This document shows, in pieces, positions 1-64,000 of a stretch of DNA of 64,000 bases. How positions within the stretch are numbered: position 1 is the stretch's first letter; every line of letters starts with the position of its first letter. The DNA lies in IMG/VR virus record IMGVR_UViG_3300037010_002844, positions 64,001 to 128,000 of that record. One strand, written 5' to 3'. Position numbers and translations under genes: made by a program. The notes beneath the pieces were generated by a model. That model was not told where the DNA came from. It did no database searches and saw only the letters and a list, made by a program, of their open reading frames with translations. Source of the stretch: a virus.

Positions 1-254
1 CAAGCCTTCCAGACCGCTGGTGCTCCACCGGGGATGTCATTGACGTTCCGTGACATGGAGCGATACCATTCAATCTCACGAGCCACGTAGTCCTGATTGA
101 CCGTTCCGAAGATCGATGTTTCGTTAGCGATGAACGTAGCACCGACGACCTCGATCATCTTGCAACCAGACTTGTCAGTAACGTGTTCCTGGCGTTCCTT
201 GAGGTCCTTAAACAAGGAGCGAACATCGGCAACCTTGTATTGAATTTGAATCAA
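1..254 (-). CDS. Deoxypyrimidine (dCMP/dUMP) hydroxymethylase, T4 gp42-like. Only the N-terminal 84 codons are present; the rest lies beyond the window edge.
   Basis: Not in the ORF track because it runs off the edge. My minus-strand translation from TTG 254-252 is IQIQYKVADVRSLFKDLKERQEHVTDKSGCKMIEVVGATFIANETSIFGTVNQDYVAREIEWYRSMSRNVNDIPGGAPAVWKA. It aligns without gaps to my recollection of the T4 gp42 N-terminus (VDKTGVKTIEIIGASFVADEPFIFGALNDEYIQRELEWYKSKSLFVKDIPGETPKIW). GGAGG lies 5 nt upstream of the TTG. Confidence 0.75.
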   Translation of the reverse strand, partial: MIQIQYKVADVRSLFKDLKERQEHVTDKSGCKMIEVVGATFIANETSIFGTVNQDYVAREIEWYRSMSRNVNDIPGGAPAVWKA

Positions 255-443
255 CTATTCCTCCACGCTTCTCGATGTTTTGATTACCAGCGATCCATTC
301 TTTAGACTCACAAGCTCCAAGAGCACCGGTTCTTGTTGGGAAGGTAGAAACCCAGCAAACTTCGCAGTGTCGACATGTTCTCTTAGAGCAGTGCGTAGAT
401 CATTACTGCTTGTAACAGCGTGTGTTGTTTCGATGATTTTCAT
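255..443 (-). CDS. Hypothetical 62-aa protein, translationally coupled between the epimerase and the hydroxymethylase.
   Basis: Internal ATG at 443-441 overlaps the epimerase TGA (ATGA). Its TAG at 255-257 directly abuts the TTG start of the next gene. Sequence starts MKIIETTHAVTSSNDLRTALREHV... Confidence 0.45.
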   Translation of the reverse strand: MKIIETTHAVTSSNDLRTALREHVDTAKFAGFLPSQQEPVLLELVSLKNGSLVIKTSRSVEE

Positions 444-1399
444 GTGTGCAGCTTCAATACCTTGGTCCACGACCAGTTGTCCTCGTACCACTTGATGGTG
501 CGGTCCAAGCCGTCCCAGAATCGTACCACGGGGATGTACCCGAGTACACGCTCAGCTTTCGAAACGTCGGCCTGCGTGTGCATCACATCACCCGGGCGCC
601 AAGGGGCATCGACATAGGAAGCGCCCGGATAACGACGCTTGAGCTCCTCAAGGATCTCTTTGTTCGTCGTTCGATCACCGCACGCCACGTTGAATGTTTC
701 GGCTCCAAGCTTTCCAGAATACGTGGCTGCCTTCATGCAGGCTGACACCACGTTGTCCACGTAACACATGTCACGGGACTGTGAGCCGTCACCGTCGGAG
801 CGCATAGGCACGCCTTTCTTGATCGCCGTCAACCACGCAGAAACCGCAGTAGCGTACGGTGAATCGCCGAGTTGATTGGGTCCGAAGACGTTGAAGAACC
901 GCATGCAGGCTGAGTCGAGACCGTAAAGCTCGCTGTACAACCGCAGATAGTCCTCAATGATCGCCTTCTGCAGAGCATAAGGCGACTTGGGATTCCGTGG
1001 AAAAGTCTCAGGGGTCGGCAGCACATCAGCGCCTCCGTACACAGATGAGCTGGAGGCGAAGACGACGTGATTGACATTGCCCTTGCAAGCCTCCAGGAGG
1101 AGCAATGTCTTGTCGACGTTGACCTCATGCGTTCTCAAGGGATAGAGGACTGAGTAAGAGACCCGCGGGACCGCCGCCAGGTGAATGACCGTGTCAAACT
1201 CCTGACGCCTGATCCGATCGAGGACCGTGGAGTTCGCAAAGTCGTTGGGTTGAAAGCGCACTGCGATGGGCGATGGCAAGAATTCGCGGTGACCGTTGCT
1301 CAGGTCATCGACGCAGGTGACGTGCCACCCAGCATCTAGACACGCCTTCGTCAGGTTCGAACCTATAAAACCCGCGGCACCCGTAATCAAAACTCTCAT
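440..1399 (-). CDS. NAD-dependent sugar-nucleotide epimerase/dehydratase (extended SDR, UDP-hexose/pentose 4-epimerase-like).
   Basis: N-terminal Rossmann motif VLITGAAGFIGSNL. Catalytic ASSSSVYG ... SPYALQK (S...YxxxK). Length of 319 aa is typical. Confidence 0.85.
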   Translation of the reverse strand: MRVLITGAAGFIGSNLTKACLDAGWHVTCVDDLSNGHREFLPSPIAVRFQPNDFANSTVLDRIRRQEFDTVIHLAAVPRVSYSVLYPLRTHEVNVDKTLLLLEACKGNVNHVVFASSSSVYGGADVLPTPETFPRNPKSPYALQKAIIEDYLRLYSELYGLDSACMRFFNVFGPNQLGDSPYATAVSAWLTAIKKGVPMRSDGDGSQSRDMCYVDNVVSACMKAATYSGKLGAETFNVACGDRTTNKEILEELKRRYPGASYVDAPWRPGDVMHTQADVSKAERVLGYIPVVRFWDGLDRTIKWYEDNWSWTKVLKLHT

Positions 1400-1431
1400 G
1401 AGGTCATTATATGCCTCACAGAGTCCTTAGT

Positions 1432-2226
1432 TCAACGGGTCGTGTTTAGCGACAAAAAGATGGTACCCCGGACAGGGTCAGCATCCAAGACACCACGAAT
1501 TGACGGGCTGGTGTAGTCGGCAAACAAACCCTCATCGGAAGTGTCTGCTAGGATCGCAGCAGGATCCTCGATCGAGGACTCAAATCCAAGCTTTATCATG
1601 ACCTCATCAAGATATATTGACACTTTCATGCACTGCTCGGGCGGAACCATCATACTGCACTTCGTCTTCAACGTCTTTGCATCCGGCATGGGCGAACAGG
1701 TGACCTTCGTCCCCTTGAGGCGTATGGCCTCACGCACAGCATTGACGACCTCAGTCAGCGTCTTCGGAGCCTTCTTGATGAGAGCAGTTGTCTTCGAACC
1801 CGACATCACGGAAACGACGGCCGTTGCCAGTGCCTTCGGATCGAACTTTGCGGGCCTGTGACCTGGGGCATAGTTCATGGCGTTGAAGTAACTGTCCGCC
1901 ATGTCAAGAACTGCATCGTGAACGTAGAACTCGACCATATCGAGCCACGTATCATGGCGTTCTGCAGGATCACGGATGCCAGACATCTCGGCCTCGATAT
2001 TGGTCCACGCCTCGTAAATCGCGCCGAAGATGGGCCCACCTTCGTAATCCTCATCGAGGGCCTCGTCGACGAGATCATCCGGCGCACCGGCCTGTTCGAG
2101 CGCCATGGCAAATGCCTTGCGAAACTCGGAAAATGACTTCGGAGGCGCTGCAGCGGCCTCCATGAGGTTGGCTACGACGGCGAGTACCTCTTCACGGATC
2201 ATTTGAACAAGCTCTGACTTCTTCAT
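1432..2226 (-). CDS. Hypothetical protein carrying the shared N-terminal leader motif.
   Basis: 264-aa ORF. N-terminus is MKKSELVQMIREEV (I-x-E leader, see findings). The AT-rich palindrome GGTAATAATTACC lies 20-32 nt upstream of the start. Confidence 0.6.
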   Translation of the reverse strand: MKKSELVQMIREEVLAVVANLMEAAAAPPKSFSEFRKAFAMALEQAGAPDDLVDEALDEDYEGGPIFGAIYEAWTNIEAEMSGIRDPAERHDTWLDMVEFYVHDAVLDMADSYFNAMNYAPGHRPAKFDPKALATAVVSVMSGSKTTALIKKAPKTLTEVVNAVREAIRLKGTKVTCSPMPDAKTLKTKCSMMVPPEQCMKVSIYLDEVMIKLGFESSIEDPAAILADTSDEGLFADYTSPSIRGVLDADPVRGTIFLSLNTTR

Positions 2227-2285
2227 CGGCGGAGTCTCCCTGGCAGGTAATTATTACCTTAGGCGGAGGGGGCCTATAACTAGGC

Positions 2286-2530
2286 CTACACTTCTCGCAA
2301 GAGTGCCCTTGAAATTGCCAGACGACCACCGAAATTGATGTTTTTGAACTCAGCACTAACGAGTCCCCCACAGAATACGCAAGAATCCGTGGGTCTGACG
2401 GGCACTTTCTTTAGCTCTTCGATGCGCTTCTTTTCTTTCTCACGGGCAGCCTCAGCAACCTCTTTGAAGCGCTTTTCTCTTTATTTGCAGGTAGACTGTC
2501 GAGCCACCTCGCGAAAATGAATTGATCCAT
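2286..2530 (-). pseudogene. Small ORF broken by a frameshift (or an assembly indel).
   Basis: MDQFIFARWLDSLPANKEK (frame of ORF 2411..2608) is followed, in another frame, by a start-less open stretch 2289-2480: EKRFKEVAEAAREKEKKRIEELKKVPVRPTDSCVFCGGLVSAEFKNINFGGRLAISRALLREV*. The frames meet at the A-rich run near 2470-2485. Confidence 0.35.
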
Positions 2531-2553
2531 GTGATCGGGATCTTTATCGTTCT

Positions 2554-3891
2554 TCACAGCAGGTCCATGCGCTTCATCGCCATCGGCGTCGTGGCCTCGT
2601 ACGAACATCGAGCTCGGACGACCGTCCGCAGACGATCGAGCCAGTCCTTCATGTACGCAGGTCGTTCCTTGATGTTATGAATCAAAGCTGAAGCAATGTG
2701 ATGCAGATCCTTGAAGTCCGGCGACGCCAAGAAGGGCCACTTACTGGCCTCCTGAGCGATGCTCGAATATTCGAAGTTATCGATCCACAGAGGCATACAC
2801 CCGAGCTCAATGCATTCTCGAGCGGCGGTGCCCCCATAGGTGTCCTGATCATAGAGGCTGACAGCGATGTCAGCCTGACGACAGATGACCTTGAACTCGT
2901 CGCGGTTAAAGGCATCCGGGACCAATGAAACGTAGCCATTAGGCCCGCACTCCTTCTCGAGCTCGTGGTTGAAGAACTTCTGGCTGGGGTTGCCCGCTAG
3001 CACAACGAAGTCCTGGCGCAGTTCACGGAGTTTCGGCAAGATGTCAAACATGAACTTGCCACAGTTGGTGTAGTCCGACGAACGACCGCGCCCGCCGACA
3101 CGGTTCGGGACGAAGAGGATGACCTTGCCTTCGGCGTGCCAGCGATTCAACAGGTCGGGATCAAACCTGACGTTGCTCATGTCGGGCTTAGAGTTGATCT
3201 CCTCGGCTGAGTAACCATCGTCCCAGGGATCCGACTTCATCAAGATGTCATTGACAATGTCCCGCTTCAGGACATTGTCAGCCTCGCGCTCGAACTCCTT
3301 CAAGGCCGAGGGACACTGCCAGAAGTTCCAGTCAGCCTTTATGGCTGCCTCAAGCTGGCCGAACCAGAGCGAGGCCTCTTCCGGAAACTTGGGACAAGAA
3401 GGTACGTCGACGAAGTGACTGTGCACGTAAAACCTGGGCCTATAACCACCAGTCACGTGGAACAACGCCTTGAAGTTGCGAAGGTGCATTGGGTCGTTGA
3501 TGTAGACCGCGTCCCACTTGGGCTTTTTGCCGATCTTCTGCATTCCGAGATCAAGGGCACTGGCGAGTGCCGACCAGTTGAAGTCGTACCGTGTCACCAA
3601 CGCGTTGGCGATGATCTCGTGCTCGATGAAATTCAGACGGCGCTCGCCATCCTCACCGTACTTGGCCCACAGGTCAGCATTGACATCCCGGGGATCTGTG
3701 ATAACCTGACGACCAGCGGGATCACCCGTCTTGGGGCACATCACGTCAATGTGAAGGTCAGGATTGAGCTTCAGCATTTCACGGACGCGGCCCATCACCA
3801 TCTGCCATCCTGAGTCACATTCGAGCAGAAACTTACCGTAGGTATTGTAATTGCTCAACTGTGTCTCGATCAAGAGCCTCTTGTGTTCCAT
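2554..3891 (-). CDS. GT-B fold glycosyltransferase (GT1/GT4-like); candidate DNA or sugar glycosyltransferase.
   Basis: 445 aa. The C-terminal half reads VILFVPNRVGGRGRS...VVLAGNPSQKF...YGGTAARECIELGCMPLW, which resembles the nucleotide-sugar binding E-x7-E region of GT-B enzymes. Confidence 0.6.
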   Translation of the reverse strand: MEHKRLLIETQLSNYNTYGKFLLECDSGWQMVMGRVREMLKLNPDLHIDVMCPKTGDPAGRQVITDPRDVNADLWAKYGEDGERRLNFIEHEIIANALVTRYDFNWSALASALDLGMQKIGKKPKWDAVYINDPMHLRNFKALFHVTGGYRPRFYVHSHFVDVPSCPKFPEEASLWFGQLEAAIKADWNFWQCPSALKEFEREADNVLKRDIVNDILMKSDPWDDGYSAEEINSKPDMSNVRFDPDLLNRWHAEGKVILFVPNRVGGRGRSSDYTNCGKFMFDILPKLRELRQDFVVLAGNPSQKFFNHELEKECGPNGYVSLVPDAFNRDEFKVICRQADIAVSLYDQDTYGGTAARECIELGCMPLWIDNFEYSSIAQEASKWPFLASPDFKDLHHIASALIHNIKERPAYMKDWLDRLRTVVRARCSYEATTPMAMKRMDLL

Positions 3892-4044
3892 GAAGCAGTA
3901 TCTACTACTTGTTTATCAAGTTGTATTGGGTTGAAGGAAAAGGCAAGCGATCAGGCCAAGCGACAAACGTCGATCAATCGCTATGGCGTCAAATGCTATG
4001 CAAGCACCTGAAGCTCTAGAAAAAAGACATGTCTCGAACACAGA

Positions 4045-4170
4045 CTATAGGCAACACATTGGGTGCAATAATCTTGCCTCCACACTTTTTGCTTCCATGA
4101 GAAGACACTCCATACCATAGTGGTTCTTGTAGTCAGAAGTGTCTTTCCCATAGTAGCAACAGGGGTGCAT
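4045..4170 (-). CDS. 41-aa Cys-rich micro-ORF (MHPCCYYGKDTSDYKNHYGMECLLMEAKSVEARLLHPMCCL).
   Basis: ATG 4170-4168 shares one base with the methyltransferase TGA (TGATG). HPCC and HPMCC motifs sit at the two ends. No homolog recognised. Confidence 0.25.
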   Translation of the reverse strand: MHPCCYYGKDTSDYKNHYGMECLLMEAKSVEARLLHPMCCL

Positions 4171-4853
4171 CAGGTCGCCTTCTTGTAGACACGAGTGTTC
4201 TTGCGGTAGAAGCTCGCAAAGGCACACTTCAGGCGATTGCCCTTACCTGGCACCTTGAGGTTGGCAAATGCAGCTGACAACGCGGGATCGACCACGTACC
4301 CGCGGGTCGCCATCTTCTTGATGACCTCGTCGACCGGTTGGCAGTTGACATGGTGACGCCCCCACTGTGGGTGCCAATCTGGCCCTCCCGGCAGGCGCTC
4401 GCCCAACCGATTGACCTTCAACGTCAAGTTGGCATCATAGGTACCCCAGCCCGAGGCCACGCCGAAGACTACGAGCCTCGGATCCGGCGACAACAGGCAG
4501 TCCAAAAAGTTCGACTCTTTGTCATGAGTCACGTGTTCCATCGCCTCGAGCGACATGCAGACATCGCGTGAGCCCACCGTCAGGTTCTGAGGCGACACAG
4601 TCCCAATGTCGATCTTTTGGAAGTTCTTGACATCGATCCTCAGCTGATTGACGTCAGCGAAGCCATCGCAGCCCCAGACCGGGATGCTGCCCTCGAGCGG
4701 CTCCAACCAATCACCTTGACCGCAGCCGAAGTCGGCAATCGACTCAGCCTTCAGAACATTCAAAACGAAATCCTTCCACGCCGGTAGCCCGTGAGCGAAA
4801 TACTGCCGACCATCGTCAAAGAAGCCACTGTCGTAATTGATGGGTTTTGCCAT
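4170..4853 (-). CDS. Class I SAM-dependent methyltransferase.
   Basis: Motif I is IADFGCGQGDW, post-I is WGCDG, motif II is DVCMSLEAMEHV. I place the start at ATG 4853-4851 (MAKPINYD), 1 nt after the upstream TGA, rather than at the ORF-track start 4916. Confidence 0.7.
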   Translation of the reverse strand: MAKPINYDSGFFDDGRQYFAHGLPAWKDFVLNVLKAESIADFGCGQGDWLEPLEGSIPVWGCDGFADVNQLRIDVKNFQKIDIGTVSPQNLTVGSRDVCMSLEAMEHVTHDKESNFLDCLLSPDPRLVVFGVASGWGTYDANLTLKVNRLGERLPGGPDWHPQWGRHHVNCQPVDEVIKKMATRGYVVDPALSAAFANLKVPGKGNRLKCAFASFYRKNTRVYKKAT

Positions 4854-4854
4854 G

Positions 4855-5394
4855 TCAGTCCTTGTTAAGGAAGTCGATGATTTCCTCGGTCTCGCGGGCG
4901 AGGTTCTCGTCGTCAACGTTCAACCTCAAGATCCTGCACTTCGACCAACTTGCAAATTCCTCATAGGCGCTGTGAAGGCTGGTCAGCAGCTCTTCTCCAA
5001 TGCTAGGGTCGAGGTCGTCCTTGATACCCGCGTAATTGGAGCGTTGCGCAAAGATCACGCGAGCGCCCAATGATGCCCATGCCTCGTCCATGTGTCGCAG
5101 CATCATCAAGTCGGTCTCACGGCCAAATACCTTTGCATATGCATACTCACACGGAAAGCCTCGGTCGAAGATGACACTGTAGCCCGTTTGCTTCAACAGG
5201 TCATATACACGGGGATCTGCGAAACGCAGTTGATTCAAGAATTTGTCGTTCTTGGTGACCCGCGAGCTTAGAAATGAGGTGTATTCTGAGGTCGCCTTGA
5301 AATACGGAATGCCAGTTACCCGCGAAAGCTCGCGGGCCATCTCGGTCTTACCACAACGATCTGGTCCGACAAAAAACGTTAGTGATTGTTTCAT
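4855..5394 (-). CDS. P-loop nucleoside/nucleotide kinase (Tmk/dNMP-kinase-like).
   Basis: Walker A is FFVGPDRCGKTEMA. A Tmk-like DRGFPCEYAYAKVFG segment is present. 179 aa. Confidence 0.6.
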   Translation of the reverse strand: MKQSLTFFVGPDRCGKTEMARELSRVTGIPYFKATSEYTSFLSSRVTKNDKFLNQLRFADPRVYDLLKQTGYSVIFDRGFPCEYAYAKVFGRETDLMMLRHMDEAWASLGARVIFAQRSNYAGIKDDLDPSIGEELLTSLHSAYEEFASWSKCRILRLNVDDENLARETEEIIDFLNKD

Positions 5395-5509
5395 TTACTT
5401 CCTTCCAGATTACGTCTGGATCTTGACGGGCAAGATCAAATACAATCTTGGGAAATCAACATCTGTTACTACACGAAACTCTATCCCGCGTTACGCCATG
5501 CCGATTATC

Positions 5510-6079
5510 TTAAACCGTGGGAATCGGCGTGTTCAGCTCGGGCGCATCTTGCACGTTTTCATAGTTCACGTAGAGCCCGTGACTGCCCACGCCCTTGCGC
5601 ACGTGTCCCAGGGACTCGCAGAAGACCACGTACTGCGCCAGCTGTTCCTCAACCTTCGACACCTCACCCACCTGGTCCTTGCCACGGTGCTTAAAGGTCA
5701 CACGTTGGCCCACAGAATATTTGGGAGTAACCCCATGGTGGTTTACCCATTCCGCGATCAGAGAATTGTGAGCCTTGATTCGCATGTAAGCTACATCCTC
5801 CAAGAGGTGGAGGAGCTCGTGATCAACCTCCCAGTAGTGAATGTTGTCCAACATCTTGGCAATGTCGTACGCATCGTCGTCGAACCTGACGGCACTTCTC
5901 AGGTCATCATGGATCTCCTTCAGGTAGGATTTCTCAAACTTGTCGGTGTCATCGCCCGCGGACTTCATCCACTGAATGACGCGTGGCATCAGGGCATCGA
6001 GCAGGCGCTCGAGCACCTCGGGATCCGTGCGATTCGGGCGAGGCGGCCAACCGCAGCCGAAGAGGACCTGCTGCTTCAT
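5510..6079 (-). CDS. Hypothetical protein.
   Basis: 189-aa ORF with an ATGA overlap to the upstream gene. No motif recognised. Confidence 0.5.
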   Translation of the reverse strand: MKQQVLFGCGWPPRPNRTDPEVLERLLDALMPRVIQWMKSAGDDTDKFEKSYLKEIHDDLRSAVRFDDDAYDIAKMLDNIHYWEVDHELLHLLEDVAYMRIKAHNSLIAEWVNHHGVTPKYSVGQRVTFKHRGKDQVGEVSKVEEQLAQYVVFCESLGHVRKGVGSHGLYVNYENVQDAPELNTPIPTV

Positions 6080-6267
6080 GGTTTGCTACTGTCGTAGAGT
6101 TCCTGTAGGGAGTTTGTGATCGTTTGGATGATTCCTGGTCGAATTCGGACCCAACACGGACTGCACAGCAACCCACGATTGGTGTGCCACTTTTGTGGGT
6201 CGAACGCCCAGTGAGGTGCCCCGCACTCAGGACAGGTGACCTTGACAATATCATCATTCGACGACAT
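6076..6267 (-). CDS. Small zinc-ribbon protein.
   Basis: CPECGAPHW...CSPCW (CxxC...CxxC). 63 aa. Confidence 0.5.
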   Translation of the reverse strand: MSSNDDIVKVTCPECGAPHWAFDPQKWHTNRGLLCSPCWVRIRPGIIQTITNSLQELYDSSKP

Positions 6268-6344
6268 GACATGAAAGTACTTTAGTACGCCCTCGGTTTA
6301 CACTTAGGCGTGCACCCGCACGATGGAGGGAATAATTACCATGC

Positions 6345-9300
6345 ATGAAGGTCACCCTGGGCACATTGCGCGAGTCAATCCTAGAAAGCTACGTTGAGAT
6401 TCTCGTCGAAGGCCGCATAGAAGACGCCCGTGAACGGTACCCTGACATTTCCGACGAGGACTTCGATGACCTAGTCGAGAATCAGCCGCAAGGGTCCAAC
6501 AACAAGTACCTGATGTGGTGTGCCAAGCAGGTCGACGATGGCTTTTCAGTCAACGTCGTCGTCCAGAACATGCGATTGTTCGACGGCAACAAGCAGCGAC
6601 TCGAGAAGAAGGACATCAACCAGTATGAAGATCCCAGCGCCATCGAGACCGCTGTCCAGGCCTTGGGTGGCAAGTCGAAGAGCCAGGAGTCCAAGCAGGC
6701 CAAGGCTGATTCTGACGTGATCTACAATGATGATCACTGGTTGGTCATCCGTCCTCACACCATGGGAGCCTCCTGCAAGTACGGCATCGGAACCAAGTGG
6801 TGCATTGCAGCGACCACGAGCCACAACTACTTCTCGACGTATTCAACCAGCAACAACAAGTTCTACTTCGTCATTGACAAGACGCAGTTGCAGACCACAC
6901 CCCCGCCTCCGAGTTCCAAGTACGCCATCGTCATTCGTGACGAGGCGGGCCGCAATAATGAGGCCTACGATGCCTCTGACAAACGAGTCCCGGTATCGAC
7001 AGTTGCTAAACACGTGGGCGTCGAGTGGCCGGCAATCTGGTCAAAGATTGAGGCTCACGTCAAGAAGGTCCCACTGACCCGTGAGGTTGAGGACGAACAA
7101 CGCGCGGTTGAGGAGCATGTCAATGACCTGATGGCGGGCAAAGACGTGTCTTCGCAGGCGCTACAAAAAATCGCCAAGAGTGCCAAGATGACGTTGCGGG
7201 TGGTGCAGAAGGTCTATGATCTCGCGGCGAAGAAGGTCGAGACCGGAGAAGACAAGTACATGCTTTCATTCTTGATGTATGCGCTCAGCGACAACATCGG
7301 CAACTTGACGCCCGATGCGGCGATGTTCTTCATTCAGAAGATCGGCGATGGCGGCAACAGCTACTACATCAAGCGGGCCATCGAACATGCCAACCTGACA
7401 GAAGAGAACTTCACGCAGTTGGTGAAGAGCGGCAACGAGGCCGTCATCGCGGCCATCATGGAGAATCCACGCGCTCCTGACGCATTGAAGGACGAGATCG
7501 TTAAGGTCATTCCGAACTTCAAGAATGACATGGCAAAACACGATGCATGGTGGGCCTTGATCAAAAGCGGGCGCTACACGCTTGAGCAGTTCAAGGAAGC
7601 CGTGGAAAGCAGCTCTGCTTCACATTACCACGTCGTCGCAGGTCAGGTGTTGAGACACATTGACGAACTGAACTTGACGCCCGAGCAGCTCATGTTGATC
7701 CCCGTCACTGACGAATACGACCTGAAGAACATCATGAAGGCACCCAACCTGCCACCGGCTCACCTAGGTGCCTTGATCGTTAAGCTCCGTGACAAGTTGT
7801 CGACGCAGTTCTTGATCAAGTTGTTGAAGCAGTCGAACATCGACTCTGACACTGTCGAGTTGTTGTGGAAGTCGGTCACGCCCGACATCAGGACGGCGCT
7901 ATTGCAGAACCCGTCGATCGGAGCGTCAAATGCCAGCAAGTTCGCCCTCAGCAAGAATCACGCCTACCGCTTTGCGGTGGCCCACAATCCGGTCACGCCC
8001 AAGGAGGACCTAGCTGTCCTCGCAGGTGATGAGTCGACTTCTACGCGGGCCGCGGTGGCTGCTAACCCCAACACGCCCGTTAATGTTCTGAAACAGCTAT
8101 CCCGCGATGAGGCCGTCGCCATCCGCGCGGCTGCCGCGTCAAATGCCGCTGTCGGCAACGATGTCCTGCAGGCCTTGACCAAAGACAGCGACAACTTCGT
8201 CAGGAGGGTCGCTCGCAAGACTCTGAAGTCCCTAAAGGTCGCTGAGGCCTATGTCAAGGCTGCGATGGGCATGCGTAGGATCTTGTTGGAAGAGCTCAGC
8301 GACGAAAACGAGAACCAGGACATCATGAATCCCTCCTGGCGCGACATCTCGACAAAGTCTCTCAAGTCTGACGAGTTCATTGTCATCTTCTTGCTGCAGA
8401 ACAACGGCCACGCCACCCGCGAAGAAATCGAGTCAGCATGGTTTGACTGGATGGGTCGCCTGGTTCGACGCCACGATTTGTGGAAGAGCACTCAACACGG
8501 CAAGGAACCCGTGCGAGGCATCAATGCCAGCGGCTCAGCTTGGTACTGGGCACCGCCGGGTATCGACAAGGGCGCGCTGTTCCAGCTGACGCCCGCGGGC
8601 GCGGCTGCTGCCATGCATGCCCTGAACAAGGTTCGTGGCAGCGTTGAGCCAAGGCGCTCTGAGGTCGGCTCGGCCGGCGCACGCCCGGGCAGGACGTACT
8701 ACATCAGCAATGATGTCTCGGCTTTTGACATCACCGGCCGCGAAAATGACGAGATCGAAAGTGAAGAGATCGAGGTCAATCGTTACTCTTCCGAGCCCGT
8801 CATCCGCGGTGGCAAGTACACGAAGTTGTCACCGAATCGCAGCCGTGCGTCCAGGATGCGCACCAAGGGCGCGGTCTACTGGAAGTTCACGAGCCCGAAT
8901 GGCCGTGAGACGTACACCAAGAACCTACCTCAGGTTGCCTTGAAGCGCGGTGCCGAGGTCACATACGTCAAGGCTGTCCATGCTCCGGGTAGCGGTGGTC
9001 ACCCGTACAACATGGCGATGGTCAAGTATGGCGACAGGTACCTGTTGACCGCATTCCCGTTGATGACGACGGCCTCGGGCGCCCGTGAGGAAAATGCACC
9101 AGAAAACGTGGCGCCGCCGATTAAGAAGTCGCCGCCGTCGAAGGCAACAGCTGCCGCGCCCGCCGCAGCTGCAGCGATTGAGCCCACGGCAGCCAAGGGT
9201 CCGAAGACGACCTACAAAATCTACGGCCGATTCAAAGGTCACCCGGCCGCGACGCGATTGAAAGGTCAAGCCTACGTGGCCGGACAAGACACGCAGTTCT

Positions 9301-9404
9301 CGGCCGGTGAGCAGGCAGTCATTTCCAAGACGGACGACGGCAAGCTCAAGGTCAAGAAGGCTGACTCGGATCACAGCCAGATCTGGGAGCCGATTGACGG
9401 CTAA
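6345..9404 (+). CDS. Large (1019 aa) LRV/HEAT-like repeat protein with the N-terminal leader motif; candidate packaged virion protein.
   Basis: N-terminus is MKVTLGTLRESILESY. The central region has repeats of the leucine-rich-repeat-variant type (AVAHNPVTPKEDLAVLAGDESTSTRAAVAANPNTPVNVLKQLSRDEAVAIRAAAASN). There is an Ala/Pro-rich linker near the C-terminus. It is one of the few plus-strand genes. Confidence 0.7.
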   Translation: MKVTLGTLRESILESYVEILVEGRIEDARERYPDISDEDFDDLVENQPQGSNNKYLMWCAKQVDDGFSVNVVVQNMRLFDGNKQRLEKKDINQYEDPSAIETAVQALGGKSKSQESKQAKADSDVIYNDDHWLVIRPHTMGASCKYGIGTKWCIAATTSHNYFSTYSTSNNKFYFVIDKTQLQTTPPPPSSKYAIVIRDEAGRNNEAYDASDKRVPVSTVAKHVGVEWPAIWSKIEAHVKKVPLTREVEDEQRAVEEHVNDLMAGKDVSSQALQKIAKSAKMTLRVVQKVYDLAAKKVETGEDKYMLSFLMYALSDNIGNLTPDAAMFFIQKIGDGGNSYYIKRAIEHANLTEENFTQLVKSGNEAVIAAIMENPRAPDALKDEIVKVIPNFKNDMAKHDAWWALIKSGRYTLEQFKEAVESSSASHYHVVAGQVLRHIDELNLTPEQLMLIPVTDEYDLKNIMKAPNLPPAHLGALIVKLRDKLSTQFLIKLLKQSNIDSDTVELLWKSVTPDIRTALLQNPSIGASNASKFALSKNHAYRFAVAHNPVTPKEDLAVLAGDESTSTRAAVAANPNTPVNVLKQLSRDEAVAIRAAAASNAAVGNDVLQALTKDSDNFVRRVARKTLKSLKVAEAYVKAAMGMRRILLEELSDENENQDIMNPSWRDISTKSLKSDEFIVIFLLQNNGHATREEIESAWFDWMGRLVRRHDLWKSTQHGKEPVRGINASGSAWYWAPPGIDKGALFQLTPAGAAAAMHALNKVRGSVEPRRSEVGSAGARPGRTYYISNDVSAFDITGRENDEIESEEIEVNRYSSEPVIRGGKYTKLSPNRSRASRMRTKGAVYWKFTSPNGRETYTKNLPQVALKRGAEVTYVKAVHAPGSGGHPYNMAMVKYGDRYLLTAFPLMTTASGAREENAPENVAPPIKKSPPSKATAAAPAAAAAIEPTAAKGPKTTYKIYGRFKGHPAATRLKGQAYVAGQDTQFSAGEQAVISKTDDGKLKVKKADSDHSQIWEPIDG

Positions 9405-9739
9405 ACGTCGTCCTTGCGGTTGCCGATGCCCGGGGAGATGTTGCTAAATCTAGCACGTCGCTCGTGACCCTCGCGATCATAGTCACGAACTCGCTCGATG
9501 ATCCCGCGGAAAAATCCACTCCACTCATCAAGCGTGACTTCTTTCTTGAAGTCCTCAGCTAGCTGGACGGCATACGCCTCGATCTCTTCCTCCGAGGCTT
9601 CTGTCATGTCATTGCTGAGGGCCATGCGTAGCTTCCGCGCCAGCTTAACGCTGGGAGGAGGCAACATCCACTGGTTCTTTTCTTTATCCCAAGTTGGGAG
9701 AGAGACCTGTAGCGTTATCACGATGCCGCGTCGACTCAT
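9401..9739 (-). CDS. Hypothetical protein.
   Basis: Internal Met (MSRRGIVITLQ...) of ORF 9401..9874. The upstream part of the track ORF is Arg/Ser-rich and overlaps another acidic ORF (9684..9877). Confidence 0.35.
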   Translation of the reverse strand: MSRRGIVITLQVSLPTWDKEKNQWMLPPPSVKLARKLRMALSNDMTEASEEEIEAYAVQLAEDFKKEVTLDEWSGFFRGIIERVRDYDREGHERRARFSNISPGIGNRKDDV

Positions 9740-10067
9740 CTGCGATCCTTTCTTCCTCGAGGCACCTGTTGTCGCGCTCCGTCCTCTCCATCGTCTCTTC
9801 CCACTGTTGTTCAGCGGCTTCCCAAGCCTCGGCCCACTGTCGGAGTGCGTCCGCGTTGGGCACGCCCTCGTCATTCATAGCTTCAGGTCCTCCAAAGACG
9901 CAGAGATATGACTGTTGTGTGCCGTGGCCCCACAGTTGCACGGAGCGTAGCCCTCGTGATCGCATTCAGCTGGGCACGAGTCCGAGTGCCCGCGGTGGTT
10001 GCCAGCGAGACCTTGGCACGGACTATCTTCTCGATCAACTGTTCGTAGGTGTACATGGGTTTTATGT

Positions 10068-11198
10068 TTACGTGATTTCCCTCAACTTCCAGACCGTCGT
10101 CGACGCGCCAAAGTCGTCCCTCTTGACCTCGGCACAACACAGGATGAAGGGGTCAGGAAGCTCCTTGCCGCCCCAGACAGAAATCTTCGTGGCCTTGCCA
10201 GTGGGTCCAACCGCAAAGATTTGCACATATTCCTTGCCATTGCGGGTCTTCTTCTTGATGCCCGTCACCGGCTTGCCACCCTTCTTTGCAGCAACAGGGG
10301 CCGTGACAAACCAGACGACCGCCGTGTCACCGTGCTCCAGGTCGTCAATGCTATTGACGCCCTTCTTCTCCAAGGCAGCCAAGATTTCGATGTCAATCAT
10401 GGCGGTGACGTCCAAAGCACCGAAGACGTCGACCATATTTTGAGCACGTTCAGAAGACGACCAGTCCTCGATGTCAGCGTAGTCCCTGACCAACTGGTAG
10501 AAGTTCTTAAGGCCCTCGTGCGGGTCAGACTTCGGGTGTCGCTTGATCAACGCCCCGTGATCGATGTCGACCTCTTCGGTGACCTCGACGCCCTTGCGCT
10601 TCTTGGTCACGGTCTCCACGTGAGAACCGAAGAGGACCTCGTGCATGTGATGATAGTTGTTGAAGACCTTGCCTTCGCCCACGATGTCCATACTGCCGAA
10701 GGCACCGATCTTGACCAGGGCCTCCATCGCCTTCTTGTTGAACTTGCTGTGTTTCCACTCGAAGTTGTCATCCCACAGCAACTCCTCGATAGTGTTGTAG
10801 GGACGGTTGGCCATGATCTCTTCGACCGCCGAGTCGCCGACACCCTTGCAGGACGTCATCGACGGCATCAACTTCTTGCCGGGCAGCGCGGTCCACCCGA
10901 GCCCCGCCAGGTTGATGTCGATCGGGACGATCTGATAGCCCAAGGCCTTTACCTCGCTGAACGCCTTAGCACGTTGAGCAGGAGTGTGCGACATGCTTTC
11001 GAGATAGGCACACAGCCATTCCTCCTCGTGATATGTCATCAGCCAGGCGCACCAGAAGCTGTCAATGGCGTATGCCACTGCATGGCTGTTAGACGTCAGT
11101 ATCCCGTTAGCGAGATAGAACTGGTGATCCGGGTGATCGACTTCGAGGTCATAGGTCTGGTGTCGACCCACGGGTGTGATAGACTTGATGTTACTCAT
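10068..11198 (-). CDS. dnaE: DnaE (Pol III alpha) fragment 8 of 8: C-intein 7 plus the C-terminal extein.
   Basis: C-intein 7 at 11088-11198 is MSNIKSITPVGRHQTYDLEVDHPDHQFYLANGILTSN. The extein at 10071-11087 starts SHAVAYAIDSFWCAWLMTYHEEEW, which matches the DnaE KSHAAAYA helix onward. Confidence 0.85.
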   Translation of the reverse strand: MSNIKSITPVGRHQTYDLEVDHPDHQFYLANGILTSNSHAVAYAIDSFWCAWLMTYHEEEWLCAYLESMSHTPAQRAKAFSEVKALGYQIVPIDINLAGLGWTALPGKKLMPSMTSCKGVGDSAVEEIMANRPYNTIEELLWDDNFEWKHSKFNKKAMEALVKIGAFGSMDIVGEGKVFNNYHHMHEVLFGSHVETVTKKRKGVEVTEEVDIDHGALIKRHPKSDPHEGLKNFYQLVRDYADIEDWSSSERAQNMVDVFGALDVTAMIDIEILAALEKKGVNSIDDLEHGDTAVVWFVTAPVAAKKGGKPVTGIKKKTRNGKEYVQIFAVGPTGKATKISVWGGKELPDPFILCCAEVKRDDFGASTTVWKLREIT

Positions 11199-11419
11199 GT
11201 GAGCAGGTCCTTCAACAGGTCTTCGATCGCTCCTGCGTTCGGTTCATCAAGCATTGCTTTAGCATACTCTTCTTCAATGTACTCGTCAGTCGGCTGGAGT
11301 TCAACCTTCGTTTCGCTTTTGCGTCGGTAACGTGCCGCGGCCCGTAACAGTTCGATCGGACTCAGACCCATGCGTTGGGCAATGTCATTCAGTGCGATTT
11401 CAAACGGCGGTCTTTTCAT
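11195..11419 (-). CDS. Small hypothetical protein (possible HTH) inside the intein-7 gap.
   Basis: 74 aa, with IALNDIAQRMGLSPIELLRAAARY. Overlaps the neighbouring genes at both ends. Confidence 0.4.
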   Translation of the reverse strand: MKRPPFEIALNDIAQRMGLSPIELLRAAARYRRKSETKVELQPTDEYIEEEYAKAMLDEPNAGAIEDLLKDLLT

Positions 11420-12449
11420 ACGCTTTTCCTATCCGATGAACGCCAGGTCGAGGATCTTTCAGGATCTCAAAAAGCTTTTTCAAGCAATCAGGTTCGAAGC
11501 GACCGCCATCCTTGTATGAGAACTGATCGTAAGAAATTCGAATGAGTGTCCAATCATGTTTAGTGATGTAATCATCAAGCATTGCATCCATGCACTTCAC
11601 TCGTTCAAAATTATCCTCGCCTTTAATACGTGCATTAAAATGGATGATTCCATCAAATTCAACATAAATGTGTCTTGATCGATCGGCAATGTCAACTTGC
11701 TTTCTTTTAGATTTGTTTGGAAAAGCAACTGACTTGACGACCTGATTATGAACAAAATCATAACCTTCAACGTTTTTCAACAAATCAAACAACGCTAATT
11801 CCGGAATGCTATGCCAAATAGCATGTGCAGCTTTTGTGCACTTTTCGTAGAACTCATCGGGGTTCAACTCACGCCAACGGGCCAGGCGCTCAGCACGTGC
11901 CTTGAGTATCTCAGGCCGGGTTGACGTTAGTCTTGCAACGTCTGATGAACGTTTACGGGCTTCAGGTCGTCGATTAAGTTCTCCCATTAGTTCAGAGCGA
12001 CGTTTCCTCTCGCCCGGATTGCTCGTGATGGCCTCACTGACCGCACGGCCCATCTTTTCCTTGTAGGCAGTCAAATCATCACCGCGTGCCTTCGCTCGTT
12101 TGAGCCAGGCGAAATTCTGCCCACGATGCTTGAAACGCGCTGTCGAGACTTTCGATGTGATTGCGGCAGTCGGGTACGCTTTCAGGTATTCTTCTTTGCT
12201 CATACCATGCGTCCCCGACAAGTGCTTTGCCAGTGCCTTACCCGTGAAGCCACAGACTTGGCATGTGACACTCTCACTGTCACCGAGTATGAATCCTTGG
12301 CACCTAGCTTGGTGTTTTTCGTAGGCCTTCAGGTAGACGAAGAGCCTGCTACATCGGTCACAACGATGCTGAGGCCCCGTTCGGCAATCATCCACAGGGG
12401 CAACATCTCGTTTGTCTCCTTCGTCCTGAACTTGTGATCCCACGTGCAC
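11400..12449 (-). mobile_element. Free-standing homing-endonuclease gene in the intein-7 gap (MucR-like zinc finger plus a DUF559/Vsr-like PD-(D/E)XK domain).
   Basis: CQVCGFTGKALAKHLSGTHGMSKEEYLKAYP resembles the Ros/MucR finger. The C-terminal SIPELALFDLL...QVDIADRSRHIYVEFDGIIH resembles the DUF559/Vsr-like nuclease core. It lies between N-intein 7 and C-intein 7. Confidence 0.65.
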
Positions 12450-13030
12450 TTTACCTTCTCTCCGGTCACCAACTCCACTTCTACCAAGTCTAGCTCACCG
12501 TGGTCGTGTTTTGCAACAACAGGGACGAGGATGTTTTTACCTGAATTCTCATCACGAGACATGACCAGGTCGCCGGGTTCGATGTGTTGAAGCTGCTTTG
12601 TCTCTTTGAACGTGCCGTCTGAAAAAAAGGTATTTACTGGTTCCGAAAAGTACAAACTTTTATTGAAGCCGTAGCCCGCGAAGTACAGAATCTTGTCGTA
12701 GAGGTTGTTGGCCACCTTCTCGGTATAACCGTTGGCGATGCAACCCTTGACGAACCCGTCACGGGTCTCTTGGGCTGCCTTCTTTGCCGCCTCACCGCCC
12801 GAGATGCTGCGCTTCATGATTGCGCGACGGACCTCGTCACACTTGTCCTTCGGGAAGCCGGCAGCCTTCTCGGCGAGTTCCATCACCTGTTCCTGAAAAA
12901 TTATGCAGTTATGCACGAGAAGGCCATTTGCGAAGAAGTTGTTGTTCTTCTTGACCTGGATGTCGTACACAGGCTGTGCAGGAACACGCTTGATCGCACG
13001 GATCTTGACGGGAACTACGTCAGGCATCAC
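12329..13030 (-). CDS. dnaE: DnaE fragment 7: C-intein 6, extein, N-intein 7.
   Basis: C-intein 6 at 12908-13030 ends PVYDIQVKKNNNFFANGLLVHN. The extein at 12659-12907 is CIIFQEQVMELAE...DEVRRAIMKRS...ILYFAGYGFNK. N-intein 7 at 12332-12658 is SLYFSEPVNTFFSDG...CTWDHKF. Confidence 0.85.
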   Translation of the reverse strand: MMPDVVPVKIRAIKRVPAQPVYDIQVKKNNNFFANGLLVHNCIIFQEQVMELAEKAAGFPKDKCDEVRRAIMKRSISGGEAAKKAAQETRDGFVKGCIANGYTEKVANNLYDKILYFAGYGFNKSLYFSEPVNTFFSDGTFKETKQLQHIEPGDLVMSRDENSGKNILVPVVAKHDHGELDLVEVELVTGEKVKCTWDHKFRTKETNEMLPLWMIAERGLSIVVTDVAGSSST

Positions 13031-13344
13031 TTACGCTCCGTTTCACGATGAGTCTGACAAACAATGTGTAATGACATTGAGCGCGACAAAGCATCACTGC
13101 CTAGAACGACTCGGCAAGGGTTGAGATTTTCCCCCACATGACGCATCCATTCTTGCAAAGCGTTGATCAATCGTTGGGCTTCGTTGAAACCCTCATGCGA
13201 GGGTGGAAACTGACAGCAACCTACCAAATCTCTAGTCCCAGGATCATATGCAATGATTCGCAAATTCCCATGAACGTTCATCTCTAGCGTTAGAGATCCA
13301 TAAACATCGTCATCGATCTCGCTAGTGTAAAGATCTGCGCTCAT
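13027..13344 (-). CDS. Hypothetical protein (cargo ORF in the intein-6 gap).
   Basis: 105-aa ORF with an ATGA-type overlap to fragment 7. No motif recognised. Confidence 0.45.
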   Translation of the reverse strand: MSADLYTSEIDDDVYGSLTLEMNVHGNLRIIAYDPGTRDLVGCCQFPPSHEGFNEAQRLINALQEWMRHVGENLNPCRVVLGSDALSRSMSLHIVCQTHRETERK

Positions 13345-13345
13345 A

Positions 13346-13591
13346 TCATTTTTCTTTCATGTTCAATGATGATGCGCAGAGTTGGCACACTGGTCCATCA
13401 ACACTCAAAACACGTTGACCATGGTATTCGAGCTCCATATCATTTCCGACCTCTTCATAAGCTCGAAATGTGTCGAACCAGTCGGCATACGTGAGATCAT
13501 CACGCTTTCCAAATGCCGTATGTGACTTCATCGTGTTGATAAAGTTCTTGAACGACGTAAGCAACTCCTCTTCAAAATCATCAATCTTCAT
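13346..13591 (-). CDS. Hypothetical protein (cargo ORF in the intein-6 gap).
   Basis: 81-aa ORF starting MKIDDFEEELLTSF. No nuclease motif. Confidence 0.45.
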   Translation of the reverse strand: MKIDDFEEELLTSFKNFINTMKSHTAFGKRDDLTYADWFDTFRAYEEVGNDMELEYHGQRVLSVDGPVCQLCASSLNMKEK

Positions 13592-13662
13592 GTCTAAATT
13601 GTCCTCAATTTGAGGTGATAGTTCAAGGCATCAGACTCCCAGACGCGGTACACCGTGAAGCC

Positions 13663-13842
13663 TCAAGTTCTTGTGGCAAGCGTCCATAATTGATCAAGCC
13701 TAAATTGCTTCTTCATCGCAGGTGTTAGTTCATGCTTCGCTGGGTTACTGTGCCAATAGTCGCCGTCGTACTCGATGATGAGGTTGAGTGATGGCACGAC
13801 GAAGTAGCCTGGTTTCAGTACTTCATTCCCAAAATCTCGTCT
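13663..13842 (-). pseudogene. Remnant of a Vsr-like homing endonuclease.
   Basis: My translation of a start-less open stretch is RRDFGNEVLKPGYFVVPSLNLIIEYDGDYWHSNPAKHELTPAMKKQFRLDQLWTLATRT*. The IEYDGDYWHS core matches AIECNG(V/L)YWHSE of the two intact endonucleases at 15352 and 17837. Confidence 0.6.
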
Positions 13843-14414
13843 TCAGACGTCAGTTCACCTGCTTGCACCCAACCACGAGGCGTCATGACAAGGTGATCTT
13901 CAGTCAAAGACAAAGTTTCTCCACCCTCCAGCTCAACCTCGATGATGTCACGTACGCCGTTTGAGGCGACAGCGACAACTTCGTCCATCTCGACGGTCTT
14001 CGTCATTTCATTGTATGACGGAAGCTTAGTTCCCACCATTCCTTGTTCAACGATTTGTCTAATGGGAACCTCACCTTGCTCAGTAAGGATATGTGTGTCA
14101 CCCGTCAAACACGAGTATGTCTTCTTCAGGATGTCGTTGACGCGGTGATCGCCCCACTCCAACTCCTTGCCGTCATTCTTCGCCTCCAAGTACAGTCGAT
14201 CGACTTTGGCGGCCAAGGGACCCGGGCGATAGATGCTGGTCAGCGTCGCGATGTCGATGATGCTCTTGGGCTTGCCTTTGACAAAGAGTCGCTGAGCGCC
14301 CTGGCCCGTGCAATTGTGAACAACGACGTCGTTAGCGACGAAATTATGATGATTTCGCACCTCGATGTCGTAGACGTGGCGCTTACCCACGCTGCGTGAT
14401 GACACAAGCTTCAA
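13815..14414 (-). CDS. dnaE: DnaE fragment 6: C-intein 5, extein, N-intein 6.
   Basis: C-intein 5 at 14313-14414 is MKLVSSRSVGKRHVYDIEVRNHHNFVANDVVVHN. The extein at 14112-14312 is CTGQGAQ...LTSIYRPGPLAAK...ILKKTYS. N-intein 6 at 13818-14111 is CLTGDTHILTEQG...LTEDHLVMTPRGW. Confidence 0.85.
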   Translation of the reverse strand: MKLVSSRSVGKRHVYDIEVRNHHNFVANDVVVHNCTGQGAQRLFVKGKPKSIIDIATLTSIYRPGPLAAKVDRLYLEAKNDGKELEWGDHRVNDILKKTYSCLTGDTHILTEQGEVPIRQIVEQGMVGTKLPSYNEMTKTVEMDEVVAVASNGVRDIIEVELEGGETLSLTEDHLVMTPRGWVQAGELTSEDEILGMKY

Positions 14415-14772
14415 GCGTCGTCTCCTTCTTTTCTAGCAACTGTAGGTCATATCCACTGACAAGTGCACACTTGAGCGTCGGATGCAACGTTACGAATGCG
14501 TCAAACTTCTCCCTAGCATCATCACGCCACCAGCCCTTGACTTCCACGTACACCCGCTTAAAGAGCTCCAACGTCGGTCATTGACGATGGAAGATCATGT
14601 ACGCCTCTCTTGTGAGCTGGATCCTGATCTCCTCCTCGCTGAAGCCCTCGTCCATGCAATGACGCCAGTTGTCATACAGGTCGACGACGCCATTCTTTCC
14701 GTTCCCGTTGCCCGCTGAGTGCAGAAAGTACAAAGGGGCGCTACGATGAGCGGAGCGCGTCCGTACAATCAC
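14383..14772 (-). pseudogene. T7 endonuclease I-like homing endonuclease remnant with an in-frame TGA (intein-5 gap).
   Basis: ORFs 14578..14772 and 14383..14571 are in the same frame and are separated only by TGA 14578-14580. VYVEVKGWWRDDAREKFDAFVTLHPTL resembles T7 endonuclease I FVETKGLWESDDRKKHLLIREQHPEL as I recall it. The upstream PD motif is not preserved. Confidence 0.55.
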
Positions 14773-14856
14773 ATGTTGCGGAGTCGTGGGCCTGTTGCGT
14801 CTCTGTAAGGCGACATGGCCACGGTCGCGGCGAAACCTGCGACCAAAACGCCCGCC

Positions 14857-15333
14857 TCACGTCAATCCACGAGCTTCGTAACCACTGCTAGACCCAATCA
14901 ACTCGTCGTCTTCGGTTAGGTGCTGTGCCTCAACCCACCCGCGATTCTTCGTCAAGATGGGATGATCAGCGGTGCAGACAAGCTTCTTGCCGTCGTCGAA
15001 CACGAGCTCGATGCACTCCTTGGGTCCTTGGTCGTAAACGACGTCGACGACTGATGTGGTGAACTGCTGCTTGACTTCATCGAAGACCGTCACCTCGTCA
15101 CCGACATGGACGTCCTTGATCAACTTGTACGAGTCATCGCCCATCAGCACTGCCGTGTCCTGGTCGACGCACTGGAAGATGCCTGCCCACTTGCCTTTCT
15201 CGTAGACCTCGTAAGGTTTGGGATCGGTGAAATCAATGACGGCCGGGTGCATGTGCTGCTCGAACCAGGTCTTGATGTCATTGAATGATACCGCATTTGT
15301 ATGTGCGTCAACGTTAGCAACGACTTTTGCCAT
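14857..15333 (-). CDS. dnaE: DnaE fragment 5: degenerate C-intein stub, extein, N-intein 5.
   Basis: MAKVVANVDAHTN is a decayed block-G-like stub. The extein at 15172-15294 is AVSF...DPKPYEVYEKGKWAGIFQ. N-intein 5 at 14860-15171 is CVDQDTAVLMGDD...CTADHPILTKNRGWVEAQHLTEDDEL. Confidence 0.8.
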   Translation of the reverse strand: MAKVVANVDAHTNAVSFNDIKTWFEQHMHPAVIDFTDPKPYEVYEKGKWAGIFQCVDQDTAVLMGDDSYKLIKDVHVGDEVTVFDEVKQQFTTSVVDVVYDQGPKECIELVFDDGKKLVCTADHPILTKNRGWVEAQHLTEDDELIGSSSGYEARGLT

Positions 15334-15351
15334 GTCTTTGTAAAGGTACTT

Positions 15352-17151
15352 TCACAGGTCCATAACGTACACCGCGTTGGAGCAACCAAAGATCTTAAAA
15401 AGCCTGTGTTCCATCGCCATCTCTTCTTGTGATGCGATCCCCGGAATCGCCCTGACAGCAAATCTATCGATACGATTTTGTCCGTCCGTCCACCAAAACC
15501 TAGGCTGCGTCATGTGATCAAATCTAAAACCAGATAGTTCATACGCCCGGCCAGTGCCACCCAACCTCATGTCACGGTATGTGATCATTTTTTGGTAACC
15601 ATGCTCACGTGACCAATCCCTGGCAGCGTTGATCAACCGCGACATGCCTCCAACGACGATGGTATCGCGGGCCGTTGAAACCCGCGCCAATTCAATTGTC
15701 TTAGATCCCCACTTAGTCTGCTGGTGCGGTTTTCGCAATGTCAATGCACAAATAATGTTTCCAGCAATGTCCTCTAGCCAGAACGAATGCGACGAAGGAG
15801 TGTTTCCATCGAGGTGATTGTTCGCCATGAACTGAGCGGTGATGGCTGGACGACCGCTGCGAAGATGTAGCTTTCGTGCCATCACGCGAGTAGCAAGACC
15901 AAGCTTTACCCTGATCATGCTTTTGATGATGTTTTTCTTTACATCATGGTGCCATTCATCGTCGAAGATATGTAGCAACGACACACCACGCTCAAGAGCG
16001 CGAGTCGACTTGTCTTGGTGATACGATGGTGGAGTACCGGTCGCCTCACTGTGCCAATAGACACCGTTGCACTCGATGGCAATCCTTCCGTTACCTGACA
16101 CGATGTCCAGCTCATAAGGCGCGATTGACTGTCTGTCGTTGGCGATGGCGTTCGAATCGAGCTTGACGAAGAAATCGAACACCTCACGATGCCAGCGAGA
16201 GAAATTAGCCGGGTAGCACGTTGAACACACCTTTCCCTTGTAAAGGACGTTAAAGGGAACAATATCAGGTACGTTACAACTGACGCATGTCACATGCACC
16301 GGTGTTGAGTATCCAGCAAACTCAAATTTTTCGATGTTCCACCTCGACCGCAGTGCATCAACTCGCCGTTCGACCTCTTCGAGAGACAACCGAAAAGGAG
16401 AGTTAGTGCCGTTCTCGATAAGGCGTTTTCTAGTCTCGATGATCGAACGTTTGATATCTTCAGAATTAGCGTTCCGAGACCAATGATTCAAGCGAACGCC
16501 TTCGCCGATCCGTTCTGATCGCCGTTTGATCCTATCGTCAGTTTCTGACGTCTGACCGTGCTGCGTCCAGTGTTTTTCTACTTGCCATTTTTCAGTCAAT
16601 GCTCGAGAGATGTTATGCGCAGCTCTTGTGATAGATTCATTATTTTCTTTAGTTTGTCCTGTTCTCCAGTGCCCGTGTTTTTTGATGAAATCACGACAAC
16701 CTTGTGCGGCCCTTCGAACCGATTCAGACGTTGTTTCTGACAGCCCCTTGTTCCATGCAGGCAATGATTTTGATTTCCGGCTAAGCGCACCTCTTACTTG
16801 AGAGTTCTTCTTGCTACAAACTCCACAGAGACGTTCATATCCCGTTTGAAAGGTCATGAACTTGACCGGCCCTGAACACTGAACGCACGGTCCAGGGTGC
16901 TCTCGAAAAAGAAGGTACGCAGCCTCCGCATTGAGCCCGTGCTTTTTAAGGAGATGTGCGCGGAGCGAATTTAGGCTAGCTTTTCGCAATGGATCATTGC
17001 ACTGTGGGCACCTCGAAGGACACGATGTCATCGCCGGGCCCGAGCTCCCTCGCAAGGATGGTGCCCCTGTTGCTGGTGACGATTCGTTGGTCGCCGTAGA
17101 CGCCTCGTGTCGTTCCATCGTCGAGTTGGATCTCAAACCACCCTCTTTCAT
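15352..17151 (-). mobile_element. Free-standing homing-endonuclease gene (zinc finger, NUMOD3-like repeats, Vsr-like nuclease, conserved C-terminal domain) at junction 4.
   Basis: Contains CPQCNDPL...HLLKKH, WNKGLSETTSESV and TGQTKENNESI repeats, and YELDIVSGNGRIAIECNGVYWHSE. The C-terminus is YRDMRLGGTGRAYELSGFRF...FWWTD...IFGCSNAVYVMDL. It is a paralog of 17837..19570. The true start is probably an internal Met (17118 or 17031), because the track start overlaps fragment 4. Confidence 0.75.
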
Positions 17152-17851
17152 GTCGTTCCTTTTTGATGATGAGCTCGATGGCGCGCTCGATGAGCCGCAT
17201 CGTTTCTAGACCTAGGAGGTCGTACTTGATGAACTCTCCGATCTTCTCAAGGTGTTTATAATTTACGCCCTCGACCCAAGGTGACTGTGGCTCGCGGACG
17301 CCGGCCTTGCCTTTGGACGTCACCAAAGGCATCTTGTTGGGCAAATCGTCTGCAATCAGCACACCACCCGCGTGACGACCGAGACTACGATTCTGCTTGA
17401 AGAGGATCTTGATCGACTCGGCGACGACCGGGTACTTCTCAATGAAGCCGCGAAACGACGGGCTGACCGGCTGCTTACACTCTGGGCTACAGCCCTGGCA
17501 GATGGACTTCGACTCCGGGCCCTTAGGAGCCCTGCAGTGGAAGGCCATGGCCTCATCGTAGGTCAAGACGAACAGATTCTTGTCGTCGCCTTCCTTCATC
17601 GTCGCCTTACGGACCTCGTCCTCGACGGTCCGCGTGGCAGCGTTGGTCTCCTCGAATGGGATGCCGTAGAACTTGCCGATATCCTTTACAAGCGTTTTTA
17701 GTTTGAAACAGTTATAATTGCTGATGGGAACGACGTTTTCCCACCCAAAAAAGTTTCGAAGTTCATCAAGAACCTCATCTCGCCTGGCAAGATCGGTGTT
17801 GTGAACAACGACGCTCTTGTTGGACGCCAAAAATGAATGAACGACCATCAC
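16994..17851 (-). CDS. dnaE: DnaE fragment 4: very short C-intein 3, palm/fingers extein, degenerate N-intein remnant.
   Basis: Starts MVVHSFLASNKSVVVHN (17798-17848, ATG at 17848). The extein is TDLARRDEVLDELRNFFGWENVV...SLGRHAGGVLI...IKYDLLGLETMRLIERA. The tail at 16997-17140 is WFEIQLDDGTTRGVYGDQRIVTSNRGTILARELGPGDDIVSFEVPTVQ. Confidence 0.85.
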   Translation of the reverse strand: MMVVHSFLASNKSVVVHNTDLARRDEVLDELRNFFGWENVVPISNYNCFKLKTLVKDIGKFYGIPFEETNAATRTVEDEVRKATMKEGDDKNLFVLTYDEAMAFHCRAPKGPESKSICQGCSPECKQPVSPSFRGFIEKYPVVAESIKILFKQNRSLGRHAGGVLIADDLPNKMPLVTSKGKAGVREPQSPWVEGVNYKHLEKIGEFIKYDLLGLETMRLIERAIELIIKKERHERGWFEIQLDDGTTRGVYGDQRIVTSNRGTILARELGPGDDIVSFEVPTVQ

Positions 17852-19570
17852 ATGAATCCTAACTCAACTACAGTTGAATTTACATGCGCTCGTTGTGGTC
17901 GAAACCACGAAACGCTACGAGCATTGAAGATCCACGAGGCACGACACAGGCGAGAAGACGCCAGGCCTCCCAAACAGGTGTCAACTTACGCGTGTCCGTG
18001 GTGTGAGGCGTCATATGACAGCGGGCGTAAGTTGACATTGCACTGCACAAAAACGCACCAAAAATCACCCGTCGTTGTGTATGAAACAAGGTACCCAGGG
18101 TGCAGGAAGACGTGCATCGATTGTTGCGACTGGGTCAGGTTCATCGATCAAGAAAAAGGATACCCCGAACGGTGTCCACGTTGTAGCCGAAAACACGCAT
18201 ACGCGTCCAAGGGCACCTCGTCATGGAACAAAGGCCTGACGAAAGACAATGACGAACGCATGTCAGCCAGTGCTGCAAACATGCGAGCTCACTACAAGGA
18301 ACACGGTCACCACAACTCCGACAAGACAAAGGAAAACAACGAAAGCCTTAAACAAAAGGCGGCAAAAATCAGCGACAGCCTGCGGAGGTATTATGCAACG
18401 CACAGCGGCTGGTCACTTGGCCTGACAAAGGATACGTCTAGCATCATTGAATCTCGCAGTAAGAAGATCAGCGCTTCGTTGAAAGGACGATTCTTTAGCG
18501 ACGTAACGCTTGAAAAAATGCGCAAGGCAAAGTTGCTGACGCACGACGAGGTACAAAAACGCCTCAAAGAAAAGCAGCTTAAACTCATTGACGAATATGT
18601 CGATACTGTCACCAAAGCGCGCATCGAATGCACGATATGTTCAACAATATTTGAGCGTTGCGTTGGCGCAGTGTTCAACAACGAGGCCAAGTGTCCCACC
18701 TGCTTTCCGCCTTGGTCAGACAAAACGAGCAGGTGGCAACAGGACGTCTACGCATTTATCCAGACGCTGGCACCTGACGCAGTCCTTAGCGATCGTAAGA
18801 CGCTCGGCGGAATGGAGCTCGACATACTCATTCCATCGCGCATGTTTGCCATCGAGTGCAATGGCCTATACTGGCACAGCGAGGCCGCCAATAGATTTGA
18901 GCACGATCACGCGGAAAAGAAGAGATTGCTGTCCCTCAAAGCCGGCGTATCGCTTTTCACGTTATTTGAGGATGAGTGGCGCGACAAACGACCGATAATC
19001 GAAAGCATGTTGCGCCATCGCCTTGGGTTTTCTACCAAAGTCGATGCGCGTAAGTTGAAAGCAGAACGCTGCGAGCCCGAAGAAGTTCGAGAATTCATCA
19101 ATCAGTGCCACCTCGACGGTCACGTGAGGGCCCAATTTGCCGTGCGATTGGTAACCTCATCGGGCGAAATCGTAGGCGCCTGCAGCCTTAGGTGGGCACG
19201 AAATGGGGCAGACAGAACGACGATTGAGATCGCTCGCCTGTGCTTCAAGCTTGGCACACATGTACGAGGCGGGGTGTCAAAATTGCTATCAAAGGCAAAA
19301 GCTATAGCAAGAGAAAACAATGCAGCGAGGTTGATGTCTTACTCAGACAATCGCTTGGGAGGAAACGGTTATGCCACCTCAGGCATGAAGTTCAACGGTA
19401 CCACAGTCGCTCGCTTCTGGTGGACTGACTTCATGCATCGTTACGACAGGTTCAAGTACCGAGCCAACAAGAAGCAAGGTCTAACAGAAAAACAGGTAGC
19501 GGAGGCTGCCGGCGTTTATCGCATCTATGGCTGTAGCAACTCTCGCTACGTCTTAGACGTCACAGCGTGA
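17837..19570 (+). mobile_element. Homing-endonuclease gene on the opposite strand inside the intein-3 gap (C2H2-like finger, NUMOD3-like repeats, Vsr-like nuclease, conserved C-terminal domain).
   Basis: Contains CARCGRNHETLRALKIHEARH, then WNKGLTKDNDERM and SDKTKENNESL and GLTKDTSSIIESRSKKIS, then MELDILIPSRMFAIECNGLYWHSE. The C-terminus is YSDNRLGGNGYATSGMKF...FWWTD...IYGCSNSRYVLDV. Its ATG at 17837 overlaps, head to head, the ATG at 17848 of fragment 4. Confidence 0.8.
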
Positions 19571-19872
19571 CGCTAATGTCATCGTCAAACTTTGAGGACG
19601 CATTTTCTTTGAGCCAGAAGATGGCGTCAATTGTGCGCTCGTCGGCGTCGGCGTCATCGCACGACGTAGCCCCATAGTATGGGGGCCAAATCGTGCTCAA
19701 ACCCTTTAACGCGCAGTTTGACCTGACAATCTTGAAATTCAGGATTTTCTGCAGCTCTCGTCTGAGCTATTCTTTCCAGGCCAGACACTATCACATCATC
19801 TGCTCGGCAGAATCGCCGTTGTCTGTAAGCTGCACCGCATCAACGTTGCTCGGACACGGTCCCAACTCCAGC

Positions 19873-20610
19873 TCAAATTTCATAGTTGCGCTCGCTGTGG
19901 TCTGTTCTTCTCTTAGACGCGCACCAATCGCTGCAAAAATTGTCTCCTTCGCCACACGCAAGGAACGTGCCAGGAATGACGCCCATGCAATAACCGACGT
20001 CATGTGATGGATCACCTCCACTTAGAATGGACGTATTGAACGGTACCACGTGGAATCTGTGATCGTCTTCAACAGTCAGGTCGACGTATCTAGCGTTGGA
20101 AGAGCCCCAACCACCGTGCTCGATCGATACGACCTCAACGCTGCCGCATGATGCCATCAATTCATCTCCGACCTTAAGGTCGCGGCAGTACACGATGACG
20201 CCGTCAGCTCTGACAAATTTGTGACCGGGCACCACCAAAATGTGGCCCAACGTACCATCATTGGCCCTAACTCTGACCCAGACAGCGTCCTCGAATGGCC
20301 GCAAATTTCTAGCATAGGTCGCAGTTACTGCGTGTGGCATTCCATCGCCTCCCAGGACGACGTCGCCGACAATGATGTCAACAGCTCGCTTATGAGTGCC
20401 GTCTGTCATGACGACAAGATGGTCCTCGTGGACGCAGTCGATATCAGGAGCACCAGAGTTATGTGTCAGCACCCAATCGCTATCGTTGTTGGACACCCAA
20501 AACGTATGCTGGCCTTCGACCTCGATGTCGATGAGTTCTACACTTTCATCGACAACCTCGATAGCTTCAATTTTGGCCGTGCTTGCTGATGAGATGTTGG
20601 GTTCCTGCAT
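19873..20610 (-). CDS. dnaE: DnaE fragment 3: C-intein 2, 7-aa extein, long N-intein 3.
   Basis: C-intein 2 at 20458-20610 ends ELIDIEVEGQHTFWVSNNDSDWVLTHN. The extein SGAPDID is at 20437-20457. N-intein 3 runs down from 20436 as CVHEDHLVVMTDG...VVPGHKF...ARYVDLTVEDDHRF (to about 20053). About 60 unrelated codons follow. Confidence 0.8.
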   Translation of the reverse strand: MQEPNISSASTAKIEAIEVVDESVELIDIEVEGQHTFWVSNNDSDWVLTHNSGAPDIDCVHEDHLVVMTDGTHKRAVDIIVGDVVLGGDGMPHAVTATYARNLRPFEDAVWVRVRANDGTLGHILVVPGHKFVRADGVIVYCRDLKVGDELMASCGSVEVVSIEHGGWGSSNARYVDLTVEDDHRFHVVPFNTSILSGGDPSHDVGYCMGVIPGTFLACGEGDNFCSDWCASKRRTDHSERNYEI

Positions 20611-21532
20611 AGTCCCTGTGCTCTAGATTGGCAATCGTATGGTACAAACCTTGTCGACGAAGTTCACCATAGAAGTCATTCATGTACACGACGTCGATGC
20701 GCTGACCAGACGCCACAACGACTTCCCGTGAACGTGCGTTTGAGTTAAGCAACTTTGAGAAACGCGATTTGCCTTCTCGCACACCTTTCAACTCCACGTA
20801 TCGGTCCTCATCACTGAACCAAAAGTCTGGAGTGTAACACTTCTCTTTGCCATCGATGACAACATGGAAAGACCTATGTTCATAGAATGGCATCTTACCG
20901 AGGTGCAAGCAATATCTGTAGTAGTCGGCTTCGAACGAGCTCTTGAAGTACGGGCTGTTTAGGATGTCGGAACGAAAACACGAGCGTCCGTTCACATGTG
21001 AAGCAACCATATCACGTGACTGTGCCTCGCGGGTGCACCGTTTGGAACAGAACCGCGGCACGTAGCTCTTCTTGGTGACGATCGGTTCGCTACAAACTTC
21101 GCATACCAACGTGTGGCGGTCAAACCTCGATGCAGCGAAACATTTGGGTGAACAGAACCTGCGATTGACGTTCTTCGTTGAGAAAGTGCCTAGACACTGT
21201 ACACATGTCAGTGTACGGAGCTCATTCTTTGTCAGCGCTTTCGCAGTGTACTTGTGCCTGCACGCATTCGAACATAGTTTTCTGTTGTTGTGACACTTTG
21301 GAACGTAGAACTCATCGCCGTACTCGACGCACGTCTTCACAAGCCTCGAGGGCATGGGAGCGTGTGACATCAGCTTCCTGTGAGCGACGGCACACTCATC
21401 AGTGCAGTACGGGCGATGGAGCCTACTACCAGAACCCTTGCAGTTGGGCTCATAGTTGAACTGAAACATAATACCACAGTGTTTACACTGTTTCTCAATG
21501 ATGCTCATAGTGGTACGTGTACAGCTCGTCAC
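20567..21532 (-). mobile_element. Free-standing homing-endonuclease gene in the intein-2 gap (four CxxC...FCSxxC zinc modules plus a T7 endonuclease I-like PD-(D/E)XK domain).
   Basis: The repeats are CKHCG...RPYCTDEC, CVEYG...RKLCSNAC, CVQCL...RRFCSPKC and CEVCS...PRFCSKRC. The C-terminal KCYTPDFWFSDEDRYVELKGVREGKSRFSKL matches the T7 endo I YTPDF...FVETKG core as recalled. Confidence 0.7.
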
Positions 21533-21992
21533 TCGTCGACAGCTCAGATGTATACTTCTTCACAGGTTGTCCATCAGGACCCACTGTCAACCACACATGA
21601 TTTTCAGAACACGTGAACGTAGTACCATTCACCTTCACGCGGTACGTCTTCTCATGTTTTGTGGTCATGGTGAACGTAACTTTACGGTGTGAGCCATCCT
21701 GTGAGACAACGCTGTCACCGACTTTCACGTCTCGAAGCGCGGACGACGAACCATCTGACATCAATACCTTTGTGTCTGGCGACAGACACCTGTGAACGCT
21801 AAGGAATCGCGCGAAAGGCAGGTCCCAGAACAACGGGTCCAAGTCGGTGATGTATAGGACGTAGGCGACCAGAGAGCCACCGCCCGAATTGTGGACTGCA
21901 ATACCTTCCACGTTGTAAGTGTGGCTGTTTTCCACACACAGGTCTACGACCTCACCCTTATACGGTACGACAGTCTTACTTCTGAGCTTCAT
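21495..21992 (-). CDS. dnaE: DnaE fragment 2: C-intein 1, 33-aa extein, N-intein 2.
   Basis: C-intein 1 at 21888-21992 is [35 protein letters not shown]. The extein at 21789-21887 is [33 protein letters not shown], matching the DnaE GSAAGSLVAY..ITDIDP..FERFLNPER region. N-intein 2 at 21498-21788 is [13 protein letters not shown]...CSENHVW. Confidence 0.85.
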
Positions 21993-22076
21993 GATATGCG
22001 TTCGCTCTCTTCATGTAAGCCTTGAGATCCCTGTCTAATAGACATTTGACGAGGATCAGGTAAACTTAGTTGAGTT

Positions 22077-23762
22077 TCATTCAACCTCGATTAGGTCATC
22101 ATCTTCAGTCAAGTGTTGTGCTTCAATCCACCCACGATTCTTCGTCAGAAACTTATGCTCCTTGGTGCACCTGATCTTCTTACCGTCATCAAACTCGAGT
22201 TCTAGCAGCTCCTCATCAACCTGATACCTGAAGATCTGAGTCACCATCTGATCAACACCATATGCATCCTTGATAACGTCGCCCACCTTGATGGTGCCAA
22301 TGGGAGCATGCATGCCGTCAGCCATTAGAACCCGCGTCTCAGGAACGAAACAACCGCGGGCTGGGCCGGTAAGGCACACATTGCGTGCCAGCTCCATGAT
22401 CTTCTGGTAGGAAATGAAGTAGTCAGAGTTTTTCATCACCTTAATGACGCCGAGTTCCTCCTTGAGGCGCGCGATATACTCTGGCTTGTCTTGAAGACCA
22501 CGCTTCACCATGCCCACCTTACAAAGCGAGATGAGGTGATTGAACGAGGTCGTGCCTTCGGGCACCAACAACCTCGTCGGAAACTTGGGCGAACGATCGG
22601 GTGGAATCTCCCCGATGACACTGTGTGCGATATCGTGAGTCCGCTCAATGGCGTCACAGACGACTTCATCGTCATACCAGTCGGTGCCTTCCTTGGAGCG
22701 CTGGTACTCATCCCACATCTGTTGGGCGTTCTTCGGATAGAGCTCACACTTCAGCTCATCCTTCGACTTCGGAATCGCGTCAGGATTGATCTCCTGGTAG
22801 TTCATCCAACCCAGGCGCTTGTAGAGCTCACGGTCCTTCCAACGATCGGGATTATAGTAGTGAGCATCGCCGGTGACGATCAGCTGCTTGTTGAGCCCAT
22901 TGCGACGAGCGAACTCCAGGATCGCGCGGTTGACGAGGTTCTGCGCCGGTAGGCGATTGAACTGCAGCTCGAGGAAGTAGTTTCCTTCGCCGACTGCATC
23001 GACCATGTGCTGGTAGGTATTGCCCACCGCGACAACGCATTTCTCGAGCAGCACAGGGTCACTGAGCAACCGTGCGTCGAGCTCGTCAAACTTGTACTGT
23101 TGGATTTCCTGGAATATGGAGTACGCCGGCATGCCGCCGATACAAGCGCTGCTGACGATGATGTCGCCGCCTTTGGCTGCCTCTTTGAGGACAGCATGGT
23201 CAATGCGCGGGAACTTGTAGAAGCCCTTCAAGAATCCCTTCGAACATGCTGCGAAGATCGCCAACAGGCCCTTCTGGTTCTTGGGCAGAATGACTAGGTG
23301 ATGCCGTCGGTTGACGGGATTGAAGTGTTTGGTCGATTTGGACTCTTCCTCGTTTTCGACAGTCAAGGCGTTGGACATCTCAATGTCCTCAGTCTCATCA
23401 TTTTCATCGATGGTGGCGATGATCTTGGTCTGCAGCTTTTCCTGCTCCTTAGCAAGCTTGGCCGCAACCCTCCTGTCTCCCTTCGCCTGCTCTGCGAGTT
23501 CGACGTCCTTCTTCCATTGCTCCAGGTCGGGATGGTAGTACGCCTCGACGCCGGGAATGTACTTGAACGACTTTCCCTTATTGGCCTTGGCCCACTCCTC
23601 GACCCACAGTTGAGCGTGGGCATAGGAGTTCATGTTCCCGTGCTCGGTGATGGCATGGCCATCGAGCCCGTTCTCCATGCACCACTTGAAGTGTTCATCG
23701 GGATAGCCCAAACCATCGAAGGGCGCATTACGAGAAGCCCGTGTGGTTGTGCAAACCGACAA
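22077..23762 (-). CDS. dnaE: DnaE fragment 1: PHP and N-terminal half, plus N-intein 1.
   Basis: Contains FDGLGYPDEHFKWCMENGLDGHAITEHGNMNSYAHAQ (PHP) and ends ...CLTGPARG, followed by N-intein 1 at 22080-22352 (CFVPETRVLMADG...CTKEHKFLTKNRGWIEAQHLTEDDDLIEVE*). The track start (TTG 23762) is an artefact. The real N-terminus is in another frame (see 23728..23820). Confidence 0.85.
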   Translation of the reverse strand: MSVCTTTRASRNAPFDGLGYPDEHFKWCMENGLDGHAITEHGNMNSYAHAQLWVEEWAKANKGKSFKYIPGVEAYYHPDLEQWKKDVELAEQAKGDRRVAAKLAKEQEKLQTKIIATIDENDETEDIEMSNALTVENEEESKSTKHFNPVNRRHHLVILPKNQKGLLAIFAACSKGFLKGFYKFPRIDHAVLKEAAKGGDIIVSSACIGGMPAYSIFQEIQQYKFDELDARLLSDPVLLEKCVVAVGNTYQHMVDAVGEGNYFLELQFNRLPAQNLVNRAILEFARRNGLNKQLIVTGDAHYYNPDRWKDRELYKRLGWMNYQEINPDAIPKSKDELKCELYPKNAQQMWDEYQRSKEGTDWYDDEVVCDAIERTHDIAHSVIGEIPPDRSPKFPTRLLVPEGTTSFNHLISLCKVGMVKRGLQDKPEYIARLKEELGVIKVMKNSDYFISYQKIMELARNVCLTGPARGCFVPETRVLMADGMHAPIGTIKVGDVIKDAYGVDQMVTQIFRYQVDEELLELEFDDGKKIRCTKEHKFLTKNRGWIEAQHLTEDDDLIEVE

Positions 23763-23820
23763 ATCGTCGGGGCACTCGCACCGAGCTTCCCTTGGCGTCC
23801 TCCTTTCCTTGCTGCGTCAT
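23728..23820 (-). other. dnaE: True 5' end of dnaE (PHP motif I), out of frame with the rest of fragment 1.
   Basis: ATG 23820-23818 (ATGA overlap with the upstream stop) gives MTQQGKEDAKGSSVRVPRRFVGLHNHTGFS, then TAA at 23730-23728. Removing one base in tcg-t-aat would read ...GFSNAPFDGLGYPDEH, the canonical PHP HxH...DG continuation. Confidence 0.7.
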
Positions 23821-24137
23821 TTACCTTCCCACCTTACCTTGTCACGGTACTGTAGACCCAATTGACGGTACTGGACACCGTCAATGACCACGATAGTCAC
23901 TTCAGGAAACTTGATTCGCATCAGTGCAAGCTGATAGCACGCCTTGTCAGACCACCTTCCCTTAATTTCGTAGTACACGCTTTCATCGTGAACGAAAATC
24001 TGGTGTGTACCAAGCCGGCCATGTCGGCGATCTGCGGCAACGTGGCCATACCAATGGGTATCAGCACGCGGAGCCACTTGGGCAGCTTGTTCCAGGTGGG
24101 CTTCAGCTGGGTGACGAGCTATGAAACAACGATGCAA
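23817..24137 (-). CDS. Small T7 endonuclease I-like protein, probably a degenerate homing-endonuclease remnant.
   Basis: THQIFVHDESVYYEIKGRWSDKACYQLALMRIKFPEVTIVVIDG parallels YTPDF...FVETKGLWESDDRKK...HPELDIRIVF. The PD aspartate position is not conserved. Confidence 0.45.
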   Translation of the reverse strand: MHRCFIARHPAEAHLEQAAQVAPRADTHWYGHVAADRRHGRLGTHQIFVHDESVYYEIKGRWSDKACYQLALMRIKFPEVTIVVIDGVQYRQLGLQYRDKVRWEGK

Positions 24138-24211
24138 CCAGCGGCAACCTCGGCAGCAATGTCTGCAAGAACCATGTCGTCATGGTAAACCGGAAGCGAT
24201 CAGTTTTACAT

Positions 24212-25234
24212 CTAGGCGATGACCTTCCGGAAGTAATCGATGGAACGTTTGAGGCCTTCTGCGAGCTGCACCTTGGGCTCCCACCCTAGACGATTCTGGG
24301 CTTGGGTGATGTCGGGCCGACGCTGCGTCGGGTCATCGACAGGCAGCGGTTTGTAGTCAAACCAACGGGCCACATCGCGGTGAGGTGCCTCGCGCCCACC
24401 GTAGATTTGGTGAATGACCTCCTTCGCCAACTGATTCATCGTGAACTCGTGCGGGTTGCCGAGGTTGATGGGCATCCGCGGGTTGTTGCCCAGATCGCCC
24501 AAGGTCACAATGCCTTTGATCAGGTCGTCCACGTAACAAAAGCTACGTGTCTGTTGACCGTCACCGTAGATCGTCAACTTCTCGCCCTTCAAGGCCTGGA
24601 CGATGAAATTGCTGACGACCCGGCCATCGTATGGGTCCATGTGCGGACCGTAGGTGTTGAAGATCCGGACCATGCGAGCGTCGACACCGTGGGTATGTAG
24701 GTAGTCATAGCACAGGGCCTCTGCCGCACGTTTTCCCTCGTCGTAACAGGCTCTGGGCCCGTAGGAGTTGACGCGACCTCGGTATGACTCGACCTGCGGC
24801 GAACTCTCGGGATCACCATAGACCTCAGAAGTCGAAGCGTGGACCACGATCGATCCATGCGATGCCGCCAGTTCCAGGACGTTCTGGACGCCTAGCGTAC
24901 AGGTCATCATGGTCTCCACGGGCATGCGCTGGTAGATGGGCGGCGATGCTGGGCAGGCGAAGTTGTAGATGATGTCGAAGCGTACCGAGTGCATCGACCC
25001 GGTGTCGTAATCGTGAATCACGCGACTAAAGCGACTGTCTCCATGGACGTCAGCGATATCGCAGTACATCAACGTCGCCAGCGGAAACTTCTTGATCTCA
25101 TCGACCTGAATCGACTCCGGCTTCGACGAACAGAAATTGTCGAGGCCGAGGACCTTGTCACCCGCCCTCAAGTGATGTAGCATCAAGTGCGAACCCAGAA
25201 AACCAGCGGCTCCCGTGACGAGGACAGTCTTCAT
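24212..25234 (-). CDS. UDP-glucuronate decarboxylase (UDP-xylose synthase)-like extended SDR.
   Basis: VLVTGAAGFLGSHL, then ASTSEVYGDPESSPQVESYRGRVNSYGPRACYDEGKRAAEALCYDY. This closely matches the UXS signature ASTSEVYGDP...GPRACYDEGKR as I recall it. Confidence 0.85.
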   Translation of the reverse strand: MKTVLVTGAAGFLGSHLMLHHLRAGDKVLGLDNFCSSKPESIQVDEIKKFPLATLMYCDIADVHGDSRFSRVIHDYDTGSMHSVRFDIIYNFACPASPPIYQRMPVETMMTCTLGVQNVLELAASHGSIVVHASTSEVYGDPESSPQVESYRGRVNSYGPRACYDEGKRAAEALCYDYLHTHGVDARMVRIFNTYGPHMDPYDGRVVSNFIVQALKGEKLTIYGDGQQTRSFCYVDDLIKGIVTLGDLGNNPRMPINLGNPHEFTMNQLAKEVIHQIYGGREAPHRDVARWFDYKPLPVDDPTQRRPDITQAQNRLGWEPKVQLAEGLKRSIDYFRKVIA

Positions 25235-25243
25235 GCGTCCATT

Positions 25244-25585
25244 CTATCCAATCGTCACGTGCTCTACACTGCCTTTACGCGGGTAGCTTTCGAGATACGC
25301 AATCAACAAGCGTCTTGACACGGGCTCCCAATCAATGCCGGCGCTTCCGCGAGACATTTCGTCGAACCAAAACTGAAAGACGTCGGAGACCATTTGAACC
25401 GCAATGGGCGTTGCTTCCTCGGCATCTGCGAGTTGAAAACCCGCCTCGTTGAAGCGCGCCAGGATTGACAACGCCTCACTCTCGTACTCGTCATCGTGCG
25501 GAGAGTGAAGACCCATCGGATCGACCTCGTAGAGGATTGTAGCCATCTCAATGAGGAGTTCTGCTTTGCTCTTCGCCTTGTCCAT
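25244..25585 (-). CDS. Hypothetical acidic protein.
   Basis: 113-aa ORF. No motif recognised. Confidence 0.5.
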   Translation of the reverse strand: MDKAKSKAELLIEMATILYEVDPMGLHSPHDDEYESEALSILARFNEAGFQLADAEEATPIAVQMVSDVFQFWFDEMSRGSAGIDWEPVSRRLLIAYLESYPRKGSVEHVTIG

Positions 25586-25621
25586 GCCCTCAATGTAACA
25601 CAGGAAGCGATATTTAGTTCA

Positions 25622-26038
25622 ATGAAGAAGCAACAGTTCGATGAGACAGCGCGCCGCATGTTCAAAATCCTAGTTGAACGCTTCGGCGAGCCCATCGGTG
25701 ATGCGCCCGCAGTCCCAGGCGTCCCAGACGAGAGAAACGAGGCGCTCGAGGCCGGCGGTTTCCCGACCTGTCCTGAGTGTGGAGGTCAGTACGCAATTGA
25801 GACCGACGTGCCGGGCGAGTTGCTGTGCCACGATTGCGGCGCAACTTATACGCCTGATGTGAACGAGGCCAAGAAGCGCAATGGCCCATCAAAGAAGGCC
25901 GCAAAGTCTTGGATCAATGGAACCAAGAAGTTCAAGGACAAGGTCACCAAGGCGAAGAAGGCTGGCGCCAAAAATCCTGAGGGACTCGCGGCCTGGATGC
26001 AACACAAGGCAACCGGCAAATGGCCTTCGGCCAAGTGA
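25622..26038 (+). CDS. Zinc-ribbon protein with a Lys-rich tail.
   Basis: I chose the internal ATG at 25622 (MKKQQFDETARRMF) because the track start overlaps the divergent gene. Contains CPECGGQYAIETDVPGELLCHDCG. Confidence 0.5.
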   Translation: MKKQQFDETARRMFKILVERFGEPIGDAPAVPGVPDERNEALEAGGFPTCPECGGQYAIETDVPGELLCHDCGATYTPDVNEAKKRNGPSKKAAKSWINGTKKFKDKVTKAKKAGAKNPEGLAAWMQHKATGKWPSAK

Positions 26039-26091
26039 TGGCCACAGCCACGACATTCTTTTGAATATTCTACGGGCCTTTGAATGACCGC

Positions 26092-26319
26092 TCAGTGACG
26101 GCGGAAGCCACTGTGAGGATGTCCATACCCAGGATGCGGGTACCAGCGCCTGTAACCCGAATGCCAAGTGTAGTAGACGCCCATATGATAGTAGACGCCA
26201 GGACTCACGTAAATCGCGCCGGGCGGATAATCGTAGTACGCAACTGGATAGCCACCGTGGCCCACCACGCAACCGCTGAGTCCGAGCGCCAGGATCAGCG
26301 CTGCCAACAACTTCTTCAT
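26092..26319 (-). CDS. Small lipoprotein rich in Tyr/Gly/Pro/His.
   Basis: Signal peptide plus lipobox: MKKLLAALILALGLSGC. 75 aa. Confidence 0.7.
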   Translation of the reverse strand: MKKLLAALILALGLSGCVVGHGGYPVAYYDYPPGAIYVSPGVYYHMGVYYTWHSGYRRWYPHPGYGHPHSGFRRH

Positions 26320-26320
26320 G

Positions 26321-26875
26321 TTAGACTCCGGTGGCGATTCGCTGTTTCAGCAGGTAAACGTGGCCCTCGTGCTTGTCCTCGATGCCAGCGATCAAATTGT
26401 CGAGGCCACGCGTCAAGGTGCCAGCCTCCTTCATGGAGTCGACCAGATTCTTGACGACAACGAGAAAGTTCATTTCAGCCAGTAGGCTGCGCTTGGCCAG
26501 CTCCGTCGGCTGTGGGATCATTTGCGACATCCCGTAACCCTGCACGAGTCGCATGATCTGCGACGTCTGCAACGCCAAGTTGACATTCTCCGTCGTGCCC
26601 AGGCCAACTGCCTTTTCAGCGATCGAGTCGACCTCTTCAACGACGGCAGTGTACAGCCTGTCGAACAACAGATGATCACCGTAGAACAAATCACCCTTCG
26701 AGGTCCAGTGATGATTCTGGTGAACCATCGCTAGAAACTTCAGGTGGACCAGCAACACCGAAAGCTGCGGGTAGGGCAGCGCGCCCCACTCTGAACACAT
26801 GTTGTCGAGGACGATTGAGACGTTCGGGTCTGAGACGACCACCTGCACCTCAAGTGTTTCTGCGAGGCGCCTCAT
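26321..26875 (-). CDS. Dps/ferritin-like four-helix-bundle protein.
   Basis: HLKFLAMVHQNHHWTSKGDLFYGDHLLFDRLYTAVVEEVDSIAEKAVGLG matches the Dps pattern HW.v.G..F...H.lf...y......D.iAER...LG. Confidence 0.7.
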   Translation of the reverse strand: MRRLAETLEVQVVVSDPNVSIVLDNMCSEWGALPYPQLSVLLVHLKFLAMVHQNHHWTSKGDLFYGDHLLFDRLYTAVVEEVDSIAEKAVGLGTTENVNLALQTSQIMRLVQGYGMSQMIPQPTELAKRSLLAEMNFLVVVKNLVDSMKEAGTLTRGLDNLIAGIEDKHEGHVYLLKQRIATGV

Positions 26876-26879
26876 CGTC

Positions 26880-28031
26880 TCACCTCAACTCAGCGTTGAA
26901 CGAAATCATTCCTGCCTTAGTAGGATTTGTCGACCAGTTGATCCTGACGGGCTCGCCGTTCATCGCTTGAAGCATGTTCCAGTTCTTGACGTAGAGGTCG
27001 AGGGCACGTTCCGCCAACCGCGAGACGTTGCCGTTGCCAGGCACTCGGGCCAAGCATGGGATCTTGATATCACCCGAGAGTCCTTCCGTAACGCGAAACT
27101 TGCGTAGCGACTTGGGCATCACTGACTCGCGGACATTGAACAGCTTGTTGGCCTGCTTGACGTACTCTGCGGCCGAGACGTCTGAGTGCAGCAGCGTTTC
27201 CAACGGGTCAACCGCTTCTGAGAAGAGCTGCGGCAGCTCAGGCTCGAGGCCTTCACGAAGTGACTGGGCGATCTCCTTCAACGCATAGCGTTCCAGAGTC
27301 CGATCGTCCTTCTCCTTAAGCTGCTTCATGATCTCTTTGTAGAGCTTCTTCTCGTCGATTTCCACGCCTGACGTGGCTTTCGACGAAGCACAGAACCTGT
27401 GAACGACAGGCTCTTCCCATTGTCCTTCGATATTGCCGCCATAGTCCTGAATGAACTTGTGTGCCGTTGTCTCGTACCAGGCGTCGCTCAGGCCCTCGTC
27501 AGTGGCCGCGCCGTCCTGTTTGACGGTGTCGCCCAACGGTTCTTCGCCGTACATGTCAAACGGTTCGTCTTTCTTGTCGGGAGTGGCCAGGCCGGCCTCT
27601 GTCAACTTCTTGTCGTGGAAGATGACACGAAGTGCATCGTCATTGGGCGTGCGCTTCAGCATCTCCTTGACCAGGCTCGCAGGCAACCGGCGAGCGACTG
27701 CGTGACGAACAGCGGCGCTCTTGTCACCGCGCATCCGAGCAACGTACCGCTCCGGCAGCGTCCTGGCCGCAAGCACGCGGGCCTCGACTGACGCGCTATC
27801 AGCGAACTTCAACATCACAGCAGGTTTGAAGTTGATCTGTGACTCACGGCCAGTTCGCTCCAGCACGCTGATCCGATCGTTGGCGCCCTCGGCCAGCTGG
27901 TCCAACTTGACGTTCGTCAGAACGGATGGACCTAGCACCCGGGACACTTCCTGACGGAGGGCATCGACAGCCTTTTCTTCGGCCAAGGTCCGATCGACGA
28001 CCCTCTGTAGCTCTTGCAGCCTCAATCGCAT
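26880..28031 (-). CDS. Hypothetical protein with the leader motif and HEAT/LRV-like segments.
   Basis: N-terminus is MRLRLQELQRVVDRTLAEE. An internal segment reads ARVLAARTLPERYVARMRGDKSAAVRHAVARRLPASL. 383 aa. Confidence 0.6.
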   Translation of the reverse strand: MRLRLQELQRVVDRTLAEEKAVDALRQEVSRVLGPSVLTNVKLDQLAEGANDRISVLERTGRESQINFKPAVMLKFADSASVEARVLAARTLPERYVARMRGDKSAAVRHAVARRLPASLVKEMLKRTPNDDALRVIFHDKKLTEAGLATPDKKDEPFDMYGEEPLGDTVKQDGAATDEGLSDAWYETTAHKFIQDYGGNIEGQWEEPVVHRFCASSKATSGVEIDEKKLYKEIMKQLKEKDDRTLERYALKEIAQSLREGLEPELPQLFSEAVDPLETLLHSDVSAAEYVKQANKLFNVRESVMPKSLRKFRVTEGLSGDIKIPCLARVPGNGNVSRLAERALDLYVKNWNMLQAMNGEPVRINWSTNPTKAGMISFNAELR

Positions 28032-28067
28032 GAAGTGACTCCTACGCTCTAAGTATTGTACACAATC

Positions 28068-28319
28068 TCAACGCGAGCGTTTGCGGCCATCGAGCCCCAT
28101 GGCCACCATCCACTTTTTGATGGCGTCCTTGATATCATCAGGCACGTATACGCTGCGCTCGGCGTAAACAGGATCGTCGACCAGCAACTGGTCGTACGTC
28201 TCCTCAGGCTGCGAGCCTCCCCAACAGTCACGTGCTTCGCACAACCGCTTAAACTCCTCGCGGATCGACCGCCGGAGTTGTCCGACAGTGATCCGCGAGA
28301 TTCGCTTGTCGTTACTCAC
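28068..28319 (-). CDS. Hypothetical small protein with the leader motif.
   Basis: MSNDKRISRITVGQLRRSIREEFKRL. 83 aa. Confidence 0.5.
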   Translation of the reverse strand: MSNDKRISRITVGQLRRSIREEFKRLCEARDCWGGSQPEETYDQLLVDDPVYAERSVYVPDDIKDAIKKWMVAMGLDGRKRSR

Positions 28320-28332
28320 GAAGAGTAACTAT

Positions 28333-28860
28333 TCAGCCTTGAGGAAGGAACATCTCCCAATCGGGATGCCAATCATTGCCCTTTGCGACGTCCCAGAAGT
28401 GCAATGGAGACGGCTCCATTGGAGCCTTTCGCAAAGGCATGCCGGCCTCGACGGGCGTCTTGTTGGCCTTCTTCTTGTTGCATGGTTTACAAGAAGCCAC
28501 GCAATTCTTCCAACTCGTCCCGCCGCCACGCGACTTGGGCTGCACGTGGTCGATCGTCACATTGCTCCAGTGAAGCGGCGCATGACAGTACTGACACTGC
28601 CAATTGTCGCGGTTGAAGAGGACCTTCTTCCGGAAACGCGGAACCTTCCAGCGCTTGTGAACGCGCTCAAGAACGCGGATCGTGGCAGGCACGTCCCAAG
28701 TACGTCCAGGACTCGTCAGCTGTTCACCTTCCCAGATGGAAGGCTTACCACTGAGATCGACGATCTCGGCGATGCCCTTGTAGACCATGATAAATGCTTC
28801 CACGTCCGATAGGAAATGGAGCGGCGAGTAGTCGGCGTTGAGTAGAAGGGCTCTCTTCAT
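28333..28860 (-). CDS. HNH endonuclease.
   Basis: DNWQCQYCHAPLHWSNVTIDHVQPKSRGGGTSWKNCVASCKPCNKKKANK. I placed the start at the internal Met (MKRALLLNADYSPL), which is typical for this family. Confidence 0.85.
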   Translation of the reverse strand: MKRALLLNADYSPLHFLSDVEAFIMVYKGIAEIVDLSGKPSIWEGEQLTSPGRTWDVPATIRVLERVHKRWKVPRFRKKVLFNRDNWQCQYCHAPLHWSNVTIDHVQPKSRGGGTSWKNCVASCKPCNKKKANKTPVEAGMPLRKAPMEPSPLHFWDVAKGNDWHPDWEMFLPQG

Positions 28861-28961
28861 GAGAAACCTCGTAGGACCACTATAACTAGTCGTGACCAAG
28901 AATTGCATCGTCCGTGCTCTTTGTTGAGCACTGAACGATTCAACAGCGATTTACGCAGGCC

Positions 28962-29933
28962 TTAGCGCGCCATCGCAAAGTCGAAGCTGACGTGTCCAAC
29001 GTCAGCATCAATCTCACACTGCGCGCCGATCGGTACCGGCCCGGTCAGCGGCCCATGTGAGAATGGGTAACCATACGTGCAGGGAGGACCATTTCGAAAG
29101 TACTCCTCGATCGAGTTTTCAATGGACGGTTCACGTTCCTCAGTCCGCTTAGGGACCTCGGCAAATTCTCCGATGACGATGCCATTGACCATGTTCAACA
29201 TGCCCGAAAGACGCATGTGAAGGAACTCGCGGCCGAGAATCTCACCGCTCTTGTGGACGTCTTCGATGAAAAGGATCGTGCCCGTAAGTTCAGGCATGTA
29301 CGGCGTCCCGAGCAGGTGCACGAAGGTGTCAGCGTTTCCACCAATCACGTTACCAGTGGCCTTGCCAGGGCACACGGTCCTCGGAAAATATTCAGAAAAA
29401 TCAAAGGGTTGAGTTCCCCAAGGCTCGTCAGACATCATCAGGCGCAACGTCAATCGAAACGAGTCGGAATCGGCTCGGCGAATGGCCTCGCCCTTATCGA
29501 GACGAATCGACGGCGATTGACCGTTGATAGAGATGAGCCCGGCACGGGCCAGGATGCCCGCATTCAACGCCGTGATGTCAGACATGCCCAACAGGGCCTT
29601 TCTCGAGGCTCGAATCATTCGATAGTCGAGATAGGGAAGGATTGCAGCTGAACCCATGCCGCCGCAAACGGCGAGCACGCCGTTGATGCTTGGGTCCGAA
29701 AATGCCCAATTGAGCTCTGCGGCGCGATCTGCAAGACTGCCCGCGTGGATGTTGTCGCTGCGTAGGTTGCGAACGCAGGGACCCAAGACAGGAACGAGTC
29801 CCATCTCACGCATGATATCCATGCCCTCCGTCACCTCATCCGTCTTGAACGGCGAGGCCGGAGCCACTAGCGCGATCTTGGCGCCTCTACGCAGTTTCCG
29901 GGGCGTCAGGTACATCGACTTTAAGTATGTCAA
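28962..29933 (-). CDS. LD-carboxypeptidase (peptidase S66, MccF/LdcA-like).
   Basis: AKIALVAPASPF, nucleophile motif LLGMSDITALN, then ILFIEDVHKSGE and YPFSHGP (Ser-Glu-His triad context). Confidence 0.8.
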   Translation of the reverse strand: MTYLKSMYLTPRKLRRGAKIALVAPASPFKTDEVTEGMDIMREMGLVPVLGPCVRNLRSDNIHAGSLADRAAELNWAFSDPSINGVLAVCGGMGSAAILPYLDYRMIRASRKALLGMSDITALNAGILARAGLISINGQSPSIRLDKGEAIRRADSDSFRLTLRLMMSDEPWGTQPFDFSEYFPRTVCPGKATGNVIGGNADTFVHLLGTPYMPELTGTILFIEDVHKSGEILGREFLHMRLSGMLNMVNGIVIGEFAEVPKRTEEREPSIENSIEEYFRNGPPCTYGYPFSHGPLTGPVPIGAQCEIDADVGHVSFDFAMAR

Positions 29934-29937
29934 AACA

Positions 29938-31098
29938 TCAATTCAAATCCGTCTCGACCTGTGACTTGGGATTCGTAAGCTTCTCAATTGTCGGCTGCAG
30001 CGACGCCGAGGTCCGCCTGTACAATTCCTTCATCGGGTAATTGTAGGCCTCAGGCGGGTAGTACATGCTGAGTTTCATCAGGTTTTCAGACGAGAAGCAT
30101 CGCATGATCGGATGCAGGTAGTTGAAGATGAAATCGTATGGCTTCCGCGGCGGTGCATTCTCACGGTAAACCGGAGCATAACCGCCGGCCTCGATATCCT
30201 GGATCACCTGATCGATGTTGTCGTTCAACATCTGCAGGCTAGCGGGCGTCAGGCCGTTGTCGTACCCGTGCTTCTTGACCCACTTGGCCAACCGTGACAT
30301 CATGTAGTTTTGCTTCCAGGTGTGAATGTGAATCATCTTGTTCTGGAAGAGCCACTCCCACCCCTCGGGAATGAAAAGTTGGTCATTGACGATGTAACAG
30401 GCGGCGTTGTAAATGTCAAAGCCGTCCACGATCTCTTCTGGAGATCCGAGGAACTTGGTAATCGTCTGCACCAACTGCCCATCCAATCCGCCCTGAGCAA
30501 AGCAGATGAACTCTTCACCAAAGCCGGCTGGGGTGATGTTGTTGACGATGCGTGCAGGCTCGAGGTATTGCGGCGACTGCTTGACCTCGAACAGGAATGT
30601 CTCCAGGCAGTAGCGATTCCGGAACCAGACATCGATGTCACCCATGTTCTTCTTCCAGAAGTGCCTTGTCTGGTGAATGTTGTTGAAGTCGAGCCCGGCT
30701 GAGCCCATCCCGATGCCCATGTAACGCTTCAACTCATTGATGACTGGTCGCTCGGACATCTCGTATGTCTCGATGGGTCGATCGTACCATTGGCACGAAG
30801 ACACTAGGGACTTCTCGCTTGCCGCGACCTTGAGGTAACTGAACGGATCATCTGTACCAAGGTGGACTGCGGCCCGCTTAATGCCCGCCGCGATCAACTC
30901 TTTGTTGGTCTTCAACCAGTGCTCTGGTCCACCATGAACCAGCTGCATCGAGGCGATCTTAGTCGCAAATCCACCAGCAATGAAGCCACCGTGCTCGTGC
31001 ACCTTGCCCAACAGCCAACTCGTGCGTTCATTCAGAACGCCTGCGTTATAGAGCAGTTCGACGATCGGCGCTTTGAACGTCAAGGCATGGTGTTGCAT
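29938..31098 (-). CDS. Hypothetical protein.
   Basis: 386-aa ORF. GGFIAGGFA ... GDIDVWF segments are noted but not assignable. Confidence 0.55.
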   Translation of the reverse strand: MQHHALTFKAPIVELLYNAGVLNERTSWLLGKVHEHGGFIAGGFATKIASMQLVHGGPEHWLKTNKELIAAGIKRAAVHLGTDDPFSYLKVAASEKSLVSSCQWYDRPIETYEMSERPVINELKRYMGIGMGSAGLDFNNIHQTRHFWKKNMGDIDVWFRNRYCLETFLFEVKQSPQYLEPARIVNNITPAGFGEEFICFAQGGLDGQLVQTITKFLGSPEEIVDGFDIYNAACYIVNDQLFIPEGWEWLFQNKMIHIHTWKQNYMMSRLAKWVKKHGYDNGLTPASLQMLNDNIDQVIQDIEAGGYAPVYRENAPPRKPYDFIFNYLHPIMRCFSSENLMKLSMYYPPEAYNYPMKELYRRTSASLQPTIEKLTNPKSQVETDLN

Positions 31099-31124
31099 GC
31101 CTACATACTACCAAGCTTTATACT

Positions 31125-31907
31125 TTAAGTACAAATATAGTGGACACTCAACGCATCTAGCCGAGCCTTTGTTATTGCGATTGCCTGCGGGTTGGCATCA
31201 CCTACTACGAACTGACGACCAAGACCCGCGCTCGCCACGGCAGTTGTTCCCGATCCGCAGAAAGGATCGAGGACTGTTCCTTCCGGCGGTGAAGACGCCA
31301 GAATCGCTCGCTCGATCAACTTGACGGGTTTCTGATTTGGATAACCCGTGCGTTCCTTGGACGCGGTTCCCACGATCGACATCCACCACACGTCGGTCGG
31401 CACCTTTCCAGCAGCGGCCCGTGCCGGGTCCTTCTGAAGCCCCGGTGCCATGTACGGAATGCGATCGATGTCGTTCCAATTGAAGACGTGCTTGCCACGT
31501 TCCTTGGCATAGACCAGGATCGTATCATGTTTAGCGGGCCAGCGATCCTTGCCGCGGCCTCCGAAATCATAGGCCCAGATGACCTCGTTCAGGAAGTTAT
31601 CCCGCGTGAAGATCTTATCGAGCTCCACCTTGGCATAATGAACCCAACGAGGGTCCAGGTGCAAGTAGAGAGTTCCTGTCGGTTTCAAGACCCTGTGTAG
31701 GGCCGCCAGATGAGGCACGAGAAAACCCACGTAATCCTCAAACCTGTCACTATAGCCCATTTCCGGGAATACTTGATCGCCCACGCGTCTTTGAGCCCGC
31801 TGGACGGTGCCGGTTCCAAAAGGTGGATCGGTATAGACCAGATCGATGCTCTCCTCGGGCAGCGACTGGATCACAGAAAAGGCATCGGCCAGATGAACAC
31901 TGTTCAC
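31125..31907 (-). CDS. DNA methyltransferase (beta-class N6-adenine/N4-cytosine).
   Basis: IDLVYTDPPFGTG (DPPF catalytic motif) at the N-terminus and VLDPFCGSGTTAVAS (SAM motif I) at the C-terminus. GTG start. Confidence 0.85.
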   Translation of the reverse strand: MNSVHLADAFSVIQSLPEESIDLVYTDPPFGTGTVQRAQRRVGDQVFPEMGYSDRFEDYVGFLVPHLAALHRVLKPTGTLYLHLDPRWVHYAKVELDKIFTRDNFLNEVIWAYDFGGRGKDRWPAKHDTILVYAKERGKHVFNWNDIDRIPYMAPGLQKDPARAAAGKVPTDVWWMSIVGTASKERTGYPNQKPVKLIERAILASSPPEGTVLDPFCGSGTTAVASAGLGRQFVVGDANPQAIAITKARLDALSVHYICT

Positions 31908-32286
31908 TGGCCGATCTTACTACGATGACGTCGCCATGATAGGTCGCATTGAGAGTAGCATCACCCTCTATCGTAGCCCCAGCGACTTTGGTCTTTGCCA
32001 TCGAGAGCATCGAGCAGCATGTCGACCTTTTCAGTTCGGCCTCAAGGACCCGCAATGGCTTCAGTCGCTCGAGCAGATCCTTCTTTTGGCGAGGAGGAAG
32101 TCCCTGGTTGATATTGGATCCACGTTGGCATCAGCGATATTGATCGCCTTCGCGGTCGTAGGGTTGACCGGCGGCTTCCGGGAAGGTGACGGTGATCTGT
32201 TTAGCTTCGTACACCTGGTTGGGGTTTGACTTGATGATCACCGTCACCTCAACTTCGCATGTGACCTCTAGCTTGTGATGGTTGGC

Positions 32287-32305
32287 GGCCCACTCTCAGT
32301 GGGCC
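32287..32305 (-). terminator. Stem-loop just downstream of the stop of gene 32315..32623.
   Basis: GGCCCAC-tctca-GTGGGCC, a 7-bp perfect stem. No U-tract follows, so terminator function is uncertain. Confidence 0.3.
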
Positions 32306-32314
32306 TCGACCACC

Positions 32315-32623
32315 TCATCGCGAGTCAGCTTCACGATCACTGCGCCCCAGCTGCTCCAGGCGGTGCTTGATGTGATCAATGGCGTTCACGGCCTGCTCAT
32401 CATCGCGGCCAGCTGCGATCAAACGTCTGACCATCTTCGCCGTCTTCTCGGGCTTCCACTTGCGAGTGATCTTGCGCTTCATCAGCGCCTCCAATCGAGC
32501 TCGACGTGGGCCAGCGTAGGCGTGCTGGTTCTCGAACGTCTTGAGAACCTTCTTGAGGTGCTCAGCATTCTCTTCGATTTCCTTGACTTCTTCTTCCGTG
32601 ACGGGTGCTGTCTTGGTATCCAT
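32315..32623 (-). CDS. Hypothetical basic/acidic helical protein.
   Basis: 102-aa ORF. No motif recognised. Confidence 0.5.
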   Translation of the reverse strand: MDTKTAPVTEEEVKEIEENAEHLKKVLKTFENQHAYAGPRRARLEALMKRKITRKWKPEKTAKMVRRLIAAGRDDEQAVNAIDHIKHRLEQLGRSDREADSR

Positions 32624-32635
32624 GTGTCCTCTGCT

Positions 32636-33427
32636 TCAGGATACAACGGGCGGTGGCTCGTTTACACGGAGGCGTTTCACCATGTCATCAAAGATCGTTG
32701 GGTCACTTTCGACCAACGCGAACCTACGACCGAGCTTTCGCGCCGCGAAGCCCGTGACGCCTGAGCCCGCGAAGGGATCGATGATCCACTCGCCTGGGTC
32801 TGTGTGAACCTCAATCATGACCTCGTGAAGGCGTTGAACCTTCTCCGTCGGGTGGACCTTGCCCCGCATCAATTCTGTGATGTCAGTCCAGACGTTGGAG
32901 CGTCGATAGAACTCGCTTTTGGCCGGATACTTCGCATTGTAGCCCGCATAACCACGCTTCTCATCCAAGAGAGGCACATGGAACTTTCTAGGCTTCTTCA
33001 TGGGACCCTTGACGAAGTAAGCAAGCTCCTCGCGAGTAAAAAGGTAGTTCCACTGCACGCCGTAGGCACGGCGCTTCTTCCAGGTGATCAGGTTCGCCAG
33101 CTCAAATTGGTCCTTGATCTCCACGTCGCACAGGTAGCGCATGAACGGCCTGAAGCTCGGCTGCCCAATGCCACCCCAGACGTAGAACGCGCCCCCATCG
33201 TGAAGTGCGTGGGTCGTCCAACGCAGCGTCCAATCGATCATCCACGATGCAAATGCCTTATCGGATTGTTGAACGCGGTCCCACTTTTCACGGACCACGT
33301 TTCCGTATGGCGGATCCGCAATGATCAAACCGACCTTCCCGGTGGCCTCGACCGTCGCCAGGACGGTCACGAGGTCGGTACAGTCGGCTTGAATTGCTAG
33401 GCCGTCCGTGAACTTTTCGATTTTCAT
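32636..33427 (-). CDS. DNA methyltransferase (N6-adenine type, DPPY).
   Basis: GLIIADPPYGNV and IIDPFAGSGVTGFAARKLGRRF. Confidence 0.85.
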   Translation of the reverse strand: MKIEKFTDGLAIQADCTDLVTVLATVEATGKVGLIIADPPYGNVVREKWDRVQQSDKAFASWMIDWTLRWTTHALHDGGAFYVWGGIGQPSFRPFMRYLCDVEIKDQFELANLITWKKRRAYGVQWNYLFTREELAYFVKGPMKKPRKFHVPLLDEKRGYAGYNAKYPAKSEFYRRSNVWTDITELMRGKVHPTEKVQRLHEVMIEVHTDPGEWIIDPFAGSGVTGFAARKLGRRFALVESDPTIFDDMVKRLRVNEPPPVVS

Positions 33428-33681
33428 TTCATGATCCTCAATGTCTCTCTAATCTCGAACCGGGCCACCTCACGGCCGGCCTCGTAAGCATGGTCCAACA
33501 TGTGACAGATGACGTCCGCCGCAAGATCATGACGATCCTTATCGTCGTTCAGGCACTTGATAGCCCATTCGTTGTTGTGTTGTTGCAGATGAACGCTCGA
33601 ACCGTGCTGACTCAGTCCTGGGCCTTGGAAGACGTGCTGCTTCCCCGAGGCCGTGTGACTGTGCCTGAAGGTGTAGCTCAC
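33424..33681 (-). CDS. Hypothetical protein.
   Basis: 85-aa ORF overlapping both neighbours by 4 nt. Confidence 0.45.
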   Translation of the reverse strand: MSYTFRHSHTASGKQHVFQGPGLSQHGSSVHLQQHNNEWAIKCLNDDKDRHDLAADVICHMLDHAYEAGREVARFEIRETLRIMK

Positions 33682-34526
33682 GGGACGTTGATGACCGTCT
33701 GAAGCTGCGGTTGGTAGTATTCAGCGCCGCCCACGTGAACAAACATGTTGTTCGTAATCTGCAGATCTGCTTTCCCGTGGGTGTGACCCGCGAAGACCTC
33801 AAAGCGAACCTTCGGGTAGGCCTGCGCGGCCTGCCTCAACATGTCGCCCATCATCTTCGACGTGTACCAAGGCTGGTGCGCCGCGTCGCCCTTCTGCCCC
33901 TCGAAGATATGCGATTCCTCGAAAGGTGGGAAGTGCGTTGCCACCAGGATGACCGTGTGGTAGCGAGCAGCTGCCTTGATGCCGTTCATCACGTGGGTCA
34001 CCCCCTCGTGAGCCAACTTCCGCGAGACCGAGATGATCTTGCTATAGTTGGGTGAACGGCCGCCGTACATCGACGCTGCGCCCATCGCGCCCTCGCTGAC
34101 GAAGTCACCGATCCGGTGCCAGTCCATCATGATGAACCGCGAGTTTCGAGCATCGCCGTAGAGGGCATCGTACCATCCATCGTGGCCCACCAATGCCGTC
34201 GCCGGCGAGAGCGCCACGTAAGGCGTGGTCGGCAGGTATCGCAGAAACTGCGACATATTGCTGACATCCTTCATCTCCTTGCGGACTGTCTCGGTAGTGC
34301 CACCGTAGTAATCGTGATTGCCCAAAACGTAGTAAACCGGACGGCCGACGACCTTCTCCACGGCCGACAAGTGATACGTCAGATCACGAGCGATCGAGAT
34401 GTCACCCGTCAGGAGGACGGCGTCAGGATTGTCCTTGATCAGCGCCTGGCCAAAAGCCACAAGAGCCCCCGGTCTTTCAGCGATGAAATCAAGGTGAACG
34501 TCAGTGGCCCATGCAAGCTTCGGCAT
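33678..34526 (-). CDS. Calcineurin-like metallophosphoesterase.
   Basis: WATDVHLDF, LLTGDIS, VLGNHDYY and GHTHG motifs appear in the canonical order. Confidence 0.8.
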   Translation of the reverse strand: MPKLAWATDVHLDFIAERPGALVAFGQALIKDNPDAVLLTGDISIARDLTYHLSAVEKVVGRPVYYVLGNHDYYGGTTETVRKEMKDVSNMSQFLRYLPTTPYVALSPATALVGHDGWYDALYGDARNSRFIMMDWHRIGDFVSEGAMGAASMYGGRSPNYSKIISVSRKLAHEGVTHVMNGIKAAARYHTVILVATHFPPFEESHIFEGQKGDAAHQPWYTSKMMGDMLRQAAQAYPKVRFEVFAGHTHGKADLQITNNMFVHVGGAEYYQPQLQTVINVP

Positions 34527-34558
34527 GATCTTATTTTACTTCAAAGTGGGTTGTTGGA

Positions 34559-35104
34559 TCAGAGCTTGAAGCGACAGACATTGGCCACGTACTGTCGCAC
34601 GTCGTCGAACGTCTTTCCGTTCCCGTAACGTCTGCACAGGTGCGTCAGATACTGCGGGTACTTGCCGTTCTCCCACTTCTCCGCGTTCCAGGCGATGGCC
34701 CGATCAAGTTCCTCGAGGTCAGCCACGAGCAACAGCGAATAGTCAGCCGACTCGCAGACGTACTGCGCGACGGGGCCGGGGAGCAGTGCAAGCATCGACA
34801 GGTAGCAATCGCGGTAGTGCCGCGCATCGAACATGTAACACTCGTCGATGAATTGTTGGTCAGGGTCGCCAGTGTGCCCCGTCTTCAACCAACGTTCTGT
34901 GACGAGAGCTTGATCAGCCAACGTGCAGTAGATTCGAATGTCTGCGAACTTGACCTTGTGCTGGTAGACCATAATGGTCGACGTCCACGGTTGCGTCCCG
35001 TCAGTGTACCACGAGCCATTGCACCGCGGCACGGGATACCGCAGCGCGGCTCCGATGAACCGGGCCACATCGTTGAGGTTGGGTTCCTGCTTGTTCTTCA
35101 TCAC
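34559..35104 (-). CDS. Hypothetical protein.
   Basis: 181-aa ORF. No motif recognised. Confidence 0.5.
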   Translation of the reverse strand: MMKNKQEPNLNDVARFIGAALRYPVPRCNGSWYTDGTQPWTSTIMVYQHKVKFADIRIYCTLADQALVTERWLKTGHTGDPDQQFIDECYMFDARHYRDCYLSMLALLPGPVAQYVCESADYSLLLVADLEELDRAIAWNAEKWENGKYPQYLTHLCRRYGNGKTFDDVRQYVANVCRFKL

Positions 35105-35988
35105 GTGTCGCTCCTGAACATGTGCTCCAGCGCACCTGGAATCAGGCCGTTCTGCAAGATGGGTCTGTCGTGCCAGTGTTCGTCTTGCCCCGCGATGTGG
35201 CTGACGAAGTCGTCACGCACGAACTTGTAGCGGCCCTTCACGATACCGTCCTTCTCCCACTTGACGTAGAGGCCCTCCATCGTGGGACCGACGTAGTACT
35301 TCTTTCGCAGCTCTTCACATCTGGCGATCCACTCGTCCTGCTGGAACACGTAGTGTCCCCTCTTACCCAGGACGTTACACACAACAACAGCATCGTACCA
35401 CGAAGACTCGCACGACAGCAACGAGTCGTTGTGACGTGACTTTCCCTCGCTCACAAACGCAGACGGGCCGATCATAGACTTCAGCTCTTCGACGCCCGAC
35501 ACAAGGCCAGTTGCGATCACCCGCACAGGCACGATCCTGACGGGTGCAGACGTGCGTCTCAGCAACTCGTCACGGGCGGGTGTCGACAGGAACGTGTCGG
35601 TCTCCCTGTCGAAGACGTCGAACTCCATGAAGTAGTGTGGTAGCCTGTCGTACCAGATCGTGTGACAGGCGAACATCCACTCACCGTACATCACGTAGCG
35701 TTCGCCAAGCATCTCGTACAAACCCATCTCATGTGTCGCTGCCCACTGTTTCAACAGTTCGAACTGCTTTTCACGGGGACCTCCATGAAGGTAGTGCCCA
35801 CGCGACTGTAGCTTCATCTCACCGTCGACGAAGGAAATGCCGACGTTAGCACCGTCGATCTTCTCCTCGATGAGGAGGTGTTTGCCGGCGAGCTCCTCCC
35901 ACGGGACGGCCTCGAGGTCGTCGTCCCCATGTTGGAACCGCGAACCACGAATGTGTCTTGTGCGCGGGAACTTTTTCATCTCGCTCAT
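35101..35988 (-). CDS. ATP-dependent RNA ligase (Rnl2/Rnl5-like nucleotidyltransferase).
   Basis: KFPRTRHIRGS, then motif I LLIEEKIDGANVGISF (KxDG), then YVMYGEW. Confidence 0.75.
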   Translation of the reverse strand: MSEMKKFPRTRHIRGSRFQHGDDDLEAVPWEELAGKHLLIEEKIDGANVGISFVDGEMKLQSRGHYLHGGPREKQFELLKQWAATHEMGLYEMLGERYVMYGEWMFACHTIWYDRLPHYFMEFDVFDRETDTFLSTPARDELLRRTSAPVRIVPVRVIATGLVSGVEELKSMIGPSAFVSEGKSRHNDSLLSCESSWYDAVVVCNVLGKRGHYVFQQDEWIARCEELRKKYYVGPTMEGLYVKWEKDGIVKGRYKFVRDDFVSHIAGQDEHWHDRPILQNGLIPGALEHMFRSDT

Positions 35989-36269
35989 AGCTTCACCAGA
36001 TGTTTCTGTTCGTATCCGTAGCGCAGGCCGCTGGATTGCAAGCGAACGTCAACGAAGTCTTTCGCATCCTCATACGTAAAGTCACCGACGATGCCAAGAC
36101 ACTCGCCGAACTCATCTACGCGTGAGGTCGAGCAGGAAATGCAGCCCTCGTCGGGCAGCTCTGAATCGGCAGGACCTCGAAGTCCCTTGTGATTTCACGG
36201 AGTGCACTGCCCACGAAGAATCACCTTGAACTCCTCGGTCATCTTGACCTGGTCACCGCACTTCAACAT
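35985..36269 (-). pseudogene. Small ORF interrupted by an in-frame TGA, translationally coupled to the RNA ligase gene.
   Basis: MLKCGDQVKMTEEFKVILRGQCTP-TGA(36197-36195)-NHKGLRGPADSELPDEGCISCSTSRVDEFGECLGIVGDFTYEDAKDFVDVRLQSSGLRYGYEQKHLVKL*. Its stop overlaps the ligase ATG (ATGA). I checked the frame by coordinate arithmetic. Confidence 0.35.
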
Positions 36270-36299
36270 GTTACAATTCTATTCCACTGAATCGTGAAG

Positions 36300-36599
36300 T
36301 TACATACCCGCGCACTCTTTTGCCCAACGTAGTTCATCCTCGAGGAATGCCACGCGTTGAGCATCCTCAAACTGCCGGAGCTTCTGCCGATAGGCATTGC
36401 GTGTCGCCTCGGCATTTCGATAGCGAAAGCGATTCTTTGCCAGCCTCTCGGAGACGTCGATCGTCTGGACGTGGGTGATCTCGAACTCGTGGATCTCCGG
36501 CCAGGGTCCCTAGTCGTCACAGGTGCTCGCAGCCATTCCAAGGTGACGCTTGTATTCTTGCTCTGTCGTATAGAGCCAAGCGCGCTTGTGATCAGACAT
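36300..36599 (-). pseudogene. Small ORF interrupted by an in-frame TAG.
   Basis: MSDHKRAWLYTTEQEYKRHLGMAASTCDD-TAG(36512-36510)-GPWPEIHEFEITHVQTIDVSERLAKNRFRYRNAEATRNAYRQKLRQFEDAQRVAFLEDELRWAKECAGM*. Confidence 0.35.
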
Positions 36600-36727
36600 C
36601 CACGCGAGGCCGCCACCCGACCAGGAACTGCGTGCTTCCTACACGTATTGTCCCTAGCAGAAGATCGCGAAGAGCCTCATCCTCGATTTCACTTGTAGGG
36701 ATCGTAGCCGCTGCCGTAGCACGTGGT

Positions 36728-37057
36728 CTACGAGCTACCGAGACCCAGGTCGACGCTGACCTGCAGTTGTGCATTACCCAACTGTCTGACCTCGAAAAAG
36801 AAAAAGTTCTTCTTGTCCCTGGCCGCACGTAGGACCCACTCACCGAGCGTTTCCTTGTCAGGGAAGGCAAAGTAGTGAATGTCAGGCACCGTCGACGATG
36901 AATCGCTATCGTGAGAATCGTAGGCCGGCATCCACTCCGTCCGGGTGTCGAACAGGACGGCAGCGAAATGCGGACCCTTGGGCTTCTTCTCAGGACGATC
37001 GACCATGAACTGCGTCCAGTCGTGGTAGTTGTAATCGTCCATGTACTTCTTCGGCAT
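36728..37057 (-). CDS. Hypothetical protein.
   Basis: 109-aa ORF starting MPKKYMDDYNYHDW. Confidence 0.5.
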   Translation of the reverse strand: MPKKYMDDYNYHDWTQFMVDRPEKKPKGPHFAAVLFDTRTEWMPAYDSHDSDSSSTVPDIHYFAFPDKETLGEWVLRAARDKKNFFFFEVRQLGNAQLQVSVDLGLGSS

Positions 37058-37064
37058 GGCATCC

Positions 37065-37289
37065 TCAGCAGGGGTTGTCGCGGTAATGCTTCACAATGGT
37101 GAGGATCTCATCGACCTCATCGTCTCCGCAGTCCTTGTAGCTCTTCCCCTTCGTTGACTTGATGCGTTCCCAGAGGTGAGCATAAGAGTTACGCTTCGCG
37201 AGTCCGGGATGAAGCGGAAGCTTCCCGTCGAGGTGGGCTCCCGCCTCCTTCACGGCTTCCTGGATGCGCTTGCAGTTTTCAGGACTCAT
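37065..37289 (-). CDS. Hypothetical protein.
   Basis: 74-aa ORF. Confidence 0.5.
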   Translation of the reverse strand: MSPENCKRIQEAVKEAGAHLDGKLPLHPGLAKRNSYAHLWERIKSTKGKSYKDCGDDEVDEILTIVKHYRDNPC

Positions 37290-37674
37290 CGATGTCGCCA
37301 GTCTTCAAGCGAAGCAAGTCGTTCTTCGAGATCTCGAACTTTTGCCGCCAACAATTTGGTGCAAGTTGATCCACAGTGACCGGCGCCGGTTTCGTGATCA
37401 GCGTGAAGGTTGTCAGTGTAGCGAGGAAACCCGCAAAATCAGTGAGAGTCGGAAAGGAAAGACTCAGTGGAACAAAGGCATGCGCGGTCTGACATACAAT
37501 TTTAGCGAAGAAGATCGACAGAAAGCACGTGAACAACGCATTACTTTCAGCAAGTTACGGCCCATGTTAGGAAAACGACACAGCGATAAAACTCGCGCAA
37601 AGATGCGAAAATCTCATCGCTGTTCGAAGTACGGTGAACCCAGCCACCAGAAGATGACCCGTAAATCCTCCTAG
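37264..37674 (+). pseudogene. NUMOD3-only remnant of a free-standing homing endonuclease.
   Basis: CSEETRKISESRKGKTQWNKG and GKRHSDKTRAKMRKSH are NUMOD3-type DNA-binding repeats. No nuclease domain is present. It is on the plus strand and converges on pnkp. Confidence 0.5.
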
Positions 37675-38675
37675 AACGCACCTGGGGCTACTTGAAAACA
37701 GGTCAGGCCGATGCTGCGCCAGAAGTCGACGACCTGATTGCGATCATCGAGGACGAAGTCCACGTGGTACTTACCGGCCACGAACTTGTCGAACAGCTCC
37801 TGCTTGATGACGGCGTCCTTGCGCTGGTCGAGCTTTCCCGGATCGGGCGCAGTCTCGCCACGCATGTGCAGCTCGTACGGGATAGGCATGGTCGCAGATG
37901 TCTCCACCATGTCCTGCGTGAATGCTGGGTTGGCGACGCGGCAGTACTTCTCAATGAAGCGCTGCGTCTCGGGACGGTACTTCTGGTCGCGGCCCGACAT
38001 GAACATGATCTTGTAGCCCTGAGCGTGCATCGCCAGGACTGTTCGGATCACCGGCCAATTGGGCTTGTCGATCTCGTCGCAGTTCGACGCATCGTATGGC
38101 GTGCGGTTGCCGATGATGGCCAACGTCCCATCGAGGTCACACATGATCGCCTTCGGCAGGCTCTCGTCCTGGATGATGACTCGGAACGAGTCCGGCCGCG
38201 GTTCGTAGTAGCACTCCTTGTCGGAGAGCTTGCGCCCCTTGTCGAGGCCAGCGCCACGGGCCATGTCAAGGATGATCTTCTCACCCACATGAGCGAACCC
38301 GGTGCGCTGTGCATCGCGAGCGATGCAGGTCTTGACATCAACATTGACACCCTTCTCGATGACCTTGACGTCGCCATAGCTCGCAGCCGCAGCGTGCAGC
38401 TTCTTGACGGTCATCGGCACCAGGTGCGTGTCATCCAGGATGACATCGTAACCCGCGTCGAAGGCCTGACGCATCAGCGCTTCCTTCATTGAGCGAACAA
38501 GGTCCTCACGAGAGTTGTCACGAGCGTGTGGGTTGTTGCCAGGGCCCACGCACATGCCGCGCAAATCATCGCGGTTGATGCGCACCCAACGCTTGGGCTC
38601 GCGCTTCACCAGCGCCGCGGCTTCGGTCGACTTACCGGAACCCGGCAGGCCCTTGAAAATCACGAGAGTACGCAT
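37671..38675 (-). CDS. pnkp: Polynucleotide kinase-phosphatase (T4 PseT-like).
   Basis: N-terminal P-loop VIFKGLPGSGKST. C-terminal HAD phosphatase motif IMCDLDGTLA. Confidence 0.85.
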   Translation of the reverse strand: MRTLVIFKGLPGSGKSTEAAALVKREPKRWVRINRDDLRGMCVGPGNNPHARDNSREDLVRSMKEALMRQAFDAGYDVILDDTHLVPMTVKKLHAAAASYGDVKVIEKGVNVDVKTCIARDAQRTGFAHVGEKIILDMARGAGLDKGRKLSDKECYYEPRPDSFRVIIQDESLPKAIMCDLDGTLAIIGNRTPYDASNCDEIDKPNWPVIRTVLAMHAQGYKIMFMSGRDQKYRPETQRFIEKYCRVANPAFTQDMVETSATMPIPYELHMRGETAPDPGKLDQRKDAVIKQELFDKFVAGKYHVDFVLDDRNQVVDFWRSIGLTCFQVAPGAF

Positions 38676-38714
38676 ACCTTGACTCTATTCTCTGTGATGG
38701 TTGTTTTGCACAAC

Positions 38715-38746
38715 ATCAATGCGGGCCGTCTCTGACCCGCATTGAT
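38715..38746. terminator. Perfect 11-bp inverted repeat between the nucleotidyltransferase and pnkp genes.
   Basis: ATCAATGCGGG-ccgtctctga-CCCGCATTGAT. A second small hairpin (GTTGT-gcaaa-ACAAC) is adjacent. No clear U-tract. Confidence 0.4.
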
Positions 38747-38761
38747 TCGCTGCGTTTGTTG

Positions 38762-39718
38762 TCAGCCGTGGAGCGTCAGGTACCGCTCCGTCATCGACAC
38801 CACGAATTTGTCGATGAGCTTACGGTCGGGCTCTCGACGCAGGGTTGAGGTCTCATAGAGCTCGTTGGCACGTTTCTCCAGTGCATCGGCACGCTCAATC
38901 AGGGCATCGTAGTCGTGCTCGCCCCGGCGATACGCCAGGATCTCTTCGCGGTCGCCACGTTCCTGACGGTCCACGTAGACCTTATGGTCTTCGAGGATTT
39001 CAACGGCCATGGTCTTGAGGCGAATCAGGTGCATGCCATGTTTCACGTCAAAACCCCACTTGGCCTCAAGCTCGGCACGAGCTGGGTTCCGAGTCTTGAG
39101 CCAGTTGACGTACTGGTCGTAGTGCGTCTTCGCAGCCTGATACTGCTTCTCCCGCGTGAACAGGGTCAGCACGTCCTTGGGCAGGTCCAGCTCAATCCCG
39201 TCGGCGACTGCCGCATCGTAGGCACCCAACTCCGACTTCGAGACCTTGCTCGTCTCGGAAAGTCCGAATGACTTCCTCGAAGGAGCTTCCTTGGGCGGGT
39301 TGAGCAACCACGAGCGATGCGTCTTGATGCGCTGCAGCTGGGCATGGGCATAGCCCGAGAAGGTGAACTTCGCCTTCTTGGACAAGAACTCGTCCTTGAT
39401 GCTGCGCAACTCTTCGCCGAACTCGTCGATCTTCAACACGTGCCTGTCGGCCACGTGGAGGATCTCGATGATGTTCGGGTTGCAGTCGGCAGCGAGCCTA
39501 GCAAACTTGTTGAGGGCATAGGTTACCGAGTCGACGCCGTCGCTCTTGGAACCCATGTGTTCCGCCTGCTCGAACGTCTTCATGAAGCCCAAGTAGTACT
39601 CCTTGGGAGCGATGGCAACGCCCTTGAAGTCCTCGTCAGAGGTGGCGACGTTCAGGCCATAGGCGTGAGAACCGTGCCGAACGTAGAGGATTGTGCGCTT
39701 TTTGACGTCAAAGTCCAT
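38762..39718 (-). CDS. Pol-beta-fold nucleotidyltransferase of the RNA-repair-associated (RlaP-like) family.
   Basis: ILYVRHGSHAYGLNVATSDEDFKGV (GS...D.D signature). It sits next to pnkp and the RNA ligase. Confidence 0.65.
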   Translation of the reverse strand: MDFDVKKRTILYVRHGSHAYGLNVATSDEDFKGVAIAPKEYYLGFMKTFEQAEHMGSKSDGVDSVTYALNKFARLAADCNPNIIEILHVADRHVLKIDEFGEELRSIKDEFLSKKAKFTFSGYAHAQLQRIKTHRSWLLNPPKEAPSRKSFGLSETSKVSKSELGAYDAAVADGIELDLPKDVLTLFTREKQYQAAKTHYDQYVNWLKTRNPARAELEAKWGFDVKHGMHLIRLKTMAVEILEDHKVYVDRQERGDREEILAYRRGEHDYDALIERADALEKRANELYETSTLRREPDRKLIDKFVVSMTERYLTLHG

Positions 39719-39810
39719 GTCTTCACCTCCCGTAAGGGTACTTTCATCCTACCCCAACGAGTAACGATTGTGCACAGGCACTCGCGGGCCCGAAAGGCCT
39801 ACTTATAGTC

Positions 39811-40080
39811 ATGTCGAAATCCACCCTCGCGCTACTTCGTGAGTTCATCAGCGAAATCATGCTGAGCGAGGCGCCTGTCAACCTGCAGGTCCCCAAGGAC
39901 AAGAAGCAGGCCGACGCATTCATCGACATGTTGCTATGGGCAGGCGAGAAGATGCAGGCCACTCAGGAAGAGGTCGACACTGCCGTCGAAAAGGCCAAAG
40001 ACAAAAACGACTGGTCTGACGCGCTTGACTTGATCTCAACCTACTTTGTGATGAAGGGCATCAAGTTCAAGCGTCAGTGA
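39811..40080 (+). CDS. Hypothetical small protein with the leader motif.
   Basis: MSKSTLALLREFISEIML. 89 aa, plus strand. Confidence 0.5.
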   Translation: MSKSTLALLREFISEIMLSEAPVNLQVPKDKKQADAFIDMLLWAGEKMQATQEEVDTAVEKAKDKNDWSDALDLISTYFVMKGIKFKRQ

Positions 40081-40528
40081 CTTCGACGCGAATGTTCTCG
40101 ACCTGCATCACCACCTCAGTGATAACGGGAGACGGGTCGCCGTAGTCAAGAAACTGCGGTGTGGCGTGCAGTGGCTTGACTGTCATGGTCCATACTTCAG
40201 TCGCGCTGCCGGCGGCATTGATGAACTTGAAGACGGCTTGGCGCGACTTCTTCTCTTGACACCACTCCTGAAACTGTGAGTAGATCGATTGCCCTTCGAT
40301 CTCGTAAAACTGCGCTGTCAAGAATGACTGGCGGTCTGCTGCGGCCCAAAGCATCGGCAGCTGAGCGCTCTTAACGAGGAACGTGTCCAGACCTTCGATT
40401 GCAAGGACCCATCGATTTCTGCGCTGCGGGCGAAACTTCTCATCCTCTGGCTTGACTTCGATGACTCGAGCCTGAGGTTTGGGTGACCAGAAGGTCCGCT
40501 TGAAAAATTCGAGAAATTGAGAGAGCAT
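40067..40528 (-). CDS. Hypothetical protein.
   Basis: 153-aa ORF. Confidence 0.5.
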   Translation of the reverse strand: MLSQFLEFFKRTFWSPKPQARVIEVKPEDEKFRPQRRNRWVLAIEGLDTFLVKSAQLPMLWAAADRQSFLTAQFYEIEGQSIYSQFQEWCQEKKSRQAVFKFINAAGSATEVWTMTVKPLHATPQFLDYGDPSPVITEVVMQVENIRVEVTDA

Positions 40529-40543
40529 GATAAACCGTATCAG

Positions 40544-40930
40544 TCAATAGCCATTTTCGATGCGCTCCACGTTGGTGCGACCCTTTTCGAGGTAAGCCTC
40601 GAACAGTTCATCCAATGTGATACCTGAGGCGATGACGAGCTCGAGGTAGAGATGCAGAGCATCGACTAGCTCTTCTTTGTATTCCTCGCGGTCCACGTGA
40701 GGAAGTTCAGTCGCCCGGTGTGACTTTGCATTCTTGAGATGCTGCCCGGCCTCAAACAGTTCCTCCATGATGTGATTGCGAATGTCCTTCAGGAACTTCT
40801 GCCCTTGCTTCGACGTAATGTCAGTCGGGAAGTCCGGGAAACCGCGCTTCTTCTGCAGGAGCCTCATGAACGACTCCTGTTGGTCCCAAAGCATCTGCAA
40901 ACGATCGGTCATCCGTACACCCTCACGCAT
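40544..40930 (-). CDS. All-alpha NTP pyrophosphohydrolase (dimeric dUTPase/dCTPase, MazG-like superfamily).
   Basis: IMEELFEAGQHLK...EEYKEELVDALHLYLELVIASG...YLEKGRTNVERIENGY matches the dimeric-dUTPase pattern EE..E...E.vDalHf......K...N..R...GY. Confidence 0.6.
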   Translation of the reverse strand: MREGVRMTDRLQMLWDQQESFMRLLQKKRGFPDFPTDITSKQGQKFLKDIRNHIMEELFEAGQHLKNAKSHRATELPHVDREEYKEELVDALHLYLELVIASGITLDELFEAYLEKGRTNVERIENGY

Positions 40931-40936
40931 TCGCGC

Positions 40937-40967
40937 ATCGTGTTATCGTGTTATCGTGTTATCGTGG
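40937..40967. repeat. Tandem 8-bp repeat ATCGTGTT, about 3.9 copies.
   Basis: Read directly: atcgtgtt atcgtgtt atcgtgtt atcgtgg. It spans the 3' end of ORF 40951..41319 and the region 7-37 nt upstream of the next gene's start. Confidence 0.9.
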
Positions 40968-41319
40968 ATCTCGAGCACCTTTGGGATGCTACCATCCTTC
41001 TCAGTCTGATAGCCGCCTGCGAGGTCCAGGCCACTGGAGTGCGACTTTTGGCTAGGTCATCGAAGACCATTGCGTCTCGGAGTCGCAACTGTTCCGTTGT
41101 CATCCACCCGCCATACGGGTCATTGATGTGTGGATCAGCGCCGGCCTGGAACAGGACGATGTCAGTGTAACTCATCCAGTCGAGGACGTCACTGAGCTCT
41201 CGGAAGAGATCATTGACCTGACTGTGATGCATGTAGCGTTGGCCGGCCGTGAAGTGTTGAATCCAAGAACCGGCGTTGAGGCGCTTGATGATCTCGGGAT
41301 CACTCATCGGGTAGGTCAT
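40951..41319 (-). pseudogene. C-terminal fragment of an HDAC/acetylpolyamine-amidohydrolase-fold protein, with an apparent frameshift.
   Basis: DIVLFQAGADPHINDPYGGWMTTEQLRLRD matches the deacetylase pattern aGfDah.gDplG.l.lt. The expected GGY motif appears only in another frame (GLDLAGGYQTEKDGSIPKVLEIH). The N-terminal catalytic half is absent. Confidence 0.35.
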
Positions 41320-41394
41320 CCTCTCTGAACATCATGCACGGGAAGAGCATCACTCCGATGAACAGGATCTGCCACCAAGACAACTCTTCCACGA

Positions 41395-41655
41395 TCAACT
41401 CTTGAAGATGACGCTCGAACCCTGACGGGCCTGCTGATGCTCCTGCGCTTCCGCGAGCAACTTCTCGTGCATCTGCTTGATGGATGCCACGTAGGCGGGG
41501 GTCAAGGTCAACGTCTCGCCATCGCCGGCAGGTTCAACCTCGATCTGGCGCATCAGATCGACGACGTCAATGCCAAGGATCATGCCCTCCTGGACGATCT
41601 GGGCAATACGCGCGATAACGGTGTCATTCAGTTTGTGGCTCATGGTTCGTATCAT
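41395..41655 (-). CDS. Hypothetical protein.
   Basis: 86-aa ORF. Confidence 0.45.
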   Translation of the reverse strand: MIRTMSHKLNDTVIARIAQIVQEGMILGIDVVDLMRQIEVEPAGDGETLTLTPAYVASIKQMHEKLLAEAQEHQQARQGSSVIFKS

Positions 41656-41676
41656 ACTCCTTCATCTGACGGGTGA

Positions 41677-42258
41677 TCAAAGAAGGCCGTGCTTCTTGAC
41701 CTGTTCAATGACTCGCTCATGAACATTGACGCGAGTGCCCTCACAAGACACTAGCACCGTGTCGGGATCATGCTTCCCGTGATCTGCGTAAAGGACTCGA
41801 ACACGAGCCTGGAGGGTGTCATCCTTCTCATAGACGTCATCCTTGCGATCGATGTGAGATCGACCGTGCAATACGATTGTCAGGTCGGGCTTACGGAGGC
41901 GTGAACACAGTTCACGGGTCCATTGGGGATTTGCCCCGCCTGCACAACCGTAGACGATGGCCGACAGCGCCCAACGATCGAGCACGACAAAGTCATTGTC
42001 GGCCTCGAGTTCGGGCAGCTGATAGGTTTGAAAGATTCGCTTGTTGATGTACTGCGTCCACTGAAAGAGATTGGGCATCGACTTGGCAATACCTTTTCTC
42101 AACATCCAGTAGATGGCCTTGTGCGTAAAGTTGTCGTTGAATGGTACTTCAACGAGAGTTGCGCGGTGACCATTGTGCTTCAAATATGCAGTCAACAGCT
42201 TTGACTGCGTCTCCTTGCCCACCTTGTCAGGGCCCTCAATGACGATCAACTTGGCCAT
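41677..42258 (-). CDS. tmk: Thymidylate kinase.
   Basis: LIVIEGPDKVGKETQSKLL (P-loop) and VLDRWALSAIVYG (DRY-like motif). Confidence 0.8.
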   Translation of the reverse strand: MAKLIVIEGPDKVGKETQSKLLTAYLKHNGHRATLVEVPFNDNFTHKAIYWMLRKGIAKSMPNLFQWTQYINKRIFQTYQLPELEADNDFVVLDRWALSAIVYGCAGGANPQWTRELCSRLRKPDLTIVLHGRSHIDRKDDVYEKDDTLQARVRVLYADHGKHDPDTVLVSCEGTRVNVHERVIEQVKKHGLL

Positions 42259-42266
42259 GTGTTTCC

Positions 42267-43031
42267 TCAGACGTACAGTGCGCGGAGATTGCCGTCAGGC
42301 ATCACCAGCTCGAACGCCTCGAGGCTGGCCTGAAATTGTCCGGTCATCTGGGCGAGCTTCAGCATCGCTTCCGCGATGTGCCGCACTTCGACCTGAGCGT
42401 GCTTCGAGTAGCGCAGCCTCAGGAAGTGGACGAAGCTTCGAAAGTTGAACATCACGTCAGCCGTGATCTGATTGCCGTAAGGTAGATAGAACCTCGCGGT
42501 CTCCTTGGCGCGCTTGCGTGGCACTCCCTTGGTCACGAGTCGCTCCAACGTTTCATGGTAGCGTTCCATCGCCTGTTCCATGTGATCGATGTAACGAGCA
42601 CGTTCTTCATCGTCCCAATCGAATGGCACGTAGTACTTGTCGTCCTTCAGCTCCTTATATCGAGCCGATTCTGCATTGACAGAAACGCCGATGCGGTGCT
42701 TGATCAGGTGGATGTGCGTGGCAATGTCAGTCGTCACCAGGAAGTGCAGAGACGACTTCTCGAAAGGCGTCTCGTGACCAGCAGAAGCGAGGTCCTTCAA
42801 CAACTTCGGAAGTCGGGCACGCTTCTCGTCGGTCAGATCCCGCGAGGTACTGGTCCAGGCTGACATGGCATGGCTCTGATCGCCACCGTAGATGCCGACC
42901 AGCTCGACGGTGTTGGGACCAGCGCCTTTGCCCTTGATCTTGATGGGCTCCGGAGGAGGCGAAGAAATAGTCGGCACCTCAACTTGGGGCTGAGAACCTT
43001 TGCTGGTTTTTGCGGATTTCTTCTGCTTCAT
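42267..43031 (-). CDS. thyX: FAD-dependent thymidylate synthase ThyX.
   Basis: ThyX signature IKHRIGVSVNAESARY (RHR..S......S.RY). Confidence 0.9.
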   Translation of the reverse strand: MKQKKSAKTSKGSQPQVEVPTISSPPPEPIKIKGKGAGPNTVELVGIYGGDQSHAMSAWTSTSRDLTDEKRARLPKLLKDLASAGHETPFEKSSLHFLVTTDIATHIHLIKHRIGVSVNAESARYKELKDDKYYVPFDWDDEERARYIDHMEQAMERYHETLERLVTKGVPRKRAKETARFYLPYGNQITADVMFNFRSFVHFLRLRYSKHAQVEVRHIAEAMLKLAQMTGQFQASLEAFELVMPDGNLRALYV

Positions 43032-43069
43032 TCTGTGTCCTCTTTCTTGGCATCGATGATGGCCTCAGA

Positions 43070-43309
43070 TCACTCGAACAGATTGTGGAGACATGGGTAA
43101 TCCACGGGCTGCAGCAGAACGGCGCCAAAGGCGCCCGACTTGCTCTGAAAGCCGAAAACATACTTCACCGCAATCCAAAGGCAACGATACCACGGATGAT
43201 AGTGCGACAGAAAGACCTCGGTCGTCACGAGGCCGTCTTCAGTGTCAACTGCAATACATAACGTGTGTTCAGCACAACCGCACTGGCACTCGTAGTATTC
43301 CCTCTCCAC
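43070..43309 (-). CDS. Hypothetical Cys-containing protein.
   Basis: 79-aa ORF starting MEREYYECQCGCAEH. Confidence 0.45.
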   Translation of the reverse strand: MEREYYECQCGCAEHTLCIAVDTEDGLVTTEVFLSHYHPWYRCLWIAVKYVFGFQSKSGAFGAVLLQPVDYPCLHNLFE

Positions 43310-43349
43310 GAGAAAGAAGTATAACCTACGTTAGGTCGACTGTTTCAAC

Positions 43350-43613
43350 TCACGTCTGCTGGATGAATTGCCAGAGGGCGTCTTCAGCCACAGCGTACAT
43401 CTTCTCGTCGAGCTCAGCCAGTGTCTTGTTGGCGATCTGCATCAACTCACGGGCCTGTGACGGATTCTCAGCGCGAAGCTGGATGAACCGCTTGACGTGC
43501 TGGCGGATCCGATCAGTGCAGTCGTCCGTCGCCTGACGCACCATGAACTCTGGGACGCCGCGCATGAACTCCTCGCAGATGATCTGCCTCAGATCTCCCA
43601 GACGAACCTTCAT
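43350..43613 (-). CDS. Hypothetical small protein with the leader motif.
   Basis: MKVRLGDLRQIICEEF. 87 aa. Confidence 0.55.
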   Translation of the reverse strand: MKVRLGDLRQIICEEFMRGVPEFMVRQATDDCTDRIRQHVKRFIQLRAENPSQARELMQIANKTLAELDEKMYAVAEDALWQFIQQT

Positions 43614-43972
43614 CAGGACTCCGACTTGCCCTTCAGAGCACGAGCCCAGGCGCCCTTGACCGCGCTACCGACCTGCGACATCATGGTCTCAGTCGCGCCC
43701 TCGGCGGCCTGCTTCAACTGCTCGTAGGTCGCATCGTCAAATTCACGTGAGCCCTCGTCGTACTTGTCGGCGTGTGCCAACAGCAGTGCATGCATCACAG
43801 AATTACTGAAGTGGCGCTCGAGGTTGCCCAAGGCCTGCGAAATGTTCTGCGACTCGAGAGGATCCTTGACGGCAGTGTTGCCGGCACGAAAGAGCGCCGG
43901 CGACAGTCCGACTTCGGAGATGACACTTTCGCGGATCAGGCGACGTAGGGTTCCCAACTTGATCTTCATCAC
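43613..43972 (-). CDS. Hypothetical small protein with the leader motif.
   Basis: MMKIKLGTLRRLIRESV. 119 aa, overlapping its neighbours. Confidence 0.55.
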   Translation of the reverse strand: MMKIKLGTLRRLIRESVISEVGLSPALFRAGNTAVKDPLESQNISQALGNLERHFSNSVMHALLLAHADKYDEGSREFDDATYEQLKQAAEGATETMMSQVGSAVKGAWARALKGKSES

Positions 43973-44391
43973 AGTTCCTCTGAATCGTTGTGGTCAATGA
44001 CAGAAGCCACGGCCTCGTAGATGCCGTCTGACAGGTCGTTCAACCGCGAGCTGATCTCAACGGTAATATTTGCGCGGAGATCTTCGAGATCATCAACGTA
44101 CTCCAGCGATTCCTTGAGGGTCCGAGGAGTGATGCGGTTCAACCCATCAGACTTCCGGTAGGTCTCCTCCGCGATGATTGCGTAGGCCTTCTTTTGGAAA
44201 TTCTCGACCGCCGAGGTCGCCTCTTCGAAGACAAGCTGCGAAAGACGTTCCTGGATGACCAACTGCGTGTCGGTGTCAAATCCACTGACCATTTCCTTGA
44301 ACGAGGGCTCACGGCGCTTTTCCAGCGCCGTTTGCACTTCTTCCTGAATGATCTCGTTGATTCGGACGGCCTGCCGAGGCGTGATTCTCAT
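43969..44391 (-). CDS. Hypothetical small protein with a weaker version of the leader motif.
   Basis: MRITPRQAVRINEIIQEEV. 140 aa. Confidence 0.55.
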   Translation of the reverse strand: MRITPRQAVRINEIIQEEVQTALEKRREPSFKEMVSGFDTDTQLVIQERLSQLVFEEATSAVENFQKKAYAIIAEETYRKSDGLNRITPRTLKESLEYVDDLEDLRANITVEISSRLNDLSDGIYEAVASVIDHNDSEEL

Positions 44392-44404
44392 GCAGGTAAG
44401 TATC

Positions 44405-47400
44405 TCACCCGCATTTGCTGTTTCCGCAGTTCATGCAAGTAACGCATCCCTGCTGATAGGCGAGCGACGTCGAGGCACAGATCGGGCAACACTTTTCCTG
44501 CGTTGCCTTGGTCCCATCCACGATGTAGTGCTTGCTCAACGTTCGCGCGATAACCGTCGAGAACGAGAACAGATCGCTGTGCTTGTCCTTGCGGAGCTGC
44601 TCGACGACAAGGTGAACTGGTACTCCATGTCGAAGTGTCATCGACAAGGTTCGAGTGTGCGCTCCGTACAACGGATTGTCGAAGAGGTTGACAATGTCCT
44701 TATAGAGAAGGAAATTGTCGTCCAGGTCGACGCGGAGGTTGTACGTGGACACCCCGTCAGCGTTCTTGCCGTTCTTGATGAGGACGCCCTTCTTGGCCTT
44801 CCTCGGGACTTCAACCTGTTCTGACAGTCCGGCGAACAGCTCGTAAGGCTTGCCGTTCATGAGGCCCACGAAGACCAGGTACTTCTCACCCTTGATCGAA
44901 ACGTGGTGAATGTCACACTCCAGCTCCTTCGGACGCTTCAGAGAGTGAGACTCGGCGATATTCTTGGGTTGGTCCGCCGCTGTCTTCTTCTCGTCCTTGA
45001 TGAGGACGCCATCACGAGAACCATCTCGATAGATGGTGACGCCCTTGCAACCAGTCTCCCAACCGCGCATGTAGATCTGCTTCACCACATCGACCGGCGT
45101 GTCACTCGGAATGTTGGTGGTGTTCGAGATGGAGTGACAGACCCACTTCTGAGCTGCGGCCTGGACGTCGATCTTCTTGACCCAGTCGATGTCATTCGAC
45201 GTGGCACCGAAGTAAGGCGACTTTTCCACGTCGGTCTCACCAGTGACGTCCATCCACTTCTTGAATCCGTGGTGATAGACCGTGTACTCCTGCCACTTGT
45301 CGCCCATGGCGTCAACGAAGTCGACACGAGCATCCAAGTCATTCGGATTGATCTTCTTCCTTCGCTTGTAGCTCAGGAGGAAGGCGGGCTCGCAGCCAGA
45401 TGTAGTCTGGGTCAAGATGGAGACAGAGCCAGCTGGCGCTGTCGTCGTCAAGGCGATGTTGCGACGTCCATAGAGACGATACTGATCACGGAGCTCATGA
45501 TCAGCGTCCATCACTTGTTCAATGAAAGGATGTCCCTCTTCCACCTTGTGGGAAAAAATCGGGAAGGGACCACGATCACGTGCCATCTCAACAGTCGAGC
45601 GGTAGGCACCCAACGCGAGGCCCTTATAGATCTGCTCAGTGACGTTGATAGACTCGTCCGAACCGTACTTGATGTTGAGGTAGGCCAAGGCATCGCCCAA
45701 GGCAGTGATGCCCAAGCCGGTGCGACGACCATTGATTGCAGTGTTGCGGATCTTGGTCCATAGCTCGATTTCGGGCCGCTTCACGTCAGCGGGCTCAGGG
45801 TCATTCTCGATCTTCTGCATGATTCGATCAATGGCCTCGAGCTCCAGGTCGACGAGATCGTCCATCAACTTCTGCGCCTTCTTAACAACATCGTTGAAGC
45901 GCACGAAGTCAAAACTGGCGTGAGGAGTAAATGGATCTCTGACGAAGCGAGCGAGGTTGACGAGAAGCAAACGACATGAATCGTAAGGCGACAGCGTAAT
46001 CTCACCGCATTGTTCGCTAGCGATTATTACGTTTGCTTGATTTTGGAACTGTACAAGCTTTTCGTCACCAACATACATGCACAGTGTGTGCTCTCCGTCG
46101 ACAGTGCCGTTGTACACGTCTTCGACACCCGCGGGTTCAACGCTGATCACGCGGTGATTGTGCAATGCCGCGGCCTCTTTCAGGGCAGACCAGGACGCAA
46201 AACCGTTTTTGGTACCGATTCGTGCCGGCACATCCAAGCGTCGACATTCGGCAACCCACTCTCTTCCCAAGGGCTCTCTACCCAACGTAAACCTAAGTGA
46301 GGTAAAGGCGTCAAGTTGCTGTTTTCGCGTTACTTCTGCACGATCAGCGTGAAGCTTCTTCAGGTTCTCTGCCCGTGCAACGTTCTTATTGGCCTTCCTG
46401 TTTGCGTAGAGGTTGGAACACGAATGTGAGCAGAATGCCTGTTCACGTCGGCAGTACGGCAGCGCGAACATTTCGTTGCACCACTCACACGTCCGGTTGA
46501 CGTACAGCTCACCGTCGATCACATCGACATCATAACCTTCTTCAAGGGCCTGAACGTACGTACGTTGAATCCTCGTGTCGAGTTCTGGTGTTGAGATGTC
46601 GACCTCTCGAGCCGCCCAGCACGACAGGTCGTAGAAGCTTCCCAGCTCGCTGCGACGCCAGGCCGAAAACGACATCGGCAGCGACCGTTGTTTAGCGTAA
46701 GCGTACCACTCGTTCAGTGAAACGCGGCGGCCGAGCGACCGGGTCAACCCCAGCACGTGTTGGCGGATGTCATCATTGGTGACGTTGTCATAGGCACGCG
46801 GATTGTTGGCCCCACCGACGCTCTCGCTCATCTTCGCCGAATATTCAGCAAACTTGCCAGCGACTTTATGAGCAACCCAAAGTTGATCGCCATTCAACAG
46901 CTCGTCGACTCGCTTCCGGGATCCGTCACGCATGATCATCGTGTGGTTTCCGGTGGCCTTAAAAGTGTGACCTCCCTCAATGGTCACCTTGAACACAGGA
47001 ACTCCCTTACCGGTAAGCCTAGGATTCCTCATCAGGCGGATGCCAATTTTTCCTGTGGCCTCCTGGTAACAATAGACCGGCAAGTCCTTGCCTTCGTCAG
47101 CTAGCTGCTTGATGGGCACGTAACCCCTTCCGTCAGCGACGGCGATAAGAGTTTCTCCCGTAATGCACGGGTTGGTGCTCGTCGAGCCGTAACCAAACGC
47201 AGCGTAGGCATCTGCTGGCCCGCGGCGCAGGACAGTGTCCCAGAACAGCAAACCGGGTTCAGCAGATTCCCATGCTGCCTGGATGATCTCATGCCACAGT
47301 TGGCGAGCGTCTACCTGTTCCTCGACGATGTGAGGAACGTCTTTGTCAACTGGAAACCGCAGTTGAACCTGCGTACCCGCCTTAACGGCGTTCATGAACT

Positions 47401-48046
47401 CGTCTGTCAAACGAATCGATATGTTGGCGCCCGTGACCTTCTTCTTGTTCTTCTTGATGTTGATGAAGGTGCGAATCTCCGGGTGGTGCACCGACACTGT
47501 CAACATCAGCGCGCCTCGGCGGCCGCCTTGGGCCACCTCGCGACAGGTATTACTGTAGCGCTCCATGAAGATGCCCAGGCCATCGGTGGTGCGGGCAGCG
47601 TTGGCAGTCTCGATACCCTTCGGGCGAATCGTCGAGATGTCAAAACCCACGCCGCCGCGACGCTTCATGATCTGCGCCTGTTCCTGGTCAGTCTTTAGGA
47701 TGCCGCCATAGGAATCATAAGGGCTCTCGATAACGAAGCAGTTGCTCAACGACTGAAACTGGTACGGATTGCCAACTGCCGACATGGGTGATCCCTGTGG
47801 GACCACGTCCCATGAAGAGAAGAGCTCATAGATCTCTTGCTCTGACATGGCGTTCGGATACCGTGTCTCGATGCGAGCAAACTCCCGCGCCTCGCGCCGG
47901 TGCATGTCGTCAGGGGTAGCCTCGTAAATGTTTCCCTTAAGATCCTGCAGCGCATACTTGCCTGCAAAGACCTCACCCGCCAGCTCATCTCCACGAAAAT
48001 ACTCGATCGACGCATCGCGAACGTGCTGATACGTGAAAGTCCTCAT
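44405..48046 (-). CDS. nrdJ: Class II (adenosylcobalamin-dependent) ribonucleotide reductase NrdJ, interrupted by one contiguous intein.
   Basis: N-terminal YFRGDELAGEVFAGKYALQD; GGVGFDISTIRPKG; the active-site TNP[intein]CGEITL; and a C-terminal CCPICAS...CVTCMNCGNSKCG zinc module. Confidence 0.9.
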   Translation of the reverse strand: MRTFTYQHVRDASIEYFRGDELAGEVFAGKYALQDLKGNIYEATPDDMHRREAREFARIETRYPNAMSEQEIYELFSSWDVVPQGSPMSAVGNPYQFQSLSNCFVIESPYDSYGGILKTDQEQAQIMKRRGGVGFDISTIRPKGIETANAARTTDGLGIFMERYSNTCREVAQGGRRGALMLTVSVHHPEIRTFINIKKNKKKVTGANISIRLTDEFMNAVKAGTQVQLRFPVDKDVPHIVEEQVDARQLWHEIIQAAWESAEPGLLFWDTVLRRGPADAYAAFGYGSTSTNPCITGETLIAVADGRGYVPIKQLADEGKDLPVYCYQEATGKIGIRLMRNPRLTGKGVPVFKVTIEGGHTFKATGNHTMIMRDGSRKRVDELLNGDQLWVAHKVAGKFAEYSAKMSESVGGANNPRAYDNVTNDDIRQHVLGLTRSLGRRVSLNEWYAYAKQRSLPMSFSAWRRSELGSFYDLSCWAAREVDISTPELDTRIQRTYVQALEEGYDVDVIDGELYVNRTCEWCNEMFALPYCRREQAFCSHSCSNLYANRKANKNVARAENLKKLHADRAEVTRKQQLDAFTSLRFTLGREPLGREWVAECRRLDVPARIGTKNGFASWSALKEAAALHNHRVISVEPAGVEDVYNGTVDGEHTLCMYVGDEKLVQFQNQANVIIASEQCGEITLSPYDSCRLLLVNLARFVRDPFTPHASFDFVRFNDVVKKAQKLMDDLVDLELEAIDRIMQKIENDPEPADVKRPEIELWTKIRNTAINGRRTGLGITALGDALAYLNIKYGSDESINVTEQIYKGLALGAYRSTVEMARDRGPFPIFSHKVEEGHPFIEQVMDADHELRDQYRLYGRRNIALTTTAPAGSVSILTQTTSGCEPAFLLSYKRRKKINPNDLDARVDFVDAMGDKWQEYTVYHHGFKKWMDVTGETDVEKSPYFGATSNDIDWVKKIDVQAAAQKWVCHSISNTTNIPSDTPVDVVKQIYMRGWETGCKGVTIYRDGSRDGVLIKDEKKTAADQPKNIAESHSLKRPKELECDIHHVSIKGEKYLVFVGLMNGKPYELFAGLSEQVEVPRKAKKGVLIKNGKNADGVSTYNLRVDLDDNFLLYKDIVNLFDNPLYGAHTRTLSMTLRHGVPVHLVVEQLRKDKHSDLFSFSTVIARTLSKHYIVDGTKATQEKCCPICASTSLAYQQGCVTCMNCGNSKCG
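46010..47167 (-). mobile_element. 386-aa intein in the NrdJ TNPCGE active-site motif.
   Basis: Residues 294-679. Starts CITGETLIAVADG, has block B GNHTM, and ends ANVIIASEQ followed by +1 Cys. Internal modules are two homing-endonuclease-associated-repeat-like segments (LGRRVSLNEWYAYAKQRSLPMSFSAWRR; LGREPLGREWVAECRRLDVPARIGTKNGFASWSALKEAA) and one CxxC...FCSxxC zinc module. I saw no LAGLIDADG, HNH or GIY-YIG motif. Confidence 0.8.
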
Positions 48047-48128
48047 TCAGTTATTCTCCATGGCATTGAAGATGGTTTTCGCCGGCCAAGCGAAGCAGCC
48101 CATTGAGCAGACATAACTATACCGAGAT

Positions 48129-49592
48129 TCAGCTCAGCCCTGAACTGCCCGAACCTTCGCTCCCTCCGTCGCCAAAGCCGGACTTTTTCATCTTGTCGCC
48201 GAGCAGGGGGTCATTGCGAAGCTCCTTCCACTTCACGCGAAGGGCGCGCTTCACTTCATCCTCGTCTTCCTTGACGGCTGCGTCCAACGAACCGGCGTTG
48301 CCAACGATCTCGAACTTGCTTTTCGAGGTATCGATTTTTACCGAATAGACGAGGCCATCACGGCCCGCACGGTTCTTGGCGACGTAGAGGCGACCAAATC
48401 CCGTAGCCTTCTCGTGAGCGCGTCTCGAGATGCTCAACACCACGTCAGCGACCATCGCCTTGCCATAGGCCTCACTCATGTTGCCAAGGTCAACAATGTC
48501 GCTGTTGGAGCCTTCCTTGTTGGACTGCGATGCGGTCCAGATTGGGATGCTCTTCTCCGCTGAGAAACCGCGAAGTTCCTCGTAGATCAGCTTCAACTCA
48601 TGACGCAGCGAATCGTACTGCCGCGTCGATCGCATGATGTCAGCGTAGTCGATGATGATGAGGCCAGGCCTGAAGCCCTTGACGTCCAACCGCTCGATGT
48701 GATTGCGAAGGGTGTAGATACTGGCCGTGTTGGTCGGGAACTCCTTGATGATGAGGCGACCCAACTTCATGCCTTTGTAGTTGTCGAGGACTTTCTCTTT
48801 GTTGTCAATGACGTGGTTAGAGTCGATGTCACAGAGGTTTGAATCATAGCGGCGGCCGACGGCCGCCTCAGAGAGCTCAAACGTGTAGTGAAGAACGTCG
48901 ACCTGATTGCGCAGTGCGTTGGCGCCCAGGAACGTCAACATGTGGCTCTTGCCCACGCCGGTGGGAGCAACGATGACGCCGATCTCGCCGCTACCCAGGC
49001 CACCGTTGAGAATGTCCTTCTTGTCGAGCTCGTCTAGTCCCGTGGCCACGCAGTTGCGTTGAAGTTGGGTGAAGCGCGCCTCGAAGTCATTAAAGAAATC
49101 ATGGCCCAATTGTGGGGCAGTGCCCACCATCACTGCCTTCTTGATGCCTTCGACAATTGACTCGTATTTCTCGGCCTGCATGTCATCGACCGCACTCTCC
49201 AGCGCGGCCTTGAGGGCCTGCTTGCGACAGAAGTCCAGCGACTTTTCCTTGACGTACTGGAGGTCACCCGGGTCAGGGTTAGCCCGCATACGCTGCAGGT
49301 AGTCGATGATCTGATCACGGAGCACCGTGTCTGTGCCCACCTTCAACTCATCACGGATGATGGTGATGAGTAGTTGCAGGGTCGGAAAGACCTTGTATTT
49401 CTTTGCGTAACCGAAATAACGATCAGCCAAGAAGGCGAGGTACTTCAGTTCTAGATACCCATTGTCAAAAACCTCGAGCATCTGCTCGGCAAACTGCCTG
49501 TCGACCAACAAGGCCTGGACGAACTTCTCCTGAAATGACTTTCCGTACGTTCCGAATGTTGCCTTGGTGGTGATCCTGTCGTCGCTCATCAT
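48129..49592 (-). CDS. dnaB: DnaB-family replicative helicase (T4 gp41-like).
   Basis: Walker A GVIVAPTGVGKSHM, Walker B LIIIDYADIM, and a RecA-like C-terminal domain. No intein. Confidence 0.85.
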   Translation of the reverse strand: MMSDDRITTKATFGTYGKSFQEKFVQALLVDRQFAEQMLEVFDNGYLELKYLAFLADRYFGYAKKYKVFPTLQLLITIIRDELKVGTDTVLRDQIIDYLQRMRANPDPGDLQYVKEKSLDFCRKQALKAALESAVDDMQAEKYESIVEGIKKAVMVGTAPQLGHDFFNDFEARFTQLQRNCVATGLDELDKKDILNGGLGSGEIGVIVAPTGVGKSHMLTFLGANALRNQVDVLHYTFELSEAAVGRRYDSNLCDIDSNHVIDNKEKVLDNYKGMKLGRLIIKEFPTNTASIYTLRNHIERLDVKGFRPGLIIIDYADIMRSTRQYDSLRHELKLIYEELRGFSAEKSIPIWTASQSNKEGSNSDIVDLGNMSEAYGKAMVADVVLSISRRAHEKATGFGRLYVAKNRAGRDGLVYSVKIDTSKSKFEIVGNAGSLDAAVKEDEDEVKRALRVKWKELRNDPLLGDKMKKSGFGDGGSEGSGSSGLS

Positions 49593-50566
49593 TCCTCTGA
49601 TTTGTTGCCTAGGTTGTCGATGCCGTTGAACGCGTAGAAGAAACCTTCTGCATCAAAGTCATTGACGCCCTCTTTGATAAGGGCCTTGATCAGCCCCATC
49701 CTATCGATGCGGGGTCTAAATGTACTGATCAGGTGGTCAACCTTCGAAGCCTGGTGCGCTGATAGCATTGAACCATCGAGGAACACCAACTTCCAGTTAC
49801 GCTTGACCTCTTCCTCATGATCAACGATACGTTGATAGAGCACGCTCTCGTCAGCATGAGAGTGACAAAACTTGAGCACGTCCTCGAGCAACACTTCCTC
49901 TTCTAGAGACAAGAAAGGCAGCACGCGAGCGACAGTCTTGAAGCCTAAACCTTTGACGCCCGGAATGTTGTCGCTCGGGTCACCACACAGTGCCTTGGCC
50001 AAGGCGAAGTTGTGAGGCTGCACTCGGAAGTCCTTGACAACGTCTTCCGGGACGATGTAGGTCTTCTTGTGCAAATTGTAGACTCGAGTGTTCTCGTCTA
50101 GCAACTGGTACATGTCCTTGTCGCTGGAAGCGATGACCTTGGGGACAGCCTTGAAGGGACCACGAGCTAGGTAGGCGATGACATCGTCACCCTCACAGTC
50201 CGAAACGTAGATCTGACAAACCGGGCAACACTTCAGCATGCCGAGCAACGCGATGATCTGGTGCTGACGATTCTCTTCTGTGTCTGGGATGTCGTCCTCA
50301 TAGAAGCGGTTTAGCTTCCCGGGTTTTCGGTTGAGCTTGTACTCGGAATAGAGGGCTCGACGCCTCTGTGAGCCTCCGCCCTCCCAAGCGATGTAGACCG
50401 CCGAAGGTCCGATCTCGTTGACGAGACGTTGAAGCGTCTTCAGGAATCCGATGCAACCGCCCATTTGGTAGCCATGGGCGCTCATCGAGGGGTACGCACT
50501 GTAGCTACGTACGAAGAGGTTCATACTATCCACAATAAGGACAGGTCTTTGTACGTTATTTTGCAT
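49589..50566 (-). CDS. 5'-3' exonuclease / flap endonuclease (T4 RNase H-like).
   Basis: N-terminal PIN-like VLIVDSMNLFVRSY. H3TH motif GDPSDNIPGVKGLGFKTVARVL. Confidence 0.85.
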   Translation of the reverse strand: MQNNVQRPVLIVDSMNLFVRSYSAYPSMSAHGYQMGGCIGFLKTLQRLVNEIGPSAVYIAWEGGGSQRRRALYSEYKLNRKPGKLNRFYEDDIPDTEENRQHQIIALLGMLKCCPVCQIYVSDCEGDDVIAYLARGPFKAVPKVIASSDKDMYQLLDENTRVYNLHKKTYIVPEDVVKDFRVQPHNFALAKALCGDPSDNIPGVKGLGFKTVARVLPFLSLEEEVLLEDVLKFCHSHADESVLYQRIVDHEEEVKRNWKLVFLDGSMLSAHQASKVDHLISTFRPRIDRMGLIKALIKEGVNDFDAEGFFYAFNGIDNLGNKSEE

Positions 50567-50600
50567 TTCAATACCGCCTACCCAATACAGGATCTATACC

Positions 50601-51560
50601 ATGCCTACCAAGATCGTCATACCGCCAGAGAACATCAATGAGATGCGTAATTTGTTCTGTTCTGGCGCCAGCATCCCAGAGCTCATGCTAAAGTACGGTC
50701 TCTCACGGAACAAGGTCACTGCTACCCTTCAAAACGCTCTGGGCGAGGAATACACGACATATGCTCAGAAGATCATCGCCGGTTGTGCTGTAAAATCTGC
50801 TGACAAACGGCGTGGGCGCAAACAAAACCGAACTCCGAAGTGGAACGCTAAAATCGCTGATGCAAATCGAGGAAAGAAACGATTAGAAGAGACAAAAGCT
50901 AAGATCAGCGAAGCATCACGCACACGCTTCGAGCGTGGCACCTGGTCGAAAGAAAAACACATTGAGGCTATGAAGAAGGCCGTACAAACCAAGCGTAAGA
51001 ACGGCTACTTTCAGTTTCATTCACAGCGTCATTCTGAGTAGACGAAGGAACACACACCGATGCGTGGTAAGAAAATGTCAGATGAGGCGTGGCAAAAGAT
51101 GCGTAAAGCAAAAACGCTTTTTTGAACTGGGTGGTGAGCCCTCGCACTTAGATCGCATCATTCCTGCACATGAATGTCAAAAACATAGTGAAAATACCAA
51201 GCGCATGTGTGCAAATGGCAAATTTTCATACGGCGACGGTTCTGTAATGCGTAGTAAGCTCGAAAAACGTATCTACGATCAAGCGCTCACCGTCTTTCCA
51301 GACGCTCAACACTCACGTTGGCTCACTGTCAATGACACCACGTACGTCTTCGACATCTTCATCCCATCGATCAAGACGTTCATCGAAGTCAATGGGAACT
51401 ATTGGCACCTTAACTCACGGATCTACGAGGCCACACACACCACGACGCATACCGTGATGTGATGGCTTCAGAGATCTGGGAACGAGACGCTGTAAAACGT
51501 CACGTCGCTGAATCTCAAGGCTATCGTGTCATCAATCTTCCACTGCAGCCTGACGTCCAT
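50601..51560 (+). pseudogene. Decayed free-standing homing endonuclease (NUMOD3 repeats plus a Vsr-like core).
   Basis: Frame 0 has NUMOD3-like GRKQNRTPKWNAKIADANRGKK and RLEETKAKISEASR, then an in-frame TAG at 51039-51041, then GKKMSDEAWQKMRKAK. A frame change at the T6 run 51118-51123 leads to SKLEKRIYDQ...VFDIFIPSIKTFIEVNGNYWHLN. A second frame change near the (CA)n at 51431-51450 leads to EIWERDAVKRHVAESQGYRVINL. Confidence 0.65.
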
Positions 51561-51563
51561 CCG

Positions 51564-52013
51564 TCACTGCCTCCCCGTGCTACCGAAGCCGCCCTGTCCG
51601 CGATCAGTCAACGATAGCTCTTCCGAGCCCTCGAAGACCGCCTGAATAACTGGCGCAATCACCAATTGGGCAATCCTGTCGCCTTTTCGAACATAGAAGT
51701 GAGTGTTCGAAGAATTGCGCAGGATGACCTTCACCTCGCCTCGGTAGTCAGAATCAATGGTTCCTGGTGAGTTCAACACGGAGATTCCATGCTTTGCAGC
51801 CAGACCTGACCGCGATCGAACCTGTCCCTCGTACCCAGGCGGAATTTCGAGGAACAATCCCGTCGAGATCAGTGCCTGGCCATGCGCCCTGACTTCCTTG
51901 TCCTCGTCAGCAATGATGTCACAGCCCGCCGCGCCGGCCGTTTGATAGGCCGGCGCATTGGGACCGCGAAACTTGATGGTGACCTTGGTGACGAAGTAGT
52001 CCTTGTCAGTCAT
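51564..52013 (-). CDS. dut: Trimeric dUTPase.
   Basis: AGAAGCDI, GQVRSRSGLAAKHGI, PGTIDSDYRGEV and GGFGSTG motifs. I placed the start at ATG 52013 (MTDKDYF), which overlaps the recA stop (ATGACTGA). Confidence 0.9.
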   Translation of the reverse strand: MTDKDYFVTKVTIKFRGPNAPAYQTAGAAGCDIIADEDKEVRAHGQALISTGLFLEIPPGYEGQVRSRSGLAAKHGISVLNSPGTIDSDYRGEVKVILRNSSNTHFYVRKGDRIAQLVIAPVIQAVFEGSEELSLTDRGQGGFGSTGRQ

Positions 52014-53250
52014 CGCCCACGACCTCATCGTCATCAGAGTCAGGCGTTTCGCCTTCTCCCGCCACCTCGCCACCGTGAACGGTCAATGCTGCGTCAATGA
52101 CCTTGTCGATGAAAGGCTTGAAGACCTCGTCCTTCATCAAATCACCGAAGTCGTCCTTGTAGAACTTCTTCTCGATCAGGACTTCACCCGTCTCAGCATC
52201 GCTGACGAGCAGTTCCTTCCAGGCCTGGGTACCTGAAATCTTGATCTCCACCTTCTTCACGTTCCCCTTGGAGTCCGTGTAATCGGCAAAGACCTTGTTC
52301 TTATCGCACCATGAGCGACACTCATCGAAGATGAAGGTGTGTTCCACAATGCCTTTGCCGAAGTGAATGTCGAACTCACACTTTCGGAAAGGCGCCGCGA
52401 CCTTGTTCTTCTTGATAGAGACGGTCACGTGAATGCCGATGATGTTGCCTGCCTTGTCCTTGATGGGGCTGCCTGAGCCCAATCGAATCCGCAGCGAGGC
52501 GTGGAACGGAATGGCCTTGCCACCCGGGGTCGTCATCGGATCACCGTGCATCACCCCGATCTTTTCGCGGAGCTGGTTGATGCAGATGAACGTCACGTTA
52601 TTCTGACCGATGACGCCAGTGATCTTGCGCATACCCTTGCTGATGACGCGGGCCTGCAGACCGACCGTGTTCTGGTCGTAGTCGCCGTCGAGCTCTGCCT
52701 TCGGCGAGGTGGCAGCGACGGAGTCCCAAATCACGAGGATCGGGATGTTTTTGTCGACGATCTGCTTCGCCTTGTTGATCGTGGACTCCACGATGGCGAA
52801 GACCTCCTCGGTGCAGTGGGTATCGCAATAGACGAATTTCTTCGCCACGTTGATGCCCATGTGCCGCAGCTTATCAAGCGGCGTCGCGTTCTCAGTGTCT
52901 ACGTAAACAACGAGACCGCCCATCGACTGGACGACTGCTGCTGCATGGTATGCAAGGTGTGACTTGCCCGATGAAGGCAGGCCAGAGATCTCGATGATGC
53001 GTCCCTCGGGATAACCGCCCCCGAGAGCATTTCGAATCGCGTAGTTCAGTTGGATCGACCCTGTGTCGATCCACCGCTTAACAACCGTCGGTGCTTCGTC
53101 CTCACTCAGATTGTACGCCACCCGGACGCCGAACTCCTTGTTGAGCGCCTTGATGAGGTCGGAGGTGAGATCATCGATCTCATCCCCCGGCTTCTTCTTA
53201 GACGTCTTCTCGGAATCGACGTTGGGGGCTGCCTTAGCTGCCCTCGCCAT
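52006..53250 (-). CDS. recA: RecA-family recombinase.
   Basis: Walker A ISGLPSSGKSHL. ICINQLREKIGVMHGDPMTTPGGKAIPFHASLRIRL is nearly the RecA [35 protein letters not shown] segment. Confidence 0.85.
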   Translation of the reverse strand: MARAAKAAPNVDSEKTSKKKPGDEIDDLTSDLIKALNKEFGVRVAYNLSEDEAPTVVKRWIDTGSIQLNYAIRNALGGGYPEGRIIEISGLPSSGKSHLAYHAAAVVQSMGGLVVYVDTENATPLDKLRHMGINVAKKFVYCDTHCTEEVFAIVESTINKAKQIVDKNIPILVIWDSVAATSPKAELDGDYDQNTVGLQARVISKGMRKITGVIGQNNVTFICINQLREKIGVMHGDPMTTPGGKAIPFHASLRIRLGSGSPIKDKAGNIIGIHVTVSIKKNKVAAPFRKCEFDIHFGKGIVEHTFIFDECRSWCDKNKVFADYTDSKGNVKKVEIKISGTQAWKELLVSDAETGEVLIEKKFYKDDFGDLMKDEVFKPFIDKVIDAALTVHGGEVAGEGETPDSDDDEVVGDD

Positions 53251-53260
53251 GTCGCCTCAC

Positions 53261-54163
53261 TTATTCGTTGTCCATCAACTCGTCGAACGCCTCGTCAAGC
53301 GTCTGCTTCTTCACCGGTGCGGCCGAAGCATCGTCATCATCAACCTTGGGCTTGCGAGGCGAAGCCTTCGCCGGCTTCACTGCCTCAGCCTTGGGAGCCG
53401 CAGGTTCATCATGGGCTTTGGCGCCGCGCACGTCCTTCACCAGCTCGTCGAGCTGGTCCTTAGGAGCGGCAGAACCACGCTGAGTGCCCTCGTCACCCGA
53501 GGAGCTCTCGCCGCCCGAGAGCCAGGTGCTAAGGATCGACTCGATCTCTTCCTTGGACTTCAGGCGATACATGTCATCAAGGTTGGGGACTGCGTCGAGC
53601 CAGGACTGCGCCTGCTTCGAATCATCATGCAGCTTGCTGGCCTTCGGCTTGCAAGAGACGGCGGTGTCCTGGAACTGCTTGCCAGGCGCCTGGGAGATAA
53701 CGACCTTGAGGTCGAACCCTTCGTTCGGGTCCAGGATGTCGCCATAGTCCTCATCGAGGAAAAAACCCAGTAGCTGCTGATAGACGATCTTGCCGAAGCT
53801 CCAAACCATCACGCCCTTGTCTTCCTGACCGCGAACGATGACCGGAGCATAGGCACGCATCTTTGGGAGCAACTTCTTTGCCAAGAGCCTGTCGTCAGGC
53901 TTACCGCTGCTGAAGAGCTTCTTGATCAGATCGTCAATCGGATCGGGCTTGTTGAACTGCTTGGGAGACAGAATGCCGGCGTTGGTGCCGATGTAGTAGA
54001 ACCAACGCTCCATGAACGGATTCTCTGAAGAGTTGTTCTTCCATGGAAGACAACGGATCCTGTACTCACCGACGCCCGGCTTCCAGAGTTGGACCGACGA
54101 CGTCTTCTTCGTGCCATTGAGTTCTGCCATGCGGCGACGAATCGCCTCGAGATCTACTGCCAT
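53261..54163 (-). CDS. gp32-like single-stranded DNA-binding protein.
   Basis: LEAIRRRMAELNGTKKTSS..W....GEYRIRCLPW parallels the T4 gp32 AELAAQMAKLNGNKG...W...GQAVIRFLP. It has an acidic C-terminal tail (LDEAFDELMDNE). Confidence 0.7.
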   Translation of the reverse strand: MAVDLEAIRRRMAELNGTKKTSSVQLWKPGVGEYRIRCLPWKNNSSENPFMERWFYYIGTNAGILSPKQFNKPDPIDDLIKKLFSSGKPDDRLLAKKLLPKMRAYAPVIVRGQEDKGVMVWSFGKIVYQQLLGFFLDEDYGDILDPNEGFDLKVVISQAPGKQFQDTAVSCKPKASKLHDDSKQAQSWLDAVPNLDDMYRLKSKEEIESILSTWLSGGESSSGDEGTQRGSAAPKDQLDELVKDVRGAKAHDEPAAPKAEAVKPAKASPRKPKVDDDDASAAPVKKQTLDEAFDELMDNE

Positions 54164-54319
54164 GATTTCCTCTACCTTTTCCGTATTCCATGAATCGACG
54201 GAATGGACCGCACCATGCGGCTCATACCATCTTACAGATCAAGCTTTCACAAGTTCAAGAGACAAAACGTCCTACCATCACAATCGATGTGGTGGCCAGA
54301 TTTCGTCGGTGGAGCGCTG

Positions 54320-54580
54320 TCACTTCCGGCGCTTTTTGCCGGCGTTCTTCCTGCGACCCATGGCGTCAGGGTTCGCACCCAGCGGCGCGGTGTACCCAGC
54401 GACGGCTCCAACACCCGAAAACTCATTGACGTCTTCAACCTCATCACGCTTCTTTCCGTCTTCCGATCCCGTGTCCGGTTCAATGAGCTGGTTTGGAACG
54501 CGAGCATCCCTGGCCGACTCGAGGACCATCCTAACATACCGCACGAGCAATGTCTTGCCCATACTAATAAGTATGACCAC
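54320..54580 (-). CDS. Hypothetical small protein with a basic tail.
   Basis: 86-aa ORF, with a possible start at MGKTLLVRYVRMVLESARD. Weak call. Confidence 0.3.
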   Translation of the reverse strand: MVILISMGKTLLVRYVRMVLESARDARVPNQLIEPDTGSEDGKKRDEVEDVNEFSGVGAVAGYTAPLGANPDAMGRRKNAGKKRRK

Positions 54581-54621
54581 GAGCCGGATTTGTTGAACTC
54601 AGCGACGCAGCGGGTCACTTT

Positions 54622-55209
54622 TCAGGGAAAGCGACCCTTCTCCTGCATCGTCGAGACGTAGTCTGCGGTCATGACAACGTGAGCCAGCAACGGTTCCTTG
54701 AGGCAGTACTGTTTGTTCTCTTCGACGACCCAACCGTCGTTCAAGAGGATGGCCAGCGTCTCATCCCGCGTCAACTTCAGACCGTAGTGATTGCAGAGGA
54801 AGACGCCGCGATGAGGCACCGACATGTGATCGATCTCGCGGTTGTACGAATAGAGCTCACCGCGCTTCGCCTGCCAGTCTTCGGCAAGGACGTAGTAGTC
54901 CTTCTCATGGTCGCCGACCTTGCCCAGATCGTGGAAAAGGCAGCTGATGATGAGCGAGTCCTTCGGGACCGTCCACCCCATCGACTTCACATACGTCATG
55001 GCATTGCCAAGGACGCGCAACGAATGGTCCACCAACCCGCCCGGAAAGGCGTTGTGATAATCCTTCTTACCCGAGGCAGGACACAGTGCTAGGCGCTCAC
55101 CCAGGCCGTCAACCAAGGCTAGGGCATCAGTGGAGCGCGGGCCGAGCTTTTCGCACAATGCGCGGTACTTGTTGAAGCTCTTCTCAATCTCTTCTGCTGT
55201 CAGCGACAT
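54622..55209 (-). CDS. HD-domain phosphohydrolase.
   Basis: H...SCLFHDLGKVGD (HD motif), with downstream His/Asp residues. Confidence 0.8.
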   Translation of the reverse strand: MSLTAEEIEKSFNKYRALCEKLGPRSTDALALVDGLGERLALCPASGKKDYHNAFPGGLVDHSLRVLGNAMTYVKSMGWTVPKDSLIISCLFHDLGKVGDHEKDYYVLAEDWQAKRGELYSYNREIDHMSVPHRGVFLCNHYGLKLTRDETLAILLNDGWVVEENKQYCLKEPLLAHVVMTADYVSTMQEKGRFP

Positions 55210-55231
55210 GTAAGAATCGTACCCTTCACGT

Positions 55232-56458
55232 TCACCGTGTACAAGTAATGAACTCGCACTTCAATGGAAAATAATTGACGTAGCCCGGAACTCGCACCTT
55301 GTCAATTGATTTGACGATGTCAATGCAATCAGGCGCCACATCGAGCAGTAGCGCATCGTGCAGCACAAAGATGGGCCTGACGCCGGGCAATCCCGAGAAC
55401 TGGTTGACGAGCTCTGAAAACCCGAGGAGGCTAACGTCAACACCGGTCGACTGGGCATACGTATTGATGAGGATGTGATCAAGCGGTTCCTCGATCAACA
55501 GCGACCTGCCATAGCGATTGGTGACGTGGCCTGTCTTGATGAACTCGTCCTTGACACGCTTCAACAGTTCCTTGGTACGAAAGAATCGCTTGACCTTGCC
55601 AACGAAGTCGTTGAGTTCCTTGCCTTCGATCCCGAGCACCTCACCCAATGAATGCTTGCCAGATCCGTAGAGCTCAGAGATAACGGCCTGCTTGATGGCG
55701 TTCCGTGAGGCGGTCCCAGCAAACAACTCACGGGAAATGAACGTGTACATGTCAGCGTCTTCGCAACGACCACCGGCCTCGTACAGCAGGACACGGGCCT
55801 CCAATGCCGCGAAGTCAACGTAGGCAATGGCACCACCTTCCTCGACGGGTACTACCATGTCGCGGAACTCTCGCTTCAAGCTAAGGATCGCGGGCCCGCT
55901 TGCGGTCGTCAAGCGCCCAGTGCGTGTTCCGAAGCGATCATAGTCAACGATGGTTGCCATGCCGTCGCTGTCAGGTTGAAAGCTCTCAATCACCTTAGCA
56001 TTGTTTCCCGCGGACGCCCGCAGCTCTAGGTACCGAGCCTTGTCAACACGTGCAGGTTGCAACGACCTGAGGACGGCCGATTGGGGAACCCACGTGTTCA
56101 CGTAATAATCTCGTGATAGGGTGTCCAAGGCAACAGTGGCCTCATTTATGAGGCTTTTTACGAGGCCGCGGTGTTCCCTTTCTGGCATCACCTGTGACCA
56201 CGGCGGCTGCACGTTAGAACCCGACATCAACAGGTTCATTGCATTGATGAATCTCTCGGGTGGTCGAGAGGAAATCTCCTTGCCCGCTAGACGCATCACA
56301 GTGTCCAGGCACCTGTCAGAACGCAGCTTCACCTGGCCCGACAGGTGCCAGACGCCCAAAGGCACATCGTCGACCCAGCGGTAACCCGTGTCGACGTACA
56401 GGTGACGTTCCGTGCCCATCAACCGCGAGTCAATGCAAAAAGGTTCTGTCACGAGCAA
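55232..56458 (-). CDS. Minimal family-A (PolA-like) DNA polymerase domain.
   Basis: Motif A is YVDFAALEARVL, motif B is RNAIKQAVISELYGSG, motif C is IFVLHDALLLDV. Only 408 aa, with no recognisable exonuclease domain. Confidence 0.65.
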   Translation of the reverse strand: MLVTEPFCIDSRLMGTERHLYVDTGYRWVDDVPLGVWHLSGQVKLRSDRCLDTVMRLAGKEISSRPPERFINAMNLLMSGSNVQPPWSQVMPEREHRGLVKSLINEATVALDTLSRDYYVNTWVPQSAVLRSLQPARVDKARYLELRASAGNNAKVIESFQPDSDGMATIVDYDRFGTRTGRLTTASGPAILSLKREFRDMVVPVEEGGAIAYVDFAALEARVLLYEAGGRCEDADMYTFISRELFAGTASRNAIKQAVISELYGSGKHSLGEVLGIEGKELNDFVGKVKRFFRTKELLKRVKDEFIKTGHVTNRYGRSLLIEEPLDHILINTYAQSTGVDVSLLGFSELVNQFSGLPGVRPIFVLHDALLLDVAPDCIDIVKSIDKVRVPGYVNYFPLKCEFITCTR

Positions 56459-56490
56459 ATCGTAACTCGCAAAAGGCCACGATTACACGG

Positions 56491-59400
56491 TCACTTATCG
56501 AGGACCAAGGGATGTGACTTAATCTTGTCAACGAGCTGCGGCGCGCCTTCATATTTGCCATAGGCATCATAGAAGGCCATTGTTAGGCTCGATTCGAACT
56601 TGCCCGGTGCCAGAGTGTGCGTCAAACCAGAGATGCCGTAGATGTTGTCCAACGTGGTGCCGGTGTTGAAGTCAATAAAGAACAGTTGCGAGTAGTTCAA
56701 CAACGGACAACCTATCGTCCGCAGCGTCAATGCTGCAGGAATCACCTTCAAAGGCAGTCCACCCATGCCGCCGCCCTGTGGAGTCGCCTGGACCTTCTTG
56801 CCCGAATTGAGGCCCAACAGCTGCGCTGCGGTCAGGTTAGCATCGTGCTTCGTCTGAACCGATGCATCGATGATTCCCGAGGCATTCATGCCATAGACGA
56901 GGCTGGGCACCATCTTGGAGACCAGGTGCTTGATGCTCTGGTTGCTAGAGACCTCAGTGACCTCGATCAGCTTCACGTGAATCGGGCTGTCATTTGAGTC
57001 GCTCGCTGTCGCAGTCTTAGATGCAATCTTGGTCTTCAGCGGTCCCGCCGTGGTGACCGTCTTCTCGTCATCCCCGTGGTATGCCTTAACCCAGGAATTT
57101 GCATCGACTTCATAGATCGACGAGGCAGAGCCCAAAGGCGTGTCGGCCCGCAGCAGCGCGCCGGCAGCGCGGTACGGGTTAACGGTCTTGTCATAGATGT
57201 GAACGCGGACGATCTTCTTGATCTTTGAGAAACCCGCTGAGCCCGGCTTTGACGGTGAACCCTCGTAGTAACGCAGTAGGTCAGTCGGCACGTCCTTGGT
57301 GGCATCACTAGATGACGCCTTGGCGTGCGTCGTCTCAATGTAGACCTCGATCTGTGGCATCTGAAATGCGCCGCGCTGGCCGTTGACCGACCAGATCAAC
57401 TGGTCGTACTGTGATGCCGTTGCATTGTCCTTGAATGCTGGATCGCGGCCTTTAGGATCCCAAGGTTTGAAGACCTGCGCTGACTTGAATCCATACCCGA
57501 TGGCGCGAGGATCCTGCAGCTGAGCGTCGATGGCCAACTTGACAAACTGTTCAATCGTCATCGTCGTGGTGCCACGGGATTCGATAACTTCCTTGTACTG
57601 TCGCAAAAAGACGGGAAGGTCGATTGGAAACTCGGCGATGCTGATGGCTGAGGCCGGACCGCACTTGTCGTTCAAGGTGTAGAACAACAGTTGAAATTCG
57701 TCGACGCTCTTGACGGTGAACAAGGCCGGGCCCATAAAGACGCTGAAGAGCTTGCCGAACGAGCAGTAGCCTTTCTTCAGGCCGTCCTTCTTCAGATCGT
57801 CGCTCAAGGGATCTGATTTCAGGTACGTCTCCATCTCCTTCAGCAGCGGATGCGAATCATCGGGTCCCGCCTCAGCCTTACGCTTGTCATCCTTGACCCT
57901 GAAAGGCAAGAATGGATCTGGCCCCCTCGACAGTTCCTCAAACTTCCGCGCTACGTATGAAGACGCAATGTTCTTGTACTGCTGCTGGTAATCAAAGACG
58001 TCCTTATTGGCACCGCCCGCTGAAGCGTACAGTTGCTTCAGCTTGGCGATCAATGGATCTGATGTACCTGCGCCAATCTTGCCTGAGTTTCGCAGTGCCG
58101 TCTCGAGCGCAGTGATCGCGTCCAACACCTCGTTGGGCTTCAGATTTGGAAATCCGCCTTGTTCAGCGGTATCGAGGACCATGAACCCGCGGATCTCCTT
58201 GTTGAGACCAGTAGGTGGATTGAGGTTGTAGGCACGGCGAAGTTCACCGATCTGTCGAGCAAGGTCCTCAATCTTCTGCGAGATCTGCTTGAAACCTTCC
58301 TCTGGATCATCAGTGACCTTGATGTCGCGCATCTCAGAGACTGACTTGGTGAACAACTCCAAGGTGATCGTCACTTGACCGACCTGGTCGAACGCAAAGC
58401 CTGCGTTCATGACGCCGTACGCCTCGCGGATCAACATGTTGTTGTTGATGAAGTCAGCGTACGTCTGCGTCGACTTTGTGTCAGATGCTGGCTCGTATGG
58501 ATGTCGCCAGCCGTACGTCAGCCACACTGTGGTGCGTGTGTAGGTCGTGGGCTGAATCAGGTCGGCCAACTCAGCTAGCCTAGAGCGATCGTGCAGCTTG
58601 ATGACCGCCGTGGCCTTCTTGTAGGACATGATGCCCACGGTGGGTGCCACGTTGATGGTGACGTTCTCCAGGGACGCAAAAGGCCGTGTTGGATCGATGA
58701 CGTCAACGTAGCGCTTGCCTTGCTTGGCGGTCACCGGGTCCATGTTGATCAACGTCTGAGGAGCTGTGAACAGTTCCATTCCCGCCGTCGACTTCATGCG
58801 CTGTGAGTCTTTGTCCTCGCCGACCGTCGTCCTAGCGCCGAACATTGCCGCGTTAGGCGTGTCAGCCTGTAGCTTGTCGCCGCCCAATAGGAACTTGAGC
58901 ATGCCAGCGGTGGTCAACGTCAAGGCCTTGTCGTCGCCTTTACTGATACCGCGGTCGAACTCAAACTCGAGCTCTAGGTACGGAACGCACCGCGAGATCA
59001 CCGTCGTCGGCAGGAAATTCAAGAACAGTTCGACCTTCTGCGCATCACGGGCCATTGGCGTGATGAAGGGCGACCGCGAGACGAAGATGCTCAAATCGCG
59101 ATCACCGCGAATCTTGTCGGGATCTTTAAATCCGACGATCTTGTCAACGCTGATGTCATCCTTGACCGTCTTACCGTCAGCGTCTTGATAGATGTACGGA
59201 TATGTCACGTCCGACAGCTTGCCAGCGCCTGCAGTCGTGTAAAAGTTGATCAACCGATTGAACAACTTAAGGTCTTCCGCACCCGTCGACTTGGTCGACA
59301 GTTCTTGCATTTTGGCCAACATCGTGGCAGCATCATAGACGCCACCATTGCCACCTTCGAGCATCAGCCTTTGCAGCTGACGTAGGACAGAATTACGGTT

Positions 59401-59499
59401 CGTGGCATCACTACCTAGACTGACCTTCTGCGCAGCCAACAGATCTGCGGGCTGCAGCATTTGAAAGATACTCTCGAGGCTACCAAAATCACCTGTCAT
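56491..59499 (-). CDS. Large (1002 aa) putative tail/baseplate structural protein.
   Basis: Long ORF tightly packed next to the LysM tail protein. No motif recognised. Confidence 0.45.
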   Translation of the reverse strand: MTGDFGSLESIFQMLQPADLLAAQKVSLGSDATNRNSVLRQLQRLMLEGGNGGVYDAATMLAKMQELSTKSTGAEDLKLFNRLINFYTTAGAGKLSDVTYPYIYQDADGKTVKDDISVDKIVGFKDPDKIRGDRDLSIFVSRSPFITPMARDAQKVELFLNFLPTTVISRCVPYLELEFEFDRGISKGDDKALTLTTAGMLKFLLGGDKLQADTPNAAMFGARTTVGEDKDSQRMKSTAGMELFTAPQTLINMDPVTAKQGKRYVDVIDPTRPFASLENVTINVAPTVGIMSYKKATAVIKLHDRSRLAELADLIQPTTYTRTTVWLTYGWRHPYEPASDTKSTQTYADFINNNMLIREAYGVMNAGFAFDQVGQVTITLELFTKSVSEMRDIKVTDDPEEGFKQISQKIEDLARQIGELRRAYNLNPPTGLNKEIRGFMVLDTAEQGGFPNLKPNEVLDAITALETALRNSGKIGAGTSDPLIAKLKQLYASAGGANKDVFDYQQQYKNIASSYVARKFEELSRGPDPFLPFRVKDDKRKAEAGPDDSHPLLKEMETYLKSDPLSDDLKKDGLKKGYCSFGKLFSVFMGPALFTVKSVDEFQLLFYTLNDKCGPASAISIAEFPIDLPVFLRQYKEVIESRGTTTMTIEQFVKLAIDAQLQDPRAIGYGFKSAQVFKPWDPKGRDPAFKDNATASQYDQLIWSVNGQRGAFQMPQIEVYIETTHAKASSSDATKDVPTDLLRYYEGSPSKPGSAGFSKIKKIVRVHIYDKTVNPYRAAGALLRADTPLGSASSIYEVDANSWVKAYHGDDEKTVTTAGPLKTKIASKTATASDSNDSPIHVKLIEVTEVSSNQSIKHLVSKMVPSLVYGMNASGIIDASVQTKHDANLTAAQLLGLNSGKKVQATPQGGGMGGLPLKVIPAALTLRTIGCPLLNYSQLFFIDFNTGTTLDNIYGISGLTHTLAPGKFESSLTMAFYDAYGKYEGAPQLVDKIKSHPLVLDK

Positions 59500-59502
59500 G
59501 CA

Positions 59503-59796
59503 TCACCCCGTGATTCCTACGACAGCGCCTAGATCCGGGATCCGGATGACGGTCCCAGCGGGAACCTGCATTCCCCAGCCAATGTCGCTGGCAGCAGCCA
59601 AGACCCACCAGTACCGTGAGTCGCCGTAGATAGTTCCGGCCAGCGTATCAAGTCGCTCGACACCGCGTAGCAACAGGGTCTTGGTCGGCACCGTGCCTGC
59701 CTTGATCGCAGCACGCAGGTTATTGATCGACTCAGTCGTACCGTACTGTCGACCAAAATCAAGGATGGGTGTGCGAGCGTATCGAGATGCTGCCAT
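59503..59796 (-). CDS. LysM-type tail protein (P2 gpX-like).
   Basis: GVERLDTLAGTIYGDSRYWWVLAAASDIGWGMQVPAGTVIRIP parallels P2 gpX GDTLDAICVRYYG...VLAANPGL...LPHGTAVELP as recalled. Confidence 0.6.
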   Translation of the reverse strand: MAASRYARTPILDFGRQYGTTESINNLRAAIKAGTVPTKTLLLRGVERLDTLAGTIYGDSRYWWVLAAASDIGWGMQVPAGTVIRIPDLGAVVGITG

Positions 59797-59799
59797 GGC

Positions 59800-62700
59800 T
59801 CACTTCTTGTCGTCAGTATCAGTCGATGGAGCAAAGTAACCCACCGGATAAATGGGAGCCCGATTGTACCCCTGCGAATCGAGACCAGGCGAGATGTCGT
59901 GGATGGGCGTGAATGAGATGGTGACCTTGCACATCATCGGTGCCTTGTGACCAGGCCTGTCGTCCCAATTGACCTTGTCGTACCAGTCAAAGTTCATGGA
60001 ATCGATGAAACCCGCCAAGCCCCGGCCGCCTGCTGACTTGAACGACTTGACAAGTGCGTTCTTCTCAGGATCAAGGAAGTTGCTCAACGAATCGAGCGAT
60101 GTGACCTTGGCGCCTGAAGCCTGGTTGATTGCCTTCAATGTGCTCTGCGTCGGACGCAATTCCGAAGACTTGACGAGGAACTTCTGATTGATGATCTTGT
60201 TCAGAGGATCTTTGTCATTATTGTACAAATTTGTGATGGCCCGAGTAAGCGCGGCCTGTCGAGCAGGATCAGTGATTCCTTGCGAGTTGAAGAACGCAGC
60301 GTCGGGCATCTTGACCTGGACTGCTACAACATCTGCATCGTCTGTCGTTGAGACAACATTGACAGGAATCATGTCAGCATAGGCATCGACCTTCCACCGA
60401 GGGGCCGACGGCACCTGATTGCTAGGCAGCGGATTGCTCTTGCCTGCGTCGGACGCGGAATCGTAGATCTGACCCGGAGTCACGAACCAAGTCTTTTCTG
60501 ACGGCGTGGTTCGTGACTTGATGATCTCCGGCGGTACCTTAAACTGGTTACCTGCATCAAAGTCAAGGCCAGAACTATCACCGAACTGTGCCACCGAATC
60601 ACCACCCAACGTGGCTCCAAAGAGCCTGGCCAACGCGAATCGTGAGTAGTTGGTCGACAACAGGTTGCCCAGCCTCAATCGAACCAACGGTGATGCTGCA
60701 ATCATCTGGCTAAACGGTTGGGTGAAGGCGTAGTTGTTGTCCTTGTCTGACAACCAACGACCTTCGCTGTACTGTGGATAGATGAGAGTCGTCAGCTTGT
60801 TGATTTTGACCCACATGTCCTTGAAATCAGCCGGGCTCGTGGCGGCCACGTAGAAGCTGAGGCCGATCTTGCGGACGGTGCTCTTGTAGATCTTGACGGG
60901 CTCTACACGCCCGAAGCCATCAGATGATTCATAGTTGGCCGTGTAATCGTCAGACAATGACGACAGGAAGGCGTGGAAGGCAATAATCTCGTTGGTCCTC
61001 ACATCGTGAAAATAGAACGGGATGTACTCAGCATCGAGAGCACGTTCCATGTTCCGCAACGTGACATCGTTGTCGTTATCAGAGCCCTTGCCGACCGGGA
61101 TACGATTGCCGTTCTTCTTGCTGGCATCGTTCGACAACAGGTAGTACTGCGCTCGAGTGTCTGCGTCTTCTGAGGCAATGCCTGATTGGAAGCTACCCAA
61201 GTTATCAGTCGTGGCCTGCAGCGCTAGCGTGGCATTCGGCAGCAGGTACAACGCAGGTGCTCTGTTAGAGCTCCACGCCAGCTTGAGATTCTTGCCATCG
61301 CCCATTCGGTTCTTGCCGATGACATTTGACGGAACGTCATCGGGCAGCTTGTCGATGCTCGAGCGCCTGACGGGCTCACCCGGGGCGCTGATGTTGTCAA
61401 AGTCACTGTCGGTCAAGATCTTGTCGCCCAACGTTGAAAACACGTTCAAGGCTGAGACCAACTTTGAATGCCTCAACACATCGAGCATCGACAGCAGGTT
61501 CTTAACGCCAGACACCAGGTTGTTGCTCTGAAAGATCTTCTTGATTGACTCGATGATGCTAGAGATTGAACGGATGACAGCACGTGCAACGACAGAGTTG
61601 TAGCCCGGCGCAGACGTGATGGCTGTGGCATCGATCGTGACCAGGGCACCAGCGGTGCCATCACTAGAAATGCCAAAGAATGCCAGCGTCCCGACCTTGA
61701 GGCAGTCCGAAAACCTATGCAATGTGGGCCTGATTCCCAAGAGGGCGCCGATGTCCAACGGAAAGTTCGGTGGGAATGCATTGGGATCAGCCAGCTTAGC
61801 CTTTGTTGAAGATCCCAAGATGAAGCGACCGTCTCTCGTCTTCTTGTCTTCTGGCGTTCCTTTGATCAATGACAACAATGAGGCCAGGCCCTCGAACAGC
61901 AACTGAACTCCTGCTGTCAAGGCAGTCGACAGGGCGATCATGCCCAATGACGTGATTCCTGAGTAGGTATCGTATGTGTTGTTCATAGATCCCCACGAGC
62001 CATTGGCGATCGACACCAGGCCTTGGTCGGGAATCTCGTCAGCGCTGATGGTCCGGAGGACGTCTTGCGCCTCCAACATCGACAGGTCAATCTTGGTCGT
62101 TCCCAGTTGGTTGAATGACGGCAAGATCGCCTTGGCTTCCATGCCGCCGGAGCTGGGATTCAGACCTTCCTTTGCGGAGTTCAGCTCGCGGGATGCACGC
62201 ACCGACAAGGCAACGCCGACCTGTGCCATTCGTTTGGTCGAAAATCGACCAAACTTGGGTGAGTACAATGTCGGATTATCACTGGCCCCATAGGGAGCGT
62301 CAGACGTAAAGCGATTGTTGGCCAACACAGACTTGGTGTAGTTGCCGACCGTCGTGCCGTCGACTGACCCGTCGGGCACGTCGGGCAGCAAATGATTGCC
62401 GTCAATCGCATCGGGCGGCGAGCCCAACTCTTTGCCTTTCTTGAGCTTGACGATCGCCGGATCAGGCGCGGTGTACTTCTTATCGTCAGTTTGCGCGCCC
62501 GTCATCCATCCCTTCAAATTTGATGTGGATGAAGTGCCGCCGATGATGCTCTTGCCTTTCGTGAAGAAGGTAGAATTTTCGGTGGTGTGATCGGGCGCTG
62601 GAATAGCGGGCGTCTGATTGTTAGGCGCGGAAGTACTGGCATCAGATGCCGTGCCATCGACGGGGTAGTAGTTGATCTGCGTCTTCTTACCCAAGTAGTC

Positions 62701-62886
62701 TGCCAGCGTCTTCTTGGTGGTGTTGCTGAGGTCCTTCTTGGGCGGGTCGTTCTTGTCAACCGTCAAGTCGCCTTTGTCTGTCGTCAGCGGGTAACCAGGC
62801 GCAGGCGGTGCACTCGGGTCGCCAACATCGTAGGTGTACGACTGACCGTCAATGTCGAATCCAGGAGTGCCTGTGTTGGTGCCCAT
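59800..62886 (-). CDS. Large (1028 aa) putative tail/baseplate structural protein.
   Basis: Long ORF between the tape-measure-like and LysM genes. No motif recognised. Confidence 0.45.
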   Translation of the reverse strand: MGTNTGTPGFDIDGQSYTYDVGDPSAPPAPGYPLTTDKGDLTVDKNDPPKKDLSNTTKKTLADYLGKKTQINYYPVDGTASDASTSAPNNQTPAIPAPDHTTENSTFFTKGKSIIGGTSSTSNLKGWMTGAQTDDKKYTAPDPAIVKLKKGKELGSPPDAIDGNHLLPDVPDGSVDGTTVGNYTKSVLANNRFTSDAPYGASDNPTLYSPKFGRFSTKRMAQVGVALSVRASRELNSAKEGLNPSSGGMEAKAILPSFNQLGTTKIDLSMLEAQDVLRTISADEIPDQGLVSIANGSWGSMNNTYDTYSGITSLGMIALSTALTAGVQLLFEGLASLLSLIKGTPEDKKTRDGRFILGSSTKAKLADPNAFPPNFPLDIGALLGIRPTLHRFSDCLKVGTLAFFGISSDGTAGALVTIDATAITSAPGYNSVVARAVIRSISSIIESIKKIFQSNNLVSGVKNLLSMLDVLRHSKLVSALNVFSTLGDKILTDSDFDNISAPGEPVRRSSIDKLPDDVPSNVIGKNRMGDGKNLKLAWSSNRAPALYLLPNATLALQATTDNLGSFQSGIASEDADTRAQYYLLSNDASKKNGNRIPVGKGSDNDNDVTLRNMERALDAEYIPFYFHDVRTNEIIAFHAFLSSLSDDYTANYESSDGFGRVEPVKIYKSTVRKIGLSFYVAATSPADFKDMWVKINKLTTLIYPQYSEGRWLSDKDNNYAFTQPFSQMIAASPLVRLRLGNLLSTNYSRFALARLFGATLGGDSVAQFGDSSGLDFDAGNQFKVPPEIIKSRTTPSEKTWFVTPGQIYDSASDAGKSNPLPSNQVPSAPRWKVDAYADMIPVNVVSTTDDADVVAVQVKMPDAAFFNSQGITDPARQAALTRAITNLYNNDKDPLNKIINQKFLVKSSELRPTQSTLKAINQASGAKVTSLDSLSNFLDPEKNALVKSFKSAGGRGLAGFIDSMNFDWYDKVNWDDRPGHKAPMMCKVTISFTPIHDISPGLDSQGYNRAPIYPVGYFAPSTDTDDKK

Positions 62887-62888
62887 CT

Positions 62889-63149
62889 CTACCCTGTGGA
62901 GCCCGAAGTCGCGCTCTCACTGTTAACTACTTCCCTGTCTCCGGTGAGACCCCTGATCAGTTCGGCACACGCCTCTGGGTCGGCTACGACTTTCTCGGCA
63001 AATTCGTCCATCTGCGAAATCAGGTTGACGAACAACGGTTCCAACATCGCCTGGATCTTCTTGCGATCCTCTTCAGTGCCCGCGAGGATCGCTCGCCGAT
63101 AGAGAGGATCGTTGACTAGCAAGTCTCGAATTTGCTGCTTCGTGCGCAT
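62889..63149 (-). CDS. Hypothetical small protein in the tail module.
   Basis: 86-aa ORF. Confidence 0.4.
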   Translation of the reverse strand: MRTKQQIRDLLVNDPLYRRAILAGTEEDRKKIQAMLEPLFVNLISQMDEFAEKVVADPEACAELIRGLTGDREVVNSESATSGSTG

Positions 63150-63171
63150 GGCAATATCCTACTCCACAATT

Positions 63172-63189
63172 CCCACGATTATTCGTGGG
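63172..63189. promoter_or_regulatory. Stem-loop between the tape-measure-like gene and the next gene.
   Basis: CCCACGA-ttat-TCGTGGG, a 7-bp perfect stem. Function unknown. Confidence 0.3.
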
Positions 63190-63192
63190 TCA

Positions 63193-64000
63193 TCACTTGG
63201 CCGTCACGGGAGTATACGTGTAACCCGTTGCTGTATCGGGCAGTGTGGTCGAAGCAGTCTTGTCGGGCGAGCCCGTCGCAAAGTTGATGCGGTCCCTGAT
63301 GACCGAGTCCTTACGCAGGACGATCGCTTTCTCAACGTCAGAAGCACTCATCTCGATCTTGACGGTCATGTTGATGACGACGTCTTTCGCCTTGATCTCG
63401 TAATTGAACTTGCCGCCCAAACCCATGCCGTTGGCTAGCGTCTTCAACTTGGCGTCCAACTTCAAATCCGGGAGCTTGCCCAAGGCATCATTCAGACTCT
63501 GGGCCTTAGTGACCATGTCGTTGATTGCAATCAACGCGGTGCCGATGCCGTCCTTCGTCATGCTCTTGGAGATGGCCTCAAGGTCGCTACCACTCTTCAG
63601 AATGTCTGTGAAGTTGCCAAAGGCCTTCTTGAGGTTCTCGAGGGCTGCCTTCTGACCAGCGATCTTGCCGATGATCGGATCAGCCAGTGAATCGGAGATC
63701 AACTTCAGTGGGGCGTCGCCTTGTCCGACGCCGCTCTTGGTGATCTTCTCGAAGAACCAACCAATTTCATTCATGATGAGTGCCATCTTGAAACCAATGC
63801 CGGCGATCTGCGTGCCGCCCGACACCAGTGAGTTGACGTCCTTGATGACCTTCATGACATCATTAATGAGGCCGAACAGCAACTTTAGGCTATCGATTTC
63901 CGACTTCTGTCCTGCCAATGTCTTGATGATGGGCAATCCCAAGACGTAAGAAATCAGCTCCATCGGCGCGATGCCGGCGCCGACGCCGCTCTTGAAGATC
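63193..64000 (-). CDS. Tape-measure-like protein, C-terminal part; the ORF stays open to the window edge.
   Basis: No stop lies upstream of the listed Met through 64000 (IFKSGVGAGIAPMELISY...). There is an internal tandem repeat: KSGVGAGIAPMELISYVLGLPIIKTLAGQKSEIDSLK versus KSGVGQGDAPLKLISDSLADPIIGKIAGQKAALENLK. Confidence 0.5.
   Translation of the reverse strand, partial: IFKSGVGAGIAPMELISYVLGLPIIKTLAGQKSEIDSLKLLFGLINDVMKVIKDVNSLVSGGTQIAGIGFKMALIMNEIGWFFEKITKSGVGQGDAPLKLISDSLADPIIGKIAGQKAALENLKKAFGNFTDILKSGSDLEAISKSMTKDGIGTALIAINDMVTKAQSLNDALGKLPDLKLDAKLKTLANGMGLGGKFNYEIKAKDVVINMTVKIEMSASDVEKAIVLRKDSVIRDRINFATGSPDKTASTTLPDTATGYTYTPVTAK

Follow-up and report, generated by a model that had tools for sequence, protein, structure and literature searches.

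A seven-residue extein carrying two catalytic aspartates lies between fragments of two different inteins in a predicted bridging fragment of a phage DnaE

The DnaE (DNA polymerase III alpha) gene of an uncultured large phage is broken into eight separate minus-strand open reading frames (ORFs), F1 to F8, and the third of these is most likely a bridging fragment that two different trans-splicing inteins, one on either side, would ligate into the phage DnaE. F3 (positions 19873..20610 of the window, the whole 64,000-nucleotide stretch of viral DNA that was analyzed; stop codon at 19873-19875) codes for 245 amino acids (aa), reading MQEPN...DWVLTHN / SGAPDID / CVHEDHLVVMTDG..., and is composed of the C-terminal half of intein 2 (IntC2, 51 aa, F3 aa 1-51; 20458..20610), a micro-extein of seven residues (E3, F3 aa 52-58; 20437..20457), and the N-terminal fragment of intein 3 (IntN3, F3 aa 59-245; 19876..20436), all on the minus strand. 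Splicing of intein 2 would use Ser52 as its +1 nucleophile, and Asp58 occupies the -1 position of intein 3. An earlier note on this DNA had placed SGAPDID at 20437-20457, with no strand given, between halves of two different inteins and behind a C-intein 2 ending in THN; the translation and the anatomy of F3 agree with each of these points, and the strand is minus. The description of F3 as two intein halves joined by 7 aa likewise fits the anatomy and needs refining in that the arrangement is not a one-off: it is seen in at least 17 diverged clusters, some of which have one or both inteins in contiguous form. The term N-intein 3 is apt insofar as IntN3 starts directly after SGAPDID, but the segment is not a canonical N-half, as it contains blocks A, B, and F together with a conserved tail.

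The remaining fragments are arranged around F3 as follows, all on the minus strand. In F1 (22077-23762), the PHP domain and the first part of the polymerase domain (aa 1-470) precede IntN1 (aa 471-561), and the N-terminus of F1 is without the PHP HxH motif. F2 (21495-21992) has IntC1 (35 aa; 21888..21992) at its N-terminus, then the 33-aa extein 2 (21789..21887), which would join the N-terminus of SGAPDID, and at its C-terminus IntN2 (97 aa; 21498..21788), the partner of IntC2. F4 (16994-17851) starts with a short IntC3 leader and continues with extein 4 (TDLARRDE...KKERHERG; 17141..17797), which would join the C-terminus of SGAPDID. F5 (14857-15333), F6 (13815-14414), F7 (12329-13030), and F8 (10068-11198) together span 10068..15333 and carry split inteins 5, 6, and 7. 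Pfam matches to PHP, DNA_pol3_alpha, and DNA_pol3_finger are spread over F1, F2, F4, F6, and F7, with Hint/intein domains at the fragment ends. The gene is interrupted by six split inteins and by one break, between F4 and F5, that is not an intein; this junction is devoid of Cys1, has Ala at +1, and shows ∼58 extra residues. A seventh intein at this position was considered and dropped for these reasons, ∼58 residues being too few for a HINT domain. Because the F4/F5 junction is without any nucleophile, splicing does not heal every break in the gene, and the assembled DnaE is probably not one single chain. Judged from its gene order, the layout is a variant of the known "fractured gene" arrangement, which combines split-intein halves with a free-standing endonuclease gene.

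Four endonuclease-like genes sit between the DnaE fragments of this locus. One of them (321 aa; 20567..21532, minus strand) is located between the intein 2 halves, overlaps the end of F2 and the start of F3, and matches the PHROG families phrog_1271 ("HNH endonuclease," 2.3e-16) and phrog_945 ("endonuclease"). Its homologue occupies the same place in L001 and is absent from L010, in which intein 2 remains split though the endonuclease gene is gone. Another, a homing-endonuclease gene (577 aa; 17837..19570, plus strand), lies between the IntN3- and IntC3-bearing fragments on the strand opposite to the DnaE ORFs and matches phrog_3339 ("homing endonuclease") at 3.5e-59; a second gene in the locus matches the same family at 1e-59. 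As to a Vsr-like or GIY-YIG type of endonuclease, Pfam returns only sub-threshold REase_MTES_1575 and GNAT matches, and PHROG indicates a Mom-like C-terminal domain.

The proposal that PDID is the catalytic region of Pol III alpha is confirmed by a phmmer comparison of the in silico spliced exteins with solved structures of the Escherichia coli enzyme (5fku and 2hnh; E about 1e-29), in which both junctions are gap-free. SGAPDID aligns without a gap to V397-S398-M399-P400-D401-F402-D403 of E. coli DnaE (residue numbers counted along the printed alignment), and because the alignment puts V397 to D403 there, both motif aspartates, D401 and D403, fall within the micro-extein. The third catalytic aspartate, D555, has its aligned counterpart in the Asp of the KYDLLGL sequence of extein 4 on F4. 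Work by Pritchard and McHenry in 1999 and structures from 2006 reportedly identify D401, D403, and D555 as the catalytic triad of E. coli Pol III alpha.

Uninterrupted alleles provide a second yardstick. P0029 reads ..FLSVYR-KGAPDID-TDLADRD.., the L003 protein (692 aa) reads ..FISVYR-QGAPDID with IntN3 directly after, and empty alleles in general conform to R-[KQ]GAPDID-[TS]D with no indel. The joined exteins E1+E2+E3 are identical to the L003 protein at 344 of 496 positions with 0 gaps, and E2+E3+E4 are identical to P0029 at 205 of 259 positions with gap-free junctions. As the uninterrupted alleles match the spliced product without gaps, no residue is missing at SGAPDID and the fit is not due to chance; the micro-extein supplies exactly what is missing between exteins 2 and 4, as the earlier note had suggested. 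Neither of the findings that it had named as fatal, a need for additional extein residues and inactivity of the flanking intein halves, is seen as far as can be read from the sequence. The junctions of inteins 1, 5, 6, and 7 are likewise gap-free, those of inteins 5, 6, and 7 having been checked locally against the uninterrupted L003 protein.

By its motifs, intein 2 is a canonical split intein (97 + 51 aa) whose halves, IntN2 and IntC2, together hold a full catalytic set, and splicing is predicted. Position 1 of IntN2 is Cys69 of F2 (CLSPDTKV...), straight after the extein sequence ..FLSVHR, and the conserved blocks that follow are block B (..CSENH) in IntN2 and blocks F (LIDIEVEGQHTFWV) and G (VLTHN) in IntC2, with Ser at +1. 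The two halves are identical to the contiguous intein 2 of P0122 at 70 of 139 positions (50%), and the sole gap is the split point. The terminal His-Asn of intein 2 is nearly invariant among 16 sequences in which both sites are occupied. Empty alleles have K or Q at +1, and S, C, or T stands there only in alleles with intein 2, a conversion that is expected if splicing is required and hard to account for otherwise.

Intein 3 appears to be a natural split intein of a different kind, with a C-fragment of 16 to 18 aa and predicted trans-splicing. The IntN3 core (133 aa; 20038..20436) starts with Cys1 (CVHEDH) and includes the block B His (VVPGHKF) and also block F (YVDLTVEDDHRFHVVPF), so that one fragment holds blocks A, B, and F and is close to a complete HINT domain; it matches Pfam PT-HINT at 1.2e-8, and five other IntC halves of the same gene have a block F to which its own (VDLTVEDDHRF) aligns. 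The 54-aa tail (19876..20037) follows the residues VPF and consists of N/D-V..hairpin..GY and then a C-x9-C-x6-C-x3-C motif (GYCMGVIPGTFLACGEGDNFCSDWCASK). The hairpin part is kept in all IntN3 homologues, the Cys motif is found only in P0001-4 and L003, and dN/dS for the tail is 0.30.

The C-fragment of intein 3, IntC3, is the first 17 to 18 aa of F4 ((M)MVVHSFLASNKSVVVHN; 17798..17851), followed by Thr+1, and its length is limited by an in-frame TGA at 17864-17866. An IntC3 leader is present in 42 of the 110 F4 homologue clusters and is exactly 17 aa long in 24 of those 42, with the consensus M-[IV]-x-H-S-F-L-x-x-x-x-S-V-V-V-H-N, then T; all 42 end in H-N, and the +1 residue is T in 33, S in 7, and C in 2. 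In four loci, in-frame stops limit the leader to 16 to 23 residues. The contiguous intein 3 of P0145, with which IntN3 and IntC3 are collinear, has ..SFNIAPFDV.. and ..LNSCLQNNLTIVSHN in series, and the split point is thus internal to an insertion, specific to this family, that separates blocks F and G. An "H-x-F" motif shared by IntN3 and IntC3 had been considered as a duplication caused by endonuclease insertion; this was dropped, as the intein 3 of P0145 has both segments serially. F3 and F4 are separate genes, with the opposite-strand endonuclease gene between them here, ∼14 unrelated genes in L001, and two in L003 and L010.

This architecture is recurrent and conserved. At least six independent contigs from metagenomes, including one of 309 kb, encode the identical F3 protein, and misassembly is thereby ruled out. 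Word-indexed and full HMMER profile searches recovered 17 diverged cluster representatives in which one intein ends directly before, and another starts directly after, a PDxD extein of 6 to 7 aa. Seven-residue versions are SGAPDID, SGSPDID, CGAPDID, CGSPDID, SDAPDID, TSWPD[IV]D, and SDPPDVD; those of six residues are SLPDID, SYPDVD, and SMPDID, with the upstream insertion site shifted by one residue. All four combinations of split and contiguous inteins occur: both are split in the window and in P0005, P0006, P0008, P0009, P0123, P0129, P0136-138, and P0162; intein 2 is contiguous and intein 3 split in P0122, P0127, P0131, and P0133; intein 2 is split and intein 3 contiguous in P0192; and both are contiguous in P0145, in which two complete HINT domains are encoded 6 residues apart. 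Among the 110 F4 homologue clusters, 21 have intein 2 only, with IntC2 and SGAPDID fused to extein 4, and both sites are empty in 27. Counted as motif occurrences, with biased queries, both sites are occupied in 17 cases, site 2 only in 25, site 3 only in 33, and neither in 29.

The IntN3 core, IntC2, and the extein are under purifying selection. In codon analyses, dN/dS is about 0.13 for IntC2 versus L010 and 0.09 for the IntN3 core versus L011 (comparisons of the core with L001 and L010 are unusable, synonymous sites being saturated), and the extein codons have 0 nonsynonymous and 4 synonymous differences versus L001 and L010. The five closest homologues all keep H50, N51, S52, C59, H130, D177, and H184, and the 16 double-occupied sequences all keep the extein P/D/D and the Cys1, block B His, and block F Asp of intein 3. 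The architecture is kept at 50 to 60% identity in other phage contigs. A tblastn search with F3 against 50,697 records of isolated phages gave no match, and the clade is thus without a close relative in the records searched; for the F1 extein, the isolated-phage records gave nothing closer than DnaE-like genes of Bacillus and Streptomyces phages, with identities of about 25%.

These observations are consistent with an assembly pathway in which IntC2 would pair with IntN2 at the end of F2 as a canonical split intein and so link extein 2 to Ser52. IntN3, a nearly complete HINT domain that is probably prefolded, would capture the 17- to 18-aa IntC3 at the start of F4, and splicing from Cys59 would join Asp58 to Thr+1 of extein 4. 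The predicted product, ...FLSVHR-SGAPDID-TDLARRD..., would restore the PDxD catalytic motif. It would contain ...SVHRSGAPDIDTDLAR... and ..FLSVHRSGAPDIDTDL.., and the tryptic peptide across the E3-E4 ligation would be SGAPDIDTDLAR. We infer that both splicing reactions occur, that IntN3 is prefolded, and that the two inteins are orthogonal. Natural alleles with only intein 3 (behind a long N-extein) or only intein 2 (ahead of a long C-extein) resemble half-spliced intermediates, which suggests that there is no obligatory order of reactions.

Structure predictions address the intein cores more than the junctions. In an AF2 model of F3, of moderate confidence as it was built from an alignment of only 5 sequences, the HINT core has pLDDT values of 70 to 86, IntC2 and the tail are disordered, and the tail is below 50. 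Foldseek matches to the core are all inteins or HINT domains, and whole inteins, including gp41-1 (E 6e-6, TM 0.77); TM-scores of the matches are 0.77 to 0.80, normalized to the target. For P0145, AF2 predicts both intein cores confidently, with pLDDT below 50 for the extein and for the part of intein 3 from block F to block G. With confidence low for the extein, the IntN3 tail, and the C-terminal part of the P0145 intein 3, the sterics and the IntN3-IntC3 interface are without structural support.

An alternative is that only one of the two junctions is covalent and that the other intein half has become a non-covalent dimerization module, such that the heptapeptide is attached on one side. There is precedent within the same gene, since the F4/F5 break, without Cys1 or a +1 nucleophile, must be held together non-covalently, and the NrdA of phage Aeh1 is reported to be assembled via interaction domains derived from a mobile element (PMC3045599). 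It is also the case that Val replaces the usual Thr in block B of intein 3 (VVPGH). We nonetheless regard this alternative as unlikely. Both inteins keep Cys1, the block B His, the block F Asp/His, the terminal His-Asn, and a Ser, Thr, or Cys at +1 across 16 to 17 diverged sequences, the K/Q at the intein 2 +1 position is converted only where that intein is present, and D401 and D403 must sit on a continuous active-site strand.

F3 might also react with itself. Its order of an IntC, a peptide of 6 to 7 residues, and an IntN is identical in topology to that of SICLOPPS, a design said to go back to Scott and coworkers in 1999, in which both halves come from one intein and the short peptide between them is cyclized; in F3 the two halves stem from different inteins, and the partner of each is encoded elsewhere. 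In such a self-reaction, the last strands of IntC2 would dock in the IntN3 slot, leading either to caging until the partners arrive or to a cyclo-SGAPDID by-product. Several features would permit this: IntN3 is without the final strands only, the last 17 aa of IntC2 are identical to IntC3 at 7 of 17 positions, which leaves room for intramolecular cross-complementation, and AF2 draws residues 48-51 (LTHN) as a strand. However, the pLDDT of that strand is 41 to 56, below usable confidence, the cognate partners of both halves are encoded next door, and the heptapeptide is no more than the active-site sequence of DnaE. The extein of P0145 lies between complete contiguous inteins, where docking is impossible. 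IntC2 (net charge -10) and IntN3 (-11; IntC3 is +1) are both acidic and would repel each other, which disfavors self-association; the charges are suggestive only, and the pattern is weaker in other clades. Self-reaction of F3 is thus very improbable.

We also considered F3 as a self-caged double adaptor, in which the last strands of IntC2 plug the empty C-terminal slot of the tethered IntN3, and rate this as quite unlikely. If it were true, the cage would keep both halves soluble and inert until their partners arrive, the 17-aa IntC3 and IntN2 would displace the plug, and the catalytic aspartates would be installed only when all neighboring fragments are present; failure of the cage would yield cyclo-SGAPDID. 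Finally, a decaying, non-functional DnaE full of selfish elements, or an assembly artifact, with F3 having no role, would fit the extreme fragmentation (eight ORFs and four endonuclease genes) and the missing PHP HxH motif of F1, but it is highly improbable, given that none of the eight ORFs is damaged and all follow the order of the uninterrupted alleles, dN/dS values are far under 1, the identical protein is on at least six independent contigs, and the architecture persists at 50 to 60% identity in other phage contigs.

The reading of F3 as a fragment ligated on both sides has several implications. Two inteins can be maintained 6 to 7 residues apart right at a polymerase active site, and with essentially every extein residue proximal to a junction, F3 is a natural test case for the extein context that splicing needs. 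The two target sites overlap within 21 bp and so provide a test case for the coexistence and homing of neighboring inteins. The apparently natural IntC of 16 to 18 aa belongs to a class that protein chemists had to engineer for C-terminal semisynthesis. The six split inteins of this gene must avoid cross-reaction for correct assembly and are thus a candidate orthogonal set for multi-piece protein assembly. We note that IntN1 and IntN5 are close paralogues, which bears on the orthogonality of the six-intein set. Our literature searches found no description of a 6- to 7-residue extein between inteins or of a natural short-IntC split, an absence that is not proof of novelty, and full-text literature searches for the strings GAPDID, APDIDC, and VVVHNTD gave no match.

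The known systems closest to this locus are the fractured genes of Dassa et al. (2009; PMC2677866), in which the two parts of a split intein are separated by a free-standing homing endonuclease gene. These have IntN of 88 to 105 aa and IntC of 33 to 54 aa, with single breaks and no short extein, and include three DnaE loci, one of which showed part of a second intein (PMC2677866). The present locus is similar in that an uncultured phage-like genome has a replication gene divided into ORFs with split-intein halves and an endonuclease gene between them; it differs in having six split inteins and one non-intein break in one gene, two inteins 7 residues apart, one IntC of only 16 to 18 aa, and one endonuclease gene on the opposite strand.

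Engineered tandem or three-segment trans-splicing uses two orthogonal split inteins (PMC12707363; Pinto et al. 2020, PMC7090010), with a middle piece of the form IntC(a)-segment-IntN(b) that is ligated on both sides by inteins that do not cross-react, as is predicted here. In contrast to those designs, F3 is natural, and its middle segment is not a domain but 6 to 7 residues, every one of which is at most 3 to 4 positions from a splice junction. Intein 3 likewise resembles engineered short-IntC split inteins such as Ssp DnaB S11 (6 aa) and Npu DnaE C15 (PMC2664965, PMC3620165), whose N-fragment has blocks A, B, and F and whose C-fragment is approximately the last strand or strands with His-Asn. 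Unlike these man-made splits, intein 3 appears to be natural and is broken inside the F-G insertion, and it has conserved extras on either fragment, ..VPF[DN]V..GY and HSFL... In reviews from 2025 and 2026, the only split sites given for natural inteins are canonical or N-proximal (PMC11766414, PMC13014065).

Neighboring inteins are also known from the haloarchaeal MCM-a/MCM-d pair, which differ from the present ones in that they are contiguous and have internal LAGLIDADG endonucleases (PMC10643990). The two systems are alike in that insertion sites cluster at a conserved catalytic region and in that invasion requires co-conversion of the +1 residue, from P to S there and from K/Q to S/C/T here. 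The DnaE sites described here are 18 to 21 bp apart and are both occupied in many genomes.

The break between F4 and F5, two of the eight minus-strand ORFs that together code for one DNA polymerase III alpha (DnaE), is probably a non-covalent split, such that mature DnaE would be composed of two chains. F4 ends in a beta-rich, 48-aa tail (WFEIQLDDGTTRGVYGDQRIVTSNRGTILARELGPGDDIVSFEVPTVQ; positions 16997 to 17140) that is similar to intein block A but lacks Cys/Ser1, and F5 starts with MAKVVANVDAHTN (15295 to 15333) followed by Ala; an intein at this break was rejected for these reasons. An endonuclease gene (15352 to 17151) is located at the break, and the homologue P0090 is uninterrupted at this position, with straight read-through.

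The N-terminal halves of split inteins 1 (IntN1, 22080 to 22352) and 5 (IntN5, 14860 to 15171) share 44 of 92 residues, with the stretch DDGKK..CT..H..LTKNRGW.EAQHLTEDD.LI almost unchanged between them. Inteins 1 and 5 are paralogous and occupy two sites within one gene, raising the question of mis-pairing.

The split state of intein 2 persists without an endonuclease gene between its halves, as shown by the related phage locus L010, in which the halves are on neighboring ORFs only 41 nt apart (7902 to 9070) and the endonuclease gene is instead located between F1 and F2. For intein 3, the genes between the F3 and F4 equivalents form a different set in each relative: a DnaJ-like chaperone gene and one other gene in L010 (9109 to 10852), approximately 14 small ORFs in L001 (10625 to 16055), and two unrelated genes of unknown function in L003 (11437 to 12644). 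The gap between the halves behaves like an insertion hotspot. Fragment-4 homologues P0046, P0047, P0067, P0069, P0073, and P0081 carry a second family of short leaders at the intein-3 insertion site (∼20 aa, ..HSFKKKNFWVGSHN, then S/C/T-D), pointing to an allelic form of intein 3 whose C-fragment is likewise short.

F3 itself, which carries IntN3, ends with a Cys-rich tail (19876 to 19990; GYCMGVIPGTFLACGEGDNFCSDWCASKRR, C-x9-C-x6-C-x3-C) that is conserved in P0002-4 and L003, is missing from most IntN3 homologues, and has a dN/dS of 0.30. Its Cys motif is similar to the [FY]CSxxC repeats of the adjoining endonuclease ORF (20567 to 21532), and the tail may therefore be a captured zinc-finger remnant.

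At the start of F1 (23700 to 23762), VCTTTRAS replaces the LHNHTTFS of L003, such that F1 lacks the first HxH motif for metal binding by the PHP domain. The L001 equivalent (7056 to 8390) lacks the first ∼130 residues altogether, suggesting another break further upstream. An NAD-dependent epimerase/dehydratase-like gene (24212 to 25234) lies directly upstream of the DnaE cluster, a position kept in L001, L003, and L010.

Intein 7, whose two halves lie at 12332 to 12658 and 11088 to 11198, begins with Ser (SLYFSEPV) and ends with TSN|S. Its insertion point, GYGFNK|SH, is within a few residues of the classical split-intein site in cyanobacterial DnaE.

Follow-up and report, generated by a model that had tools for sequence, protein, structure and literature searches.

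What kind of enzyme is encoded in the gap of a split intein that divides a phage dnaE gene, and what keeps it in this position? The window, which is the whole stretch of 64,000 nucleotides analysed here from IMG/VR virus record IMGVR_UViG_3300037010_002844, contains such a gene (Table 1), and an original prediction made from its letters had described it as a T7 endonuclease I-like core behind four zinc modules. Our data suggest that the gene probably encodes a free-standing modular homing endonuclease that is part of a 'fractured gene' cassette in the dnaE of a large phage. The protein would consist of a tandem array of four treble-clef-like zinc modules and, at its C-terminus, a metal-dependent PD-(D/E)XK nuclease with a predicted active site of E201, D236, E247 and K249.

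Table 1. Positions of the gap gene, its parts, the surrounding intein and the related elements of the window
Feature	Position	Strand	Details
Gap gene, zinc-module array and endonuclease I-type nuclease	20567..21532	(-)	ORF list, homologue alignment, DNA read
Zinc module 1, C16-x2-C19 … Y-C43-T-x2-C47	21392..21487	(-)	all four Cys invariant; module HMM E=3e-12
Zinc module 2, C68-x2-Y71 … L-C87-S-x2-C91	21260..21331	(-)	module HMM E=7e-14
Zinc module 3, C110-x2-C113 … F-C127-S-x2-C131	21140..21205	(-)	module HMM E=2e-11
Zinc module 4, C144-x2-C147 … F-C162-S-x2-C166	21035..21103	(-)	module HMM E=2e-12
PD-(D/E)XK nuclease domain, T7 endonuclease I family by profile, residues 176-321	20570..21007	(-)	
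Predicted catalytic codon E201	20930-20932	(-)	
Predicted catalytic codon D236	20825-20827	(-)	
Predicted catalytic codon E247	20792-20794	(-)	
Predicted catalytic codon K249	20786-20788	(-)	
IntN of split intein ('intein 2'), Cys1 (CLSPDTKV…) to …YTYHYEHH	21498..21788	(-)	end of dnaE piece 21495-21992
IntC of split intein 2, 51 aa, …WVLTHN	20458..20610	(-)	then extein SGAPDID at 20437-20457
Single zinc module, CEWC…FCSHSC, inside NrdJ intein	46409..46495	(-)	residues 518-546 of ORF 44405-48046
Decayed endonuclease I-family gene	14383..14772	(-)	gap of another dnaE split intein (between 14857-15333 and 13815-14414)
Decayed endonuclease I-family gene	23817..24137	(-)	just upstream of dnaE

The longest open reading frame of the gap gene is intact, encodes 321 aa from a GTG at 21532 and ends with the stop codon at 20567-20569. 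The true start is likely the ATG at 21508, which would give a protein of 313 aa, because all ten aligned homologues begin their alignment at the Met9 position (MSIIEK); at this position one homologue starts with Val, and P0008 is slightly longer at its N-terminus. The overlaps of the gene with the flanking dnaE pieces measure 14 nt upstream and 44 nt downstream. Its base composition is foreign to the genome, with a GC3 of 0.59 compared to 0.69-0.77 for core genes. Homologues sharing 43-78% identity with the window protein are conserved without frameshifts. Amino-acid divergence in the alignment reaches 57%, so that synonymous sites are probably saturated.

The intein interrupts dnaE directly before the catalytic PDxD motif of DnaE, at …FLSVHR/Cys1…HN/SGAPDID (slashes mark junctions), and its IntN half is matched by the Pfam models Hom_end_hint and Intein_splicing from residue 69. 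The splicing residues are kept in the window (…VHR/CLSPDT… and …LTHN/SGAPDID, that is Cys1, the terminal HN and a +1 Ser), and six related loci follow the same pattern with either Ser or Cys at +1, where empty alleles carry Lys; the junction is identical in the seven lineages or loci whose sequence was read. The nuclease gene lies between the IntN-bearing and the IntC-bearing parts of dnaE, all on one strand. This is the layout of the fractured genes, in which a free-standing homing endonuclease gene is flanked on the same strand by the host N-part carrying IntN on one side and, on the other, by IntC with the C-part of the host gene; dnaE is one of the genes for which it was first described (Dassa et al. 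2009, PMC2677866). The fractured dnaE genes are each interrupted at a point of their own, none of which is the cyanobacterial one (PMC2677866).

Twelve lineages could be placed through gene maps or through their own sequence, and the gene sits at one dnaE site in 11 of them, which means that the intein-gap position given in the original prediction was correct and is conserved. A homologue is found between the dnaE pieces at L001-L008 and L011-L016 and on a contig of GCA_041443065, while the family member P0017 (L010) is not in dnaE. In P0190, in P0193 and at locus L020 the nuclease is in one frame with IntC and dnaE, and the intein of L020 is contiguous and contains the nuclease in frame. The empty state also exists among close relatives: at L018 and L019 dnaE is uninterrupted, with neither inteins nor nuclease and with an N-extein that is 75-76% identical, and at L017 (80% identical) dnaE is uninterrupted at the intein 2 site. 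The protein of the empty alleles reads …FLSVYR/KGAPDID…, and the predicted target of the enzyme is the L018/L019 DNA around …TACCGC/AAGGG…, i.e. …CTACCGC/AAGGGTGCTCCCGACATCGAC…. Loss of the cassette from L017-L019, rather than its gain elsewhere, would account for the polymorphism too.

The homing cycle that we propose would begin in a mixed infection, where the enzyme would cut intein-less dnaE alleles at this site. Recombinational repair from the occupied allele would then copy the whole IntN-nuclease-IntC cassette into the cut allele. The occupied allele itself would be immune because its target is split, and protein trans-splicing would rejoin DnaE, so that the host would tolerate the insertion.

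Recognition of such a site is the role that we would assign to the four zinc modules in front of the nuclease. The generic module HMM scores the four repeats at 2e-11 to 7e-14, and 15 of the 16 ligand positions do not vary among 11 homologues at 43-78% identity to the window protein, which bears out the array as originally predicted with the exception of position 71. Here the window copy alone has Tyr (codon TAC, 21320-21322), where all 10 homologues have Cys. Because Tyr replaces a zinc-ligand Cys of module 2, the window copy may be weakened; Cys80 and His81 in the loop of the same module could conceivably replace the lost ligand. In the AF2 model module 1 forms a beta-hairpin followed by a helix. 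Each module would bind one Zn, and a long asymmetric target in the DNA may be recognised by the modules jointly. The arrangement of their ligands, C-x2-C … F-C-S-x2-C, is that of the FCS/MYM and YacG-type zinc fingers (PF06467, PF03884). Unlike these fingers, the modules of the window have no significant match to the Pfam zf-FCS, TRASH or YacG models (PF06467 and PF03884 included), and YacG compared with the family profile gives E=0.37; in some of the homologous arrays PF06467 or PF03884 is flagged, and the pattern C-x2-C … C-S-x2-C occurs four times in the window protein. Elsewhere, zinc modules of the FCS and YacG types bind protein or RNA and not specific DNA, so that DNA binding is for the present modules an assumption on our part.

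The modules are not confined to this protein. The module region (residues 65-187) matches phrog_1271, phrog_2308 and phrog_15471, and in other proteins the zinc array precedes HNH, Vsr-like/DUF559, endonuclease VII and NinG domains. In layout the protein resembles the phage HNH 'homing endonucleases' of phrog_1271 and phrog_15471, which have the same repeated CxxC…FCSxxC modules (E=2e-16), a similar size and an N-terminal module array before a C-terminal nuclease, but whose nuclease is HNH (beta-beta-alpha-metal) and not PD-(D/E)XK. Within the window, a single module (CEWCNEMFALPYCRREQAFCSHSC) is embedded in the NrdJ intein. Off target, the generic module HMM matches no other place in the complete six-frame translation better (domain E=0.0018), and in the PHROG comparison this module falls on the same families as the modules of the 321-aa protein and on the same positions of their profiles (phrog_1271, E=2.8e-4); HMMs of single modules did not detect the NrdJ module. 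Judged by these profiles, the NrdJ element is the same type of module and not a recent copy. Both the sharing of a module with the NrdJ intein and the shuffling of modules between free-standing and intein-embedded elements had been predicted, and both are supported.

For the nuclease itself, the original prediction had given the T7 motifs as YTPDF…FVETKG. This was accurate: T7 gene 3, read from NC_001604, contains FRSGLEDKV…TYTPDFLL…IFVETKG, and the window protein contains FKSSFEADY…CYTPDFWF…RYVELKG. In profile alignments the predicted catalytic residues E201, D236, E247 and K249 pair with E20, D55, E65 and K67 of T7. All four are invariant in 11 homologues (43-78% identity); in a wider set of 62 sequences E201, D236 and K249 remain invariant and E247 is at least 90% conserved. 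The window sequence alone falls below the threshold of Pfam PF05367 (Phage_endo_I; 12.1 bits against a cut-off of 29.1, E=0.15), phmmer found no match to it in the PDB, and tblastn against 50,697 deposited phage genomes gave nothing better than E=0.3. The weak matches of the latter search (E>=0.3) were annotated as endonuclease I or resolvase. A profile of 11 sequences gives a borderline value against T7 endonuclease I (E=0.009), and the question of the family was settled only because wider alignments were used. The profile of the 62-sequence family (A5) has T7 endonuclease I (1m0d) as its top match in the PDB with E=2.6e-9, a second wider alignment profile also ranks T7 endonuclease I first with E=1.4e-14, and neither finds a TnsA or Vsr chain at E<=1. 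Comparison of the nuclease-domain alignment with T7 gp3 by hhalign gives a probability of 91% (E=1e-6) with the four catalytic residues aligned, and PF05367 is matched by 7 of the 11 close homologues and by 40 of the 50 wider relatives (best 2e-11). These matches, as foreseen, support the placement of the window nuclease in the T7 endonuclease I family.

Structure searches recovered the general PD-(D/E)XK fold (TnsA, Vsr, I-Bth0305I), which shows the fold class, and not T7 endonuclease I itself. This outcome might be taken to mean that the domain is a generic PD-(D/E)XK domain nearer to TnsA or Vsr-like enzymes, with a likeness to T7 endonuclease I that is limited to a shared motif. We consider this very improbable: in the wider profiles T7 endonuclease I comes out on top with a lead of many orders of magnitude, PF08722 (the TnsA N-terminal nuclease) is matched by only one of the 50 wider relatives that so often match PF05367, and the window protein has no Vsr, DUF559 or MTES_1575 match in Pfam. 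The failure of the fold searches is accounted for by the T7 structure, which is a domain-swapped dimer (PMC3424549) and is missed for this reason by searches with a single chain. The window nuclease was modelled as an unswapped monomeric domain, and this oligomeric state is a prediction of the model.

Membership in the family of T7 gene 3 might also fit an enzyme with the function of that gene: the phage's own Holliday-junction resolvase or debranching enzyme, which would have come to lie in the intein gap by chance and play no role in mobility. Junction resolution is the only characterised function of the nuclease family (PMC3424549), and phrog_9019, 'Holliday junction resolvase', is a weak match (E=0.0018). 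We nevertheless find this quite improbable, as an essential resolvase would be expected somewhere in the genomes of L017-L019, from which gene and intein are absent within flanks of 2.8-10 kb on each side of the dnaE match. Chance would also have to account for the same intein gap in all but one of the placed lineages and for the in-frame location inside an intein at one locus, and a resolvase would have to carry a four-module zinc array common to homing-type HNH, Vsr-like and endonuclease VII nucleases as well as a GC3 atypical for the genome. Alternatively, a former homing endonuclease may now be inactive or decaying in this lineage, perhaps retained only through its overlap with both intein-half ORFs, which reach into the gene at both ends, or reused as a DNA-binding regulator. 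The change of ligand C71 to Tyr is found in the window lineage only, two decayed genes of the endonuclease I type and several relics of the Vsr-like kind occur in the genome, and according to the homing cycle decay should follow fixation (bioRxiv 10.1101/2025.01.02.630785). This explanation is unlikely, with somewhat more in its favour than a resident resolvase, since the reading frame is full length, no change affects the four catalytic residues or the remaining 15 zinc ligands, the homologues have diverged to as little as 43% identity without frameshifts, and the loop residues of module 2 could stand in for the missing ligand. We favour a homing endonuclease that would still be active today.

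T7 endonuclease I (gene 3; PF05367; PDB 1m0d, 2pfj) shares with this enzyme the sequence family and the four catalytic residues, but is a domain-swapped homodimer of 149 aa that lacks a further DNA-binding domain and for which the structure of a four-way junction is the basis of selection. The window protein adds about 170 aa of zinc modules as well as a conserved C-terminal extension after the nuclease (…IPNLExRNY..T.xLI), and its locus is of the homing type. The pairing of DNA-binding regions with a restriction-endonuclease-fold domain recalls the I-Bth0305I/EDxHD family (PMC3239194); in contrast to the Vsr-like EDxHD gap nucleases, however, the window nuclease has the canonical E…PD…ExK arrangement, and in contrast to the fractured-gene nucleases it has four Cys4 modules in a row as its putative DNA-binding part. 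A canonical PD-(D/E)XK nuclease with a resolvase-related (archaeal Hjc) fold in a homing role is already represented by I-Ssp6803I (PMC3384342), which differs in being intron-encoded and tetrameric, in lacking zinc modules and in belonging to PF11645, for which the window protein has no match. Since the Hjc-like I-Ssp6803I and the Vsr-like I-Bth0305I are established PD-(D/E)XK homing endonucleases (PMC3384342), the new element is not the use of a resolvase- or repair-related nuclease as such, but, going by the family assignment, the endonuclease I family in a putative homing role. Reviews count six structural families of homing endonuclease, none of which is the T7 endonuclease I family (PMC3384342). 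The original prediction knew of no such use, and in the literature searched, in which subscription journals are thinly covered, we found no description of an endonuclease I-type homing endonuclease, of PF05367 in a homing role or of an FCS-type module in homing endonucleases.

We therefore put forward tentatively, at slightly less than an even chance, the broader proposal that these proteins are functional homing endonucleases and constitute a structural family so far unrecognised. The T7 endonuclease I nuclease would be its basis, and specificity would come from tandem arrays of small Cys4 (FCS/YacG-like) modules capable of passing from one nuclease type to another as well as between free-standing genes and genes embedded in inteins. 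Such a family would have a textbook structure-selective junction resolvase as its founding member, and if the homing reading is true, a resolvase scaffold would have been turned sequence-directed by added DNA-binding modules. Should each module recognise a short DNA segment, prokaryotes would possess in this array a natural equivalent of zinc-finger arrays, one open to re-engineering; the promiscuous zinc module is a defined candidate, accessible to testing, for a new unit of DNA recognition. The dnaE locus also offers, at the active site of DnaE, natural split inteins in allelic forms that may serve as orthogonal trans-splicing pairs.

The nuclease profile matches 1,385 clusters at 50% identity. 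Among the clusters of the listed sample, many have the nuclease at the end of a protein of 200-370 aa and some carry NUMOD3, HTH or zinc modules before it; NUMOD3 motifs are present in other endonuclease I-family proteins. 'Nuclease-only' homologues of about 163 aa (P0019) are probably gene-calling artefacts, because the open frame at L014-L016 runs upstream over the zinc modules.

Two decayed relatives had been proposed elsewhere in the window. Both are indeed fragments of the endonuclease I family, but they belong to another subfamily than the 321-aa protein. The gene in the gap of the other dnaE split intein has an in-frame stop and has lost its PD segment, so that only the ExK half is kept; in BLASTP with PF05367-type proteins its region 14386-14577 gives E=1e-8 (P0056) and E=0.01 with T7 gp3, and it matches phrog_945 (E=0.005). 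In the gene upstream of dnaE the ExK half (VYYEIKG…) alone is recognisable, with BLASTP values for 23820-24179 of E=7e-9 (P0045) and E=2e-5 (a 262-aa protein of L011), and intact frames of this type with 271-285 codons (262-276 aa as called) occupy the same place in L011/L012, L008 and L017. The HMM of the 321-aa subfamily detects neither relic and only canonical endonuclease I-family queries recovered both, which places them by sequence in a different, more canonical subfamily. Vsr-like gap genes adjoin in the window at 15352-17151 and 17837-19570. An ORF at 51064-51462(+), suggested as endonuclease I-like by a BLAST match, was dropped, as its PHROG matches identify a Vsr-like fragment.

The window corresponds to a large phage's replication module, with genes for a DnaB-like helicase, a UvsX-like recombinase, an exonuclease, DnaE and NrdJ. 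Its dnaE gene (10068-23762, minus strand) is split into at least eight ORFs with several inteins and gap genes between them, and is one uninterrupted gene in two related loci, L018 and L019. As the original prediction held, the ORF under study is the gap gene of a split dnaE intein, since the ORFs flanking it carry the N-half (IntN) and C-half (IntC) of the second intein. The true start is probably ATG 21508, giving 313 aa, because ten aligned homologues begin their alignment at the position of Met9 (residue numbers here follow the 321-aa GTG form); counted from there, the gene shares 14 nt with the stop end of the upstream ORF, and its 3' end shares 44 nt with the beginning of the downstream ORF. 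A protein identical to its product was found on a 309-kb contig.

Coordinates of the gap gene, the dnaE pieces and related elements (in the window unless a locus is named)
Feature	Coordinates	Strand	Content
Gap gene	20567-21532	-	present in ORF list
dnaE ORF	22077-23762	-	IntN at 22077-22352
dnaE ORF	21495-21992	-	IntC of first intein (…IAVHN), 33-residue DnaE extein, IntN of second intein (CLSPDTKV…)
dnaE ORF	19873-20610	-	IntC of second intein (…WVLTHN), extein SGAPDID (20437-20457), beginning of third intein
dnaE ORF	16994-17851	-
dnaE ORF	14857-15333	-	IntN at 14857-15150
dnaE ORF	13815-14414	-
dnaE ORF	12329-13030	-
dnaE ORF	10068-11198	-
Third intein	19873-20436 + 17800-17851
Neighbouring gap gene	15352-17151	-
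Neighbouring gap gene (third intein)	17837-19570	+
Intein-gap relic	14383-14772
Upstream relic	23817-24137
Vsr-like fragment	13663-13797	-
Vsr-like fragment	51064-51462	+
NrdJ	44405-48046		zinc module at 46409-46495
L011 upstream open frame	1300-2088
L008 upstream open frame	2004-2858
L017 upstream open frame	9089-9901
L020 ORF	1158-5273

The nuclease domain had been read as a T7 endonuclease I-like core, and our profile searches support membership of this family with a strength that grows with alignment depth. The single window protein gives a marginal match to Pfam PF05367 (E=0.15). An 11-sequence alignment of residues 176-321, compared by hhalign with T7 gene 3 (taken from NC_001604), reached 91% probability (E=1e-6) and paired FKSSFEADY with FRSGLEDKV, YTPDF with YTPDF and VELKG with VETKG. 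Against 5.8 billion proteins the 11-sequence profile recovered relatives already carrying the PF05367 label, and against 1.84 billion cluster representatives the nuclease profile matched 1,385 clusters at E<=1e-3, of which 32 reached E<=1e-30. When 50 wider relatives were sampled from matches of about E=1e-13 to 1e-8, within the best 150 listed, Pfam assigned PF05367 to 40 (best 2e-11) and TnsA to one. In the PDB, a 62-sequence profile made mostly of subfamily members found T7 endonuclease I (1m0d) at E=2.6e-9 and a wider sequence set found it at E=1.4e-14, with no TnsA or Vsr chain at E<=1 in either search. E201, D236, E247 and K249 are all invariant across 11 close homologues; in the 62-sequence set this still holds for E201, D236 and K249. 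The deepening matches and the invariant catalytic residues together place the domain, by sequence, in the endonuclease I family.

Structure prediction upheld the original reading at the level of fold class: the domain was modelled with confidence (pLDDT 94.2, pTM 0.89), and the model confirms a restriction-endonuclease-like fold. The closer relationship did not emerge, however, as T7 endonuclease I was absent from the match lists of all three structure searches, and the top Foldseek match was I-Bth0305I. In the crystal, the paired chains of T7 endonuclease I swap their first helices and strands (PMC3424549), whereas our model is an unswapped monomer, and this difference is the likely reason that the structure searches missed it.

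Residues 16-166 hold four repeats of the form C-x2-C-x(13-23)-[F/Y/L]-C-[S/T]-x2-C, each a beta-hairpin followed by a helix in the AF2 model and each matched by a generic module HMM at E=2e-11 to 7e-14. No significant Pfam model was found for these modules; among PHROG families, phrog_1271 and phrog_15471 ('HNH endonuclease') give strong matches (E=2e-16), as does phrog_2308. All but one of the 16 zinc-ligand positions are invariant in an alignment of 11 homologues that are 43-78% identical to the window protein. The exception is position 71, where all homologues have Cys and the window protein alone has Tyr, which may weaken this copy; independent assemblies yield the identical protein, Tyr71 included.

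The proposed occurrence of the module inside the NrdJ intein was borne out: of all matches to the module HMM in the window outside the gap gene, it scores best (domain E=0.0018), and its hits to phrog_1271, phrog_2308 and phrog_15471 fall on the profile positions that the gap gene's modules also match. This intein (roughly residues 294-690, approximate boundaries) contains a single zinc module plus helical repeats, apparently ends in Gln before CGEI, and has no nuclease domain recognisable with Pfam or PHROGs. Shuffling of the module is supported at the family level. A profile of the four-module array found 106 proteins, mostly of 200-300 aa, in which the array precedes C-terminal HNH (PF01844, PF13391, PF13392, PF14279), Vsr-like (PF04480, PF18741, PF03852), endonuclease VII (PF02945) or NinG domains, a few being flagged zf-FCS or YacG, and this range of partners argues that the module is a promiscuous companion of homing-type nucleases. 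The tail of ORF 19873-20610 (19876-19960, …FLACGEGDNFCSDWCASKRR) resembles half a zinc module, with a module HMM score that is not significant (E=3.6).

Homologues lie between the N- and C-parts of dnaE in L001-L008, L011-L016 and the GCA_041443065 contig, and all junctions that were read share one pattern: …F(x)RF(L/M)xxx(R/K) before C-L-x-P-x-T… on the N side, and …LTHN before (S/C)-(G/F/Y)-x-PDID on the C side. One family member, P0017 (L010), is located outside the dnaE site. The long products P0190 and P0193 continue from IntC into SK(M/Q)PDIDTDF, and P0190 fuses a whole four-module protein to IntC and the dnaE C-part. In L020 (JGI 3300031673) a single 1,371-codon ORF (standard code) runs through DnaE, IntN, a nuclease with E/PD/ExK intact, IntC and DnaE; judged from this ORF, it is a contiguous intein with the endonuclease I-type nuclease as its in-frame endonuclease domain. 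The relatives with this nuclease in frame with intein and dnaE (L020, P0190, P0193) are AT-rich, and a second intein in L020 contains a Vsr-like endonuclease, likewise in frame.

At the gap-gene position, intein and nuclease are both missing from the nearest relatives that the viral collection yielded: L018 and L019 (75-76% N-extein identity) have uninterrupted dnaE genes of 1,194-1,246 codons, and L017 (80% identity) has the same site sequence, uninterrupted there. GC3 is 0.59 in the gap gene, 0.55-0.60 in the intein-bearing pieces and 0.69-0.77 in core genes, which suggests that the composition of the cassette is foreign. Taken together, these features are the hallmarks of a homing element: the site is fixed and lies within a highly conserved coding motif, relatives have empty alleles, the composition is foreign, and an intein is there to rescue the host protein.

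For the gap gene product, a modular homing endonuclease is the reading with the best support, and the comparative evidence backs it well. In this reading, the zinc array would recognize a long asymmetric DNA site in a dnaE allele without the intein, the endonuclease I-type domain would carry out Mg-dependent cleavage through E201, D236, E247 and K249, and repair would copy IntN, the nuclease gene and IntC as one, with trans-splicing afterwards restoring DnaE. Such joint copying resembles the 'collaborative' mobility of free-standing endonucleases next to introns. With a single active site per domain, the enzyme could cut both strands by dimerising, either transiently or in the manner of T7 endonuclease I, or by nicking one strand after the other. 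The locus has the same layout as the fractured genes of Dassa et al. (2009, PMC2677866), but the nucleases there are Vsr-like whereas that of the gap gene is assigned to the endonuclease I family. PD-(D/E)XK homing endonucleases are already known (I-Ssp6803I, I-Bth0305I; PMC3384342); in the literature searched, which excludes most subscription journals, we found no report of one from the endonuclease I family, nor of a zinc module of this type.

Two decayed relatives had also been proposed, and both are indeed decayed and of the endonuclease I family, but neither was detected by the 321-aa subfamily HMM, and both belong to another branch of the family, a more canonical one. The relic in the gap between the halves of a different dnaE split intein matches the family (related protein P0056, E=1e-8; T7 gp3, E=0.01; phrog_945, E=0.005), and has an in-frame stop and a lost PD strand. 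The relic just upstream of dnaE retains the ExK half alone and matches related protein P0045 (7e-9) as well as a 262-aa L011 protein that itself scores above the PF05367 threshold (33.2 bits). Its intact relatives occupy the same place upstream of dnaE in L011/L012, L008 and L017, as open frames of 271-285 codons (262-276 aa as called) in which a linker joins one zinc module to an endonuclease I domain; they look like a second, free-standing endonuclease I-type element beside the same host gene.

Elsewhere in dnaE, only seven extein residues, SGAPDID, which include the catalytic aspartates, lie between the C-half of one intein and the Cys1 of the next. The third intein looks atypically split, with a block-F-like YVDLTVEDDHRFHV in its N piece, a C piece of about 17 residues (…SVVVHN followed by TD) and a Vsr-like gap gene on the opposite strand. 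The N-halves of two other dnaE inteins (22077-22352 and 14857-15150) are 48% identical with a near-identical tail, TKNRGW(I/V)EAQHLTEDD(D/E)LI, which suggests duplication or gene conversion between these inteins. Both neighbouring gap genes encode proteins of 577-599 aa that match phrog_3339 'homing endonuclease' (E=1e-59), each with a Vsr-like/MTES_1575 core and a C-terminal region like Mom/GNAT acyltransferases (phrog_1384; weak Pfam Acetyltransf_1). The two short Vsr-like fragments, with the motifs IEYDGDYWHS and FIEVNGNYWH, are probably further decayed homing endonuclease genes.

Follow-up and report, generated by a model that had tools for sequence, protein, structure and literature searches.

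Organization of the dnaE 5′ end

In the window (the whole 64,000-nt stretch of viral DNA that was analysed), the beginning of a minus-strand dnaE gene is separated from the rest of its reading frame. Reading from the ATG at 23820..23818 gives a 30-codon ORF (…RFVGLHNHTGFS) that ends at TAA (23730..23728), and the remainder of dnaE (…NAPFDGLGYPDEH…) continues in the +1 frame relative to it as far as a stop at 22079..22077 on the same strand. The mini-ORF (MTQQGKEDAKGSSVRVPRRFVGLHNHTGFS; 23731..23820, minus strand, 30 sense codons) encodes the first PHP strand and the HxH metal-binding motif, with a lengthened leader of 23 residues N-terminal to the first His. Its ATG overlaps the TGA stop of the upstream ORF (ATGA). 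A Shine-Dalgarno-like GGGAAGG (23824..23830, minus strand) lies 3 nt 5′ of this start codon and doubles as coding sequence for the conserved C-terminal WEGK of a nuclease; the same layout (...tgggaagg...ATG) is found at the related loci L004, L010, L055, L062 and L149. The first-pass annotation had described both the ATGA coupling followed by TAA and the out-of-frame N-terminal 30 amino acids with their PHP HxH motif, and both descriptions are confirmed, the first by the overlap of the ATG with the upstream stop and the second by the ORFs and by the PHP profile match.

The rest of dnaE fragment 1 (22077..23723, minus strand) matches the Pfam families PHP, DNA_pol3_alpha, Hom_end_hint and Intein_splicing, and is arranged as the PHP domain, the first part of the catalytic domain of Pol III alpha and, behind it, an N-terminal split-intein half, which begins CFVPETRV... 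at about 22352. Taken alone, this downstream ORF scores 65.2 bits against the Pfam PHP profile over positions 11-162. Joining the 30-aa piece carries the match to profile position 2, which shows that the PHP domain begins within this piece. It takes the mini-ORF and the downstream ORF together to give the HxH motif, fixed spacing and following DG of a PHP domain. Alignment of the family marks H24, H26, S30, D33, G34 and H41 as invariant. The window decodes with the standard code, with TGA, TAA and TAG all used as stops, and contains no tRNA genes within its limits. Stop reassignment or a suppressor tRNA was rejected on these grounds, and also because the gaps of related phages use all three stops, often two different ones per gap, and 14 of 27 such gaps are out of frame.

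Directly upstream, the strand carries a degraded remnant of a free-standing nuclease gene (23817..24179, minus strand) of a type that combines a Zn-ribbon with a T7 endonuclease I-like PD-(D/E)XK domain. The remnant was recognised with an HMM built from intact copies (E=2e-16, 58 bits), and only its C-terminal ~95 aa are recognisable. The alignment has the Zn-ribbon N-terminus deleted and the catalytic motifs altered, with WEAN changed to AEAH, YEP to YGH and YTPDF to THQIF. Intact copies of the nuclease match PF05367 and phrog_945/9019.

The HxH-to-DG spacing is fixed at 27 nt in 128 intact relatives, which read GFS-(P/T/A)FDG with the consensus GFS-PFDG. Measured against them, the window has 7 extra nucleotides, TCG|TAATGCG|CCC. 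The TCG (23731..23733, minus strand) is the Ser codon of GFS and the proposed take-off codon, and TAATGCG (23724..23730, minus strand), missing in all 128 intact relatives, is the coding gap, opened by the TAA directly 3′ of TCG and closed by the proposed landing triplet GCG (23726..23724). The CCC that follows (23721..23723, minus strand), the Pro of PFDG, is the resume codon. Excising TAATGCG (23730..23724) restores GFS-PFDG, collinear with the 128 ungapped relatives, and resuming at CCC gives the exact family consensus. The single extra base at tcg-t-aat suggested at first is not borne out, since the family consensus reveals a 7-nt insert, and a one-base indel is thereby rejected.

The 7-base insert at the dnaE break is genuine and no assembly error. 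Its junction DNA is base-identical in three assemblies, JGI 3300035181 (a 309-kb contig), JGI 3300036715 and Logan SRR11727985, the last with one SNP that lies outside the junction. The same truncated 533-aa gene call (P0001), 100% identical and starting inside the downstream dnaE ORF, recurs on 7 contigs. The first-pass annotation had posed a choice between an assembly error and recoding; the framing was right, and the error option is refuted by the three identical assemblies together with 27 interruptions of the same kind in relatives. A sequencing or assembly artefact, for which only the general prior speaks that frameshifts in essential genes are often errors, has practically no chance against these copies and against a non-repetitive 7-nt insert that is not a homopolymer indel and has 26 further variants in unrelated samples.

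Inserts at the same site in related phages

Related phage contigs, grouped by average-linkage clustering, carry 27 distinct inserts at the same dnaE site, of 5-16 or 42 nt, with sister gap lengths that include 5, 6, 8, 9, 11, 12, 15, 16 and 42 nt. Their frame classes are 13/8/6, with 13 gaps in frame yet stop-containing and 14 out of frame; the in-frame gaps hold one stop codon or two different ones. With the gap taken out, the variants return to the consensus, and no codon is lost or gained. Sisters with and without the gap share 92-97% identity, and it is precisely at the resume codon that they become homologous again. The sequence TAATGCG itself was found in this phage only. Close relatives among cultured phages were not detected, megablast returning no match and tblastn only matches below 30% identity. 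No contig occurs twice among the 160 dnaE loci fetched, which is the sole indication against a second intact dnaE in the 309-kb genome. About 20 of the 120 closest database proteins begin after the HxH motif.

The two ends of the gap are constrained in a recurrent manner. A Ser codon precedes the site in 27/27 variants, and a stop codon directly after it opens the gap in every one; of the slippery or stop context that the first-pass annotation had proposed to seek in relatives, the stop is conserved; the window has no prfB-like slippery codon. The take-off codon is TCN in 20/21 junctions, compared with 49/109 intact genes. At the other end, the last gap triplet matches the take-off codon at two or more of three positions in 25/27 variants, against a chance rate of 10/64 (P ~2e-18). 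Variants from a single cassette lineage do not count as statistically independent. The last triplet is a full Ser codon in 14/27, and take-off and landing codons are identical only in L070. No other in-frame candidate beats the landing triplet, which in short gaps is the sole triplet able to re-pair. The window follows this pattern with a near-cognate pair only, UCG to GCG: GCG matches at 2/3 positions and is both the sole triplet in the gap to do so and the best in-frame candidate.

RNA structure was detected in the longest variants only. In the 42-nt gaps (L037, L128 and L164) a 12-bp hairpin at the start of the gap buries the earlier matching triplets and so hides competing landing sites, and folding of these junctions gives z of -2.6 to -2.9. 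At the window junction no RNA structure was found, as it folds no better than shuffled sequence (z=-0.34). The 42-nt hairpin cassette was not found outside dnaE, the other hairpin matches being unrelated.

The gap is associated with the nuclease gene. A nuclease gene adjoins 13/21 gapped loci versus 4/112 intact loci (p=1e-9), and when sampling proceeds from the nuclease side, 25/31 loci are gapped (81%) versus 8/116 nuclease-free loci (7%; p=6e-16). Sister pairs differ by a nuclease block of 1-1.5 kb that ends at the gap. Close relatives of the nuclease (HMM score >150) are essentially all located upstream of dnaE; lower-scoring relatives occur in unrelated genomic contexts. That the nuclease cuts the DNA of the PHP motif is something we infer only from the homology break, which lies at the gap.

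The mini-ORF is intact in all junctions, including that of the window, where it stands beside a heavily decayed nuclease gene. Its pN/pS is 0.12 in the all-gapped clade of the window and 0.27 in the group sharing 'taacg', which places it under purifying selection. Several lineages look as if the nuclease had invaded them recently, and part of the conservation could reflect recent acquisition and not selection. The leader before HxH is also longer at gapped loci (median 21 aa) than at intact ones (12 aa; p=1.4e-10), and gapped-locus leaders share a recurrent (E/K)N(P/S)VRVP motif.

Proposed translation across the gap

We consider it probable that TAATGCG is bypassed by ribosomes and that the gap is the immunity mark of a homing-type nuclease cassette. 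Translation would start at ATG 23820 through coupling to the nuclease remnant upstream, and proceed until peptidyl-tRNA-Ser occupies UCG in the P site and the A site holds the stop UAA. The tRNA would then unpair, the mRNA would slip by 7 nt, and the anticodon would re-pair with GCG through two G:C pairs. Decoding would resume at CCC to give a single polypeptide ...HNHTGFS-PFDGLGYP... with an intact PHP domain, for which the predicted junction peptide is FVGLHNHTGFSPFDGLGYPDEHFK. With the gap removed in this manner, the product scores 80.2 bits against PHP PF02811 over profile positions 2-162. From the sequence we infer that ribosomes hop at this site, and the efficiency of the hop and a role for the nascent peptide are proposed on the same footing. 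Because the window junction lacks RNA structure, a stimulator, if there is any, would be the nascent peptide or something else. UAA followed by U is a strong termination context in E. coli, and termination would compete with hopping.

The mobile cassette would consist of the gap, the free-standing nuclease gene and a dnaE 5′ mini-ORF whose leader has been lengthened. In naive phages the nuclease would cut the conserved DNA of the PHP motif, whereas in its own genome the insert would destroy the corresponding target and, owing to the hop, the essential polymerase would stay whole. The nuclease gene of this phage would have decayed later, while the gap stayed. On the broader proposal we are evenly divided: that there may be a class of natural efficient short hops (5-16 nt, over stops, with 2/3 re-pairing and no RNA structure) in uncultivated large phages, driven by a nascent PHP leader peptide and spread as a homing-nuclease immunity module.

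Alternatively, the insertion may be a relic that calls for no recoding, with the mini-ORF peptide discarded and DnaE made from an internal start (TTG 23762 or the ATG of 'MENGLD'), an enzyme without the first PHP strand that still polymerises. Gene callers indeed picked an internal ATG (P0001), a TTG lies 39 nt 5′ of the resume codon in the window, and where invasions look recent, conservation could mean that there was too little time for decay. We regard this as unlikely, given that the gaps are pure insertions that keep the flanking codons, place a stop first and a re-pairing triplet last, features unexpected for a dead 5′ end. Purifying selection on the mini-ORF within gapped clades, its integrity beside the decayed nuclease in the window and the family-wide invariance of H24, H26 and S30 also speak against a discarded peptide. 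Moreover, ahead of the resume codon the downstream frame of 13/21 junctions contains no start codon from which the invariant D33/G34/H41 region could be supplied.

A +1 programmed frameshift at UCG-UAA-U, the recoding envisaged by the first-pass annotation, is likewise an improbable reading. The U of UAA would be skipped and AAU GCG CCC read, giving GFS-NA-PFDG with the junction peptide FVGLHNHTGFSNAPFDGLGYPDEHFK. It would account for the +1 position of the downstream frame and for the A-site stop, as in prfB, and its product still matches PHP from profile position 2 with 73.0 bits; one extra loop residue is tolerated in some lineages (L040, L151 and P0083). This score is 7 bits below that of the hop product, and a two-residue insertion between S and P occurs in 0/128 intact relatives. 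The tRNA-Ser would have to re-pair on CGU with 0/3 matches, and no prfB-like slippery codon is present. Since sister gaps differ in length and frame, occupying all frame classes with 13 in frame with stops and hence beyond rescue by a +1 shift, this reading needs a different mechanism per phage. The family consensus, the sister gaps, the re-pairing and the PHP score together make it not the best reading of the junction.

Termination followed by reinitiation, which would yield a two-piece PHP domain with the 30-aa peptide bound non-covalently to the rest, is very unlikely. The same dnaE is otherwise assembled from separately translated pieces, and the last gap triplet of two variants (L062 and L109) is TTG, a possible start codon. 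Most landing triplets, among them GCG, ACG, ACC, ACT, TCT and TCA, are not starts in bacteria, and there is no association domain to hold the pieces together. The only start-like codon at the window junction, the ATG within TAATG, opens a 32-aa ORF in the wrong frame for dnaE, and a restart at this codon was rejected.

Removal of the gap from the RNA by micro-splicing or editing before translation would restore the consensus at every gap length too, but it leaves unexplained the initial stop and the codon-matching last triplet, both of them ribosome-level features, and no process is known that cuts 5-16 nt out of the mRNA of bacteria or phages. We hold it to be highly improbable.

Comparison with known recoding systems and fractured genes

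The closest parallel to the proposed bypass is T4 gene 60, whose bypass is linked to a mobA homing-endonuclease cassette (Bonocora et al., 2011, cited in Manning and Atkins, 2022, bioRxiv 10.1101/2022.08.31.505936). At both sites a replication gene that is essential carries a non-coding insert, the take-off codon is followed immediately by a stop, and extra stops occur inside the gap; the landing codon lies beside the resume codon and matches the take-off codon, in dnaE mostly at two or more of three positions, and an N-terminal extension has been added. In both, a free-standing endonuclease gene adjoins the insert and has in many cases decayed or disappeared with the gap left in place ('hit and run'), and the insert presumably shields its target against the nuclease. 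A hairpin at the gap start that conceals competing landing sites is shared between gene 60 and the 42-nt dnaE variants (L037, L128 and L164).

The components nevertheless differ. The host gene is a topoisomerase in T4 and the PHP motif of dnaE here, the nuclease is an HNH MobA in T4 and a Zn-ribbon plus T7 endo I-like PD-(D/E)XK protein (PF05367-like) here, and take-off is from Gly GGA in gene 60 and from Ser (UCN) here. The gap is a conserved ~50 nt in gene 60, whereas in dnaE it is highly variable at 5-16 nt (7 in the window), and the short dnaE gaps have no detectable RNA structure and a landing triplet often only 2/3 matched. The position of the dnaE site, 23-36 codons from the start, differs from gene 60 as well. 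Inspection of the gene, gap, take-off codon and nuclease family revealed no homology to the gene 60/mobA cassette, and the analogy suggests that the dnaE site works like gene 60 without being a member of the gene 60 homologous family.

Synthetic constructs in E. coli provide a second point of reference, as stop-hops and +5/+6 hops have been engineered there (Weiss et al., 1987, and later studies, reviewed in Atkins et al., 2016, PMC5009743, section 42). As in the proposed dnaE hop, re-pairing of the peptidyl-tRNA spans a stop and takes place a few nucleotides further on, and a slowly decoded A-site codon matters (PMC5009743); those hops are engineered and of low efficiency, whereas the dnaE cases occur naturally and repeatedly and seem to be under selection in an essential gene. 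According to this review, natural stop-hops in frame are not known, and counterparts over shorter distances have 'long been presumed' (PMC5009743). For efficient hops of 5-16 nt in nature, bacteria and phages offer no verified precedent.

The prfB (RF2) +1 frameshift resembles the window in its in-frame A-site stop and its +1 downstream frame, but dnaE lacks both a slippery codon of the CUU-U type and re-pairing in the +1 frame, and its sister gaps are not +1. Another parallel is the byps, inserts of about 27-55 nt. In the mitochondrial genes of Magnusiomyces capitatus there are 81 such inserts (PMC5009743), and they resemble the dnaE gaps as many short inserts made harmless by bypassing, with take-off and landing codons often matched at 2/3 positions. 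Byps belong to mitochondrial translation, are scattered over many genes and sites, use an unused A-site codon and have no linked endonuclease, while the dnaE gaps occupy one site in one gene, with an A-site stop, under phage/bacterial translation.

For decades, bypassing in the bacterial world has rested on T4 gene 60 and its direct homologues. If the proposed reading of dnaE is true, the gene 60 solution would have been invented a second time, independently, and dnaE would provide the first natural stop-hops in bacterial-type translation; two unrelated homing nucleases would have converged on the use of a few inserted bases as immunity, with the ribosome skipping them. The roughly 27 naturally varied minimal bypass sites, which share a take-off context and differ in gap length, stop and landing triplet, would then form a ready-made mutational series for what ribosomes need in order to hop. 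Such junctions make gene callers truncate an essential gene, and annotation pipelines will flag them as pseudogenes or assembly errors.

The gap at the PHP motif of dnaE is not mentioned in Manning and Atkins (2022) or in Dassa et al. (2009), the latter of whom described fractured genes as split inteins together with free-standing endonuclease genes (PMC2677866). Those fractured genes resemble the window in that a phage-like DnaE has been invaded by free-standing endonuclease genes (PMC2677866). They rejoin post-translationally through trans-splicing inteins, whereas the dnaE 5′ junction is without an intein, and rejoining there would take place during translation. The other broken dnaE ORFs of the window, on which the first-pass annotation had cast doubt, are genuine, being split-intein fragments with endonuclease genes lying between them. 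At these later breaks the fragments carry Hint and Intein_splicing matches with nuclease ORFs between them, the arrangement that defines a fractured gene, and apart from its 5′ junction this dnaE is a fractured gene of the textbook kind, though an extreme one.

The dnaE 5' junction

A 30-codon ORF (MTQQGKEDAKGSSVRVPRRFVGLHNHTGFS) bearing the HxH motif of the PHP domain opens at ATG 23820 on the minus strand, where the start codon follows GGGAAGG and shares bases with the upstream ORF's stop (ATGA), and it closes at the TAA at 23730..23728. The long dnaE ORF (…NAPFDGLGYPDEH…; stop 22079..22077) lies in the +1 frame relative to this mini-ORF. Alone, the downstream ORF matches the Pfam PHP profile from position 11 (65.2 bits), and the match reaches position 2 once the 30-residue piece is joined to it; the first-pass annotation was therefore accurate in describing the 5' end as out of frame with the remainder. 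That annotation had counted one extra base, attributed either to an assembly indel or to +1 recoding. Among 120 close homologues, those having an N-terminus read …HNHTGFS-PFDGLGYP…, with no residue between Ser and Pro, and the HxH-to-DG distance is 27 nt in 128 of the 164 dnaE loci fetched from related contigs (L-numbers), so the window junction, TTC TCG (TAATGCG) CCC TTC GAT, carries seven extra nucleotides (23730..23724) rather than one. An assembly error is excluded, as the junction is exactly identical in all three contigs compared (a 309,481-bp JGI contig, a second JGI sample and the Logan assembly of SRR11727985, the last differing by one SNP elsewhere).

The gene call of database protein P0001 (533 aa, starting within the downstream ORF) is recorded, identical, for seven contigs. 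About 20 of the 120 closest database proteins start just past HxH (MENGLD…, MDGLGYP…, MHTLGSRSETPFDG…; P0025, P0027, P0031, P0034, P0037, P0039, P0045, P0049, P0053-55, P0072, P0077, P0079, P0089, P0110 and P0111), and DnaE appears to be systematically truncated by gene callers where the junction is gapped. The TAATGCG gap was found only in this phage, and no close relative of its DnaE was found among cultured phages. Stop usage is strongly skewed among the window's long minus-strand (coding-strand) ORFs (TGA 31, TAA 4, TAG 2), so the gap opens with a stop, TAA, that this genome rarely uses.

Recurrent inserts and a proposed ribosomal hop

In related phage contigs (43-79% protein identity), 27 distinct inserts of 5, 6, 7, 8, 9, 10, 11, 12, 15, 16 or 42 nt occupy the same site. 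Each directly follows a Ser codon, usually that of GFS (in L100 and the 42-nt variants, the Ser three codons upstream), and each begins with a stop codon (TAA 11, TAG 10, TGA 6). At this Ser position 20 of 21 junctions use TCN, versus 49 of 109 intact genes (p=1.7e-5). The final triplet matches this take-off codon at two or more of three positions in 25 of the 27 inserts (P about 2e-18, at a chance rate of 10/64; variants of one cassette lineage are not independent, and the conservative count is 8 of 9 lineages, P about 3e-6), and is itself a synonymous Ser codon in 14. Removing the insert brings back the family consensus with zero codons gained or lost, and no other in-frame candidate beats the consensus-restoring triplet. 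Short gaps contain no other re-pairing triplet, whatever the frame, and every earlier match in the 42-nt gaps sits within a perfect 12-bp hairpin.

The 42-nt variant (L037:2537-2581, L128:2537-2581, L164:~1300-1360) leaves from the earlier Ser (HAHS/GFS), lands on TCA and lacks a neighboring nuclease gene; the stem of its perfect 10-12 bp hairpin is conserved and the loop variable. One gap breaks the re-pairing rule: in L197, a more canonical DnaE type adjoining a distant nuclease relative, a stop follows HVH (~1957-1998, CAT GTG CAT/TAA GGT CCC/ACA GAG TAT, FCHLHVH*GPTEYSPLDG), and the gap (9 nt, in frame, after a His codon) ends in CCC, which does not re-pair; the hop rule gives no explanation of this gap.

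We propose that peptidyl-tRNA-Ser on UCG, with UAA in the A site, would unpair, that the mRNA would slip by 7 nt until the anticodon re-pairs with GCG, and that decoding would restart at CCC to give an uninterrupted PHP domain. The evidence is computational throughout: the gap pattern is well supported by comparative genomics, the hop itself being a proposed translational event; hopping and its efficiency, nuclease cleavage of the site and any nascent-peptide role are steps that we infer.

Translation appears to join the mini-ORF and the downstream ORF into one protein. A mini-ORF of 23-36 aa, initiated by ATG, is retained in 21 of 21 junctions of the dnaE-first sample, and its last 15 codons are near synonymous saturation, yet H-x-H-x-G-F-S is kept (pN/pS 0.12 for the mini-ORF in the window's own all-gapped clade, 0.27 in loci sharing the gap 'taacg'). 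The leader before HxH has a median of 21 residues and a minimum of 19 in gapped loci versus 12 in intact ones (p=1.4e-10), so the nascent chain at take-off would be 23-36 aa long. Excision of the gap from the RNA would leave the initial stop and the re-pairing triplet, both ribosome-level signatures, unexplained, and we know of no mechanism for it. Reinitiation after the stop lacks start codons in most junctions: in 13 of 21 no ATG, GTG or TTG occurs in the downstream frame ahead of the resume codon, and separate initiation thus cannot supply the invariant D33, G34 and H41. A dead 5' end, with a mini-ORF devoid of any role, gives no reason to expect insertions that are pure, gaps that open with a stop, triplets able to re-pair or a mini-ORF under selection. 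The +1 recoding suggested earlier, with a GFS-NA-PFDG product, fits only the window, re-pairs at 0/3 positions and scores 73.0 bits against the PHP profile, compared with 80.2 for the 7-nt hop. Of the inserts, 13 keep the frame, 8 shift it by +1 and 6 by +2, and several of the 13 hold two different stops (e.g., TAG TGA in L004), so that no single frameshift direction, readthrough or reassigned code can account for the set of 27. All three stop codons serve as stops in the window, where no tRNA genes were found, and RNA structure was not detectable at its short gap (folding z=-0.34).

The proposed hop resembles T4 mobA/gene 60 in the stop after the take-off codon, the stops inside the gap and the adjacent, often decayed nuclease, and probably also in the landing beside the resume codon, often matched at two of three positions, and in the longer leader as a possible counterpart of the N-terminal extension; the 42-nt variant, with its hairpin concealing competing landing sites, is the most gene 60-like form. 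The two systems are not homologous, as host gene, nuclease family, take-off codon and gap lengths all differ. Mitochondrial 'byps' provide a precedent for two-of-three re-pairing (PMC5009743), and a 2016 review described shorter natural counterparts as 'long presumed' and natural in-frame stop-hops as unknown (PMC5009743). The gene 60 survey of Manning & Atkins reported cases in topoisomerase genes only (bioRxiv 10.1101/2022.08.31.505936).

The adjoining nuclease cassette

Intact and gapped forms are interleaved in the DnaE tree, and sisters 92-97% identical can differ in state; the 94% identical L037 (+42) and L057 (+5) differ both in the insert and in the Ser codon that it follows. Comparison of sister pairs shows 1-1.5 kb of additional sequence directly 5' of the junction in the gapped locus, with homology restarting exactly at the resume codon. 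The protein specified by this block (270-320 aa) combines Zn ribbons with a T7-endonuclease-I-like PD-(D/E)XK domain (PF05367, phrog_945/9019). By nuclease HMM, 13 of 21 gapped versus 4 of 112 intact loci have its gene directly upstream of dnaE (p=1e-9), and sampling from the nuclease side gave 25 of 31 loci gapped versus 8 of 116 among those lacking the nuclease (p=6e-16). The simplest explanation of the insert is a self-immunity mark of a homing-type nuclease aimed at the conserved PHP-motif DNA. Nuclease gene, lengthened mini-ORF and gap would move together as a single block.

The 106-aa ORF upstream of dnaE in the window (frame open over 24179..23820, minus strand) is a remnant of this nuclease (HMM E=2e-16), filling the entire 394-nt interval from the conserved epimerase gene to dnaE, which is only 37 nt in the intact L009. 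It aligns to the C-terminal ~95 residues only and its catalytic motifs are degraded, so the nuclease is predicted to be dead here while the gap persists. Some nuclease-adjacent junctions are intact (L175, L192, L193, L195, L196, L200; also L005, L048, L106 and L114, with the nuclease gene fragmented in L005 and L106). The six nuclease-first ones all have short leaders (16-41 nt from nuclease stop to HxH) and four use AGY for the GFS serine; such loci may be immune via sequence divergence.

Fragmentation of the remaining dnaE and its neighbors

The window dnaE is split into about eight separately encoded pieces within 10068..23820 (minus strand: 23820-22077, 21992-21495, 20610-19873, 17851-16994, 15333-14857, 14414-13815, 13030-12329 and 11198-10068), with Pfam Pol III domains in order and split-intein halves beginning or ending most pieces. 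The fractured DnaE genes reported by Dassa et al. (2009) are split once, a far lower degree of fragmentation, and the 5' PHP junction is not described there (PMC2677866). In the third piece (19873..20610), a C-terminal intein half (…VLTHN) and the next intein (CVHEDHLVVMTDG…) appear to flank an extein of only seven residues, SGAPDID, the polymerase catalytic-aspartate motif. The fourth (16994..17851) closes with a Hint-like stretch (WFEIQLDDGTTRG…) that lacks the usual N-terminal Cys, and the fifth (14857..15333) begins MAKVVANV…, with no recognizable C-terminal intein half; protein splicing may not operate at this junction.

Interspersed among the pieces are free-standing nuclease-like genes at 20567..21532 (minus), 17837..19570 (plus), 15352..17151 (minus) and 11400..12449 (minus). 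One belongs to the Zn-ribbon and endonuclease-I-like family of the 5' cassette (phrog_945/9019, phrog_1271), two encode large proteins with Zn fingers and a Vsr-like motif (…ELDIL…ECNG.YWHSE…) spotted by eye rather than by profile, and one has a ROS/MucR-type zinc finger. Elsewhere, the ribonucleotide reductase large subunit (44405..48046, minus), adjoining a DnaB-type helicase (48129..49592, minus), contains an intein-like insertion (Intein_splicing match, residues 305-653), which points to a replication module heavily invaded by mobile elements.
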